From assembly GCF_046119375.1 (NCBI RefSeq), contig NW_027362761.1, forward strand, positions 1,154,688,001-1,154,752,000: DNA of 64,000 nt, read 5' to 3'. The notes under the pieces were generated by a model. It searched no databases and had not been told where the DNA came from. It saw only the letters and a program-made list of their open reading frames with translations. Below, one piece after another: positions 1-64,000 of this stretch (its first letter is position 1; every line of letters starts with the position of its first letter). The translations under genes were made by a program, and so were the position numbers. This DNA comes from Phyllobates terribilis. Taxonomy: Eukaryota.

Positions 1-190
1 CACCTGATGGCCCTATAAAAATAGGCTTTGTGACTTTCATTGTCCCTTCTTCATAAATGAAACAGAATGTGTCTGATCATGTCTCATACACCACATGGCC
101 AGATAAGGTAATAAAATGTTAAAATGACATTTACTGGTAAATGTATTTTTCACTGTTGAAAGCAATGCAAAAGTGTAAAAACGCATCAAA
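1..190 (-). mobile_element. Internal fragment of hAT-C family element
   Basis: Reverse complement of 36198-36390 (tttgatgcg...catcagacacatcctg...tgaaagtcacaaagcctattttt...ggccatcagg). The same segment recurs at ~51890-52010 and ~54490-54650. Confidence 0.7.
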
Positions 191-1160
191 TCTTTTCTCT
201 GCTCTATGTAGAAACAGGAAGTTTCTTGTCCCTGCATGACTCATTCCCTTCTTCTACTACTGACCCAGCTGCTCCTTCTCCTCTCTGCCATAGACTTTTA
301 AAGTGACTCATAACTTGTGCAGAGAAAATTAACCTCCTGTTTCTACATAGAGCTTAGAAGAATTCAGATAGTCTGTTTTTAATCATGTGATGTCACAGAC
401 CTAATGGAAAACATAAGAATTAACTGCGTAGAAAGGCAAAATGAGTAATTATACAGTGCTCTATAATATGATGATTTCAATGTTTAAAGAGGATAAAAAT
501 TTTGATGGGAGTGCTTTTTTAAGGACATCAATGCTTAGCTTCTACAATCTGTCAAAAACCAGAAGTGGAGATGCCAACATAGACTTGAACCTAGGACACC
601 GGTGGAGCTCTACTAATACAGATATATTAGAAAATTATATAGCATTCCGTCAAAGAGAAGATTTCAGTACTGTTCATGGTTAGAATTGCAATTTCAACAT
701 AGTACACCAACACAGCAGATCAATTTAAAGGTGAATCAAAAAGTGCTTCTGTCCTTTAAATTCAACCTCTGAATGTGAACCTCTAATATTAACTTGGATG
801 TATGAAGTTAAATGAGACACTCATTTTATTGTATTCTTATGATCTGTTTGCACTAATATAATTATGTAATACACTCGTACATGTAAGTAGGGCATGATAA
901 GGTATTATTAATTGATTACTCTAATATTTAGTATTGTTAAACACTCTGAATGAGAACTATGATGAAGAGTATGGATACTAATCCTGTGCACTATGGAGAG
1001 TAGTTGTCAAGACTCAAACCCAGTTGCTCTTGTACACCAGGCGGCAGCTCTTCCCTCTGAGCTATTCGGCTTGCTGGAAAGTTCCTGGCTAACTAGATTA
1101 TAGTAGTTACTACTAGATGGTGGCCCGATTCTAACGCATCGGGTATTCTAGAATATGTAT

Positions 1161-2858
1161 GCGGCGAACCGGGTGCAATCAGCAGAGCGGTGTTTAAATT
1201 TGGCGCCGCGACCAATCAGCGAACCGTATTAGTGAGGACCAGGGAGCGGCACTGCCTGTGCCGGTACTTCCGCTGCGAGCAGCCGAGAGATGACCGGCTG
1301 CTCGCAGCAGAAGTATCCCGACCGGCGGCGCTGCTCCCCGGTCCTCCCTTCACACTTGCCTTCGGGAGATCAGCGGCCCTAGCTGCTGATCTCCCGACGG
1401 TAGCTGCATGGAGGTCAGCGGCGCCGCCGGTCGGGGTACTTATGCTGCTTCGCCGGGTCATCTCCCGGCTGCTTCGCCGCTGACCTCTGTGCAGAGCGGT
1501 GTTTAAATTTGGCACCAACATCGCTGATTGGTCGCGGCCGGCGGCCACAACCAATCAGCGAATCGTATTAGTGAGGACCGGGGAGCGGCGCTGCCTGTGC
1601 GGGTACTTCCGCTGCGAGCAGCCGGGAGATGACCGGCTGCTCGCAGCAGAAGTATCCCGACCGGCGGCACCGCTCCCCAGTCCTCCCTTCACACTTGCCG
1701 TCAGGAGATCAGCGGCCCTTGCCGCCGATCTACCGACGGTAGCCGCATGGAGGTCAGCGGCGCCGCCGGTCGGGGTACTTATGCTGCTTCGCCGGGTCAT
1801 CTCCCGGCTGCTTCGCCGTTGACCTCTGTGCAGAGCGGCGTTTAAATTTGGCGCCAATATCGCCGATTGGTCACGGCCGGCGGCCACGACCAATCAGCTA
1901 ATTGTATTAGTGAGGACCGGGGAGTGGCGCTGCCTGTGCGGGTACTTCCGCTGCGAGCAGCCGAGAAATGACCGGCTGCTCACAGCAGAAGTATCCCGAC
2001 TGGCAGCACCGCTCCCCGGTCCTCCCTTCACACTTGCCGTCGGGAGATCAGCGGCCCTAGGCGCTGATCTCCCGATGGTAGCCGCATGGAGGTCAGCCGC
2101 GCCGCCGGTCAGTTGGGGTACTTCCGCTGCGAGCAGCCGGGAGATGACCGGCTGCTCACAGCAGAAGTATCCCGACCGGCAGCACCGCTCCCCGGTCCAC
2201 CCTTCACACTTGCCGTCGGGAGATCAGCGGCCCTAGATGCTGATCTCCTGACGGTAGCCGCATGGAGGTCAGCCGCGCCGCCGGTCGGTCGGGGTACTTC
2301 CGCTGCGAGCAGCCGGGAGATGACCGGCTGCTCACAGCAGAAGTATCCCGACCGGCAGCACCGCTCCCCGGTCCTCCCTTCACACTTGCCGTCGGGAGAT
2401 CAGCGACCCTAGGCGCTGATCTCCCGACGGTAGCCGCATGGAGGTCAGCGACGCCGCCGGTCGGTCGGGGTACTTCCGCTGCGAGCAGCCGGGAGATGAC
2501 CTGCTGCTCACAGCAGAAGTATCCCGACCGGCAGCACCGCTCCCCGGTCTTCCCTTCACACTTGCCGTCGGGAGATCAGCGGCCCTAGGCACTGATCTCC
2601 CGACGGTAGCCACATGGAGGTCAGCGGCGCCGCCGGTCGGTCGGGGTACTTCTGCTGCGAGCAGCCGGGAGATGACCGGCTAGCGCCAGTCATCTCCCGG
2701 CTGCATCTCCACTGACCTCTGTGCAGAGCGGTGTTTAAATTTGGTGCCAATATCGCTGATTGGTCGCGGCAGGTGGCCGCAACCAATCAGCGAACCCTGT
2801 TAGTGTGGACCGGAGAGCGTGTTTAAATTTGGCGCCAAAATCGCTGAGCGGTCGCGAC
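1161..2858. repeat. GC/CpG-rich tandem array (176-bp core unit plus ~310-340-bp long units); continues at 30225-30430
   Basis: Near-identical ORFs recur at 1910/2086/2262/2438 (176-bp period) and at 1216/1555 (339-bp period). The unit gggtacttccgctgcgagcagccgggagatgaccggctgc... is visibly repeated. Confidence 0.9.
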
Positions 2859-3199
2859 TAGTGTTGAGCATTCCCATACTGAAATATCGGGTATCGGCAG
2901 ATATTCGCGGTATCGGAATTCCGATACTTAATTCCGATACTTTTGCAATATCGTATACCGGAATCGGAAGTTCCCATAATGCAATGAGCCATTTTCATTT
3001 TATTCAGCCAATGAGGATCCTAAGAAGTGTGGGCACATCCTGTTAGGCATGTAGGCATCTTAACTAATGGCATGGCTGTGATTGGCTGCTGAAATGATGT
3101 CATGATGCACTATAAAAGCCGCCGCCGCCATTTTGAGCTCACTCTGCTGTGAATTCAGTTAGGGCTAGGATGCTGTTGTTCTGAGGGACAGTTTTAGCT

Positions 3200-4040
3200 A
3201 CCTATTTGGTCTATTCTGCTTTACCCAAGCTACTTTATAAATCGCTGTGCCTTGCAGTGCTAGTGCACAGTTCTCTGTGCTGTTCACCGCTTTCTGCAAG
3301 GTCTCTGTGTGTGAGTGCAGCTCACCCTGTAGTGTGTGCTTCAGCCACGTCTGGTTATAGTGCACTCAGTGTGTGTCACTGCCTCATACATTGTCCTTTT
3401 TTGCCAATTCATAATTTTTCCTGATATCTCCTATTAGTGTGGTGGTTCCATCCGTATTCAGCTAAATTTGTTCCAAACACACTATATAGGAGTAGATAGA
3501 GAAATTTTTTTGGTCTTGCAGCGCTAGTGCACAGTGCTCTGCATCTGTACTGTTCACCGCTGTCTGCAAGGTCTGGTGTGTGAGTGCAGCTCACCCTGTA
3601 GTGTGTGCTTCAACCACGTCTGGTTGTAGTGCACTCAGTGTGTGTCACTGCCTCATACATTGTCCTTTTTTGCCAATTCATAATTTTTCCTGATATCTCC
3701 TATTAGTGTGGTGGTTCCATCCGTATTCAGCTAAATTGGTTCCAAACACACTATATAGGAGTAGATAGAGAAATTTTTTTGGTCTTGCAGCGCTAGTGCA
3801 CAGTGCTCTGCATCTGTACTGTTCACCGCTGTCTGCAAGGTCTGGTGTGTGAGTGCAGCTCACCCTGTAGTGTGTGCTTCAACCACGTCTGGTTGTAGTG
3901 CACTCAGTGTGTGTCACTGCCTCATACATTGTCCTTTTTTGCCAATTCATAATTTTTCCTGATTTCTCCTATTAGTGTGGTGGTTCCATCCGTTTTCAGC
4001 TAAATTGGTTCCAAACACACTATATAGGAGTAGTTAGAGG
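3200..4040. repeat. 269-bp tandem repeat, ~3 copies, upstream of the hAT-A transposase
   Basis: Identical ORFs at 3409 and 3678 (269-bp offset). A third copy runs to ~4040. Confidence 0.9.
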
Positions 4041-4394
4041 AGCCTTTCTGCAGCATTGGGCCCTGCAGCCCCAGCCAGATTAGTATTAGCCTATTTTTTG
4101 CAGCCTCATCTATTGCATTGTAGGTTACCTTCCTACATTGTAATAGCTACAAAAAGTTTGTGATACTATCATTATTACATCTTTAGGCACATCCAGTGTC
4201 TTTTTGTGACAAAAAAAACCTAAATAAAGTTCACCAAACACTCCACTTTACAGTTGTGTAGGCCACATTAGCTCATATTAAAGTCTAGTCCACACTTTAT
4301 AAAATTAGTGTTTCTTATACCTGTTAGCAGCTGTTCAGGAATAAGCACACTAAGCCCTTAGTACTTTTCTGCCTATCTTTATCAGTCTACCAAG

Positions 4395-6823
4395 ATGAAG
4401 AAGGCAGGGAGTAAGGCATGTGGGCGTGGGCGTGGGCATGGAGTTTCTGCAGGGAGAGGACGTGAGGATTCTGTGCCTGCAGGGAGAGGACGTGGGGATT
4501 CTGTGCCTGCTGCGGGCACCAGTGACTCAGCATCCCCCAGTTTTACCAGGGAACAGTCCTTTATGCGCAGCTTTGTAGGAGCTAGCCGTACCCCACTGCT
4601 GCGGGAGGACCAAATTGAAGCCGTTGTCGGATGGATGGCAGCTAACGCATCGACTTCAATTAGTTCCAGATCCTCTCAGGTCCTGAGCACTGAAGAGCAC
4701 CCATCTGTCTCTTCACCACCTGCCAAATTGTCCAGGCAGTCAGAGAGCCCTGGACAGGAGCCATCTCTACTTCTGTTCTCTGAATCTCTTGGCTTGGAAA
4801 GAGGGGGCCAGCCAAGCAGAATTCGAGAATTTGAAGAAGAGGTAGTATGCAGTGATGCGCAACCGTTATGTCTCTCTGAATCTGAAGAGGCGGGTGGGCC
4901 AGTGCCTATGGTCAGCAGCACACCTCAGTACGCATCTGATGATGAGACTCAGGTGCCACTTTCTGGTGCGTACTGTGCTGTCGAGACTACCCAGGAGAAG
5001 CAGTTGTTTGAAGAGGGTGGTGTAGATGATGAGGTCCTTGACCCATCATGGCGTGAGGGACAGGAAGGTGGTGGGAGCAGCTCTGAGGAAGAGATTCCCC
5101 GAACTGCCCAAAAAGGAGGGAGAGGGAGGGGGCAGACTTGGTTGCCTGTAGCCTCCACTTCGGCACCCATTAGGAGCATGGCTCTTCCAAAATCCAAAGC
5201 GGGCGCTCCCAAGACTTGCAGTGCCTGGTCCTTTTTTGACACAGTTGCAGATGACATTTGCGTTGTCAAATGCAAGCTGTGTAATCAGAAGGTGAAAAGA
5301 GGGAAAAATGTCAGCAACCTCAATACCACAAATATGTGGAAACATGTGCGGACCAAGCACGTGGTGGAGTTACAAAAACACACTGAAGACCTAGGCCAAC
5401 CTACAGCGCCACCTACCACCTCTTCAGCTCGTGTTGTAGCCTCTTCCTCCAGCTCACACACAGCTGGTTCGGCTTCCTCACAGGATCGCCATGGAAGAAT
5501 CTCTGGCACTGTTGTACAGAAACACAGTGTAATTCCACCCACAGCACCACTTTCCCAGTCATCCTCACACTCCCAGGCCAGTCTACAGCCATCGTTAGCA
5601 CAGGCATGAGAGAAAAAGGCACCCATACTCGGCAAACCACCCCCGAGCACAGGCTCTGAATGCTGGCATTGCTAAACTACTGGCCCTTGAAATGCTATCA
5701 TTCAGGCTGGTGGAGACTGACACATTCCGTAACTTTATGGCATTGGCAGTCCCACAATACAACGTGCCCAGCCAATTTTATTTCAGCAGGCAAGCCGTCC
5801 CTGCCCTGCAACATCATGTGGAGGGAAAAATTAAACATGCGCTACAAAACGCCGTCAGTAGCAAGGTCCACCTGACCACCGGTGGACCAGTAAGCATGGA
5901 CAGGGACGATACCTTTCCCTCACTGCCCATTGGGTAAATGTTGTGGAGCCGGGTACAGATCTTGAGAGTGGCGCTGTACGTGTTCTGCCAACTCCAAGGA
6001 TTGCAGGAATCCAGTCTGTACACATTGACTCCTCCTCATACTCCAGTTCCTCTGAATCAGCGCTGCAGGAGCCGTCACGGTCTACCTCCACATCGATCCG
6101 TGAACGGTTACCTGTTATGGTGACCAATATGAGCACAGCCGTGGCCAAACGTCAACAGGCCGTATTAAAATTAATTTCTTTGGGGAATCGAAGCCACACA
6201 GCGCAGGAGCTCTGGAATGCCATCAAGCAGCAGAGCGACGTGTGGTTTGTGCCAGCGAATCTCCAGCCAGGCATGGTAGTGTGTGACAATGGCCGAAATC
6301 TGGTGGCAGCTCTGGGCCTAGGCAACCTCACTCACATCCCATGTCTGGCACATGTGCTCAACTTGGTCATGCAGAGTATTTTGAGGGACTATCCGGATCT
6401 TGATGCACTGCTTCACAAAGTCCGCATAGAGTGCGCTCACTTGCGGCGTTCCAGCAATGCAAGATCACGCATTGCAGCTCTGCAGCGCCGATTACGTCTT
6501 CCGGAACATCGCATCATATGTGACCTACCCACCAGGTGGAATTCAACGTTACATATGTTGGAGAGGTTGTGTGAGCAGCAGGCAGCAGTAATGGAGTACC
6601 AGCTGCAGCAGGCGCAAACAAGTCGCAGTGCGCGCCGTTCACACTTCACCACCACTGAGTGGGCCTCTATGAAGGACATTTGCCACGTTTTGCGTGCCTT
6701 CGATTATTCCACGCGGATGGCGAGTGCAGATGATGCACTAGTCAGCATGACTATCCCCCTTATCTGCCTGCTTGAAAAAACACTGCGAGCACTAAGGGGC
6801 GAGGTTTTGGAAGAGGTGGAGGA
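4395..6823 (+). pseudogene. hAT-A transposase, N-terminal and central part (BED zinc finger, catalytic core), disrupted
   Basis: BED finger AWSFF...CKLC...MWKHVRTKH, plus VVCDNGRN, HIPCLAHVLNL and CDLPTRWNST motifs. Lesions: TGA at 5607-5609 with an adjacent frameshift, a small deletion at ~5880 removing the Asp of the TTDTWT motif, and the hAT-B1 insertion at 6824. Confidence 0.9.
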
Positions 6824-7326
6824 TAGTGTTGAGCCACCCCCGTAGTGTTCGAGTTCGGTTCGGTTCGTCGAACACCCGTGTGTTCGCCGAACTGTTCGTC
6901 GAACTGTTCGTCGAACACCTTCGAACACCATTAAAACCAATGGCAGGCAAACAAAAACACATAGAAACACATAGAAAACACCTTCAAAGGTGTCCAAAAG
7001 CTGACAAACTGCTCAGAAGACACAACTAACACATGGAAAAGTGACAAGTACATATAGTCATGTGAAAAGAAAAGAGGTGGAGGAGTAAAAGGAGGGGGAG
7101 ACACAGATATAGGCATGTCATGCCCTTCTAAAATCCAAAAAGTGAGAAGCCGACACGTTCAGTCCGCTCCTGCCCGTGCCACCTCCGTGTCGCCGGGTTT
7201 GTGCCAGAGCCGCGGTGATCCCTGACGGCCAGCCCCCCTCTCCCAATACTGGTGCCTGTCCGCTGGTGGGTCGAGCGAGCCCCCCTGTGGTGGAAGCAGC
7301 TCTAAGCTTTTTAATTTAAATTGTCT

Positions 7327-7593
7327 CTCTAATTTGAATAAATACACTTTAAATCCATTTACAAGGATCTATTGGAGGGCAAGTCTCATGCCAGCAGCCA
7401 CGTAATTCCAGCTCCAGTAGCGTCCACTAAAGCTGCTGCAGTTAAAAAGCTTTTATAAGGATCGAGCTCGGCTGTCCACCGCAAGGCATCCTACTGCCAG
7501 TCCGAGCCCCTATGCCTTGGGGTGCCTCCTGATGCTCTTCACTGAGTATCCCGTGGTCCCGAAGCATTTCCTTTGAAAAAATGAAGTGTCCAA
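7327..7593 (+). rRNA. 18S rRNA (fragment): Degenerate, non-functional 18S rRNA fragment carried inside hAT-B1
   Basis: tacactttaaatcc...ggatctattggagggcaagtctcatgccagcagcc...taattccagctcca...gctgcagttaaaaagc...gatgctctt...gaagcattt.ctttgaaaaaat matches the conserved vertebrate 18S segment around the GTGCCAGCAGCCGCGGTAATTCCAGCTCC motif and the following variable region. Confidence 0.9.
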
Positions 7594-7754
7594 ACTACAG
7601 GTGGTGTAGCTTGCTTAACAGCCGGGATAATCCGCTGACTAGCAGACCCTGCTACTAGGCACAAAGTATTTCCTGGGCTAGATGCAGTTAAAAATTTGTA
7701 ATTAGATACTCTCGTTGGATGCTGAGAAAGTCTCCTGGCACGCCATATATGATT

Positions 7755-9500
7755 CTCTTAAAAAGCTTGGGGTAGGGGTCTAGGGGACCCTTTTATAGCC
7801 AAAATCACGGCCCTGTATCGCAATACGTCACCTAGGCTGAAGATAAATGGAACTGTAGCACCCTGAGGGCTCGGTTGCTACAGAGGTATTGCACCTCACC
7901 CAGAGGTGTGATATCTCACTCTCAGATAAGGATGTAGTGTGGATCAGGACCCGACACCTGCATGCATTACACCACATTGCCGTGGGGCAGGGCGACCAAT
8001 ATGCCCCTGAGATGGGCACGACAGTCCCTGTCCCTGGCTGGAGTGGGGGGAGGGAACACTGAGGAAGAGGAACCCTGTAGTGCAGGAGCAGGGAGGAAGC
8101 AGTTCCTGGGTGCATTGAGAAGGGAGTATAAAAGGTGGGCACCATCTTAGTTCAGTGCAGAGAAGTCTGAGCAGAAGTGGCAGGGAGCAGGGGATCTGCT
8201 CCGGAGGCGGGCCTAGTAACAGAGGCCCAGGCCTGGAAGAGGGAGAAGGAAGGAAGAGGAGCGGAGAAGGCTCCAGGAACGAGGAACGAAGGGATCTCAG
8301 GGGTGCGGACGGGCGATTCGCCACCGCACGCCCGAATCCACCTGCGTGGAGGGGTCAGGCCAAAGGGGGAGACCGGTCCCCGAAACTAGTGGAGGCAGGA
8401 AACGACCCTCAGTTGAAACAGGAGGCTGTGACATTTTATGTGGCGCAGCCACTCGCTACACCAGCTAGGAAGGCACCACATAGGGTCAGGGAAACTGGCG
8501 CCAAGTTTACCAAGAGGAGGCCCGAGGCAGCCGGACAGAAGGGTTGGTAAGAAAGGCCAGACAAAGGACACACAAAGGGGGTCCTGCGAAGCACTCCAAA
8601 GTTATCTGGGAGTTGTCTGAGCCCCGCACCTGGTGAGCACAGTACGACGTGGGCAGCCGTTACATGCAGACGTGGTCTGGATAATAAGAACTGTGAGTAA
8701 AGGCCCTGGACTGCATCACTGACTCCGTGTCATTACTGCTGCTGCCCTGCACCATCACCCCATCCTCCGCATACACTGCCCTGAGGCTATACTCCTCCCG
8801 TGGGGAGTTATGCTACGCTCTGCTGCACCCACAACACCAGCCTCAGCGGTCTGCCCTGGAGCGGCGGTTCACTCTGACCGCAATCCACGGGTGGCGTAGT
8901 TGGACATTTAAACATCAAAACCAAATAAATAGTTCCGCCACTGGTTTGACCGCCCTGAGCCACGGAACCGGGTCGCCGCCACGGAGACTACAACCACCAG
9001 CATCCACCAAAAAGGGTCCGGCTCCGGGTGTCCCAAGGCCCAGGGGGCGCGTCAGAACATTTTCATCACCTTTCACAATCACCAATGGGACAAGGCAGGG
9101 ATGTTCTCTGTCCCCTCTCTTATACATCCTAGTGACGGAGCACCTGCTCTCATCAATTCGCCATAACCCCAATATTAGGTGGATTGAGGTGGGAGGCACC
9201 GAGTACAAGTGCTCTCTATTTGCTGATGATGTCCTAGTATATATCACTCAATCACATATATCCATCCATGCTGTTATGGCTGAAATAGATCACTTTGTTA
9301 CATGGTCAAATTTTAAAATCAATGCAGCGAAGTCTGAGGCCCTCGATGTCTCCCTCCCCAAATCCATATAGGATTCCATCCAGTCCAACTTTCCCTTTGC
9401 CTGGCCCTCACAGGGTATCAAATACTTAGGAATTCCTATTCATAGAGACCTCTCCCATCTATGTTATCTTAATTTTGGGCCCTTTATTGAACAACTCCAT
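7755..9500 (+). pseudogene. L1-clade reverse transcriptase fragment (cargo of hAT-B), split by a solo LTR
   Basis: 7755-7853 joined to 9055-9500 encodes [30 protein letters not shown]...SLFADDVLVY...FKINAAKSE (QGCxLSP and FADD motifs). An uninterrupted copy lies at 62190-62526. Confidence 0.85.
7854..9054. mobile_element. Solo LTR (1201 bp, Gypsy-like)
   Basis: TG...CA ends and a 4-bp TSD GAAC (7850-7853, 9055-9058). The empty site ...ataaatggaacattttcatc... is present in hAT-B2 at ~62280. Confidence 0.85.
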
Positions 9501-9576
9501 ACAGACCACGGTTGGCAAGTTAGAACTGTAAGATTCACTACGTGAACCACTGGTGTTTTGTGGAAAAGCACATGTA

Positions 9577-10936
9577 CACTGTGTTCCAAATTATTATGCA
9601 AAAAGTGTTTAGGAGTGATAAGGGAAGAATTTGTTTGTTTGTCAGTTAAACTCATTGATGGTGATGTGTGTCAGGGCTCTTTATATCACTGTAAGCAATT
9701 GCAGATACCTGTGCTAATTAGTTTGGCAGGTGTGTCCAATGAAAGGCAAGACTACTTAAGAAGGCTGTCTCACATTATTAAGCAGCCTACATTTTCTGCC
9801 AAAATGGGAAAGAAAAAGAATGTGTCGGCTGCTGAGAAGCAACAAATTGTGGAGTGTTTAGGTCAAGGCATGACTACAATCAACATTGTGCGATGATCAG
9901 GATGAAGTGTCTTGGCAATCAAGAAGTATGTAGCTGATTCACAGTACACACGTGTGCGTGCTGATAAGGGCAAATTGAGGACTCTTTCCTACAGGCAATT
10001 ACGTCAGGTTGAAAGAGCAGCGGCAAAAAAGCCTTGTCATAGCAGCAGACAAGTTTTTGAAGCTGCTTGTGCCTCCAACGTCCCCCGAACAACAAGATGC
10101 AGGGTCCTTCAGAGGTTTGCAGCTGTGCATACACCATCCTGTCGACCTCCTCTATCCACTTCACACAAGCAGAAACGGCTCCAGTGGGCCAAACATTACA
10201 TGAAGACTGATTTCAAAACTGTTTTGTTCACGGATGAGTGCCGTGCAGCGCTCGATGGTCCAGATGGATGGAGTGGAGAATGGCTGGTTGATGGACACCC
10301 CACGCAAACACGGCTACAGCGCCAACAAGGAGGAGGTGGAGTAATGTTTTGGGCTGGAATCATGGGGAGAGAGATTGTCGGCCCCTTTAGGATCCCTGAA
10401 GGCGCTAAAGATGAACTCCATAATGTATGTGGATTTTCTCAAACAGCACTTCCTGCCATGGTTCAAGAAGAAGAACCGTGTATTTCACAGCAAGATCATT
10501 TTTCTGCATGATAATGCACCATCTCATGCTGCACATAAAACATCTGCATCTCTGGCTGATATGGGCATAAAAGGGGACAAACTTATGGTGTGACCCCCAT
10601 GCTCCCCTGACCTCTACCCCATTCAGAACCTTTGGAGCATCATTAAAAGGAGTGTCTATGATGGCGGGAGGCAGTTCACATCTAAGCAACAGCTCTGGGA
10701 GGGTATTCTGTCCTCATGCAAAACAATTGAAGCAGAAACCATCCAAAACCTGACAAATTCAATGAACGAGAGAGTTCAGAAGCTCCTTTCGAACAAGGGG
10801 TCCTATGTGAAAATGTAACATCACCTAGAATAAAGTTTTGAGTTGAAAACTGTTTGATTTCAGTTTCTAACAACCTGCTAATGCTTATAATTTCAAAAAT
10901 GACCATTTTTTTGGTCTTTATTAAAATGAAAAGGTT
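9577..10936 (+). mobile_element. Tc1-superfamily transposon with DD37E spacing (TRT-like), pseudogenised, right end lost
   Basis: TA followed by left TIR CACTGTGTTCCAAATTATTATGCA. Transposase remnants MGKKKNV..., VLFTDEC..., VMFWAG, FLHDNAPSH...*PPCSPDLYPIQNLW with stops and frameshifts. Confidence 0.88.
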
Positions 10937-11059
10937 GATCGAAAAGTTTGGGGGATCTAAGAGTGTGGCAACCCAGTAGTCATGATTACTTCGAATTCTG
11001 ACAATATGAGGGTCATGCTGCAGGTAGTGCAGCAAGAAGGCACTTATGTGTCTTGCGCA

Positions 11060-11340
11060 TCTCGGAGCCCCAAAATTATTTTCCGGGCTAGATGCAGCTA
11101 AAAATTATTTTTAATTTTAAATCTGGTGAAGCTTTAGTATAGATGGCCTAATAGGATCAGTGCTGCACACTGCTACAAAGCCCAAATTATTTTCCAGTCA
11201 AGATACAGATAAACTTGATTAGTAATTTTAAATCTGGTGGAGCTTATTATAGATGGCCTAATAGAATCAGTGCTGCACACTGCTACAAAGCCCAAATTAT
11301 TTTCCAGCCAAGATACAGATAAACATGATTAGTAATTTGA
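11060..11340. repeat. 110-bp tandem repeat (~2.5 copies) just 3' of the hAT-B transposase
   Basis: tgctgcacactgctacaaagcccaaattattttcc occurs at 11161 and 11271. It is homologous to the 108-bp array at 15205-16565. Confidence 0.8.
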
Positions 11341-11386
11341 AAGCTTAAAACGGTTGGTAGGGTGATTTTAACCAATCATCAAGCTT

Positions 11387-14300
11387 TTACTCTCCCCAGG
11401 ATGACACAGGGGTAGAAAAGTCGTTTCGGATCCATGATTTGTTCATCTTTATGAACGTGAGTCTGTCTACATTATCAGTGGAGAGCCGCGTGCGCTTATC
11501 TGTCAGCACACCACCAGCAGCGCTGAACACACGTTCAGACAGAACGCTGGCTGCGGGGCATGACAAGGTCTCCAAGGCGTAAGTGGCTAGCTCCGGCAAT
11601 TTATTCAGATTGGAAGCCCAAAAAGAGCAAGGGTCCAGTGACACAGTCATGGCTTCAATGTTTACTTGGAGATACTCCTGTACCATCGTCTCTAGGCGTT
11701 GACTATGTGTCAGACTTCTTGTCTCCTGTGGCCTTGCAAAGGATGGGCTAAGAAAGTGGTGAAATGATTCCGCAAAATTGATGTTACCAGCAGATACTGT
11801 GGTTCTGTTACGGTTTGAGTGCTGAACACTTGACGGTCCCACGGTTGGCAAGTTGGAACTGTGAGATTCACTACGTGCACCACTGGTATTTTGTGGAAAA
11901 GCACATGTAAGATTCTGCAACAGTCTCTGCTGATACTCCTGCATGCGTGCATCCCTTTCTATGGCAGGAATAATTTCTGCAAATTTACTTTTGTACCGGG
12001 GATCTAACAGTGTGGCAACCCAGTAGTCAGGATTATTTCTAATTCTCACAATTCGAGGGTCATGTTGCAGGTAGTGCAGCAGGAAGGCACTCATGTGTGT
12101 TGCGCATCCAGGAGCACCAAGTCCCTGTTGTGTTGGTGGCGAGGTAACAATCATGCTTCCTTCCTCTGTCCTCTCCCCCCAACCTCGCACAACAGAAATG
12201 TGATCAAGGTCTCCCTCATCTGATGAGTCTTCCATCAGTTCGTCCTCCACTTCTTCCTGGGCTCCTGCACCTTCCTCACTAGTTTGGCTGCTACCATGCG
12301 CCCTGGTAAAACCATCTCCCCCACCCTCACATGCCTGCCGCCTTGGTGCTGCCGACCGTCTGGACCTTGCAGATGTTAGCCCTTCCGCATACAACTCCTC
12401 CTCCTCTACTTCCTCCACCTCCTCTTGTGCCACCACCTGACTCCGAATTCTGTTTAACATGTGCTCCAGCATGTAAATCACCGGAATAGTCATGCTGATA
12501 ATGGCATCGTCAGCACTAAACATCTTCGTCGCCATTTCAAAACTGTGCAGAAGGGTGCATAGGTCCCTGATCTGAGACCACTCCTCCAGCGTGATTTGCC
12601 CCACCTCTGGATCTCGTTGGCCCAGGCTATACGTCAGAACGTATTGCACCAGGGCTTGTCGGTGCTGCCACAGTCGCTGCAACATGTGCAGAGTTGAATT
12701 CCACCGGGTAGGTACATCGCATTTTAGCCGGTGAAGTGGCAGGCCCAACGACTTCTGTAGAGATGTAAGTCGCTGAGCTGCGGTATGCGAACGGCGAAAG
12801 TGAGCACACAGCGACCGTGCCCTCTGCAGAAGGCCATCTAGTCTGGGATAGTGGGCTAAAAATTGCTGGACAACCAGGTTCAACACGTGAGCCATACAAG
12901 GCACGTGTGTGACATTGCCCCGGCGAAGGGCCGCACCCAGGTTTGCAGCATTGTCGCACACGGCCTTCCCTGGTTTCAGGTCCAGTGGAGACAACCATTC
13001 ATGAAATTGGTTCTCCAGAGCTGACCACAACTCCTCAGCTGTGTGACTCACATTTCCCAGACATTTCAATGTAAAAACCGCCTGATGACGTTGAGCCCTA
13101 CTGCCAGCATAGTAAGGAGGTGTGCAGGATCACTTCTGCGCAGTTAGAAAGCTTGTGGCATGACCAGACAGGCTTTCGGTGCAGGTGGAAGACCGAGAGG
13201 AGGTTGAGGAGGCAGAAGCAGTGGAGGAACTTTGACATAAAGAGGATTGACGCACAACTCGTGGGGACGGCAAGACTTGGACAGCAGCCCCTTGTCCTGC
13301 TGTCACCATAGTTACCCAGTGCCCAGTCAGCGACATGTAACGCCCCTGTCCATGCCTACTCGTCCAAGTGTCTGTGGTGAAATGCACCCTGTCACACACA
13401 GAGTTTCTCAAAGAAGCGGTGATGTTGTGTGCGACATGCTGGTGGAGCGCAGGCACACCTTTCTTTGAGAAGTAGTGCCGACTGGGCATCTGGTACTGGG
13501 GCACTGCGACGGACATAAGGTCTCGAAAATCCTCTGTGTCCACCAGGCGGAAAGGCAGCATTTCTGTAGCCAAGAGCTTGCAGATGGTGAAATTCAACCT
13601 CTTAGCTTTCTCATGGCTAGGAGGAAATGGTCTTTTACTTGTCCACATCTGAGGGACCGAGGGCTGGCTATTGTGCTTAGACGGGGTTGATAAGGGTGTC
13701 CCCGGCAAACTGCCGGTCTGTAAGGAAGATGCAGGCGGACATGTTAGGTTGCCTTGATCCAAAGGTGGTGCTATCGATGTCGGACAGCGCTCAACACCAG
13801 CTGGTGTTACCACCTCCAAAGAAAATGATGACCTGCCAATCACGCTGGCTGTTGCGGGTAAAGAGGTGGCAGGTCTGCGCCCCAAAACAGGTGTCAATGC
13901 TGTCCCCCCAGTCACAGAGGATGAAGAGGCCGCGGATGCACAAGATATGGCAGACGGTGGTTGGCCCGGCCGGCTAGGCCGCATTGTAGCACACTGAGCT
14001 TCCCACTGCAACTTATGCTTCATGTCCATGTGCCGGTTCATGCATGAAGTACTCAAACTATGTATTTTTTGGCCTCTACTTAGCTTTTGCTGACAAATGT
14101 TACAGATAACACGAGTTGGGTCATCTTTATCGATCTGAAAAAATGCCCAGGCTATGCAAGGCTTAGCACCCATGCGACCTGAAGAGCCACCACGACTTGT
14201 GGTGAGAGGCAGAGTTGTGTTTGAAGATGCAGTTGATGACGTGCTTCCAGTACTACGTCTCTGTCCAGGAAGGCGCAAATTGACCTCGTCGTCACTAGCA

Positions 14301-15088
14301 TCTTCCTCCACCTCCTCTGCTGACCTCATCTCTTGGCTGACTGTGGGTTGACAGTAAGTGGGATCTCCAACCTCATCATCATCACCCTGTGCGTTATCAC
14401 ACCCGTCGTCCTCAGAGCCAACCTGTTCCTGCCCTGACAAAAAACTAAAGTTGTCGCTCCAATCAGGTATTTGAGTCTTATCATCGTCTTCCTCATTGTC
14501 TCCACCAACAGGAGTTACAGTTTGGGAATGAGGGTCTACATTATGGTCAGAACCTTCTGCGTCTGGTCCTGGATCCGACTCATAAAGATTCTGGGCATCA
14601 GTGCAGATCATTTCCTCGCCTGGATTCACAGAAGCGCTGGAGTCGACCTCTGATTCCCAGGCTATAGTATGAGTAAACAGCTCTGCAGACTCAACCATCT
14701 GTTCTGCCTCATACTCAGACGGGCAGCTGGAGATTTGGGAGCTGTGAGGAAGCAAGTGCGATTGGGGTGACACCTTTGAGGACTGGAGTATTTGTGATGT
14801 TGAAGTTGATGTGGAGGAGAGCCCACTTAAAGGAGCACTTGATATCCGTTGAAGCACCTGCTGTTTTTGTGCCTCATCTGGAATTTGTAGCGATTGGCGT
14901 GGCCGTAAGAAAGGGATCTTATCACATTGTCCGCTAAAAGAAGTAGACATTTTAGTTTGGCTGGAAGATGGTCTTTCTTCTGCAGATGTTACTGTTGCTT
15001 TAACACCTACCCCACGGACACAACCTTTTTTCCCCTTCCCAACACGCCTATTCCCCTTTCCACCAGCAGCAGGCCTTTTTCCACTCAT
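11387..15088 (-). pseudogene. hAT-B transposase, 1233 codons with one in-frame TGA (13130-13132)
   Basis: ORFs 13130-15088 and 11387-13069 share a frame, and reading through the TGA gives K*SCTPPYYAGSRAQRHQAVFTLKCLG. Motifs are intact: BED finger (AWAFF..CNIC..MNRHMDMKH), TTDTWT, VCDNAAN, CMAH, PTRWNST, CPAASVLSERVFS and the C-terminal dimerisation domain. Confidence 0.93.
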
Positions 15089-15204
15089 TTTGGTGGTTAA
15101 CTAATTAACAACTCTGGAGTTGTTTGCACCAAAAAACAATGGATGGGAACCGAGCAGAGCTGAGTGGCCAAACTGTGGTATTAGGCCAAAACTATTGGCT
15201 GGGT

Positions 15205-16565
15205 TAGATGCAGAAAAAAATTATATTCAATTTGCAACCTGATGGAGGTCAGTATAGATGGACTAATAGAGAAAGTCCCACACACTGCTAGAAGGCCAAA
15301 TATTTTTTCAGAGCTAGATGCAGAAAAAAATATATTCAGTTTGCAACCTGATGGAGGTCTGTATAGATGGATTAATAGAACAAGTCCCACACACAGCTAG
15401 AAGCCCAATATTTTTTCAGAGGTAGATGCAGAAAAAAATATATTCAGCTTGCAACCTGATGGAGGTCAGTATAGATGGACTAATACAACAAGTCCCACAC
15501 ACAGCTAGAAGCCCAATATTTTTTCAGAGGTAGATGCAGAAAAAAATATATTCAGTTTGCAACCTGATGGAGGTCTGTATAGATGGATTAATAGAACAAG
15601 TCCCACACACAGCTAGAAGCCCAATATTTTTTCAGAGGTAGATGCAGAAAAAAATATATTCAGTTTGCAACCTGATGGAGGTCAGTATAGATGGACTAAT
15701 ACAACAAGTCCCACACACAGCTAGAAGCCCAATATTTTTTCAGAGGTAGATGCAGAAAAAAATATATTCAGTTTGCAACCTGATGGAGGTCTGTATAGAT
15801 GGATTAATAGAACAAGTCCCACACACAGCTAGAAGCCCAATATTTTTTCAGAGGTAGATGCAGAAAAAAATATATTCAGTTTGCAACCTGATGGAGGTCA
15901 GTATAGATGGACTAATACAACAAGTCCCACACACAGCTAGAAGCCCAATATTTTTTCAGAGGTAGATGCAGAAAAAAATATATTCAGTTTGCAACCTGAT
16001 GGAGGTCTGTATAGATGGATTAATAGAACAAGTCCCACACACAGCTAGAAGCCCAATATTTTTTCAGAGGTAGATGCAGAAAAAAATATATTCAGTTTGC
16101 AACCTGATGGAGGTCTGTATAGATGGATTAATAGAACAAGTCCCACACACAGCTAGAAGCCCAATATTTTTTCAGAGGTAGATGCAGAAAAAAATATATT
16201 CAGTTTGCAACCTGATGGAGGTCTGTATAGATGGATTAATAGAACAAGTCCCACACACAGCTAGAAGCCCAATATTTTTTCAGAGGTAGATGCAGAAAAA
16301 AATATATTCAGTTTGCAACCTGATGGAGGTCTGTATAGATGGATTAATAGAACAAGTCCCACACACAGCTAGAAGCCCAATATTTTTTCAGAGGTAGATG
16401 AAGAAAAAAATATATGCAGTTTGCAACCTGATGGAGGTCAGTATAGATGGACTAATACAACAAGTCCCACACACAGCTAGAAGCCCAATATTTTTTCAGA
16501 GCTAGATGCAGAAAAAAATTATATTCAATTTGCAACCTGATGGAGGTCAGTATAGATGGACTAAT
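15205..16565. repeat. 108-bp satellite array, ~13 units, upstream of the hAT-B transposase
   Basis: caagtcccac recurs at 15381, 15489, etc. (108-bp period). Two sequence variants are visible. Confidence 0.93.
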
Positions 16566-17493
16566 AGAATGATGCTATGCCCAAAAGATTTTACTTCACT
16601 AGGTGCAGTAAAAAAATTGGTATTCTATACACAGGTGGTATATCTTGCAACACAGATAGGCTACTCCACTGACTAACACACTCTGCAATAGGCCAAAAAG
16701 GATTAGCTTTGCTAGATTCAGCCAAATGCTGTGAAAAAAACTTGCACAGCACTGGCACAGACCTGCCTGGCAAAAACTGATAGGAACTGATGTAACCTAG
16801 TCCTGAAAAGTACTCCAATTACAATTAGTCTTTACTCCCACAATCTATCTATTTAAGAGCACAGACCTGCCTGATAAAAGTCGTAGGAAATGCTGTAACC
16901 TAGTCCTTAAAAGGACTGCAATCACAACTATTCCCTACTCCCAAGCTATCTGTAGATTTGTGCGAAAATTGGCTTGAAATTACCAAGGTATAGCGCACAC
17001 AGCAACAGCGGTGGCGTCTAACACGCAGCTGCAGCAGTGAGAAAATGGTGGCGACGGGGAAAATGGCTTGGTCTTATAGGGCAAGGACATGTGACATACA
17101 CTGCCAATGACACATGCCCTTGCTTGTGTGAAAAAAAGCACTTCGCTCCGTGTGTGCGCTGCTGATAGGCTGACAGATTGCACCTCCCCACTGTAAATGC
17201 GGGAAAGAGGAAAAAAAATGGAGATCTTCATTGTTCCTGCAGAGATCCATCCCCTGCCCCTCCCCCCACCCCGCTGTACACTCAAACTGCGTATTAACAT
17301 TAATTTTCATCATTACTGAGAAAAAATCCAGTTATGATTTTGGTGCACGAACAGTTATCGAACATAACCTCGAACAGCCGAATTTTTCTCAAATTGTTCG
17401 TGTTCGCCGAACGGCTCGAACACCGCCCAAAACAGCTCGAATTTGAGATTGGCGAACAGTTCGAGTAGAACAACGCTCTTCTCTAGTGGAGGA

Positions 17494-18448
17494 TGAGGAG
17501 TCACAAATGCCATCTGCTTCTCTACAGTCTGCGCAACGTGGTTCCTCACAAAGGCCTAGGCAGGGGACACTTTGTGAGGAGGATGAGGAGGAGTCAATGG
17601 ATGAGGAAGACATCTGTCCAGAGGAGGGAGGTACACAATGCTCTAGTAGTCAGTATCTAGAGCGACGGTGGGGTGATGCAGAGCAGGCAGAGATCACGCC
17701 TCAAGCAGGGTACAGCGTTTCTTGGCCAGTTGGCAGTCTGCAGCACATGGTTGATTTCATGCTGCAGTGCCTGAGAAACGACCGCCGCATCGCCCACATT
17801 CTCAACACGGCTGATTATTGGGTGTCCACCCTCCTAGATCCTCGCTACCGGGACAACTTACAAAGCCTCATAACACCGTTGAACCGGGAGCGTAAAATGC
17901 GGGAGTACCAAGACGCACTGGTGCATTCCATCATGTTCTCCATTCCAACCGAGAGCAGTGCTGCTAGTGCTTTACAAAGCAGCTCAGTGCGTCGAGGCAG
18001 TGGAGGAAGCTCTGCACAAAGAGGGAGCAGAAGCAGCGCCTCAGCACAAGGCAAGACCAGTATGGCCGAAATGTGGCAAAGTTTTGTGTCCCCGCCGCCA
18101 CAAATGTCTACACCATCACAGACGGCTCCAGTCAGCAGGAGGCAACGTTTCCGTCAGATGGTGACAGACTACATGTCTTGCCCTCTTAGTGTACTCCCAG
18201 ACGGCTCTTCTCCCTTCAAGTTTTGGGTCTGTAAGCTAGATACATGGCCAGAGCTAAGTCAGTATGCATTGGAGGTGCTAGCTTACCCTGCTGCTAGTGT
18301 ATTATCGGAAAGCGTCTTTAGTGCCGCAGGTGGTGTACTAACAGACCGTCGCATGCGACTATCCTCCGATAACATTGGCCGGCTTACTTTTCTCAAAATG
18401 AACAAGGCCTGGATCTCTCATGAATTTGCCAGTCCTCTTCCAGAATAA
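17494..18448 (+). pseudogene. hAT-A transposase, C-terminal part (dimerisation domain)
   Basis: YWVSTLLDPRY, WPELSQYALEVLAYPAASVLSESVFSAAGGVLTDRRMRLSSDNIGRLTFLKMN. In frame with 5943-6823 once hAT-B1 and one TSD copy are removed. Confidence 0.9.
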
Positions 18449-18499
18449 ATAATGGTTGGCAAAAGTATCCAGGTCTCCTGTTCTGTTCATGTTTCTACC

Positions 18500-20740
18500 A
18501 CCTGAACTGTAATCCCTGAGCTCCAACACCGCCAGTTGGCGCTCGGAAGTGCCGTCTGCACAGTCAACACTTGCTGCCGTGTCATTGGGATTCAGTAACG
18601 TCAGCTGTTCCCCGGCTGTGCGGACGGCAATTTCTCCTGCTCTGTCCACATTCTCACTACTACAGATTTTAAAGTTGCTCCAATTACACCTCTGGCTCCT
18701 CTGCTTTCAGTATTATCCCTGAGCTCCAACACCACCAGTTGGCGCTCGGAAGTGCCGTCTGCACAGTCAACACTTGCTGCCGTGTTATTGGGGTTCAGTA
18801 ACATCAGCTGTTCCCCTGCTGTGCGGACGGCAATTTCTCCTGCTCTGTCCACATCCACTGTACTACTGATTTAAAACCTCCTCCAAATACACTTCTGGCT
18901 CCTCTGTTTTCAGTATTATCCCTGAGCTCCAACACCGCCAGTTGGCGCTCGGAAGTGCCGTCTGCACAGTCAACACTTGCTGCCTTGTCATTGGGGTTCA
19001 GTAACGTCAGCTGTTCCCCTGCTGTGCGGACGGCAATTTCTCCTGCTCTGTCCACATTCTCACTACTACAGATTTTAAAGTTGCTCCAATTACACCTCTG
19101 GCGCCTCTGTTTTCAGTATTATCCCTGAGCTCCAACACCGCCAGTTGGCGCTCGGAAGTGCCGTCTGCACAGTCAACACTTGCTGCCATGTTATTGGGGT
19201 TCAGTAACGTCAGCTGTTCCCCTGCTGTGCGGACGGCAATTTCTCCTGCTCTGTCCACATCCACTGTACTACTGATTTAAAACCTCCTCCAAATACACCT
19301 CTGGCTCCTCTGTTTTCAGTATTATCCCTGAGCTCCAACATCGCCAGTTGGCGCTCGGAAGTGCCGTCTGCACAGTCAACACTTGCTGCCATGTTATTGG
19401 GGTTCAGTAACGTCAGCTGTTCCCCTGCTGTGCGGACGGCAATTTCTCCTGCTCTGTCCACATTCTCACTACTACAGATTTTAAAGTTGCTCCAATTACA
19501 CCTCTGGCTCCTCTGTTTTCAGTATTATCCCTGAGCTCCAACACCGCCAGTTGGCGCTCGGAAGTGCCGTCTGCACAGTCAACACTTGCTGCCGTGTCAT
19601 TGGGGTTCAGTAACATCAGCTGTTCCCCTGCTGTGCGGACGGCAATTTCTCCTGCTCTGTCCACATTCTCACTACTACAGATTTTAAAGTTGCTCAAATT
19701 ACACCTCTGGCTCCTCTGTTTTCAGTATTATCCCTGAGCTCCAACACCACCAGTTGGCGCTCGGAAGTGCCGTCTGCACAGTCAACACTTGCTGCCGTGT
19801 TATTGGGGTTCAGTAACATCAGCTGTTCCCCTGCTGTGCGGACGGTAATTTCTCCTGTTCTGTCCACATCCACTGTACTACTGATTTAAAACCTCCTCCA
19901 AATACACTTCTGGCTCCTCTGTTTTCAGTATTATCCCTGAGCTCCAACACCGCCAGTTGGCGATCGGAAGTGCCGTCTGCACAGTCAACACTTGCTGCCA
20001 TGTCATTGGGGTTCAGTAACGTCAGCTGTTCCCCTGCTGTGCGGACGGCAATTTCTCCTGCTCTGTCCACATTCTCACTACTACAGATTTTAAAGTTGCT
20101 CCAATTACACCTCTGGCTCCTCTGTTTTCAGTATTATCCCTGAGCTCCAACACCGCCAGTTGGCGCTCGGAAGTGCCGTCTGCACAGTCAACACTTGCTG
20201 CCGTGTCATTGGGGTTCAGTAACGTCAGCTGTTCCCCTGCTGTGCGGACAGCAATTTCTCCTGCACTGTCCACATTCTCACTACTACAGATTTTAAAGTT
20301 GCTCCAATTACACCTCTGGCTCCTCTGTTTTCAGCATTATCCCTGAGCTCCAACACTGCCAGTTGGCGCTCGGAAGTGCCGTCTGCACAGTAAACACTTG
20401 CTGCCGTGTCATTGGGGTTCAGTAACGTCAGCTGTTCCCCTGCTGTGCGGACGGCAATTTCTCCTGCTCTGTCCACATTCTCACTACTACAGATTTTAAA
20501 GTTGCTCCAATTACACCTCTGGCTCCTCTGTTTTTAGTATTATCCCTGAGCTCCAACACCGACAGTTGGCGCTCGGAAGTGCCGTCTGCACAGTCAACAC
20601 TTGCTCCAGTGTTATTGGGGTTCAGTAACGTCAGCTGTTCCCCTGCTGTGTGTCCGGCAAATTCTCCGGCTTTGTCCACATCCACTGTACTACTGATTTA
20701 AAACTTGCTCCAATTACACCTCTGGCTCCACTCTGTTTTT
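18500..20740. repeat. 203-bp satellite array, ~11 units, directly downstream of the hAT-A transposase
   Basis: Repeated ORFs at 18601/18804/19007/19210/19413 (203-bp period). Confidence 0.95.
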
Positions 20741-22724
20741 AGTATTTACCCTGGGTTCCAGCACCGCCAGCTGGCTCTCGGTAGTTCCATTTGCTCTTGT
20801 ACCTTCTACTACCCATCCGGGTTCCAGTACCGTCAGCTGGTTCTCGGCAGTGCCTTTGGATTAGGTGCCTCCATCTCGGTATCCAAGTTCCACCAACGTC
20901 TGCTGGTTCTTGGTAGTGCTTTCTGGCACAGGTACCTCCTGCTTAGTAACCGAGTTCCAGTACCGTCAGCTGGTCTTCGGCAGTTCCATTGGCTCTTGTT
21001 CCTTCTGCTACCCATCCGGGTTCCAGTACCGTCAGCTGGTCCTCGGTAGTTCAATTTGCTCTTGTACCTTCTACTACCCATCCGGGTTCCAGTACCTTCA
21101 GCTGATTCTCGGCAGTGACTTTGGCACGGGTACTCCCTCCTGCCCAGCCTGGTTCCAGCACGCCAGCTGTTTCCGGGTAGTGTCAACGTCACTTTGCCTC
21201 CAATGCGTTGTCCTGTCGTGTTGCGGTCGGGTTAGCCGACTCTATGGTGCCTGCAGTTTAGGTGACTCCTATGTGGGCTGTGGGATCTGGCAATGAAGGC
21301 TGGTTCCATAGTGCCAATAGGACAAGCACCCCCTGTAGGACTGTGGGTTTTGGTAGCTGCGGCCGGCTCGCGGCCTTGAACTTTTTTTTACATGGGTACC
21401 TTCTGCTTCCCATCCGGGTTCCAGTACCATCTGCTGGTTCTCGGCAGTGCCTTTGGATTAGGTGCTTCCTTCTCGGTATCCAAGTTCCACCAACGTCTGC
21501 TGGTCCTTGGTAGTTCTTTCTGGCACAGGTACCTCCTGCTTAGTAACCGAGTTCCAGTACCATCAGCTGGTCTTCGGCAGTTCCATTGGCTCTTGTACCT
21601 TCTACTACCCATCCGGGATCCAGTACCGTCAGCTGGTTCTCGGCAGTGTCTTTGGCACGGGTACTCCCTCCTGCCCAGCCTGGTTCCAGCACGCCAGCTG
21701 TTTCCGGGTAGTGTCAACGTCACTTTGCCTCCAATGCATTGTCCTGTCGTGTTGCGGTCGGGTTAGCTGACTCTATGGTGCCTGCAGTTTAGGTGACTCC
21801 TATGTGGGCTGCGGGATCAGGCAATGAAGGCTGGTTCCATAGTGCCAATAGGACAAGCACCCCCTGTAGGACTGTGGGTTTTGGTAACTGCGGCCGGCTC
21901 GCGGCCTTGAACTTTTTTTTACATGGGTACCTTCTGCTACCCATCCAGGTTCCAGTACCGTCAGCTGGTTCTCGGCAGTGCCTTTGGATTAGGTGCCTCC
22001 TTCTCGGTATCCAAGTTCCACCAACGTCTGCTGGTCCTTGGTAGTGCTTTCTGGCACAGGTACCTCCTGCTTAGTAACCGAGTTCCAGTACCGTCAGCTG
22101 GTCTTCGGCAGTTCCATTGGCTCTTGTACCTTCTGCTACCCATCCGGGTTCCAGTACCGTCAGCTGGTTCTCGGTAGTTCCATTTGCTCTTGTACCTTCT
22201 ACTACCCATCCGGGTTCCAGTACTGTCAGCTGGTTCTCGGCAGTGACTTTGGCATGGGTACTCCCTCCTGCCCAGCCTGGTTCCAGCACGCCAGCTGTTT
22301 CCGGGTAGTGTCAACGTCACTTTGCCTCCAATGCGTTGTCCTGTCGTGTTGCGGTCGGGTTAGCCGACTCTATGGTGCCTGCAGTTTAGGTGACTCCTAT
22401 GTGGGCTGTGGGATCTGGCAATGAAGGCTGGTTCCATAGTGCCAATAGGACAAGCACCCCCTGTAGGACTGTGGGTTTTGGTAGCTGCGGCCGGCTCGCG
22501 GCCTTGAACTTTTTTTTACATGGGTACCTTCTGCTACCCATCCGGGTTCCAGTACCATCAGCTGGTTCTCGGCAGTGCCTTTGGATTAGGTGCCTCCTTC
22601 TCGGTATCCAAGTTCCACCAACGTCTGCTGGTCCTTGGTAGTGCTTTCTGGCACAGGTACCTCCTGCTTAGTAACCGAGTTCCAGTACCGTCAGCTGGTC
22701 TTCGGCAGTTCCATTGGCTCTTGT

Positions 22725-23144
22725 TGTTAGAACCTTGCTCTTAGGTTTTTTCCTTTGCTGGTCACATGACCTTGTTGGCCTATTTAATCCTGCTCCGCCC
22801 TTCTGGCTTTGCTGGACTTCATTGTATAACTACTTTCTAGCTAGCCTGTGCTCTGTATCTAACTCTGTTAGTTTGCTTGGTCTACGGACCTCAGTGTTCT
22901 ATATATTTTGTTTGTTTGTCTGTCTGCTACTATTTCTGTTAGGAGGTGTCCCATTTTCCTCCCAGTCCTTAGTACTTGTAGGGATTCCTTCCCCACATCT
23001 ATAGGTCTCCGTACAGACTAGCTTAGGACTTTAGCAGGTCTGATCGCAGGATCAGGTCCCCTGTTACATCGTAGGGATAAAGCGGAGTTCTATCGTAGGG
23101 ACAAATCTCCTCTCTTTCCTTAGCTCTGGTAGCAGAACATAACA
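22725..23144 (+). repeat. 5' LTR
   Basis: Direct repeat of 27273-27692 with about 5 substitutions seen by eye. TATTTAA at 22781. Confidence 0.95.
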
Positions 23145-23177
23145 GTAAGTCCAGCCTGCAAATTCTCTAAGGAAAGA
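23145..23177 (+). promoter_or_regulatory. Self-priming-type primer binding site and U5-leader stem
   Basis: No TGG tRNA-type PBS. AAGTCCAGC (23147-23155) is complementary to GCTGGACTT (22811-22819), 30 nt downstream of the TATA. TCTTTCCTTAG (23113-23123) pairs with CTAAGGAAAGA (23167-23177). Confidence 0.7.
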
Positions 23178-23192
23178 TTTTTCTGTTCCATC

Positions 23193-26100
23193 ATGGTGTC
23201 GGTTCAGGATTTGGCTCATCGCCTGCAGGGACTCTCTCTGGAGGTGGCCGAGCTCCGTCAGCACGTGAGTAACTGTCCTGGAGCACATTTCTTGGAGCCT
23301 AAGGTATGTTTGCCGGATTTATTTTTTGGTGAACACCGAGAATTTTTTTCATTTAAAAATGCTTGCTTATTGTATTTTCGTTTGAGACCCAAGTCCTCTG
23401 GGGATGAATCCCAGCGCATAGGGTTCATAATGTCACTTTTGCGCAAAGAGCCTCAGGAGTGGGCCTTTTCTTTGCCACCTAGTGATACATGCTTCAGATC
23501 AGTGGATAGTTTTTTTTCTGCTTTGGGGCTATTATATGATGATCCTGACCGTGTCGCATCAGCTGAGACTGAGTTAAGACGTTTGAGACAGGGATCAGGT
23601 AATGTGGAAAAATATTGTACTCATTTCCGTCGATGGTCTACTCAAACAGGGTGGAATGATTCTGCTCTGAAAAGTCTATTTCTTGCTGGGCTCAATGAAA
23701 GGGTTAAAGACCTGCTAATTGCTTATCCTACACCTGAAGATTTGCAACAGGCTATGCAATTAGCTATACGGGTGGATAGGAGACTGCGTGCAAGGGTTAA
23801 TGAGAGCAAATCCTCTGCTATGTCAGTTTCTGGTTATGAGAATGTGTGTACTAACAGTAGTGAACCGATGGAGATTGGATCGGTGGCACCTCGCTCTCAA
23901 GAAAAAGACCGTAGATTTTTTGAAGGCTTGTGTTTCTATTGCGGAAAATCTGGTCATTTGATTAAAGGCTGTGAGCTTCGTATGAAGAAAGAAAAAAAAA
24001 TGGTCAGTCATGCCCGTATTGCCTGTTTAAATTCCAAGGGTGTATTTTTAGCTGCTTCCACGATTGCTCAGGAAAAATTAATGGAATTTCGGGTGTTTGT
24101 CGATTGTGGGTCTACTCTGAATGTAATTGATGGGGGATTCTTGGAAAGACTCAATTTAAAACCCGAACCTTTATCATCCCCCATTGCTGTGGTTTCTGTG
24201 GATGGTTCCCCTTTGAAGAATATTACTCTCAAGGTCTGTGAATTTCCTCTCACTATTAATGGTGTTCACCATGAGAAATTGGATTTGGTAGTTTTGAATA
24301 ACTTGCCTTCTCCAGTAATATTGGGATTGCCCTGGTTAAAATTTCACAATCCTGTACTGGATTGGTCTACCAGTGAAATTAAATCCTGGAGCCATAAATG
24401 TTATGACAAGTGTTGTAACGGGCGTATTGCAGCTTTGGATAGGGGAGAATTGCCTGTTCCTATTCAGGATTTTTGGAGAGTTTTTTCTGAGAAGGAATCG
24501 CAGGTTTTGCCTCCCCATAGAGACTATGATTGTTCTATTGAATTTGTCCCTGGAGCGACTCTTCCTAAAAGTCGTTTATTTAACCTTACTATTCCTGAGA
24601 GGAAGGCTTTGGAGGAATACATACAGACAAGTTTGGCCGCCGGTCACATTAGGCCTTCTAAGTCTCCTGTGGCGGTTGGATTTTTTTTTGTAAAAAAAAA
24701 GGACGGCGGTTTACGTCCTTGTCTGGATTTTCGTGAGATTAACAAAATTACTGTACGCAATCCTTACCCACTGCCATTGATTCCTGATTTATTTAACCAG
24801 TTAATGGGGGCCAAGTGGTTCTCTAAAATTGACCTTAAGGGGGCATACAATCTGTTGCGCATTAAGGAGGGTGACGAATGGAAGACTGCTTTTAACACTC
24901 CTGTGGGTCATTTTGAGAATCTGGTTATGCCTTTTGGTCTTACTAATGCTCCTGCATTTTTTCAGAATCTTATTAATGACATCCTTAGACTTTTGATCGG
25001 CAAAAATGTGGTTGTGTATTTGGATGACATTTTGATTTATTCGCCGGATCTGGAGTCTCATTGGCGGAGCGTACGTGAGGTATTACAGTTGTTAATGGAC
25101 AATTCGCTTTTTGCTAAGCTGGAGAAATGTGAGTTCGCTGTACAGAGAATTAGTTTTTTGGGTTACATTATCTCCAGCGAAGGTTTTGAGATGGACCCGG
25201 TTAAAGTTCAAGCTGTACAGGAATGGCCTAGGCCTATTGGTTTGAAATCGATACAGAGGTTTTTAGGTTTCGCCAATTATTACAGAAAATTCATAAAAAA
25301 TTTTTCTAGTATTGTCAAACCTCTGACCGATCTCACCAGGAAAGGTGCTGATGCGGTTCAGTGGTCTTCTGAGGCTATTGAAGCTTTTGTGTATCTCAAG
25401 GAGAGGTTCACCTCTGCTCCCATCCTTATGCAGCCTGATGTGACTAAGCCATTTTTGGTTGAGGTTGATGCTTCCTCTGTGGGGGTTGGCGCAGTATTGT
25501 CTCAGGATAACGGGGATGGATTACATCCCTGTGCCTTTTTTTCAAAAAAATTTTCGGAGACTGAACTGAATTACGATATTGGTAATCGGGAATTATTGGC
25601 TATTAAACTCACATTTGAACACTGGCGCCACTTCTTGGAAGGTGCGGAATTTCCCGTTCAGGTTCTTACGGATCATAAAAATCTGATATATCTTGATGCT
25701 GCCAAGCGCCTGAATGCCCGTCAGGCTAGGTGGGCACTGTTTTTCTCGCGGTTTAATTTCTCCGTTACTTACATCCCTGGTACTAAGAATGTTAAGGCGG
25801 ATGCCTTGTCTCGCAGTTTTTCTCCCATAGTCGGTGCTGAGAAAGAGGAGAACATTTTACAAGAAGGTGTTGTGATAGCTGCTTTGGACTCCGTTTTGGA
25901 AGATGAGATTCTTAAAGCACAGGAGAATGCCCCATCTAACACTCCTCATGGGAGGTTGTTTGTGCCTGGGACCTTTAGGAGAGATTTGTTTGTTGAGTGT
26001 CACGAATCTCAGTTGGCAGGTCATCCCGGAATCTCTGAGACCAAGAGACTGGTGGGTCGCAGTTTTTGGTGGCCTGGATGGCAGAAGGAAGTCATTAAGT

Positions 26101-27260
26101 GGGTGCGTCAATGTACTATATGTGCTAGATCTAAGTCCTCACATACTCCTGCTGCGGGGTTGCTTTGTCCTTTGGAGGTTCCCAGTGCTCCTTGGACACA
26201 TTTGGCTATGGACTTTATAACTGACCTTCCCCCCTCTGAGGGTTTTACTGTCATCTGGGTGGTCGTGGACCGTTTTAGCAAGATGTGTCACTTGGTTCCC
26301 TTCGTCAAACTGCCCTGCGCTAAAACTCTCGCTAAGGCCTTTGTCAAGGAAATTGTCAGACTTCATGGCGTTCCTACTGACATTGTTTCTGATAGGGGTC
26401 CTCAGTTCGTGGCTCGTTTTTGGCGTGCCTTTTGTGACAGGTTGGGAGTTCATTTATCGTTCTCGTCCGGATATCATCCTGAATCTAATGGCCAGACAGA
26501 AAGGAAAAACCAGGATGTTGAGCAGTTCTTGCGTTGTTTTGTGGCAGACAATCAAGAGGGGTGGTCTGAGTTTCTGCCACTTGCTGAATTTGCTCTGAAC
26601 AATCATACATCTTCTTCTGCTGGTTGTTCGCCTTTTTTTTGTTGTTCTGGGAGACATCCGTCGTTTGGGTCGTTCTCCAAGTTGGGATCTGCCGTGCCTG
26701 AGGAGGAGAATTTTTCCGGTGATTTGGAGAGAGTTTGGACGGATGTGCGTGGTAATCTTCAGGAGGCCAACAGAAAATCTAAAGACTACTTTGATAGGAA
26801 ACGACAGGAGGTTTTGTTCGCTGTTGGTGACATGGTTTGGTTGTCCTCTAGGAATCTGCGGTTGAGGATTCCTTCTAAGAAATTGGGTCCCAAGTTTGTA
26901 GGGCCCTTTAAGGTGCTTCAGGTTGTCAACCAATCTGCTGTTAGGTTGGAGGTTCCTACCTCCTGGAGAATTAATCCGGTATTTCATGTCTCTCTGTTAA
27001 AAAAAGCTGTTGTGTCGGATGGTGACGCCTCTGCCTCTGTTCCTCCGGTGGTGGAGGACGGGGAATATGAAATTTCTCGCATCCTTAACTCTAGACGGTA
27101 TAGAGGTAGTTTGCAGTATCTTGTGGCCTGGAAAGGTTTCGGACCCGAGGATAACTCTTGGGTGAGGTCAGATGATGTTTCCGCGTCCAGACTTATCAGA
27201 GCGTTTCACAGGAGATTTCCTGATAAGCCTGGTACTAGGGGATCCGGAGGATCCTCTTAG
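23193..27260 (+). CDS. Gag-Pol polyprotein (gag, CCHC knuckle, aspartic protease, RT, RNase H, integrase, chromodomain), 1355 aa, uninterrupted
   Basis: CFYCGKSGHLIKGC, VFVDCGS, LRPCLDFR, YLDD, EVDAS, TDHKNL, HPG...C..C integrase zinc finger, TDIVSDRGPQF, GQTE, and chromodomain YEISRILNSR...YLVAWKGFGPEDNSWV. Confidence 0.97.
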   Translation: MVSVQDLAHRLQGLSLEVAELRQHVSNCPGAHFLEPKVCLPDLFFGEHREFFSFKNACLLYFRLRPKSSGDESQRIGFIMSLLRKEPQEWAFSLPPSDTCFRSVDSFFSALGLLYDDPDRVASAETELRRLRQGSGNVEKYCTHFRRWSTQTGWNDSALKSLFLAGLNERVKDLLIAYPTPEDLQQAMQLAIRVDRRLRARVNESKSSAMSVSGYENVCTNSSEPMEIGSVAPRSQEKDRRFFEGLCFYCGKSGHLIKGCELRMKKEKKMVSHARIACLNSKGVFLAASTIAQEKLMEFRVFVDCGSTLNVIDGGFLERLNLKPEPLSSPIAVVSVDGSPLKNITLKVCEFPLTINGVHHEKLDLVVLNNLPSPVILGLPWLKFHNPVLDWSTSEIKSWSHKCYDKCCNGRIAALDRGELPVPIQDFWRVFSEKESQVLPPHRDYDCSIEFVPGATLPKSRLFNLTIPERKALEEYIQTSLAAGHIRPSKSPVAVGFFFVKKKDGGLRPCLDFREINKITVRNPYPLPLIPDLFNQLMGAKWFSKIDLKGAYNLLRIKEGDEWKTAFNTPVGHFENLVMPFGLTNAPAFFQNLINDILRLLIGKNVVVYLDDILIYSPDLESHWRSVREVLQLLMDNSLFAKLEKCEFAVQRISFLGYIISSEGFEMDPVKVQAVQEWPRPIGLKSIQRFLGFANYYRKFIKNFSSIVKPLTDLTRKGADAVQWSSEAIEAFVYLKERFTSAPILMQPDVTKPFLVEVDASSVGVGAVLSQDNGDGLHPCAFFSKKFSETELNYDIGNRELLAIKLTFEHWRHFLEGAEFPVQVLTDHKNLIYLDAAKRLNARQARWALFFSRFNFSVTYIPGTKNVKADALSRSFSPIVGAEKEENILQEGVVIAALDSVLEDEILKAQENAPSNTPHGRLFVPGTFRRDLFVECHESQLAGHPGISETKRLVGRSFWWPGWQKEVIKWVRQCTICARSKSSHTPAAGLLCPLEVPSAPWTHLAMDFITDLPPSEGFTVIWVVVDRFSKMCHLVPFVKLPCAKTLAKAFVKEIVRLHGVPTDIVSDRGPQFVARFWRAFCDRLGVHLSFSSGYHPESNGQTERKNQDVEQFLRCFVADNQEGWSEFLPLAEFALNNHTSSSAGCSPFFCCSGRHPSFGSFSKLGSAVPEEENFSGDLERVWTDVRGNLQEANRKSKDYFDRKRQEVLFAVGDMVWLSSRNLRLRIPSKKLGPKFVGPFKVLQVVNQSAVRLEVPTSWRINPVFHVSLLKKAVVSDGDASASVPPVVEDGEYEISRILNSRRYRGSLQYLVAWKGFGPEDNSWVRSDDVSASRLIRAFHRRFPDKPGTRGSGGSS

Positions 27261-27272
27261 AAGGGGGGGTAC
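27258..27272 (+). promoter_or_regulatory. Polypurine tract
   Basis: AGAAGGGGGGG-TAC immediately 5' of the 3' LTR. Confidence 0.85.
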
Positions 27273-27692
27273 TGTTAGAACCTTGCTCTTAGGTTTTTTC
27301 CTTTGCTGGTCACATGACCTTGTTGGCCTATTTAATCCTGCTCCGCCCTTCTGGCTTTGCTGGACTTCATTGTATAGCTACTTTCTACCTAGCCTGTGCT
27401 CTGTATCTAACTCTGTTAGTTTGCTTGGTCTACGGACCTCAGTGTTCTATATATTTTGTTTGTTTGTCTGTCTGCTACTATTTCTGTTAGGAGGTGTCCC
27501 ATTTTCCTCCCAGTCCTTAGTACTTGTAGGGATTCCTTCCCCACATCTATAGGTCTCCGTACAGACTAGCTTAGGACTTTAGCAGGTCTGATCGCAGGAT
27601 TAGGTCCCCTGTTACATCGTAGGGATAAAGCTGAGTTCTATCGTAGGGACAGATCTCCTCTCTTTCCTTAGCTCTGGTAGCAGAACATAACA
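27273..27692 (+). repeat. 3' LTR
   Basis: Direct repeat of 22725-23144, followed by the TSD CTTGT. Confidence 0.95.
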
Positions 27693-28950
27693 CTTGTACC
27701 TTCTACTACCCATCCGGGATCCAGTACCGTCAGCTGGTTCTCGGCAGTGTCTTTGGCACGGGTACTCCCTCCTGCCCAGCCTGGTTCCAGCACGCCAGCT
27801 GTTTCCGGGTAGTGTCAACGTCACTTTGCCTCCAATGCGTTGTCCTGTCGTGTTGCGGTCGGGTTAGCTGACTCTATGGTGCCTGCAGTTTAGGTGACTC
27901 CTATGTGGGCTGCGGGATCAGGCAATGAAGGCTGGTTCCATAGTGCCAATAGGACAAGCACCCCCTGTAGGACTGTGGGTTTTGGTAACTGCGGCCGGCT
28001 CGCGGCCTTGAACTTTTTTTTACATGGGTACCTTCTGCTACCCATCCGGGTTCCAGTACCGTCAGCTGGTTCTCGGCAGTGCCTTTGGATTAGGTGCCTC
28101 CTTCTCGGTATCCAAGTTCCACCAACGTCTGCTGGTCCTTGATAGTGCTTTCTGGCACAGGTACCTCCTGCTTAGTAACCGAGTTCCAGTACCGTCAGCT
28201 GGTCTTCGGCAGTTCCATTGGCTCTTGTACCTTCTGCTACCCATCCGGGTTCCAGTACCGTCAGCTGGTCCTCGGTAGTTCCATTTGCTCTTGTACCTTC
28301 TACTACCCATCCGGGTTCCAGTACTGTCAGCTGGTTCTCGGCAGTGACTTTGGCACGGGTACTCCCTCCTGCCCAGCCTGGTTCCAGCACGCCAGCTGTT
28401 TCCGGGTAGTGTCAACGTCACTTTGCCTCCAATACGTTGTCCTGTCGTGTTGCGGTCGGGTTAGCCGACTCTATGGTGCCTGCAGTTTAGGTGACTCCTA
28501 TGTGGGCTGCGGGATCAGGCAATGAAGGCTCGTTCCATAGTGCCAATAGGACAAGCACCCCCTGTAGGACTGTGGGTTTTGGTAACTGCGGCCGGCTCGC
28601 GGCCTTGAACTTTTTTTTACATGGGTACCTTCTGCTACCCATCCGGGTTCCAGTACCGTCAGCTGGTTCTCGGCAGTGCCTTTGGATTAGGTGCCTCCTT
28701 CTCGGTATCCAAGTTCCACCAACGTCTGCTGGTCCTTGGTAGTGCTTTCTGGCACAGGTACCTCCTGCTTAGTAACCGAGTTCCAGTACCGTCAGCTGGT
28801 CTTCGACAGTTCCATTGGCTCTTGTACCTTCTGCTACCCATCCGGGTTCCAGTACCGTCAGCTTGTTCTCGGTAGTTCCTCAGCTTTCTTGTACCTTCTG
28901 CTACATTTCCAAGTTCAAGCTTTTTGAAATGGTTCTTGGTAATCACTCTG

Positions 28951-29370
28951 GATCTACCTGACGAGGACCCTGAAGACGAGGACCCTGAAGACCAACCCTA
29001 AGAAGACGAGGACCCCGAAGACAACGACCCTGAAGACGAGGACCCTGAAGACCACCCCGAAGAAGACGAGGACCCTGAAGACCACCCCGAAGAAGACGAG
29101 GACCCTGAAGACCACCCCGAAGAAGACGAGGACCCCGAAGACGAGGACCCAGAAGACCAACCCAAAGAAGACGAGGACCCCGAAGACGAGGACCCCCGAA
29201 GACGACGACCCTGAAGACCACCCCGAAGAAGACCAAGAAGATGACCCTGAAGAAGTTGACCAAGAGGACAAAGAAGAGAAGACAAGCACCAAGATACAGA
29301 AGAACAAGAGACAGAAAACCAAGAAGCAGAAATACAAGAAGCTGCAGAACAAAAAGCGGAAGAACATTAA
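28951..29370 (+). other. Purine-rich 15/30-bp repeat tract reading as Asp/Glu/Pro-rich peptide (EDEDPEDHPE)n; broken reading frame
   Basis: Triplet-phased gaa/gac/gag/cct repeats. TAA at 28999-29001, extra C at ~29197, and the original frame resumes at 29281 as DKHQDTEEQETENQEAEIQEAAEQKAEEH*. Confidence 0.5.
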
Positions 29371-29599
29371 GCATAAGACTAAAAATCAGAGCAAAAGATA
29401 ATATCTAAATTATAAGCAGAAGATGACTAAGCAGTGTATGGGGGTGAGTCCGTTTCTCCTCGTGGTGCCCCTGGAAAAGACCTGCTGCTGCAGGCCAAAC
29501 TGAACGCGGACAAATCCTGTTGTAAATCTTTTGTGACGGGCAGAACGAAAGGTGTAATGTCCAACCTTTTATAGATAACAACTACAGGAATGCCTGTCA

Positions 29600-29870
29600 C
29601 AAATAAGAATATGATGAAGAAGAAGAATATGAAGAAGATGAAGAAGTAGAATATGAAGAATGTAAAAAAAAGAATAATATGAAGAAGGTGAAGAAGAAGA
29701 AGATGAAGAAGTAGAATATGAAGAATGTAAAAAAAAGAATAATACGAAGAAGGTGAAGAAGAAGAAGATGAAGAAGGTGAAGAAGAAGAGGATGAAAAAG
29801 ATGCTGAGGATGATGAAGGAGAAAGTGTGGGAGAAGTAAAAAAGAAGGTGAAGAGCATGGAAGTAGTGAA
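29600..29870 (+). repeat. GAA-rich low-complexity tract (Glu/Asp-rich if read in frame) with an internal tandem duplication
   Basis: gaagaagaagatgaagaagtagaatatgaagaatgtaaaaaaaagaataat is repeated. Confidence 0.6.
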
Positions 29871-31396
29871 ACATAAATATCTGACAAAATATAAAAATAC
29901 TTAACATAGTCAATATTTCCGTAACTCAGAACGTCTTAAAAAAAATATTAATTCCTGCTATTCCATTTGATTGGGCTAAACCTCTATGCCTTTATTGTCT
30001 CCCCCACCTCCCCCAATACATTCTACATTATTCTTAGTTGTTTTCCTTCATGTAGAATTAACCTACAAGGAAAGAAAGGGTTTATTTTCATTCCGATATT
30101 TCTGTCCCATTGACTTGCATTGGTTTCCGGTATCGGAATCGGCGATATCCGATACTTTTTCGGTATCGGTCCGATCCAATCCGATCCGATATTTCCCGAT
30201 ATCGGAAGGTATCGCTCAACACTAGTCGCGACCAATCAACAGAGCGTTGTTTAAATTTGGCGCCAACGTTCGTATTAGTGAGGACCGGGGAGCGGCACTG
30301 CCTGTGCGGGTACTTCCGCTGCGAGCAGCTGGGAGATGACCAGCTGCTCGCAGCAGAAGTATTCCGACCGGCAGCGCCGCTCCACGGTCCTCCCTTCACA
30401 CTTGCCGTCGGGAGATCAGCGGCTCCGTGCGGCAGATGAGCCGCTAACGGCCGCCATCTTTTTCTGAAACCCCGCGTCGCTGATTGGCCACTGCCGGACC
30501 AATCAACGATGCGGGATTTCCTGGACAGAAGGACAGACAGACGGGATAAGATGATTATATATATTAGATGTCATTCCTGAGCGGCTCCACCCCGTGTTGC
30601 TCCTAATTGGCTTAATCCTGTGAGTTCCTGATTGCACACCCTATTTAAACCTGGCCTGGCACCTCATTCTTTTGAGATTATTGAGCTCCTAGCTTCTAGT
30701 CAAGCTCTCCCTTCTCCTGCTGCTTCATACAAGCATTATATTGCTTACCTGTGTACCGATTCCTGGCTTCTCCTGACTACCCTACCTGCTAAATCCTTCA
30801 AGATTATACTTCTTACCCATGTACTGATTCCTGGCTTCTCCTGACTATGCTACCTGCTGATGCTGCCACTAGTGGTTGCAATACCACTACTCCAACCAGG
30901 TCAGTTCCTAACAGTACTGTAGTTTCTAATTCATATTTCCTCTGAGCTGATCAGCCATGGCAGCCGTGTTTGAGCTTGATGTTGAACAATCCATGCAGCA
31001 TCACCAAAGTAGAATATGAAGGATTAAATGGCGCCCAAAAAAATAAATCTATAGGATGGCATCCACAGACCTGCTCAGACACAAGAGCAAAAGACAACCT
31101 TTTGTAGCTGATGAGTGCTATTGTTAACAGATCTGAAAAGTAGCCCATTTATTTGGCTCAATAAGAAATTTAAAAAGGTTTTCCAAAAAAGAAAACTCCT
31201 TTACGTTCTAGATATTTTGTCAAAGAGCGTTATGCTGCAATAAATAATTGCTTATACCACCTTTAAGACAGTTACTTTTTAGCAGGACACAATTATGTGT
31301 CATGGAAAGGAGTTTTCCATTTTTAGAAAAGTGGACCCCAAACCTATCCTGTCATGTAAGACAACAAAATTAGATATTACTCAGTATCCCTGGGAC

Positions 31397-31675
31397 CTGG
31401 GTTACCAACCGTCCAGAAATTCCAGGACTGTCGTTCCGCGATTTTTTTTTTTAAACTGAAGAAACTTGTACAGATTATTTTGACTGTAATGATCATTATT
31501 TTACAGTTTACATTGAATGCAGCTGATGTTTTCATATCAGAATTTTGGGCTGCAGACAAGGATCACTTATAATCATAATGATTTATTATGGTTTTCCAAT
31601 GTCCTTAAAAATTATTGTCTGTGATTTTTTTGTTAAGCTGTCCAGAAAAAACAAAAAATCAAGATGGCAACCCTG
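31397..31675. mobile_element. hAT MITE (279 bp)
   Basis: TIRs CTGGGTTACCA / TGGCAACCCTG. Perfect 8-bp TSD CCTGGGAC (31389-31396, 31676-31683). Confidence 0.85.
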
Positions 31676-33040
31676 CCTGGGACCTGCTGGCTCTCCACTA
31701 CTGCTCCAGTCCAGTTTTGGCATCTCGCATCACCGCTGCAGGCAATCACTGAGCTCAAAGGCTAGGTAGACAGCATGAGCCACTGAGGCCAGTGATTGTC
31801 TGTCGACATGACGTCACCGCTGTAGTCAAAACACTGAGACTGGAGCATCAGCGGTGAACTAGAGCGGGATTCCGGAAGGGTGGGTACTGTCTGATTTTGT
31901 TATTTTACATAACAGGAAACATTTAAGGTCCACTTTTCTGGAAGTGACCTATTTTGGGCCTGCAGGATACACATTTTATTAATGCATTATTTCAAGATTA
32001 ATAATATTCTTAATTCTTTGTTTGCTACCTAATCAATCTATTCTATAAATGAATGCAAGCTGCTAATTAGTAATGTCAGTAAACTCTTGATTTGTGCTCC
32101 CAGAAGACGTCCCCATGAGCTATCCTATGTATATTTATTTTCATTCTGTGCATCAATCACCAAGTATTAAAAGATTATCCAAGTTCCCAAATTAATATAA
32201 ACTAATCTAGTCCAATAAAAAATGCATAACCTTTAAGAATATTTTTAACCATAAGTTTCTTATTTCCCAGTATATTCCAACTTCCAAGCGACGATCCAAA
32301 GTATTGTTTATGAATATGGACCAGAAATCTGCTTGTACAAACACTAAATGCCAGTAACATTAATAATGGTTAAAAAATGTGAAAAACAAAAGGTTACCCT
32401 GGAAACTATAAAAAAAACAATGACTTGATCTTCAAATTAAATGCATACTAATGCCTGTCCATATGTTCCTAATTTTGCATTAATTATGTCAAAAATGATA
32501 TAACTCCCAAATAAATTACATCATTAGCAAAACTTAGTTCTCTATAGGGTAACAGTGCAAGGTGCCAAAATCGGCTTCGTCTTGTTCCCACAGACAATTT
32601 TGACAAGTCAACTTTAATTACTTTATGTGCTAGTAACAAGAGGGAGACTGTTCCATAGATTTAGCAGGACTTTTGTATTATCTATAACAGAAGTGCCAAA
32701 AAGTATTTTACTTCTTAATCTATTTATAACTTTGCCTACAATTGCTGTTCCCGGAGGTGTAATTGTCCCGGTTCATAAAAGTTTGTTCAGCTGCCAGCAT
32801 GAAGATGTAAGTAAATTGTAATACCATTGCTATGAGGTATAAAGGTCCCTGAGCTCATATCGAGACTCTTGTATAATAAATTCATGTAAACATTTTATTT
32901 CCTGAACAGGACTTCACTTTCAAAGTACAGCACTTTAAAATAAGCCGCACTAGTTTAATTGCTATGGAGGTTTCCTAGTCAAAAAGAAATTAGGTTAGTT
33001 CTAATTTATAGAGTTTTTGTCATCTCTTGTTTGCATTTAA

Positions 33041-33433
33041 AGGGGTTGTCCGGGACTTTAACATTGGTGGCCTATCCTTAGGAGAGGTCATCTAGGTCTG
33101 ATCAGTGGAGGCAACTTTTCTATGTGTCAACAATGGCCAGAACTGCTCAGTTACAGAGCTGCACATCACAGCTCCATCAATGGAATAGTGGCCGCGGCCG
33201 GGTATTGCACATCCAGCCCATATTGATTTGAATAGGTGGAAGATGTGCAGTGCTTAATTGTGGCCACTATGTAATAGATGGAGCTGTGCAGTTCCAAAAC
33301 TGAGCAGTTCTGGCCACCGCCAACAGAGGAAACAGCTGATCGGAGGAGTGCCGGGTGTTGCACCCCCACCAATCAGAAATTGATGACCTATCTTAAGGAT
33401 AAGCCATTAATAGAAAATTCCAGGACAACCCCT
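33041..33433. mobile_element. T2/Kolobok-type MITE
   Basis: TTAA-AGGGGTTGTCC ... GGACAACCCCT-TTAA. Confidence 0.8.
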
Positions 33434-34464
33434 TTAATCAATACATAGGTATTCAAATATGTATAGCATGCACTAGGATACTAAGCAGAAGGACTTATTG
33501 TCCAAATTATCCATCATAATTACATACATTAGATTGAACCTTCACCATATTTAAGGCCCCCATACACATTAGATGCAAGTGAGTCACACCTGCTAATTTC
33601 AACGGGACTAGACAATTCTCCGATAGGCATGGGGACCTCCCAAATTATAATATCGGGGAAGAGAAGCATCGGGAAGTTGGAATTTCAACCCTGATCTTAT
33701 TGTGTTCAGGGAAGATACCCCACTACCAAAGGTGTCAGGCTTTGGTTTTCTCCTCTTCCACCATTGAAGCCAAAAAAAATAAAACTTCTGCAGACCCGAG
33801 AGCTCATGTGTATGGGAAAGTTGGGAGACATACAGTAGCTGTCAGCTGGCAATTATCCCATGTGTATGCTTTATCTAGACCAGATTAGCAGGTTCATCAT
33901 ATACACAATGGCCACATTCTTTGAGAGGACTACACCTGTAAAAGACCATTTTTTATGTATTTTTTCTTAGTTATCATACAGAAGCTTCATTATATATATT
34001 TTTTCTTTGGCTCAGCTCTCATACCGTGGTGCTTGAAAGTCTGCGAACCCTGCAAACTCTTTCATATTTTTGCATAAATTTGACCTGAAATTGCATCAGA
34101 TTTTCAGACAAATTCTAAAAGTAGATAAAGAGAACGAAATAAAACAAATGAATCAGAAATATTAGACTTTGTCATTGTTTAATTAAAGGGAATCTGACAG
34201 CTGATTCAAGGGCCGCATGTATCAGACACTGGCTGTAAGGTTTCAGCCATGTATGTTTGACTCTGAAACGCTGCGGCATTTCAGAGAAGAAAATACTTTA
34301 AAAGCCGCTGGGGACTGAGCCGCACAGTAGACTAGCTGGAAATGCTGTGTACCGCTTGAGTAACATGTCTTTTCCTGCATATATGTATAAGGAGAGACCT
34401 GTCAATCACTGGCAATGGGCGGTGAGAAGTCTTTTTGACTAGTCTACTATGCAGCTTAGTTTTA

Positions 34465-35434
34465 GGCTGAGTGCCTATGATGCGGATTTAATGCATTTCC
34501 GCTGCGGCATTTCCGCTGTGGAAACACATTAAAATCGCTTGGTAAGAGGTCTGGGATGTTTCCCAATGATAATCCGCATGTGCTGGGCACATGCTACGGA
34601 AATTTCCGCTGCGGATTATCATTGCGGAAAAATCCACAGCACAACCAATTTAGGTTAGATGTTGCGGCGAAATCACGCCCATTGACTTGCATTGAACCAC
34701 ATAATAACATGTATACATGCGGATGTTATGCGGTTCAATGCGCGGATGGTACCCGGGTCTGGAGAAGAGGAGACTCTCCTCCAACCCGGGTACCATAGTA
34801 CCTGCAAGTTAAGAAAAGAATATAAAGTAAAAAACTTAAAAAAAATTCATAGTCAACTCTCCGACGGCCCCTGGTCTCCTCCCGGCCGCGTGCTCTCTCC
34901 TCGGCATCCCACGGTGTACTGGATGGACCTGCGGTGATGTCATTTAGTCAGCTGATGGTCACGCGACCACTGACGTCAGCGGTCAGGTGATGGTCCCGTG
35001 ACCATCAGCTGACTAAATCATGTCACCGCAGGTCCTTCCAGTACACCGTGGGATGTCGAGGAGAGAGGACGCTGCCGGGAGGAGACCGGGGGCTGCCGGA
35101 GTGGTGAATATAAGGTTTTTTATTTCTTTTTACCTTTTAATTATTTTTCTTTAATTTAGATGCAGCATTTGAAGTAGATATTTCCTCTAAGTTGGTCACA
35201 CAATATAAATCTATGCCAGTTGCATGAATTTATATTGTGTGACCAACTTGTCTCAAGCCTTTTTCCAAGTGATGCTCAAATTCGCTTTAAAAAAACGCAT
35301 GCATAAACGTATGTAAAAACACTTGAAAAACACTGAAAAAAGGCATGTAAAATCTGCATGCGTTTTTTCTGCCAAGGAGATGTAGAAATGCTCAGGAAAT
35401 TTCTGCTTCAAATCTGCATCGTGGGCACATAGCC
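34465..35434. mobile_element. PIF/Harbinger-type MITE with internal foldbacks
   Basis: TIRs GGCTGAGTGCCTATGATGC / GCATCGTGGGCACATAGCC and a 3-bp TSD TTA. Confidence 0.75.
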
Positions 35435-35784
35435 TTAAAGTATGTCTTTCTCTGAAATGCCGCAGACATAGATAGCTGAAGTCATACAGCATGTGTCTTA
35501 TACAGTATATGCTGCCCATGAATTGGCCAGAATGTATTAACTGTCTGGTTCCCTTTATGGAAGATTATCCAATATCACATTTGTATGAGTAGCAATAGTT
35601 TGTGAAACCTAGTATTAGCAAATAATGTGAAGATGAATTTAGAGTTTGGTGTTTTGAGCTAATTGGATGACAATTAGGTGTTTGTGCGACCTGATTTATT
35701 TAAAGAACAGGGATCTACCAAAGTTTGATCTTCACTATACGTTTGTGGTAGTATATCATGACATCTGATATTTTATGAAAACAT

Positions 35785-38700
35785 TGTTCGAGTCGAGCAA
35801 ATTGGAATGCTCGAGTGCTCGACCCGAGTAATGAGCCCAATGTAAGTCTATGGGAAACTCGAGCATTTTTCAGGCAGCTCCCCTCAGCGGTCTGCAGAGG
35901 GACTAAATATTACCCAAATCGATGGGAACAGTGCTCAAATGAAATGGGAACAGCATGGGGAAGACCCCTGGAAGCATTTCTGACTCCCAGGTCACTGCTG
36001 TCAACAACGTTGTCGGAGGTATTACGCCACTTTTACAGACTCACAATAAAACATAAAAAAACGAATCCAAAATGGATTTTCCTGGGAAATATGTTAAGGA
36101 ACATCCTTTCCAGGGTAATGACTTGTATATAAGGCAAAATAAATAACCAAAAACAAAAATGCTCCTCCACACCTTGGGCTATGTTCACACGTAGCGTTTT
36201 TGATGCGCTTTTGCACTTTTGCATTGCTTTCAATGGAGAAAAAACATTTACCAGTAAATGTCATTTTAACATTTTGCTACCTTATCAGGCCATGTGGTGT
36301 GTGACACATCATCAGACACATCCTGTTTCATTTATGATGGAGGGACTCTGAAAGTCACAAAGCCTATTTTTACAAGGCCATCAGGCGGCCCTTACTATTC
36401 TTAAAGGGCCAGCAGTCGGCTATGCTTTGTTGTTCCCATTATTAAGGAGTGGGTCTCCTATACCGTTATTGCATATGCAGTGACTGCAATGGCTGCCAAA
36501 AATTTGGAGGCACTCCAATGCCCCTTGCAAGAGACGTAGAGGTCAGCGATCCTCCTAAAAACAATGTTCCCATTAATAGGAAGTGTGTCTCCCATACTGT
36601 TTACCTATGCAGTGAAGCAACGGCTGCCAAAAATTTGGAGGAACTCCAATGCCCCTTGCAAGAGACTTAGATATGTTGATATGGTACATATGGTGGCGAT
36701 ATTGTGGTGGAGGATGAGGATGCGGAGAAGGAGGAGGACAAGAGAAAATAGACAAAATCAGGAAGTGTATATCCATGTCTGGGTGTGAGGGTGACTACAG
36801 AGGTGCATGGGAATAGAGTTAGACCTCCCAAAAAAAATACACTGTATTTGCGTTTATGTTACGCTGCTATCATTCGGTGGTGTTGAGAAGTCTGGCCCAA
36901 TCCAGCCCTTGTTCATTTTTATAAGAGTCAGCCTGTCAGCATTTTCAGTTGACAGGCGGATGCGCCTATCAGTTATAATTCCACCAGCAGCACTAAAAAC
37001 CTGCTCTGACAAAAAGTTAGCGGCAGGGCAGGCCAGGACTTCCAAGGCATAGAGAGCAAATTCATGACACGTGTCCAGCTTGTTTACCAAATAATAAGGC
37101 ACAGAGGAATCACAGAGGACGTTGGTATGGTCTGCAAGGTACTCCCTCACCATCTTCCAAAACTTTTCCTTCCTTGGGAGAATACTCCGCGCCTCAGGGC
37201 CTGTGCGATGGGAGGGTCTGAGAAAACTCTCCCAGAACTTTGACAGTGTTCCCCAGCCTCTGCTGGATTGCATTTGTGTCTCTCTTGCCTGTACTCCTTG
37301 GTTGTCCAACATACTGTGACCTCTGCCGGATGGGAATTTTTTAAATAATTTCGCAACAAGGGCCTTTTCATGCTGCCCCATTTTATTAGGCCTGTACTGC
37401 AAGGGAATAAGAGACAGAAAGTTCTCCTTGTAGCATGGGTCATGGGAAAAGCAGCGTAACATAAACTCTGGCACAATGTGTGCCAGACTGCAAAGCGGCA
37501 AGACTTCCATGTCCTCACCAAGAGGATGACTGACCATGCTCTCCTCCTCATCTTCCTCCTCCTCCCTGTACTCAGGCCATCCACGCTGAACAAACAGTAT
37601 GACAGTTGTGCAGGTAGTACCGTCTATAGCACAGGAGCTAGCTTCTGTTCTTTCTACTCCTCCTCCTCTTCCTCATTGTCACCCAATCCATGTTGGGATG
37701 AGATGAGGCTGGGCTGTGTGGAATCACCCTGTATGGTTTCTTGCTCCATCTCATCGTGCTCTGCCTGCAATGCCTCCTCTTTGATTGTGAGCAGCGAGCG
37801 TTTCAGGAGACAGAGAAGCGGGATGGTGATGCCAATTATGGCGTCATCGCCCCTCACCATCTTGGTGCAGTCCTCATAGTTTTGAAGGATGGCACAGATG
37901 TCTGACATCCATGCCCACTCCTGAGCTCTTATGTGCAGAGGATGACCTGAATGCCGACGGGCATGTGGAAGATGGTACTCAACAACTGCCCTGTGCTGCT
38001 CACAAATCCTTCCCAACATCTGCAAGGTTGAATTCCAATGCGTAGTGACATCGCACAACAGTCGGTGAGCTGGAAGCTGCAAATTCTGCTGAAGCACGGC
38101 AAGGGCGGCAGAAGCTGTAGGTGACTTTCAAAAAATGGGCACACACGTGGCATACTTTGAAAAGTAGCTCAGGCAGATCCAGGAAGGTTTTGAGAAACTG
38201 CTGAACCACTACTGACCACATGGGCCAGGCATGGTACGTGTGTGAGTTTGCCTAGCTTTAGAGCTGCCACCAGGTTCCGGCCATTGTCACACAAGACCAT
38301 GCCTGGCTGTAGGTTCAGCGGTGAAAGCCACAGATCTGTCTGCTCTATTACAGCCGTCCATCAACAACTCTTCAGAGGTGTGCAGTTTTTTTCGTAAACA
38401 TAAACAGTGCTGCAGTGCTTCGAGCTTCCGACTGATGTGGTCATTTCGGAGATGGAGGCTGATGAGGAGGAGGTGGTGCAGGAGCTGTAGAATGTTGGGA
38501 CAACCCTGATTGACCCCGGGCCTGCAATCTTCGGCGTCAGGAGGGCGTGTTCCGTCCCAAGATCCAACTAGGTCCCGGCTTCCACTACATTAACCCAGTG
38601 TGCCATCAGCGAGGTGTACAGTCCCTGGCCACAAGCACTTGTCCATGTGTCTGTGGTTAGGTGGACCTTCCCAGTAACTGCGTTGTTGAGGGCACGGCTA

Positions 38701-39560
38701 ATGATCTGAGACACGTGCTTGTGTAATGCAGAGACAGCACACCAGGAGAAATAGTGGCGCCTGGGGACCGGGTACCGAGGGATGGCCACCACCATCAGGT
38801 TGTGGAAAGATTCCGTCTCCACGAGTCTAAAAGGCAACATTTCAAGTGCAAGCATTCGATAAATGTGTGAGTTTAGTAGTGTGACCTGTGGGGCGTTGAC
38901 TGCTTATTTGTGCTTGCATTCAAACGAGTGGGGTAAGGACAACTGAACGCTGCGCTGGGACTAGGATGTGGATGGTGACGGTAATGGTTGCAAGTGTGCA
39001 ACGACAGGTGCAGGGCAGGAGGCATCTTCGTTTGCGCCATGGACAGGGGACTGGCGTGCATGCACAACAGCGGAACAGGCAGTGATGTCACCCGCAGACA
39101 CTGTTTCTGGACCCTGGTGTTTGGCCCACCTAGTTTGGTGTTTTGCTGTCATGTGCCTGATTATGCTGGTGGTGGTCAGGCTGGTAGCTTTTCTGACCCT
39201 GCTGACGTTGGCCTGGCAGAGGGTGCAAATGGCCTTTTTGGGGTTATCTGGACAGTCTTTAAAAAAGAGCCAGACTCTTGGATGACTTAACAGTTGTACT
39301 GGCAACTTCCCTCCTGTTGGTGTTCCGGGGAACAGTTGCCTGCCTGCGTCTGCGGCCACTCCACTGCTTGTTCCTGCCTGTTGTGGTGCTACACCTCCCT
39401 CCCCCTGTGTGCTGCTGTCCTCGCTATGCATGTCACCTTGCCAGGTTGGGTCAGTGACAATCTTCCACTACGTCGTCGTCCACTTCCACACCCAGGTCCT
39501 CCTCCTGACATTCTGGCAATTGTGTCTCTTCATCATCCACCTCTTGCGACAGTAATTGCA
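35785..39560 (-). mobile_element. hAT-C copy 1 (truncated at both ends)
   Basis: The CTCGA/TCGAG-rich subterminal region matches 51470-52010. A degenerate transposase lies on the minus strand. Confidence 0.8.
36854..39560 (-). pseudogene. hAT-C transposase, multiply disrupted
   Basis: Fragments in several frames: BED finger VWLFF..CTLC..IIRHMTAKH, LALEMLPFRLVETE, VHLTTDTWT, CDVTTHWNST, ALEVLACPAANFLSEQVFS...IKMNK. Confidence 0.85.
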
Positions 39561-42500
39561 GTTTCCCACCATTGCCTTAGTGTAACCGTTTCTGCTCAAA
39601 TATTTGGTGCAATACAAAAGGAATTTGGCACTCAAGAAAAAATATTTTTATGCAACGTAAGATTTTATTATAGAAGATCCACTTATTTTACAAATGGTTG
39701 ATGTTTCAGACTTTAATTAGCCTTCCTCAGAACAGTACGTCCTTCTATGAGGTATGTAACTTCAAGAGTAGAAAAACAGAGAATAACGCCCAAGGAGAAG
39801 AAAACACCTACATGTAGAGAAAAGGCGCATCTGCGATTGCTGCTCCAGTCTATGGAGCTTCATTCTCTGAATGGCAATCCATACACTGGACCACAGAGAA
39901 AGATCTTGATGTGGACTACAGCAGATTAGCGTGGATTTTTTTATTTCTTTTTTTTAATAAACGGGAGAAAGAGGGAAATTGTTGGGGAGGTTTTTTTTTT
40001 CAAATAAAGGACTTTTGTGTGTTTTTTATTTCTTTTGACCACTAGGTTAGTAATGGGGGTGTCTGACAGACGCCTCTCCATTACTAACCACTGGGCTTGG
40101 CGTTAGCGCCAGCTGCTGACATCAACCCCAAAGCTATAACCATGATTGTCATGATTGTCAACACACTAAGGCAATTGGGAAGAGCCGAGGCTAAGCACCA
40201 GAATTGGCACATCTAATGGATGCAACATTTATTGGGTGGCTGTGGGCTGGTCTTATTAGGTTGGGAAGGGGCCAATATCCATGGAGCCTATTAATATCAG
40301 CCCGCAGCTGTCTGCTTTGCCTTTGCGGATTATAAAAAATAGGGGGAACCACATGTCGTTTTTTAAAATGATTTATTTCTTTAACACAGTTTAACAGGCA
40401 GAGTCACGTGGTGTGTCGGCCAATCACAGCCATACCAATACTTGGTAGAAGTGGCAAGTAACAGGTGTAGGCAATATGAAAATCACATCTGAAACCAGAT
40501 AAAAAGGACAGAAGTTGACTCAATCTTTGCACTGTGTGCCACACTAAGCATGGAGAACAGAAAGAGGAGAAGAGAGCTGTTTGAGAACCAAAATATTCTC
40601 CTCACCTCAGCTACTCTTCTGATCATCTGATAATCTGCACCTCTTCTTACTGCTGCCGTGCACTGGAAACCTGGCCATCTCCAAACTATCCCTAGGCATG
40701 CATAGGGACAGCCAAAGGCACCTCTTCTTTCTGCTGCCATGCACTGAAAACCTGGTCATCTTCAAACTAGCCCTAGGCATGCATAGGGACAGCTAGGGCC
40801 TACTCGTGGCTAGAAGTCACAGCCTAGAGTGCAATGTCGTTGCAATCTTATGATGTGTAAGAGGTTTTAGCATCCGGTGGCAGTAAAAAGAGGCAATGAG
40901 GCGCATACGGGGGAATCCGTGCAGCAGAGGTGGCCGGGAGATAAGTGTTAGAGGAGTATTTTTTTAACCTTTGGCTAGCCCTTTACAGTTTAGCAAAACG
41001 GAAGTTGTGCGATCGCTATCTTGCTGAATTTGCGCCAGACGAATGACAAAAAAATCTGCATTCTGGAGAATACTTATTTTTTGTAAAATTGGAGTAGAAT
41101 TCAATTCCACTTGAATGAAGTCACCCAACTTTACTCATGACATTCTGCAAAGTGTTTGGAACAAAATTATATTTACCGGACATGCAGTATTTATTCTTTA
41201 TATTATATACATGTTACTTCATCCTCGTATATAAGTGTAATTTAAAAATGAATATTTTCTTTGTGGTGTTCTTTATTTGTCTACCAAAGGAAGAATAGTT
41301 GCATATTATAGGACAACCAGTAAACAACAAAAGTATAAAAAATAAATATTACAATACAAATGATCTATAATTTCATATTCCCAATATTATACACACATAA
41401 TTTATAAAATACATCGATGGTAGACACAAACAATGAAACAGAAGGCTATCTGAGTGAAAGACAAGGAGCATTGAAAGTGCATAAGGATTAATACCAACTG
41501 TACATGGTACAAAAATAATAATATACAAAGATAGTATACAATGTAATATAGAGTGGTAATATACAATATTCTTGCAAAGTAACCAAAGATTCAGGTAGTA
41601 GAGATGATAGAATCTTTTGAAATTTGAATTCCAATAATTTTACCCAAAACTTAAATTTGCAGCAAATTGATTTGCCACAAATATCCTTAATTATACGATT
41701 TGCAGTAATGCTATGTGTAACACTCTGAGGTCTCCTAGGACTGTGTTCAACCTCTTTTAAGCTCTTTAGCACAAACAAAGGATTAGTAATGCCACAGTGT
41801 TCTTTCCATAAAAACGGATTGAAACCAGTAGAAAGAATCAGGTTATTTAATAACCCAGTGCACTGACAAACTTTATGTTTCAAAATAAAAAAAATGGTCC
41901 TAATATTATCCCTCTTAGTGATAAGGTAAACTCAAACTGACGGTGTTGCTATCAGAGGTAATATCATCCTGCTGTGACTGAGACAAGTGACGTACCATAT
42001 ATTCCATAATGCCCTCTGCGTCCCCCCCACTAATACGCTAGAGGCAAAGAAGGCCAATTGTGGCCTTTGATTGATAGTACTACTGCTGGTGCCAGTCGCA
42101 GTATTGGTGTGTTTGCTGCTAGCAGCTTCCACATTCTTTGCTGCGGTATAGGGTTTGTTTATCTACACTACCCAGCAATTGCCATTGACATTTTTTATTT
42201 TACATACATTTTGTAAAACACTATAATTAACTTTTGACAATCTTTGCAACCCCAATTATTCAACCCTTGCGAAAAATTATATAACAAGACATGCCAGGTA
42301 GATACATTTACAGAAAGCAAAATATGATAGTAGGTCGCAGTATAGTTGTGGCTTGTATTGTTGTGAAAATAAAGCAGTAAAACAGATGTGTCAAAGCACA
42401 CATACACAGTTAATGTCTGCATTTTTTAAAGCATCTTTGCTCTATTTTTTTTTACAAAATTCAACACCATTCAAAAAATGGTGTGATAAGAAATGCAAGT

Positions 42501-43032
42501 GCTATTGTAATTCAAATACTCCATATCCCTGATCAATCAAATTGAATCTGCACTGCTGCGGCTAGCACCTATCTTATATCTCTCTACCAAGTCATTTATA
42601 ACTCGGTATTATTTCCAGACTACTAAACTCATCCTCATCACTGCTGCAGTTGTACAGTACATTCCTGGCTGGAGTATTTGTCCATCATTTTATCCCTTTC
42701 TTTTCCCATCTGTATTGCTGAGCTGTTAACTGTGATGTCCTCTTATACTATTCTGAATTACCCCAAAATGGCTGCTGCATTCCCTGCCTAGGCTGTTGCA
42801 CAGGCTATGAAAGTCCCACCTGATTGATTGCACTATACCATGTGATAACTTCAAGGCATTATGGTAAGCCTGCGCGGTTGCACCTGAGGTCATGTCAGCC
42901 TTTTGTAGCTGATGCAATCTTCTGCAATGGGACCTGTGAATTTTATAAAAGTTAACTTGAAGTCAATTCACATCGAATTGATTCACTCATCTCTATCAGG
43001 CGGCCAACACAAACCATTTTGCATATGCTTCT

Positions 43033-43607
43033 TATGGTGTGGCCCCCATGCTCCCCTGACCTCAACCCCATTGAGAACCTCTGGAGCATCATCAAAAGGA
43101 GTGTCTATGATGGCGGGAGGCAGTTCACATCTAAGCAACAGCTCTGGGAGGGTATTCTGTCCTCATGCAAAACAATTAAAGCAGAAACCATCCAAAACCT
43201 GACAAATTCAATGGACGAGAGAGTTCAGAAGCTCTTTTCAAACAAGGGGTCCTATGTGAAAATGTAACATCACCTAGAATAAAGTTTTGAGTTGAAAACT
43301 GTTTGATTTCAGTTTGTAATAACCTGCTAATGCTTATAATTTCAAAAATGACCATTTTTTTGTTCTTTATTAAAATGAAAAGGTTGAAAACTCTGCTGTG
43401 CATAATAATTTGGAACATGCATTTTGAGTGCAGTTTGAGTGTTTTATTTTTTAAAAAATATCCTGTTATCATAGGCAGTTTGTACAAAAACCTTTCAATT
43501 GTACTCTAATAGTTATTTGACTGGAAAATTACAATGACTGCAATTCATATAGGTAATTTGGGAAAATCTGAGAAAATATTATTTGCATAATAATTTGGAA
43601 CACACTG
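43033..43607 (+). mobile_element. 3' fragment of the same Tc1 (DD37E) family as 9577-10936, with right TIR
   Basis: WPPCSPDLNPIENLWS...GSYVKM* is nearly identical to 10585-10935. Right TIR TGCATAATAATTTGGAACACACTG followed by TA. Confidence 0.88.
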
Positions 43608-43638
43608 TATATATGACAGGATAAGTGGTACTGTGCAG

Positions 43639-43669
<31 letters not shown>

Positions 43670-43863
43670 ACACACATACAGGACAGGAGAAGTGGTACTA
43701 TGCAGTGTATATATACAGGACATGAGAAGTGATACTGTGCAGTGTATATATACACAGGACAGGAGAAGTGGTACTGTGCATTGTATATATACAGGACAGG
43801 AGGAGTGTTACTGTGCAGTGTATATATACAGGACAGGAGGAGTGGTACTGTGCAGTGTATATA
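43608..43863. repeat. ~35-bp minisatellite with an embedded (TA)n microsatellite
   Basis: tatatacaggacaggagaagtggtactgtgcagtg is repeated ~6 times. (TA)n at ~43640-43667. Confidence 0.85.
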
Positions 43864-44103
43864 CAGTACAGACCAAAAGTTTGGACACACCTTCTCATTT
43901 AAAGATTTTTTTGTATTTTCATGACTTTGAAAATTGTACATTCACACTGAAGGCATCAAAACTATGAATTAACACATGTGGAATTATATACTTAACAAAA
44001 AAGTGTGAGACAACTGAAAATATGTCTTATATTCTAGGTTCTTCAAAGTAGCCACCTTTTGCTTTGATGACTGCTTTGCACACTCTTGGCATTCTCTTGA
44101 TGA
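43864..44103 (+). mobile_element. Left-end fragment of a Tc1-like element
   Basis: TA-CAGTACAGACCAAAAGTTTGGACACACCTTCTCATT is a typical vertebrate Tc1 terminus, followed by gtagccaccttttgctttgatgactgc. Confidence 0.7.
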
Positions 44104-44421
44104 CCCGATAACATTTTATACTGTTCAACAGGTCACTAATTATTTATGTCTGCAAAATGTATTTGTTTTCCTGTGTACTTCATCTCATTATTCAAAAGGG
44201 TGGAGGTTTCACTGTTCTTATCAGTGAGCAAGTACTCATCCAGACATTTCTCTTTCAATTCTGTGAGAGGATGCTGAGCTGTGAATACACATCTTTACCG
44301 GTATGTAGCATATAAGCTATGCTTTTCTTCTCAAATTATTCAATTCTGTTCTTTAGATTGCATATTGTAAAGCCATTTTTGATTACTGAGTCATGATGTA
44401 AGCTAATGTGTGCCCGTCTAA

Positions 44422-45285
44422 GGCTGAGTTCACACGATGCGTATTTCATGCGTTTCCGCGGCGTTTTTGCAGTTGCGTAAACGCCGCGGAAACGCATGAA
44501 AAACGCATGGTAGAAGGGAAGCAATGTTCCCTAATGGAAATCCGCATGTGCTGTGCTCATGATGCGGATTTTTCCGCAGCGTGAACGCTGCGGTCAAAAA
44601 TCCGCAGCATGTCAATTAATTTTGCGGAAACGCGCCGATTTCGCCGCCATTGACTTGCATTAGAACGCGCCAATTCCGCAAGACAGCATCTGTACTTGCG
44701 CTATTGGCGCGTTCTAATATGCGGATGGTACCCGAGTGTGGAGGAGAGGAGACTCTCCTCCACACCCAGGTACCATTAAAAAAGCTGTAAAAAAAGAATA
44801 AGATAAAAAATAAATGTATTCTTACCTTCTGTCGGCACGCACTCCGCTCCCGTTTGGTTCCCGGCACTTGCAGTGAGTTGTAGGCCCTGCGCTGACGTCA
44901 GAGTCATGTGACGGGTCACGTGACGCTGACGTCGGCAGGTCTTTCAATTCAAAGTTGCCGGCAGCCGGGAACTTTGTAAAGCAGGACAGCGCGGGCCATC
45001 GGAGGTAAGTATATACACTCTCTCGGGTCACACTATATAAATCCATGCTGTTTGCATGGATTTATATAGTGTGACCTAGTTGTCAAGCACTTTCCAGGTG
45101 ATGCTAAAATCGCCTGGAAAGCGCTTGTCAATCTGCATGCGGAAACGCATGTGAATCTGCATGTGGATCCGCATGTATTCTGCAGGAAAAACGCATGCAC
45201 AATCTGCATGCGTTTTTTCTGCCAGGGAGATGCAGAAATGATGCAGAAATTTTCTGCTTCATTTCTGCATCGTGTGCACATACCC
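44422..45285. mobile_element. PIF/Harbinger-type MITE related to 34465-35434
   Basis: TIRs GGCTGAGTTCACACGATGC / GCATCGTGTGCACATACCC, TSD TAA, and a shared internal palindrome. Confidence 0.75.
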
Positions 45286-46966
45286 TAAAGGTACCCTTAG
45301 GCTTGTGCAGACTGAATGTTTGTCTAGGAGGGGGTGTATTCTCACTGATGTGATATATTGATTGCATGGATGAGCATTGAGTACAGATTTTAACAGGGTC
45401 TGTTTTAGGGCCCCATCACACACACACAGATGCACCCTGCGATTGCGATGCTGCTACATCACAAACGTGAGGCTCCAGCACTGCACTTTCTTCATCGCTG
45501 GGAGAGTGATAGGGCCCTTATTGTAGTATGTAAGCTCATTTTGTTGTGAAACTGGTTATAGATTTTTTTTCTCTTTTATTTTTATTGATTTATATAATTC
45601 GTTTTTTTCATTATTTTTCATTTGTTTTATAAAATACGTTAACACAAAGTTATATTCAGTTAGATTTCATGTTATAGTAATAGAAATCTAAAGCATGTTT
45701 GTTGTTTGTGTGCAGAAAGCTATAAAGTGAACATAATTGCAAACAGCCCGTGTAACCTTTTTCTGAAAAAAAAAAAAAAAAATTAAGTTTAAATTTCATT
45801 TTTCATTTGTTCATGATCAACCATGTTCACATACAGTTTAATAATGAAATAGGTTTTCAAATAAAACACTTACAGTAGCTAAAATCAACATTTTTATAGG
45901 TCGGGTCATATTGACCCGAAACAGTACAAGTGTATAGTAAATGCGACTAGAACAGCAGAATTAAGGCAAGAGCATTTAAGTTTCAGTGTAACCAAATATT
46001 TTGGGAAAGCCAATAAAAATATAAATTGTATAGGACTCATGTACACACCATATTGTGAACTCTGTTCTTCCTACAGACACGTAGGGCCCGATACATCAAG
46101 ACCAACATTGTTCACACAGGTCTTGATAAGCAGATGCTTGAAGTGAGAAGCTCCTGATTCATGAACTGGCATATGCCGATTCATGAATAAGGAACACTTC
46201 GCCACAAATCTAACTCCAGACCCTGTTGCAGTAAGATTTGTGGGGAAGCGAATGCTGGCACTCGTCATAAATTTGAGGAGCATCGGTCACCATGCCCTCG
46301 TCTCCACTTTGTTGGAGCTGGGTTAAATTGCCGTGAAAAGATGCATAATTTTAGCACAGCCACCAGTTGTGCCAAAATATGACTTTTCAACGCTTTTTAT
46401 GCTAATGTACTGGCGTAAAAACTTTGATGAATTGGGCACATAAAATATTCTGTCAAATTCCATAAAAAATGCAACAGAGTAAAAATGGTAAGTGGTGTTG
46501 GATTCCATGGGTATTGATTTGAGATTCAAGTAGAATTTAATTCAACTCAAATTTTTCAAAATACAGATTTTTTGCAATGCACTCCTTGCCGGTCAGCTGC
46601 AGCCACCATTTTGATGAAACACAGAGAGCCTAGGAAATGGTTAAAAAAATAATAATAATGATACTCAACTCACTGCTCACCTGTTCCACCATCTGCTCCA
46701 CTGCACCTCTTCTTTAGCCCTTCACCCATCGCACGTATCCTTTTTGGCCTTTTTCACTCCAAGCACTGACTTTTCGCTGGGTTACAGCCTTGGACTGACA
46801 TAACTGCTCAGTGATGTCTAAGGCCTGGTCATATGTAAAATGTATACGTTGTGGCAGCACAGGAGCCAAGGCAAGTCAATTTAGTAGTTTACATGAATGT
46901 TTTTAAGCAAGGACCAATCGTCTGTTTGTTTGTTTTGTTTTTTTTACATGCAATTGCACCATGCAG

Positions 46967-47588
46967 TGTTAGTAACAAGGCAAATCAACAATGACACAAA
47001 TAACAATATTGGATTATCAAATAAAGTCTTTCACTATATAACGTTAATGTTCTCTTGACAAAGGTGGTGTGCCCATTTGTGGGAGTCACGACATAAGTTC
47101 TTTCTGCAGCTCTGGCCTTAGCGGCAGTCACCGGGTTTCCCCGCTAGGCCGCAAGTCTCTCTCTGACATAGTCTATTAAAGGCCGTTGAGCCTCCCACGC
47201 ACCAACCAATCCTCTTCCAATCATTTGTCCTAATCCTAGCCGACCCCGATACTGTAGGTGATAACTGGAAGTGACGGCCCTGCTCACACACGTTGTCCCT
47301 CCGCAATCGCAGGCGTACCTCTCCAGTCGCTGTCTCCTCGTGGATCTTCTCGGCTTGACTGTTGGCGGAAGTCTCTTGGAGTTGGGGCAGAAAGGACTAG
47401 GCCTTGGATCTTGATAGGCGACGTTTGGACTTTGAGGCTTGACCGGCATAGGGCACGAATCCTGGTCCTGACCAGCACAGGTGGAAGTCATCCAAAATAT
47501 GGAAGAGAAGAAGTCCACTCGAAAGTCCCTGACATAATACATTAAGTAATAGGGCACAAAGGGGTTAATGGGGTTTGTTAAAATCACA
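46967..47588. mobile_element. Possible solo LTR (~620 bp)
   Basis: TG...CA ends with flanks TGCAG / TGCAC (4/5). The interior is GC-richer and promoter-like. Confidence 0.35.
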
Positions 47589-47648
47589 TGCACATGCTGC
47601 AAAAAATCTATTCAGATGTAAGGAACAGATTTTCGGAAATTTCTTTAA

Positions 47649-48123
47649 ATAGAATCTGTCATCCCCTGGGACGTTTTTATCCTATTACTATGGGCAGATA
47701 GGTGATAGAATGGTTAAAATAGTCCTACCTGTATGCCCATTTCTGCTACTTCAGTAGCAGTGACCTGCCAGCACCTACCCGCGCAGAGGAACAATGAAGC
47801 CAATGCCCATAGAAGGGCAGATAAAGGTACGTATAATCAAGCTATTGCATGGCGCAGGAGCGGGATTCCAGGGCCACTGCAAGGCACTGTGATGCTGATG
47901 GGAGTGGGGGTGATAAGCTAATGAATACCGGAGGCAGAGTTTTCTTGCAGGCACCGCACTCCCCAGAGCCTGGAAGTACTCATTAGCATAAAGAAATAAA
48001 AGACAATTTCTCCACAACAAGACCGCAGATATGGTCATACAGGTAGGACTATTTTAACCATTCTATCACCTGTATGCCCATGTTAATAGGTTAAAAACGT
48101 CCCAGGGGGGTGACAGATTCCTT
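47649..48123. mobile_element. T2/Kolobok-type MITE with long (~110-bp) inverted termini
   Basis: TTAA-atagaatctgtcatcccctgggacgttttt...ctacctgtatg versus catacaggtag...aaaaacgtcccaggggggtgacagattcctt-TTAA. Confidence 0.75.
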
Positions 48124-48506
48124 TTAACGTTTTATTCACACATGAGTATTTTTGATCAGTATTCAATGCCGTACCGGCATCTTTATCAAGTGTAAAAAGC
48201 CAACAGGTGTTGGCATTGAAATGAGTAGTGGATAATAAAGAACATTCTAAGAATATTACAGCACGAGATGTATTTCCAGCAGCGCAATAATTTTTTAAAC
48301 ACGTTGTTTTCCTGCTTTTAATCATTTTCATCTGGTGGATCTTCCTCCGGCCACGGGGCAAGGGTATCTTCACACAACCACCAAAGGTGAGCAAACCTTT
48401 TGTTTTTACTGTCTCCTACATTAGGCAACGTTCACACAATGAGTTTTTGTTGATTTTTTGATACTGCAGAATTTCTGCACCATTTCTGCACCTATTATTT
48501 AAATTA

Positions 48507-49161
48507 CCGTATTTTGCGGATTGTGTCATAAGACGCACCCCAAATTAGGAAAACATTTTTTTTTAAAATAAAACAGTACATTTAATAATTCCTTTTAACG
48601 GTAGCTTACCTGGGGGTCGGCAGCAATGGAGCAGGGTCACAGGAGCCAGGGTCACTGCTTCAGGAGGTTGCTGGCTGCGGGCCCCATCTTCTCAGAAAGG
48701 TCGCTGATTCAGGAGGACTGCGGTAGCAGCTGGAGTGGGGCGATGCTGCAGGCTCCGTCCTCTCAGAAGTCTGCAGTGAGTGGAGGTCCCCTCTCCCGTA
48801 CATATCCCTGCGGTGGGCTTCGGCAAAATGGCCGCCAGAGGCAGCACATGCGCAGATCGAGATCTTGAGAGATCTTGTCTCTTGAGATTTCAATCTGCAC
48901 ATGGCCGCTTATGGCGGCCATTTTTCCGAAGCCCACAGCAGGGATATGTACGGGAGAGGAGACCTTTGCTCACCTCCGACTTCTGAGAGGACGGGGCCTT
49001 CAGCATCGCCCATCTCCAGCCGCCGCTGACCTCCTGAAACTAACCCCGCTCCACCTCTGCAGCCCCCAGGTAAAAATACCTCACCTTCTGATTATAAGAT
49101 GCACTCCCTTTTTCCTCCCAAATTTGGGGAGGGGGTGCGTCTTATAATATGAAAAATAAGG
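48507..49161. mobile_element. Tc2/pogo-like (TcMar) foldback MITE
   Basis: TA-CCGTATTTT...TAAGACGCACC and GGTGCGTCTTA...AAAAATAAGG-TA. A long internal hairpin spans ~48720-49015. Confidence 0.65.
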
Positions 49162-49551
49162 TAGGTTACTAGTGTTTTTTCATTGCGTTTGTGTGTGCAT
49201 TTTTTTAACTTGCATTTTTAAGCGCATTTTTGTAGCTGCATTTTTTTCTCTGTTTGGTGTGTCATGCTTTAAATAAAGCTGCTTTGTTTTTGATACTTTC
49301 TGTTTTTTTGCTTTGGCAAAACTTTATTGACATACTTAGGGGCGGATTGCATGCGTTTTTGATGCTTTTCGGCCGCATGTGCATTTTCTTGCTGCAGATT
49401 TTCCGCACCTAATGCAAGTCTATGGGACAATCTCCACAGAAAACTCAGCTTACCCGCCAGAGAAATGGACATGTTGTGGATTAGAAACACGCACCGCAGG
49501 TCAGTTTACTCTGCGTTAAAAAGAAGCACAGTGGGCAGGAGATTTCTATAA

Positions 49552-49768
49552 GGCCACGGCCCCACTATCAGTATTTGGTCAGTGTTCGGTCAGTATTCTC
49601 TCTCAGGAGTTGGAGCCAAAACCAGGTGAGGATGAACAATCAGAGAAAAGGTATAATAGAAACAAGTCACCAATTCTGCATTTATCACCCACTCCTGGTT
49701 TTGGCTCCCACTCCTGAGAAAAAATACTGACCGAATACTGACCAAATGCTGATAGTGGAGCCATGGCC
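49552..49768. mobile_element. Short Harbinger-like foldback MITE
   Basis: ~75-bp inverted arms ggccacggccccactatcagtatttggtcag... / ...ctgaccaaatgctgatagtggagccatggcc. Confidence 0.65.
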
Positions 49769-49889
49769 AAAATCCCATCCCCTTTGCTAGAACTGTAAGA
49801 TGCTACATTTTTGATGAAGCAAAAATACACAGCGTCAAAAACGCATCAAAAGCTCATCATGGGAATGTAGCCTTAGGATTTTACCCTTT

Positions 49890-51452
49890 GGAAGTGCATT
49901 GAGCTGTAGGTTGGATTGCTGCTAAAGGGAAAAAAAAAAACTCTTTAAATCTTCTTCCTTAGCGAGTGTGATCGAGCTGAGTGTGACCGGAGCGTAAGTG
50001 CAAACGGAAGTCAGTGTGACTTGTTTTACAGTGACTTGGATTCAGGGAGTTTGGAAGGGAGGAATTTGGACTGAATTGCTGTCTGTATTTTATTAATTCT
50101 TTACATATCTTTTTACTTAACATTTCTGTCTAGTGCAATCCCCATTAGGAAATGAGCTCCATTATTGACAATGCTATCCAGTGTACATCTTGCCACATGT
50201 ATGCAATCCTTGAACAGCCGGTGCATACTGCTGTGCGAGATGTGTGCACGTTGTGCATTTGGAAACCCAGGTACTGGATCTAAATGAACAGCCGGCAACA
50301 CTGAAATCCATTGACAATATGGAAAGGAGTCTGCTGCTCACCGAGGAGCTGCTCACTGGGGTAGATGTGGGGGAGGGTCGTAGTAGGGAGCTACAGGACA
50401 GTGAGGCAGCTAGCTGGGTGACAGTTAGAAGGGGGGATAGAGGGAAGAGTGCCAGGGAGGCTAGTCCTGATCTGGCACACCCCAATAAGTTTGCAAAGTT
50501 GGCGGTACAGGTGTAGCACTGCTGCAGCAAGGCATGTCCTCTGAAATCAGAGGAGTGTTTGCTCCAGTAAGGGGGGAAATAGGAGAGCCGGGCAGGCCAG
50601 GCAGGTGATGGTAGTGGGGGACTCAATTATTAAAGGAACAGACAGGGCAATCTGTCACAAAGACAGGGATCGTCGAACAGTGTGCTGCCTACCTGGTGCT
50701 GGAGTCCGACACATCGCTGATCGGGTTGACAAATTACTGGGAGGGTCTGATGAGGACCCAGCGGTCATGGTGCACATTGGCACAAATGACAAAGTTAGAG
50801 GTAGGTGGAAGGTCCTTAAAGATGATTTCAGGGAATTAGGCTGCAAGCTTAAAGCAAGAACCTCCAAGGTGGTATTCTCTGAAATACTGCCTATACCACG
50901 TGCCACGCCAGAAAGGCAATGGGAGATTAGGGAGATAAATAAGTGGTTCAGGAATTGGTGTAGGAAGGAGGGGTTTGGGTTACTGGAGAACTGGGCTGAC
51001 TTCTCAGTTGGCTACAGGTTCTACGCTACGGATGGGCTGCATCTCAATGGGGAGGGTGAAGCTGTGCTGGGGAACAAAATGGCTTAAAGGTTGGAGGAGT
51101 GTTTAAACTAGGGATTGGGGGGAGGGTATTCATTTTATAGGTGGGGAAGATAATGCAGATAGTGACCTGGGCACAAATAAAGAAATTGGGGGTGGGGTTA
51201 GAAAAGTCAATATAGTAAGAAGGAATAGAGGTACAGAGAGATACATACAATGCATGTACACTAATGCCAGAAGACTCACCAACAAAATGGAGGAATTAGA
51301 ATTTTGTTGGAAAATAATTATGACATGGTGGGGATATCTGAGACATGGCTGGACAAGAGCCATGACTGGGCAGTTAATTTACAGGGCTATAGTCTGTTCA
51401 GAAATGACCATACAAACAAGCGAGGGGGGGGTGTGTTTATATGTAAAATCAT
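49890..51452 (+). mobile_element. CR1 LINE, 5' part (5' UTR, degenerate ORF1 zinc finger/esterase, start of ORF2), cut by hAT-C2
   Basis: The 5' UTR matches 57616-57820. IQCTSCHMY, VVGDSIIKG...HIGTND...DGLHLN (SGNH esterase) and YTNARRL...GISETWL (APE endonuclease). Confidence 0.88.
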
Positions 51453-53689
51453 TAGTGATGATCGAGCACTAAAATGCTCGGGTCGAGCAAATTGGAATAC
51501 TCGGGTGCTTGACCCAAGCAACGAGCCCAATGTAAGTCTATGGGAGACTCGAGCATTTTTCAGGCGGCTCCCCCTGGCGGTCTGCAGAGGACCTAAAAAT
51601 TGCCCAAATCGATGGGAACAGTGCTCAAATGACATGGGGACAGCATGGGGAAGACCCCTGGAAACATTTCTGACTCCCAGGTCACTTCTGTCAACAACGT
51701 TGTCAGAGGTATTACGCCACTTTTACGGACTCACAATAAAACATACCAAAATGAAACCAAAATGGATTTTCCTGGGAAATATATTAAGGAACATCCTTTC
51801 CAGGGTAATGACTTGTATATAAGGCAAAATAAATAACCAAAAACAAAAATACTCCTCCACACCTTGGGCTATGTTCACACATAGTGTTTTTGATGCGTTT
51901 TTGCACTTTTGCATTGCTTTCAACCAAGACAAATGCATTCACCAGGAAATTTAATTTTAACATTTTACAACCTTATCTGGCCATGTGGTGTGTGACGCAT
52001 CATCAGACACATGCATACAGTGCTGAAAAGTCATGGGAACAGCATGGCGAAGACCTCTGGAAGCATCTCTGACTCCCAGGTCACTGCCTAAAAGTGTGCC
52101 CATCATAAGTGATCCTTGGCGCATGCGAAGATGCCTCCCGCCATGAACCTGTCGTTGCAGACTTGCAGCAATCAGCATCTACGTCCTTGTCCCACTGCAG
52201 CGTTCAGTTGTCCCTACCCCATTCCTTGGAATGCAAGCGCAAGTATGCAGGTAGCCAGCCACCCACCCACCCACAGGCTGCAATACTATACTGCCAAATT
52301 TTTGACAGGTGCTTGCACTTGAAATGTGGCCTTTTAGGCTCATGGAGGCGGTACGGAGCCAGTCCACAACTTTTTTTGCTGACAGTTGTATTTAGCTCGG
52401 CGAAAGGACTGGCATAGAGGGAAACCCTATCTACTCTGCATGTCATTTCTCACAGGAAGTCTTGTAATGCAGCTTGTTGCAGAAGCAGTGGCAGCTCGTC
52501 CAACATCAACTCGCCCTTGTCGGTGGTGCTTTGACACACACACATCTTTCTTTGCGCATTTAATTTCTTGAATACAGAGTTGGACAATGGCCTGATCTGT
52601 AATGCAGTTTGAGAAATAACATGCATAAGCATGGCCGATCCACATTAAAAAAGTAGCCATAGTGTCCGGGAACCTTCCCGCACACTTTTCTTAGCCAGGG
52701 CTCCTTTTCGGCAGGGTTGGACGGGCCCACCAGAGGACCGGAGACTCTTCCGGCGGGCTCTGGCTTCTCCTTCAGGAGAGTTCATAGTGCCGAGGTGAGG
52801 CCATGATGATGATAGAGGCCACCATCTGCTTAGTTTTCTGTTACTTGGAATGCAAGTGCAAGTATGCAGCCAGCCACCCATTCACCCACCCACAGGCCGC
52901 AATACTAAACTGCCAGATTTCTGGGCAGCTCCATGCACTTGAAATATGGCCTTTTAAACTCATGGAGGCGGAAGCTTTTCACAACCTCATGCCGGCGGCG
53001 GCCGGGTGTTCATACTCGGTCCCCAGCTGCCACTATATTTCCGGGTATCGCCTCTGCCTTCCACAAGCACGGGTCCCACAACATCACCCGTGCCCTCCCC
53101 AGTGCACTTACTGGGAAGGACCGCCTAACAACAAACACGTTGACAGGGGAATGTGGCCAGGGACAGTACGGAGCAAGTCCACAAATTGTTTTGCTGACAG
53201 TTGTATTTAGCTTGGTGAAAGGACTAGCATAGAGGGAAAGGCCAACTAGCCTGTGTGTCATTTTTCAGAGGAAGTCCTGTAAAGCTGCTTTCACTTGAAA
53301 TGTGGCCTTTTAGGCTCGTGGAGGAAGAAGCTTTTCACAACCACATGCCTCATGCCTCGTGTCCATACTAGGTCCCCAACTGTCACTATTTTTCCCAGTG
53401 TTGTCTCCGTCTTCTACAAGTGAGGGTCCCTGAACATTACTGCTGGTACTTTTCTGTGGGAATTTGCTTGCCTCCTACCAACCTGGAATATTTCAAAGCA
53501 AACTATGGTACGACGCCATGGTATGGTACGACCCCCAGTACCAGTAGCAAAGCCATCCCCAATTTCCTTCTCAGGAATTTTATTTGGTAGACTGAGTGGC
53601 TGCCCAAATACATTTTCTCACAAAGGAGCTGAAGATAGAGTGGCAGTAGGTGCAAGTTTCTCCAGCCTGTTAGATATTAGAGGGTGAAC

Positions 53690-53820
53690 GGCAGCACATT
53701 GGATCAGTGGTTAGCGCTGAAGCCTTGCAGCGCTGGGATCCTGGGTTCAAATCCCAGCAAGGACAACATCTGCAAGGACTTTATATGTTCTCCCCGTGTT
53801 TGCATGTGTTTCCTCCTCAG
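53690..53820 (+). mobile_element. tRNA-derived SINE 5' region (V-SINE-like)
   Basis: A-box-like TGGATCAGTGG and B-box GGTTCAAATCC, followed by the typical body ...tatatgttctccccgtgtttgcatgtgtttcctcc. Confidence 0.7.
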
Positions 53821-54899
53821 TAAAAAAGCAGCCATAGAGTGTCCGGGAACCTTCCCACACACTTTTCTTAGCCAGGACTGCTTCTCGGCAGGGTTGGACG
53901 GTCCCACCAGAGAATCCTCTGGTGTGCCTTGGCTTCTACCTCTGGAGAGTTCATGATAGCGCTAACTTTGCAGCTGCTATGGGGCTCTTGAGCGGGGGAG
54001 AAAGGTTAGCCCTCAGAATCAAATTCTCTGGTGGGCACAATGTTTTTCAATCTGAAACAGCTTCTCAGTGGGAGTTGTATTTCACCACAGCCATATTCTT
54101 TAGCTCGGTGAAAGGACTGGTATAGAGGGAAACCGTATCTACCCCGGCTGTCATTTCTCCATCACCAGGTTCCGCCCATTGTCACACACGACCATGCCTG
54201 GCTGTGTGTTCAGCGGTGAGAGCCACAGATCAGGCTGCTGTGTTACAGCATTCAACAACTCTGCAGCGCTGGGCAGTTTGTCAATTAAGCATTAAGCATA
54301 TTATCTGCAGCACAGTCTGTTGCCGCATGGCCAAGGCAGTGCTGCAGTGCTGTCAGCTTGTGATTGATGTGGTCATTTCGGAGATGGAGGAGGAGGTGCA
54401 TGAGCTGAACAAAGTGATTACATTGTTGTTAAATTGGTGACGCTGTTTTTAATACTTAAGAAAGATCCTATTGTTTTGTTTTTTTTACGTTTTTTTTAAG
54501 ACAAATGCATTCACCGGGAAATGTAATTTTAACATTTTACAACCTTATTTGGCAATGTGGTGTGTGACACATCATCAGACACATCCTGTTTTATTTATGA
54601 TGGAGAGGCTCTGAAAGTCATAAAGCCTATTTTTATAGGGACATCAGACGGCCCGTACTATTCTTAAAAGGCCAGCAGTCTGCCCTAGCTATTGTTAGAG
54701 ATCCATCAGCCGGCTATGCTTTGTTGTTCCCATTATTAACAAGTGGGTCTCCTATACTGTTATTGCGTATCCAGTGACTGCAAGGGCTGCCAAAAATTTG
54801 GGCGCAACCCAATACCCCTTTGAAGAGACATAGAGGAGGGTCTCAGTAAAAAAAAATGTTCCCATTATAAAGGAGCGGATCTCCTATAGTGGTAATGCC

Positions 54900-55690
54900 C
54901 ATGCTGTGACTGCAAGGGATGCCAAAATTTGGGAAAAACCCCACTAAGAATTTAAGACACATAAAGCAGGGCACAGTAACAAGGTGCGACATGTTCCCAT
55001 TAGAAAGGAGAGAGTCTGCTATACAGTTATAAGGTATGCAGTGAGTCCAACGGCTGACAATTTTAGGAAAAACCCCACTAAGAATTTAAAGACACATGGA
55101 GCAGGGCCACAGTAACAAAGTACGACATGTTCCCATTGGAAAGGAGAGGGTCTGCTATACAGTTATAGGGTATGCAGTGAGTCCAACTGCTGACTAAATT
55201 TAGGAAAAACCCCACTGAGAAATTAAAGACACATAGAGCAGGGCCACAGTAACAAGTACGACATGTTCCCATTAGAAAGGAGAGGGTCTGCTATACAGTT
55301 ATGGGGTATGCAGTGAGTCCAACGGCTGACCAATTTTAGGAAAAACCCCACTAAGAATTTAAAGACACATAGAGCAGGGCCACAGTAACAAGGTACGACA
55401 TGTTCCCATTAGAAAGGAGAGGGTCTGCTATACAGTTATAGGGTATGCAGTGAGTCCAACGGCTGACCAATTTTAGGAAAAACCCCACTAAGAAATTAAA
55501 GACGCACAGAGCAGGGCCACAGTAACAAGTACGACATGTTCCCATTAGAAAGGAGAGGGTCTGCTATACAGTTATAGGGTATGCAGTGAGTCCAACGGCT
55601 GACCAATTTTAGGAAAAACCCCACTAAGAATTTAAAGACACACAGAGCAGGGCCACAGTAACAACAAATTCCCACTAGAAAGGAGACAGT
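54900..55690. repeat. ~136-bp tandem array (~5.5 copies) inside hAT-C2, 3' of the transposase
   Basis: aaaaaccccactaagaattta recurs about every 136-137 bp. ORFs at 55078 and 55351 are offset by 273. Confidence 0.88.
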
Positions 55691-56115
55691 CTCCCATAGT
55701 GTTGGCTTATGCAGTGAATGCAAGGGCTACCAAAAATTTGGAGGCACTTCAATGCCCCTTGGAAGAGACGTGGAGGAGAGACTCATAAAAAAATGTTCCC
55801 ATTAGAAAGGAGCGGGCCTCCTTTACTTGTAATGATCATGCACTAAGTGTATGGGCTGACAAACATTTACCCCTGGGGGGTATACATGAACATACTGTAT
55901 AAAAAATTGTTTTTACGGGCATCATAAACACCCTTTAAAAAAATTAGGTGGGTGTTGCATCATGGACCACGGTCACCCTGGTGATATGGTGGTGGAGGAT
56001 GAGGAGAAGGAGGAGGGCAAGAGCAAATAGCCAAAATCAGGAAGCTTATACCCATGTGTGGGTGTGAAAAGGTGCATGGGAATACACCTCCCAAGAAAAG
56101 ACACTGGATTGGAGT

Positions 56116-56693
56116 TTATGTTACGCTGCTATCATTCGGTGGTGTTGAGAAGTCTGGCCCAATCCTACCCTTGTTCATTTTTATAAGAGTCAGCCTGTCA
56201 GCATTTTCAGTTGACAGGCAGATGCGCTTATCAGTTACAATTCCACCAGTGGCACTAAAAACCCGCTCTGATAAAACGCTGGTGGCAGGGCAGGCCTGGA
56301 CCTCCAAGGCATAGAGAGCCAGTTCATTCCACGTATCCAGCTTGGATATCCAATAATTATAAGGCACAGCGGAATCACGGAGGACGTTGGTACGGTCGGC
56401 AAGGTACTCCCTCAGCATCTTCCCAAACTTTGCACTCCTTGTGAGAGTACCCCGCGCCTCAGGGCCTGTGCGATGGGAGGGTCTGAGAAAACTCTCCCAG
56501 AACTTGGACAGTGTACCCCTGCCTCTGCTGAATTTAAGTTGTGTCTCTCTCGCCTGTACTCCTTGTCTGCCTCAGGAATAAGAGATATAAACTTCTCCTT
56601 GTAGCGTGTGTCTAGAAGTGTCACCAACCTGTAATGACTGTCACCCAAAATTTTGAGAACACGAGGGTCATGGGAAAGGCAGTGTAACATAAA
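56116..56693 (-). pseudogene. hAT-C transposase C-terminal fragment
   Basis: MLHCLSHDPRV...LLDTRYK, YWISKLDTWNELALYALEVQACPATSVLSERVFS...IKMNK. Confidence 0.85.
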
Positions 56694-57197
56694 TAGAGTT
56701 GAGCCACCCCCGTAGTGTTCGAGTTCGGTTCGGTTCGTCGAACACCCGTATGTCCACCGAACTGTTCGTCTAACTGTTCGTCGAACACCGTTGAACACCG
56801 TTACAACCAATGGCAGGCAAACAAAAACACATAGAAACACATAGAAAACACCTTCAAAGGTGTCCAAAACCTGACAAACTGCTCAGAAGACACAACTAAC
56901 ACATGGAAAAGTGACAAGTACATATAGTCATGAGAAAAGATAAGAGGTGGAGGAGTAAAAGGAGGGGGAGACACAGATATAGGCATGTCATGCCCTTCTA
57001 AAACAAAAAACGTGCGAAGCTGACACGGCCAGTCCGTTCCTGCCCGTGCGACCTCCGTGTCGCCGGGTTTGTGCCAGAGCTGCGGTGGACCCTCACGGCC
57101 AGCCCCCCTCTCCCAATACTGGTGCCTGTCCGCTGGTGGGTCGAGCGAGCCCCCCCTACGGTGGAGGCAGGTCTAAGCTTTTTAATTTAAATTGTCT

Positions 57198-57467
57198 CTG
57201 TAATTTGAATGAGTACACTTTAAATCCTTTTACAAGGATCTATTGGAGGGCAAGTCTGATGCCAGCAGCCGCGGGAATTCCAGCTCCAGTAGCGTCCACT
57301 AAAGCTGCTGCAGTTAAAAAGCTTTTATAAGGATCGAGCTTAGCGGTCCACCGCAAGGCGTCCTACTGCCAGTCCCAGCCCCTGTGCCTTGGGGTGCCTC
57401 CCCGATGCTCTTCACTGAGTGTCCCGGGGGCCCGAAGCATTTCCTTTGAAAAAATTAAGTGTCCAAA
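57198..57467 (+). rRNA. 18S rRNA (fragment): Degenerate, non-functional 18S rRNA fragment carried inside hAT-B2
   Basis: ctgtaatttgaatgagtacactttaaatcc...attggagggcaagtctgatgccagcagccgcgggaattccagctcca...gcagttaaaaagc...gatgctcttcactgagtgtcccgggggcccgaagcattt.ctttgaaaaaatt. Confidence 0.92.
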
Positions 57468-58049
57468 CTACAGGTGGTGTAGTTTGCTTAACAGGTGGGA
57501 TAATCCGCTGACTAGCAGACACTGCTACTAGGTCCAAAGTATTTCCTGGGCTAGATGCAGTTAAAAATTTGTAATTAGATCTACAGGCGGTGGCTACTCC
57601 GCTGACTAGCAGACAGCAGAGTGCATTGAGGTGAAGGGTACATTGCTGGAAAAAAAAAAAAAAAAAACTCTTTAAATCTCTTAGTTTGCGAGTGTGAACG
57701 AGCTGCAAGTGTCCGGAGCGTAAGTGCGAACGAAAGTAAGTGTGTGACTTGTTTTTCAGTGACTTTGGATTCAGGGAGTTTGGAAGGGAGGACTTAGGAC
57801 TGAATTGCTGACTGTATTTCATCTTTCTTTACTTTACTTTTTACTTAATTAATCCACCTGACCTACTTATCTGATTCCCCCGTCCATACTTGATACTTAA
57901 TTGATCCCCCGTCCATACTTTACTGATCCCCCGCCGATATCTAATTGATACACTTGCACATCCCTAATTAATCCCCGTCCATACACCTATATATAAATAA
58001 TTGTGTTTTGTACTTGTATATATATACTGACTGTATCCCCATATTTAGA

Positions 58050-58975
58050 ATGACGTCCATTTTGGCCGGAGCCGTGCAGTGTACATCTTGCGCAATGTAT
58101 GCATTCCGTGAGCAACCGCTCGAGGATCCATACTGCTGCGAGAGATGTGAGCATATCGTGCACTTGGAAGCCCAAATTCTGGATCTAAGTGCTCAGATAG
58201 CGGTACTGAGGAGCATCGACAACATGGAATGGAGTTTGCTGCTCACCGAGCAGACACTCAATGGGTCAATACTGGGGTGGAGCATAGAAGGGAAGTGCAG
58301 GCTGAACAGGCAGGGAGCTGGATAACAGTTAGGAGGGATAGAGGGAAGAAGTATAGGAAGGCTGGTTCAGAACCGGCATTATTGGAGCACGACAGATCCT
58401 CTGACCGCCGGGGGAGTGTATGCTCCAGTAATGAGGGGGAGGGGGGAAGTGTAGGGCAGGCAAGACAGGTTCTGGTAGTGGGTGACTCTATTATTAGGGG
58501 GACAGACAGGGCAATCTGTCACAAAGACCGGGATCGCCGAACGGTGTGCTGCCTCCCTGGCGCTCGAGTCCGGCACATCGCGGATCGGGTTGACAGGTTA
58601 CTGGGTGGGGCTGGCGAAGACCCAGCGGTCATGGTCCACATCGGCACCAATGACAAAGTGAGTGGTAGATGGAGGGTCCTTAAAAATGATTTCAGGGACC
58701 TAGGTAGGAAGCTTAGGGCAAGGACCTCCAAGGTAGTTTTCTCAGAAATACTACCAATCCCGCGAGCCACACAGGAGCGCCAATGGGAAGTTAGGGAGGT
58801 GAATAAGTGGCTAAAGAGTTGGTGCAAGGCAGAAGGATTTGGGTTCATGGAGAACTGGGCCGACTTCGCGGTCGGCTACAGGCTCTACCGTAGGGACGGG
58901 CTGCACCTCAATGGGGAGGGTGCAGCGGTGCTGGGGAAGAAGATGGCTAATAGGTTGGAGGAGTTTTTAAACTAG
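58050..58975 (+). pseudogene. CR1 ORF1 (CxxC-CxxC zinc finger, coiled coil, SGNH esterase) with one frameshift at ~58263
   Basis: MTSILAGAVQCTSC...YCCERC..., then a frame change in a G run, then VVGDSIIRG...HIGTND...DGLHLN. Confidence 0.85.
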
Positions 58976-59103
58976 AGACGGGGGGGGGAAACCAAGGAAA
59001 TAGGTGGGATGTGAGGCAAGCAAGGGGGAAGGGGAGAAGTGAATATAATGAGGGTGGAGAGGGGGGTGGGGATAGTACAGTTAGATCGTTAGAGAAGAAT
59101 AGG

Positions 59104-61911
59104 ATGCTAAATAACCCCAAAGTTTTATCTTGCATGCTGACCAACGCAAGAAGCCTGACCAATAAGGCGGATGAGCTGCAGGCGCTTATATCGGAGGAGA
59201 GGTATGACATCGTAGGTATAACAGAGACTTGGCTAGACGATAGCTACGACTGGGCGGTAAATTTATTAGATTATAGTTTATTTAGAAGGGACCGGAAACA
59301 GGGGAAAGGCGGAGGAGTCTGCTTATATGTAAAGTCATGTCTAAAACCCAGACTAAGGGAAGATATAGGAGAGGGAGAAGAGGGGGTCGAGTCCATGTGG
59401 GTAGAGATAGAGGGAACTAAAAATAATAATAAAATATTACTGGGGGTCTGCTATAAGCCACCCAATATAACAGAGGAGAATGAGAATCTGCTATTAGGAC
59501 AAATAGACAAAGTAGCAAAACATAATGAAGTGATTGTAATGGGGGATTTCAACTACCCGGATATTGACTGGGAAACAGAAACCTATAGATCTCAGAAAGG
59601 AAAAAGTTTCTTGACAAATATTAAGGATAATTATCTCTCCCAACTAGTGCAGGAACCAACGAGAGGGAAGGCCGTGTTGGACTTAATATTGACTAATAGG
59701 CCTGATAGAATAACTGAGGTACAGATAGGGGGGCACCTAGGTAATAGCGACCATAATATTATCGACTTCAAAATGCCCTTCAGTAGGGTTATCAATAAGG
59801 GAACAACAAAAACATTAAACTTTAGGAGGGCGAAGTTTGATCAGCTGAAAGAAAACCTTCAACTTATTGACTGGGACAAAGTTCTTAATCAAAGGAATAC
59901 GAATAGTAAATGGGAAACCTTCAAAAGAATTCTGAATACTCAGTGCGAGAGATATATACCGTATGGGAATAAAAGGGCCAGAAATAAGAGGAAGCCAATA
60001 TGGTTGAACAAGAACGTAAAAGGGGCGTTAAATAGCAAAAAAGAGGCATTCAAGAGATTAAAACAGGAAAACAGTAAGGAGGCACTAATGTGTTACAAGG
60101 AAAAAACGAGAACCTGTAAAAAACAAATAAAAATAGCGAAGGAGGAAACAGAGAGACGTATTGCTAGGGAAAGTAGATCAAATCCCAAACTGTTCTTTAC
60201 GTATATAAATAGTAAAAGGATTAAATCGGATAATATTGGACCGATAAAAAGTGAGGAAGGCAAAATCATAGAGAAAGATGAGGATAAAGCTAATCTATTA
60301 AATAATTTTTTTTCGACAACTTTCACAAAGGAAATAGAACTAACAGGAGAAATGAGAAGTGACAAACTTAATCCTCCACTAAGTATGACAAATCTAACCC
60401 AAGCTGGGGTACAGAAACGCCTCAGTAACATTAAAATAAACAAATCACCAGGACCTGATGGCATACACCCACGGGTACTAAGGGAACTAAGTAATGTGAT
60501 AGACAGACCGTTATATCTTATATTTAAGGACTCTGTTGAGACTGGGTCTGTGCCACTTGATTGGCGACAGGCGAATGTAGTGCCAATATTCAAAAAGGGA
60601 GCGAAAAGTGACGCCGGAAACTATCGGCCGGTGAGTCTGACGTCCGTTGTGGGCAAAATTTTTGAAAGCTTCATTAAAGAGGCAATTACGGAGCATCTTG
60701 ATGCTAATAATCTTTTAATCCCGAACCAACATGGATTCATGAGGAATCGCTCCTGCCAAACAAACCTGATTGACTTCTATGAGGAGGTTAGCTCTCGAGT
60801 AGATCAGGGGGAACCAGTGGATGTTGTGTATCTCGACTTCTCAAAAGCGTTCGATAGCGTGCCACATAATAGGTTGGTATACAAAATGAGAATGATGGGG
60901 CTGGGGGAAAATGTCTGCAAGTGGGTAGCTAACTGGCTAAAGGATAGAAGGCAGAGGGTGGTTATAAATGGAATATTCTCAGATTGGGTAAGCGTCACTA
61001 GTGGGGTACCACAGGGATCTGTACTAGGCCCAATGTTATTTAATATCTTTATTAACGACATAGTCAAAGGGATAAATAGTAAAATATCAATATTTGCAGA
61101 TGACACAAAGTTATGTAAAACAATTAATACAAAAGAGGACAGTGCAGACCTACAGAGGGATTTGGATAAGCTGGGTAGGTGGAGCATTAAATGGCAAATG
61201 AGGTTTAACGAGGAGAAATGTAAGGTCATACATATGGGAAGGAAAAATGGAAGTCACCAGTACTCACTGAATGGGAAATCATTGGGGAATTCAGAAATGG
61301 AGAAGGACTTGGGCATCTTCATTGATAGCAAACTAAATTGGAGTGCCCAAAGTCAGGCCGCTGCTGTAAGGGCAAACAGGGTAATGGGATGTATCAGAAG
61401 AGGTATAGCTGCAAAGGATGAGAACATTGTTCTTCCACTGTACAAAGCACTGGTCAGACCACACTTGGAATACTGTGCTCAGTTATGGGCCCCAATATAT
61501 AGAAAGGATATAAATGAGCTTGAAAAGGTACAAAGGAGGGCAACAAAATTAATAAAGGGAATGGAGGGACTGCAATACCTAGAGAGGTTGGCAAAACTAG
61601 GACTATTCAGCCTGGAAAAGAGAAGGTTGAGGGGGGACATAATAAATGTGTACAAATATGTTAGGGGACAGTATAGAGATCTAGCCCGGGATTTGTTCAA
61701 AAGGAGGGATATTACGGTAACAAGAGGGCATTCACTAAGACTGGAAGAGAAAAGGTTTCAGCACCAGCATAGGAAGGGGTTCTTTACGGTAAGAGCAGTG
61801 AGAATATGGAATTCACTGAGTGAGGAGACGGTAATGTCGGATTCACTACACCAGTTCAAGCGGGGACTGGATGCATTTCTAGATACCAGGCAGATTTCAG
61901 CATATACTTAA
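59104..61911 (+). CDS. CR1 ORF2: APE endonuclease plus reverse transcriptase, uninterrupted (first ATG 59104; frame open from 59011)
   Basis: TNARSL, GITETWL, MGDFN, LDLILTN, SDH, KSPGPDGIHPRVL, NYRPVSLTS, DFSKAFD, GVPQGSVLGP, FADD, EKDLG, RPHLEY. Confidence 0.96.
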   Translation: MLNNPKVLSCMLTNARSLTNKADELQALISEERYDIVGITETWLDDSYDWAVNLLDYSLFRRDRKQGKGGGVCLYVKSCLKPRLREDIGEGEEGVESMWVEIEGTKNNNKILLGVCYKPPNITEENENLLLGQIDKVAKHNEVIVMGDFNYPDIDWETETYRSQKGKSFLTNIKDNYLSQLVQEPTRGKAVLDLILTNRPDRITEVQIGGHLGNSDHNIIDFKMPFSRVINKGTTKTLNFRRAKFDQLKENLQLIDWDKVLNQRNTNSKWETFKRILNTQCERYIPYGNKRARNKRKPIWLNKNVKGALNSKKEAFKRLKQENSKEALMCYKEKTRTCKKQIKIAKEETERRIARESRSNPKLFFTYINSKRIKSDNIGPIKSEEGKIIEKDEDKANLLNNFFSTTFTKEIELTGEMRSDKLNPPLSMTNLTQAGVQKRLSNIKINKSPGPDGIHPRVLRELSNVIDRPLYLIFKDSVETGSVPLDWRQANVVPIFKKGAKSDAGNYRPVSLTSVVGKIFESFIKEAITEHLDANNLLIPNQHGFMRNRSCQTNLIDFYEEVSSRVDQGEPVDVVYLDFSKAFDSVPHNRLVYKMRMMGLGENVCKWVANWLKDRRQRVVINGIFSDWVSVTSGVPQGSVLGPMLFNIFINDIVKGINSKISIFADDTKLCKTINTKEDSADLQRDLDKLGRWSIKWQMRFNEEKCKVIHMGRKNGSHQYSLNGKSLGNSEMEKDLGIFIDSKLNWSAQSQAAAVRANRVMGCIRRGIAAKDENIVLPLYKALVRPHLEYCAQLWAPIYRKDINELEKVQRRATKLIKGMEGLQYLERLAKLGLFSLEKRRLRGDIINVYKYVRGQYRDLARDLFKRRDITVTRGHSLRLEEKRFQHQHRKGFFTVRAVRIWNSLSEETVMSDSLHQFKRGLDAFLDTRQISAYT

Positions 61912-62189
61912 AAATAAAATAAAATAGTAGGTTGATACAGGGATTTATTCTGACTGCTGGTTTCAGAGTCGGGAGGGAATTTTTCCTCAGGAGAAGATTG
62001 GCCAAATCATTTGGGGTTTTTGCCCTCCTCTGGATCAACTTTAGCAATTACAGAACTAACAGGTCGAACTTGTTGGACGCAAGTCTTTATTCGGCTTTAC
62101 AAACTATGTTACTATGTTACTATGTTACTGCTACTTGGCCCAAAGCATTGCCTGGGCTAGATGCAGTTAAAAATTTGTAATTAGATACT

Positions 62190-62526
62190 CTCTTAAAAAG
62201 CTTGGGGTTGTGGTCTAGGGGATCCTTTTATAGCCAAAATCATGGCCCTGTATCGCAATCTGTCAGCTAGGCTGAAGATAAATGGAACATTTTCATCACC
62301 TTTCATAATCACCAATGGGACAAGGCAGGGCTGTCTTCTGTCCCCTCTCTTATACATCCTAGTGATGGAGCACCTGCTCTCATCAATTCGCGATAACCCC
62401 AATATTTGGTGGATTGAGGTGGGAGGCATCGAGTACAAGTGCTCTGCATTTGGTGCTGATGTCCTAGTATATATCACTCAATCACATATATCCACCCCTG
62501 CTGTTATGGCTGAAATAGATCACTTT
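62190..62526 (+). pseudogene. L1-clade RT fragment (hAT-B cargo, copy 2)
   Basis: LKINGTFSSPFIITNGTRQGCLLSPLLYIL..., near-identical to 7755-7853 + 9055-9295. Confidence 0.85.
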
Positions 62527-64000
62527 AGATTATACAAATGCACAAAGCATGGGCAACAAACAAGGAGAATTGGAACTACTAATGCAGGAAAAGGAATATG
62601 ATGTCATTGGAATCACTGAAACTTGGTGGGACGATACACATGATTGGAATAAAAGGCTAAAAGGATACAACTTATTTGCAAGAAACAGACTTGATAAACG
62701 AGGAGGAGGTGTCGCATTGTATGTTAGAAAAGAGTATATCTGCACAGAGATTGAAGCTTCAGAGACTGGGAGTTCTGTGGAAACTGTTTGGGTAAGAATA
62801 CAAGGAGAGAACAACGGAAAGGACACCATTGTAGGCATTTACTACAGGCCACCTGGGCAAGCTGAAGATATGGATGAACTCTTTATGCATCAAATGACCA
62901 AGTTCTCCAAAAAATATGACGTAGTGGTCATGGGAGATTTCAACTATCCAGACATTTGTTGGGAATCTCTCTCAAGTAAAACTAACAGGTCAAGCAAATT
63001 CTTATCCTCTCTTGCTGACAACTTTATCTTCCAAAAGGTAGGGGAGAAAACAAGGGGATCTGCTACTTTGGATCTAATCCTTATAAACAGGGAGGAAATG
63101 GTTGAGGAGGTAAAGGTGGCTGGGACCCTAGGAGGCAGCGATCATGCTATTATAGAATTTTGGATAACTAGAGGAGGAAGACATGTGAAGACTCAAACTT
63201 CAAGATTAGATTTTAGAAAGGCAGATTTTAAGAGACTCAGAAAGAGAATAGGAGGGATCCAATGGCTGGATGTCCTTAAGGACAAAAATGTCCAGGAAGG
63301 ATGGGAAATTTTTAAAAATGAGATTCTCAAAGCACAATCGTTAACAATCCCGAAAAGTAGGAAGAATGGGAAGCATTTAAGGAAACCAGGATGGATGAAC
63401 ACAGAACTTAAACACATGCTAAAAAGAAAGAAAGAAATGTTTATTAAATGGAAAGAGGGAGGCATATCTAAAGAAGATTATAATGCAGTCTGCAGATCCT
63501 GCAGGGCACGTATCAGGTTAGCTAAAGCTGACAATGAACTAAGGCTTGCAAGAGATGTCAAAAGCAATAAAAAAGGATTTTGGGGGTATGTCAAAAGTAA
63601 AAGAAAAGTCAAAGATGCTATAGGATTTTTACAGGATGAAAATGGAGAAATGGTAAGAGAGGATGTTGAGAAGGCCGAACTTTTTAATTCCTATTTTGCA
63701 TCTGTTTTCTCTCAGAAAGAAAATGTAACATCAACTGATCTTCACTGTCCTTTTAAAGGAATAGAAGAATCCAAGCTATCTGTAAACAGAAAGATTGTGA
63801 GGAAATATTTAGCTAACATAAATGAGTTCAAGTCTCCAGGTCCAGATGAATTACACCCCAGAGTACTGAAGGAGATCGTAGAAGAAATTTTAGAACCACT
63901 CTCCATAATCTTTGAAAATTCTTGGAGAACAGGAGAAGTCCCAGAAGACTGGAGAAGAGCAAATGTTGTTCCTATCTTCAAAAAGGGGAAGAAGGTGGAC
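62527..64000 (+). mobile_element. 5'-truncated CR1 LINE of a different subfamily; ORF2 appears open to the window edge
   Basis: YTNAQSMGNKQGEL...GITETWW...GGGVALYV...YYRPP...MGDFNYPD...KSPGPDELHPRVLKE...WRRANVVPIFKKGKK. Inserted after ...gatcacttt of the L1 fragment. Confidence 0.9.

What the first reader, a model, noticed from the sequence alone, without database searches (positions are those of the whole stretch)
6824..9500. hAT-B family carries a captured 18S rRNA fragment and an L1 RT fragment as fixed cargo
Seen: both copies (from 6824 and from 56694) have the same order: terminus, GC-rich block, ~270-bp 18S fragment spanning the universal GCCAGCAGCCGCGGTAA motif, ~100-bp repeat, L1 RT fragment. 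Both share the same short deletion after AAAAAGC relative to vertebrate 18S as I recall it, so capture preceded amplification. Established: Pack-type DNA transposons capture gene fragments, and rRNA-derived SINEs (5S, 28S) exist. I am not aware of an 18S-carrying, transposase-encoding vertebrate hAT, but cannot search for one. Inference: this is a Pack-hAT family dispersing rDNA pieces. Consequences could include rRNA-like small RNAs, interplay with rDNA silencing, and false signals in 18S PCR, FISH or rRNA-depletion work.
Basis: partly seen in the sequence, partly recalled or inferred. Interest (0 to 1): 0.78.

Follow-up and report, generated by a model that had tools for sequence, protein, structure and literature searches.

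The report
Frog hAT transposon carrying 18S scrap
A 10.7-kb cut-and-paste (hAT) transposon of a poison-frog genome carries a decayed ~290-base piece of the 18S ribosomal RNA gene and a fragment of an L1 retrotransposon as passive baggage; this cargo is unusual and I found no published description, but the kind of event is known and nothing shows a working RNA.

Summary
Two stretches (6824-7707 and 56694-57580, 93.6% identical) have the same order: hAT terminus, GC-rich block, 18S-like piece, 110-bp unit, L1 reverse-transcriptase fragment. The 18S pieces match Rfam SSU_rRNA_eukarya at E 9e-12 and 1e-19.

Copy 1 is a complete hAT, 6824-17485. It has an 8-bp target duplication (GTGGAGGA), imperfect TAG... 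ends, and a 1,233-codon BED/hAT-dimerisation transposase with one premature stop. Copy 1 interrupts the transposase gene of another hAT. Copy 2 interrupts the transposase gene of a third hAT, and a paralogous uninterrupted site lies at 37440-37480. The two are therefore independent insertions, not a segmental duplication.

Shared changes at conserved 18S positions show a single acquisition before the two copies split.

The Pack-type label does not fit, because the element encodes its own transposase. The 18S piece covers about 16% of the gene, is mutated at conserved positions and lies antisense to the transposase, so it is most likely passive filler. A 2024 review of rDNA-derived transposon modules lists no 18S or hAT case.

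This scan has noted the same element in many other windows of this genome.

The parts
6816..6823 (.). Left target-site duplication GTGGAGGA of hAT-B copy 1
   Evidence: Identical 8-mer at 17486-17493. The interrupted hAT-A transposase reading frame resumes after the right copy.
6824..6935 (+). hAT-B copy 1: 3' terminal inverted repeat (TAGTGTTGAGCC...) and subterminal GTTCG/CGAAC repeats
   Evidence: The first 11 nt are identical to the terminal repeat of hAT-A, which has TSD-bounded ends at 2859 and 30224. A 12-bp TGTTCGTCGAAC unit occurs 3 times. The reverse complement of the right end, TAGAGAAGAGCG, matches 8 of the first 11 nt.
6936..7303 (+). AT-rich spacer (6936-7135) and GC-rich block of unknown origin (7136-7303)
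   Evidence: GC 0.41 and 0.66. The block gives no rRNA match in Rfam even at E<=10 (run on copy 2). Identity to copy 2 is 97.5% and 91.6%.
7304..7597 (+). Decayed internal 18S rRNA gene piece (helix 18 motif through V4), copy 1; antisense to the transposase
   Evidence: Rfam RF01960 54 bits, E 9e-12. It is 93.3% identical to copy 2, whose match runs to about model position 785. Universally conserved positions are mutated.
7598..7707 (+). One 110-bp unit of the element's own tandem-repeat family
   Evidence: The copy 2 unit resembles 16611-16726 and 11100-11340 at 65-70%; aligned; arrays.
7708..9515 (+). L1-clade ORF2 reverse-transcriptase fragment, lacking both ends of ORF2; split by a 1.2-kb insert at 7854-9054
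   Evidence: Pfam RVT_1. Human L1 ORF2p residues 651-741 match at E 1e-16. Translation reads SLDAEK...[10 protein letters not shown]...FADD. Copy 2 has the same 5' junction at 62189.
7854..9054 (.). Solo-LTR-like insert private to copy 1 (TG...CA, 4-bp duplication GAAC at 7850-7853 and 9055-9058)
   Evidence: Absent from copy 2, where the two L1 parts abut and share a single GAAC. No protein family match.
9576..10940 (+). Nested Tc1/mariner-like element with a broken transposase
   Evidence: Pfam HTH_Tnp_Tc3_2 at E 1.7e-4, below Pfam's own cut-off. 10582-10938 is 96.6% identical to 43031-43387. Sequence read.
10951..11073 (-). 123-bp duplicate of the element's own transposase coding sequence (11998-12120), lying in the 3' non-coding region
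   Evidence: 88.6% by BLAST; aligned.
11073..11342 (.). 110-bp tandem array, 2.4 units, just downstream of the transposase stop codon
   Evidence: Tandem Repeats Finder.
11387..15088 (-). hAT-B transposase gene: 1,233 codons with one in-frame stop at codon 653 (13130-13132)
   Evidence: Pfam zf-BED E 2.6e-10 and Dimer_Tnp_hAT E 9.7e-15. Frame check. Relatives in dendrobatoid frogs are annotated as ZBED4-like.
15205..16569 (.). 108-bp tandem array, 12.6 units, upstream of the transposase gene
   Evidence: Tandem Repeats Finder, 96% matches; self-BLAST.
17330..17485 (-). hAT-B copy 1: 5' subterminal GTTCG/CGAAC repeats and the terminal repeat ending ...CTCTTCTCTA
   Evidence: Sequence read; followed by the right target duplication at 17486-17493.
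56694..57174 (+). hAT-B copy 2: terminus (TAGAGTTGAGCC...), subterminal repeats, spacer and GC-rich block; predicted target duplication AACATAAA at 56686-56693
   Evidence: The left flank is the transposase gene of a third hAT. An uninterrupted paralogue reads ...gtaacataaa|ctctggcac at 37455-37480.
57175..57470 (+). Decayed 18S rRNA gene piece, copy 2
   Evidence: Rfam RF01960 80 bits, E 1e-19; extension to about model position 785.
57471..57614 (+). 110-bp unit, then the start of a second unit that is cut by a LINE; the second unit resumes at 62128-62188
   Evidence: Alignment.
57615..62127 (+). CR1-like LINE private to copy 2: esterase ORF1, endonuclease/RT ORF2 of 966 aa, (TATGTTAC)n tail
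   Evidence: Pfam Lipase_GDSL_2, Exo_endo_phos and RVT_1; junctions read.
62189..62526 (+). L1 RT fragment of copy 2, with the same 5' junction as copy 1. It lacks 46 bp present in copy 1 and is cut at 62527 by a second LINE that runs off the window.
   Evidence: Pfam RVT_1.

Best explanation
hAT-B is a hAT-superfamily cut-and-paste DNA transposon of autonomous type, with a BED-finger, ZBED4-like transposase. The non-coding stretch between its stop codon and its 3' end has filled up with foreign and duplicated DNA. That filler comprises a GC-rich piece of unknown origin, a ~290-bp internal piece of the 18S rRNA gene, an internal fragment of an L1 ORF2, and a 123-bp duplicate of its own coding sequence. 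Individual lineages have added later insertions (solo LTR and Tc1 in copy 1; two LINEs in copy 2). The 18S piece and the L1 piece each entered once, in an ancestor of both copies, and have since been moved passively whenever the whole element was excised and reinserted. Shown: the hAT anatomy, the rRNA origin of the piece, its single origin, two independent insertions, and decay at conserved rRNA positions. Inferred: that the piece was taken up as DNA during sloppy double-strand-break or gap repair of the element (template switching or filler DNA, as described for Ac/Ds and Pack-type elements), and that it has no function.
For: hAT identity. Copy 1 has an 8-bp duplication GTGGAGGA on both sides, and the hAT-A transposase frame resumes after it. 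The terminal repeat shares its first 11 nt with hAT-A, whose ends are TSD-bounded. Pfam finds zf-BED and Dimer_Tnp_hAT in one 1,233-codon frame with a single stop.

rRNA origin. Rfam E 1e-19 and 9e-12, extending through V4.

Single origin before the split. Both copies share changes at positions the Rfam model holds conserved (GAG>AAG, GGUG>GAUG/CAUG, CGUAG>UUUAU). Identity between the copies is about the same in the 18S piece (93.3%) as in the hAT parts around it (89-97%).

Independent insertions. The flanks differ. Copy 1 sits in the hAT-A transposase gene and copy 2 in that of a third hAT, at a different position and in the other relative orientation. A paralogous empty site lies at 37455-37480. 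Each copy has private nested insertions.

Patchwork or repair origin. The pieces are internal fragments with no poly-A tail or flanking duplication, and they lie next to a duplicate of the element's own coding sequence.

No function. The piece covers only about 16% of the gene, the helix 18 motif is broken in both copies, and it is antisense to the transposase.
Against: Only two copies could be examined, and the right end of copy 2 lies beyond the window. How the piece was acquired is not shown. No host 18S or rDNA unit was available, so a host origin rests on my recollection that the V4 part looks amphibian-like. No sister element lacking the cargo could be aligned: hAT-A is too divergent outside the terminal repeat. 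Lack of function is inferred from decay, not tested; expression and small RNAs could not be examined.
Confidence: 0.8

Rival explanations
1. RNA-level origin. A fragment of 18S rRNA was reverse-transcribed by LINE machinery (template switching, as in U6-L1 or 5S-L1 chimeric retrocopies) and inserted into the hAT together with the L1 piece.
For: The 18S piece and the L1 RT piece lie in the same orientation, with 18S on the 5' side of a 5'-truncated L1. That is the order expected from template switching.
Against: A 110-bp unit of the hAT's own repeat family (two units in copy 2) separates them, so there is no direct junction. In copy 1 the L1 piece stops inside the RT region, without a 3' end or poly-A. 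No duplication flanks the 18S piece (read).
Confidence: 0.12
2. The 18S piece is a working module: a landing pad for an 18S-specific Tx1-type LINE (as earlier notes of this scan suggest for other copies), a source of rRNA-like small RNAs, or a shield against silencing.
For: The piece is kept in both copies at the same place. Earlier scan notes (s1-230036, s1-245111; not checked here) report a Tx1-clade LINE sitting exactly at the conserved motif in other copies.
Against: In this window neither copy has anything inserted at the motif, and the motif is mutated in both. The piece is no better conserved than its neighbours. The two LINEs in copy 2 lie elsewhere.
Confidence: 0.07
3. The two copies are one segmental duplication or an assembly artefact rather than transposition.
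For: Both copies lie in one 64-kb window in the same orientation. The right end of copy 2 is not seen.
Against: Homology starts exactly at the terminal repeat in both. Copy 1 has a perfect 8-bp duplication and splits a reading frame that continues on the other side. The flank of copy 2 is a different hAT gene, with a paralogous empty site. The copies differ by 6% and by private nested insertions.
Confidence: 0.01

Closest known systems
Pack-type transduplicating DNA transposons (Pack-MULE, Pack-CACTA, Pack-TYPE; PMC8903248)
   Same: A terminal-repeat-bounded DNA transposon carries a fragment of a host gene and spreads it to new sites.
   Different: Pack-type elements are non-autonomous and carry protein-coding exons, mostly in plants. 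This element encodes its own near-intact transposase, is vertebrate, and the fragment comes from an rRNA gene.
Pokey (piggyBac) of Daphnia, with rDNA IGS-derived repeats (review PMC10946416, Table 2)
   Same: An autonomous DNA transposon with an rDNA-derived internal module and internal tandem repeats near the transposase gene.
   Different: Pokey's module comes from the intergenic spacer, and Pokey targets 28S rDNA. Here the module is an internal 18S coding piece in a hAT, and neither copy sits in rDNA.
rRNA-derived SINEs and TRIMs (SINE3 and other 5S SINEs, SINE28, Cassandra; PMC10946416)
   Same: Mobile elements that contain rRNA gene sequence and scatter rRNA-like copies across the genome.
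   Different: Those are retroelements, and the 5S ones use the rRNA promoter. Here the piece is an internal passenger of a DNA transposon, with no promoter role shown. The review's table lists no 18S-derived module.
Filler DNA and internal rearrangements in Ac/Ds and other hAT derivatives (my own knowledge, not checked here)
   Same: hAT interiors become patchworks through error-prone repair after excision, including duplicated pieces of the element itself.
   Different: Such filler usually marks defective, deleted derivatives. Here the patchwork rides on an element that keeps a full-length transposase gene.
Tx1L LINE inside the Tx1D DNA transposon of Xenopus (my own knowledge; cited by earlier scan notes)
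   Same: A frog DNA transposon hosting L1/Tx1-type LINE sequence as a composite.
   Different: Tx1L is full length and site-specific for Tx1D. Here the L1 piece is a short internal RT fragment at a single shared junction, not at the 18S motif.

Membership tests
hAT superfamily DNA transposon | 8-bp target-site duplication | tested here: met
   GTGGAGGA at 6816-6823 and 17486-17493. Copy 2 shows the left side only, AACATAAA, predicted from a paralogous empty site.
hAT superfamily DNA transposon | Short, imperfect terminal inverted repeats beginning (T/C)AG | tested here: met
   Left TAGTGTTGAGCC; reverse complement of the right end TAGAGAAGAGCG, 8 of 11. The same 11-mer ends hAT-A, which has an 8-bp duplication GTCGCGAC.
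hAT superfamily DNA transposon | Transposase with BED zinc finger and hAT C-terminal dimerisation domain | tested here: met
   Pfam PF02892 E 2.6e-10 and PF05699 E 9.7e-15, in one frame.
hAT superfamily DNA transposon | RNase-H-like DDE catalytic core | not tested
   The Pfam copy used reported no core-domain family. Relatives carry precomputed PF27039, whose meaning I did not check.
Pack-type (transduplicating, non-autonomous) DNA transposon | Carries host gene fragment(s) between its terminal repeats | tested here: met
   An 18S rRNA gene piece lies about 480 bp inside the 3' end.
Pack-type (transduplicating, non-autonomous) DNA transposon | Non-autonomous: no transposase gene of its own | tested here: not met
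   A 1,233-codon transposase frame with a single stop.
Pack-type (transduplicating, non-autonomous) DNA transposon | The same cargo in copies at different loci | tested here: met
   Two copies in different hAT genes. Only two could be examined.
rRNA-derived SINE (5S SINE, SINE28 type) | rRNA-derived part at the head of a short retroposon with a LINE-type or A-rich tail and its own target duplication | tested here: not met
   The piece is internal to a 10.7-kb DNA transposon and bounded by hAT sequence on both sides, with no tail.
L1 template-switch chimeric retrocopy | Direct junction of the RNA piece to an L1 3' part with poly-A and flanking duplication | tested here: not met
   One or two 110-bp hAT units lie between the pieces. 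The L1 piece lacks its 3' end in copy 1.
Functional 18S rRNA gene or rDNA unit | Full-length SSU with conserved core positions intact | tested here: not met
   Only model positions ~476-785 of 1831 are present. The helix 18 motif and other conserved positions are mutated in both copies.

The most novel reading that the evidence does not exclude
The 18S piece is not neutral baggage. By imitating the most conserved stretch of the small-subunit rRNA gene, it gives an 18S-specific Tx1-type LINE thousands of harmless landing sites, or it feeds rRNA-like small RNAs into silencing pathways. On that reading, a DNA transposon, a site-specific LINE and the rDNA are linked in a three-way relationship.
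Probability: 0.08. Interest if true: 0.65.

Novelty: new member of a known kind. Interest (0 to 1): 0.36.

Why it matters
Transposons that carry rDNA-derived modules are known, but the 2024 review's catalogue (PMC10946416, Table 2) holds only 5S, 28S and spacer cases and a single DNA transposon. An 18S coding piece riding on an autonomous vertebrate hAT adds a new instance. If the family is as abundant as other notes of this scan suggest, 18S-like copies would be scattered through a very large frog genome. That is relevant to repeat annotation (they would be labelled 'rRNA'), to rDNA copy-number estimates from read depth, and to rRNA-depletion probes or FISH. The piece ends near 18S position 790. 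From memory, not tested, it therefore lacks the reverse site of the usual V4 primer pairs, so V4 PCR artefacts seem unlikely. The element also illustrates how much debris a hAT can carry (10.7 kb) and still be moved.

Tried and rejected
I did not resend it in any form and did not use read laying, so copy number, fixation in the family and expression are untested. After that I sent no 18S letters to any pattern, genome or findings search.

The genomic context of the transposase relatives in Anomaloglossus and Ranitomeya could not be fetched, so other frogs could not be checked for the cargo.

3. The 24-nt hAT-B terminus was absent from metagenome contigs and viral contigs.

4. A findings search by sequence gave nothing.

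5. Is the GC-rich block a further, more decayed part of 18S or of other rDNA? No Rfam rRNA match at E<=10. From memory it faintly resembles the V2 region, but that is not a test.

6. I tried hAT-A as a cargo-free comparison to fix the cargo boundaries. The ends are too divergent beyond the 11-nt terminal repeat.

7. A search for an inverted copy of the full left terminus failed. The right end was found instead from the target duplication and the resumed hAT-A frame.

8. Segmental duplication, an rRNA-derived SINE and an L1 template-switch chimera were considered and rejected (see rivals and membership tests).
Full report
What is there. Self-comparison of the window shows two stretches that run in parallel. 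6824-7707 matches 56694-57580 (887 bp, 93.6%), 7754-7853 matches 62189-62288 (93%), and 9055-9296 matches 62285-62526 (94.2%). Rfam's eukaryotic small-subunit rRNA model passes its gathering score at 7304-7423 (54 bits, E 9e-12) and 57175-57295 (80 bits, E 1e-19). The alignment covers the helix 18 region around GCCAGCAGCCGCGGTAA. A separate scan of 57270-57500 carries the match through the variable V4 region to about model position 785, ending in ...UUUGAAAAAAUUA-AGUGUCCAAA. At E<=0.05 the whole window has no other SSU-like place. The block upstream is GC-rich (0.66-0.68 against 0.46 for the window) but gave no rRNA match.

The element. The left boundary is a true hAT end. Copy 1 runs from 6824 to 17485 (10,662 bp) and is flanked by the 8-mer GTGGAGGA on both sides (6816-6823 and 17486-17493). 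It splits the transposase gene of another hAT, here called hAT-A. The hAT-A frame ends at the insertion and resumes directly after it, with a hAT dimerisation domain (17486-18448). hAT-A itself spans 2859-30224, has TAGTGTTGAGC ends and an 8-bp duplication GTCGCGAC, and sits in a satellite. hAT-B begins with the same 11 nucleotides, and the reverse complement of its right end matches 8 of those 11. Both ends carry GTTCG/CGAAC subterminal repeats.

On the minus strand hAT-B has one 1,233-codon frame (15088 to 11387) with a BED finger and a hAT dimerisation domain, interrupted by a single stop at codon 653. Tandem arrays of 108-110 bp lie on both sides of the gene (15205-16569 and 11073-11342). 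The closest transposases in public data come from dendrobatoid frogs: 71% identity in Anomaloglossus, 88-89% over short stretches in Ranitomeya imitator gene models, and 42-45% for ZBED4-like proteins. hAT-A and hAT-B are 43% identical in the C-terminal part.

The 3' non-coding region is a patchwork. Read in the direction of the transposase, the order after the stop codon is as follows:
- the 110-bp array;
- a 123-bp duplicate of the element's own coding sequence (10951-11073, copied from 11998-12120);
- a broken Tc1-like element (about 9576-10940);
- the L1 fragment (9515 back to 7708);
- one 110-bp unit;
- the 18S piece, antisense to the transposase;
- the GC-rich block, an AT-rich spacer and the 3' end.

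The RT fragment belongs to the L1 clade: it matches human L1 ORF2p residues 651-741 at E 1e-16, against 0.02 for R2. It reads SLDAEK...[10 protein letters not shown]...FADD. It lacks both the 5' and, in copy 1, the 3' part of ORF2. In copy 1 it is split by a 1,201-bp TG...CA insert with a 4-bp duplication GAAC (7854-9054). Copy 2 lacks this insert, and there the two halves abut.

Copy 2 in turn has two 110-bp units instead of one. It carries a 4.5-kb CR1-like LINE inside the second unit (57615-62127; esterase ORF1, endonuclease/RT ORF2, (TATGTTAC)n tail). It also has a 46-bp deletion at the start of the L1 piece, and a second LINE cuts the L1 piece at 62527 and runs off the window. The unit-to-L1 junction is the same in both copies.

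One origin, two insertions. Identity between the copies is much the same in every segment: 92.0% in the end, 97.5% in the spacer, 91.6% in the GC block, 93.3% in the 18S piece and 89.3% in the unit. The rRNA piece is thus as old as the sequence around it. Both copies share changes at positions that the Rfam model treats as conserved (GAG to AAG, GGUG to GAUG or CAUG, CGUAG to UUUAU, and a 1-base loss in AAAUUAGAGUG). Each copy also has private damage to the helix 18 motif. So the piece was acquired once and had already decayed before the two lineages split.

The insertions are independent. Homology starts exactly at the terminal repeat in both copies. Copy 1 lies in the hAT-A transposase gene on the plus strand. 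The left flank of copy 2 is the transposase gene of a third hAT on the minus strand (Dimer_Tnp_hAT in 56119-56418). An uninterrupted paralogue of that gene reads ...gcagcgtaacataaa|ctctggcac at 37440-37480, where copy 2 reads ...gcagtgtaacataaa|TAGAGTTGAGCC. This predicts the duplication AACATAAA. The right end of copy 2 is beyond the window.

How it most likely works. The element is an ordinary hAT that moves by excision and reinsertion, and everything between its ends moves with it. The 18S piece is an internal 16% of the gene, mutated at universally conserved positions, antisense to the transposase and no better conserved than its neighbours. I read it as passive filler. How it got in is not shown. 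Two features fit DNA-level uptake during error-prone repair of the element (template switching or filler DNA): the cargo consists of internal fragments without poly-A tails or flanking duplications, and it lies beside a duplicate of the element's own coding sequence.

The main rival is LINE-mediated template switching onto rRNA. In its favour, 18S lies 5' of a 5'-truncated L1 piece in the same orientation. Against it, one or two hAT repeat units separate the two pieces. The L1 piece itself may simply be a 5'-truncated nested insertion that was later cut down.

Known or new. The term 'Pack-type' is reserved for non-autonomous elements, so that label fails on a defining feature. The element behaves like a transduplicating transposon but is an autonomous-type hAT with baggage. 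A 2024 review of rDNA and transposons lists as rDNA-derived modules only 5S-promoter SINEs and TRIMs, SINE28 (28S) and the spacer repeats of Pokey. It lists no 18S and no hAT case (PMC10946416). The genome papers for Dendrobates tinctorius and Oophaga pumilio do not mention 18S in hAT elements, and full-text searches found no such report. Repbase and Dfam could not be searched. I class it as a new member of a known kind.

Earlier notes of this scan. Many other windows of this same genome carry first-reader or follow-up notes on the same hAT with an 18S piece. Some describe the same L1, solo-LTR and Tc1 debris at other sites, and some describe a Tx1-clade LINE at the conserved motif. These are unchecked AI notes. 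They agree with what I found, and they suggest that the family is abundant and that the copy 1 type composite has moved as a whole, but I could not verify that here.

As a result, copy number, fixation across the family, presence in other frogs, comparison with the host's real 18S, and expression all remain untested.

Noticed in passing
window 2859-30224: hAT-A is a 27.4-kb composite hAT with TAGTGTTGAGC ends and a palindromic 8-bp duplication GTCGCGAC, inserted in a ~170-bp satellite (1200-2819, which continues at 30233 onward). It hosts hAT-B copy 1, long internal tandem arrays (18512-20785 and others) and a Ty3/gypsy element.
   Followed up: partly
window 6823/6824 and 56693/56694: Both hAT-B copies interrupt the transposase genes of other hAT families (hAT-A on the plus strand; a third hAT on the minus strand at 55995-56693, with a paralogue at 36716-39431). 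They do so at different positions and in different relative orientation. hATs make up about 4% of a related frog genome (PMC11152451), so two out of two is striking. It may reflect a target preference or simply a hAT-rich neighbourhood.
   Followed up: partly
window 22725-27692: A young Ty3/gypsy element. Its 420-bp LTRs are 98.8% identical (22725-23144 and 27273-27692), and it has an uninterrupted 1,355-aa gag-protease-RT-RNase H-integrase-chromodomain ORF (23193-27260). It is inserted in a tandem array of hAT-A.
   Followed up: partly
window 57615-62127: An apparently full-length CR1-like LINE with open ORF1 (248 aa, GDSL esterase) and ORF2 (966 aa, endonuclease plus RT), an internal A18 run near its 5' end, and a (TATGTTAC)n tail. 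A second partial copy at 49893-51126 is 82-84% identical.
   Followed up: partly
window 10951-11073: A 123-bp direct duplicate (about 89%) of hAT-B's own transposase coding sequence (11998-12120) lies in its 3' non-coding region. This is a hint of repair-associated template switching within the element.
   Followed up: yes
window 62527-64000: A further LINE (endonuclease N-terminus reading ...YDVIGITETWW...) begins abruptly inside the L1 fragment of hAT-B copy 2 and runs off the window. It was not classified.
   Followed up: no
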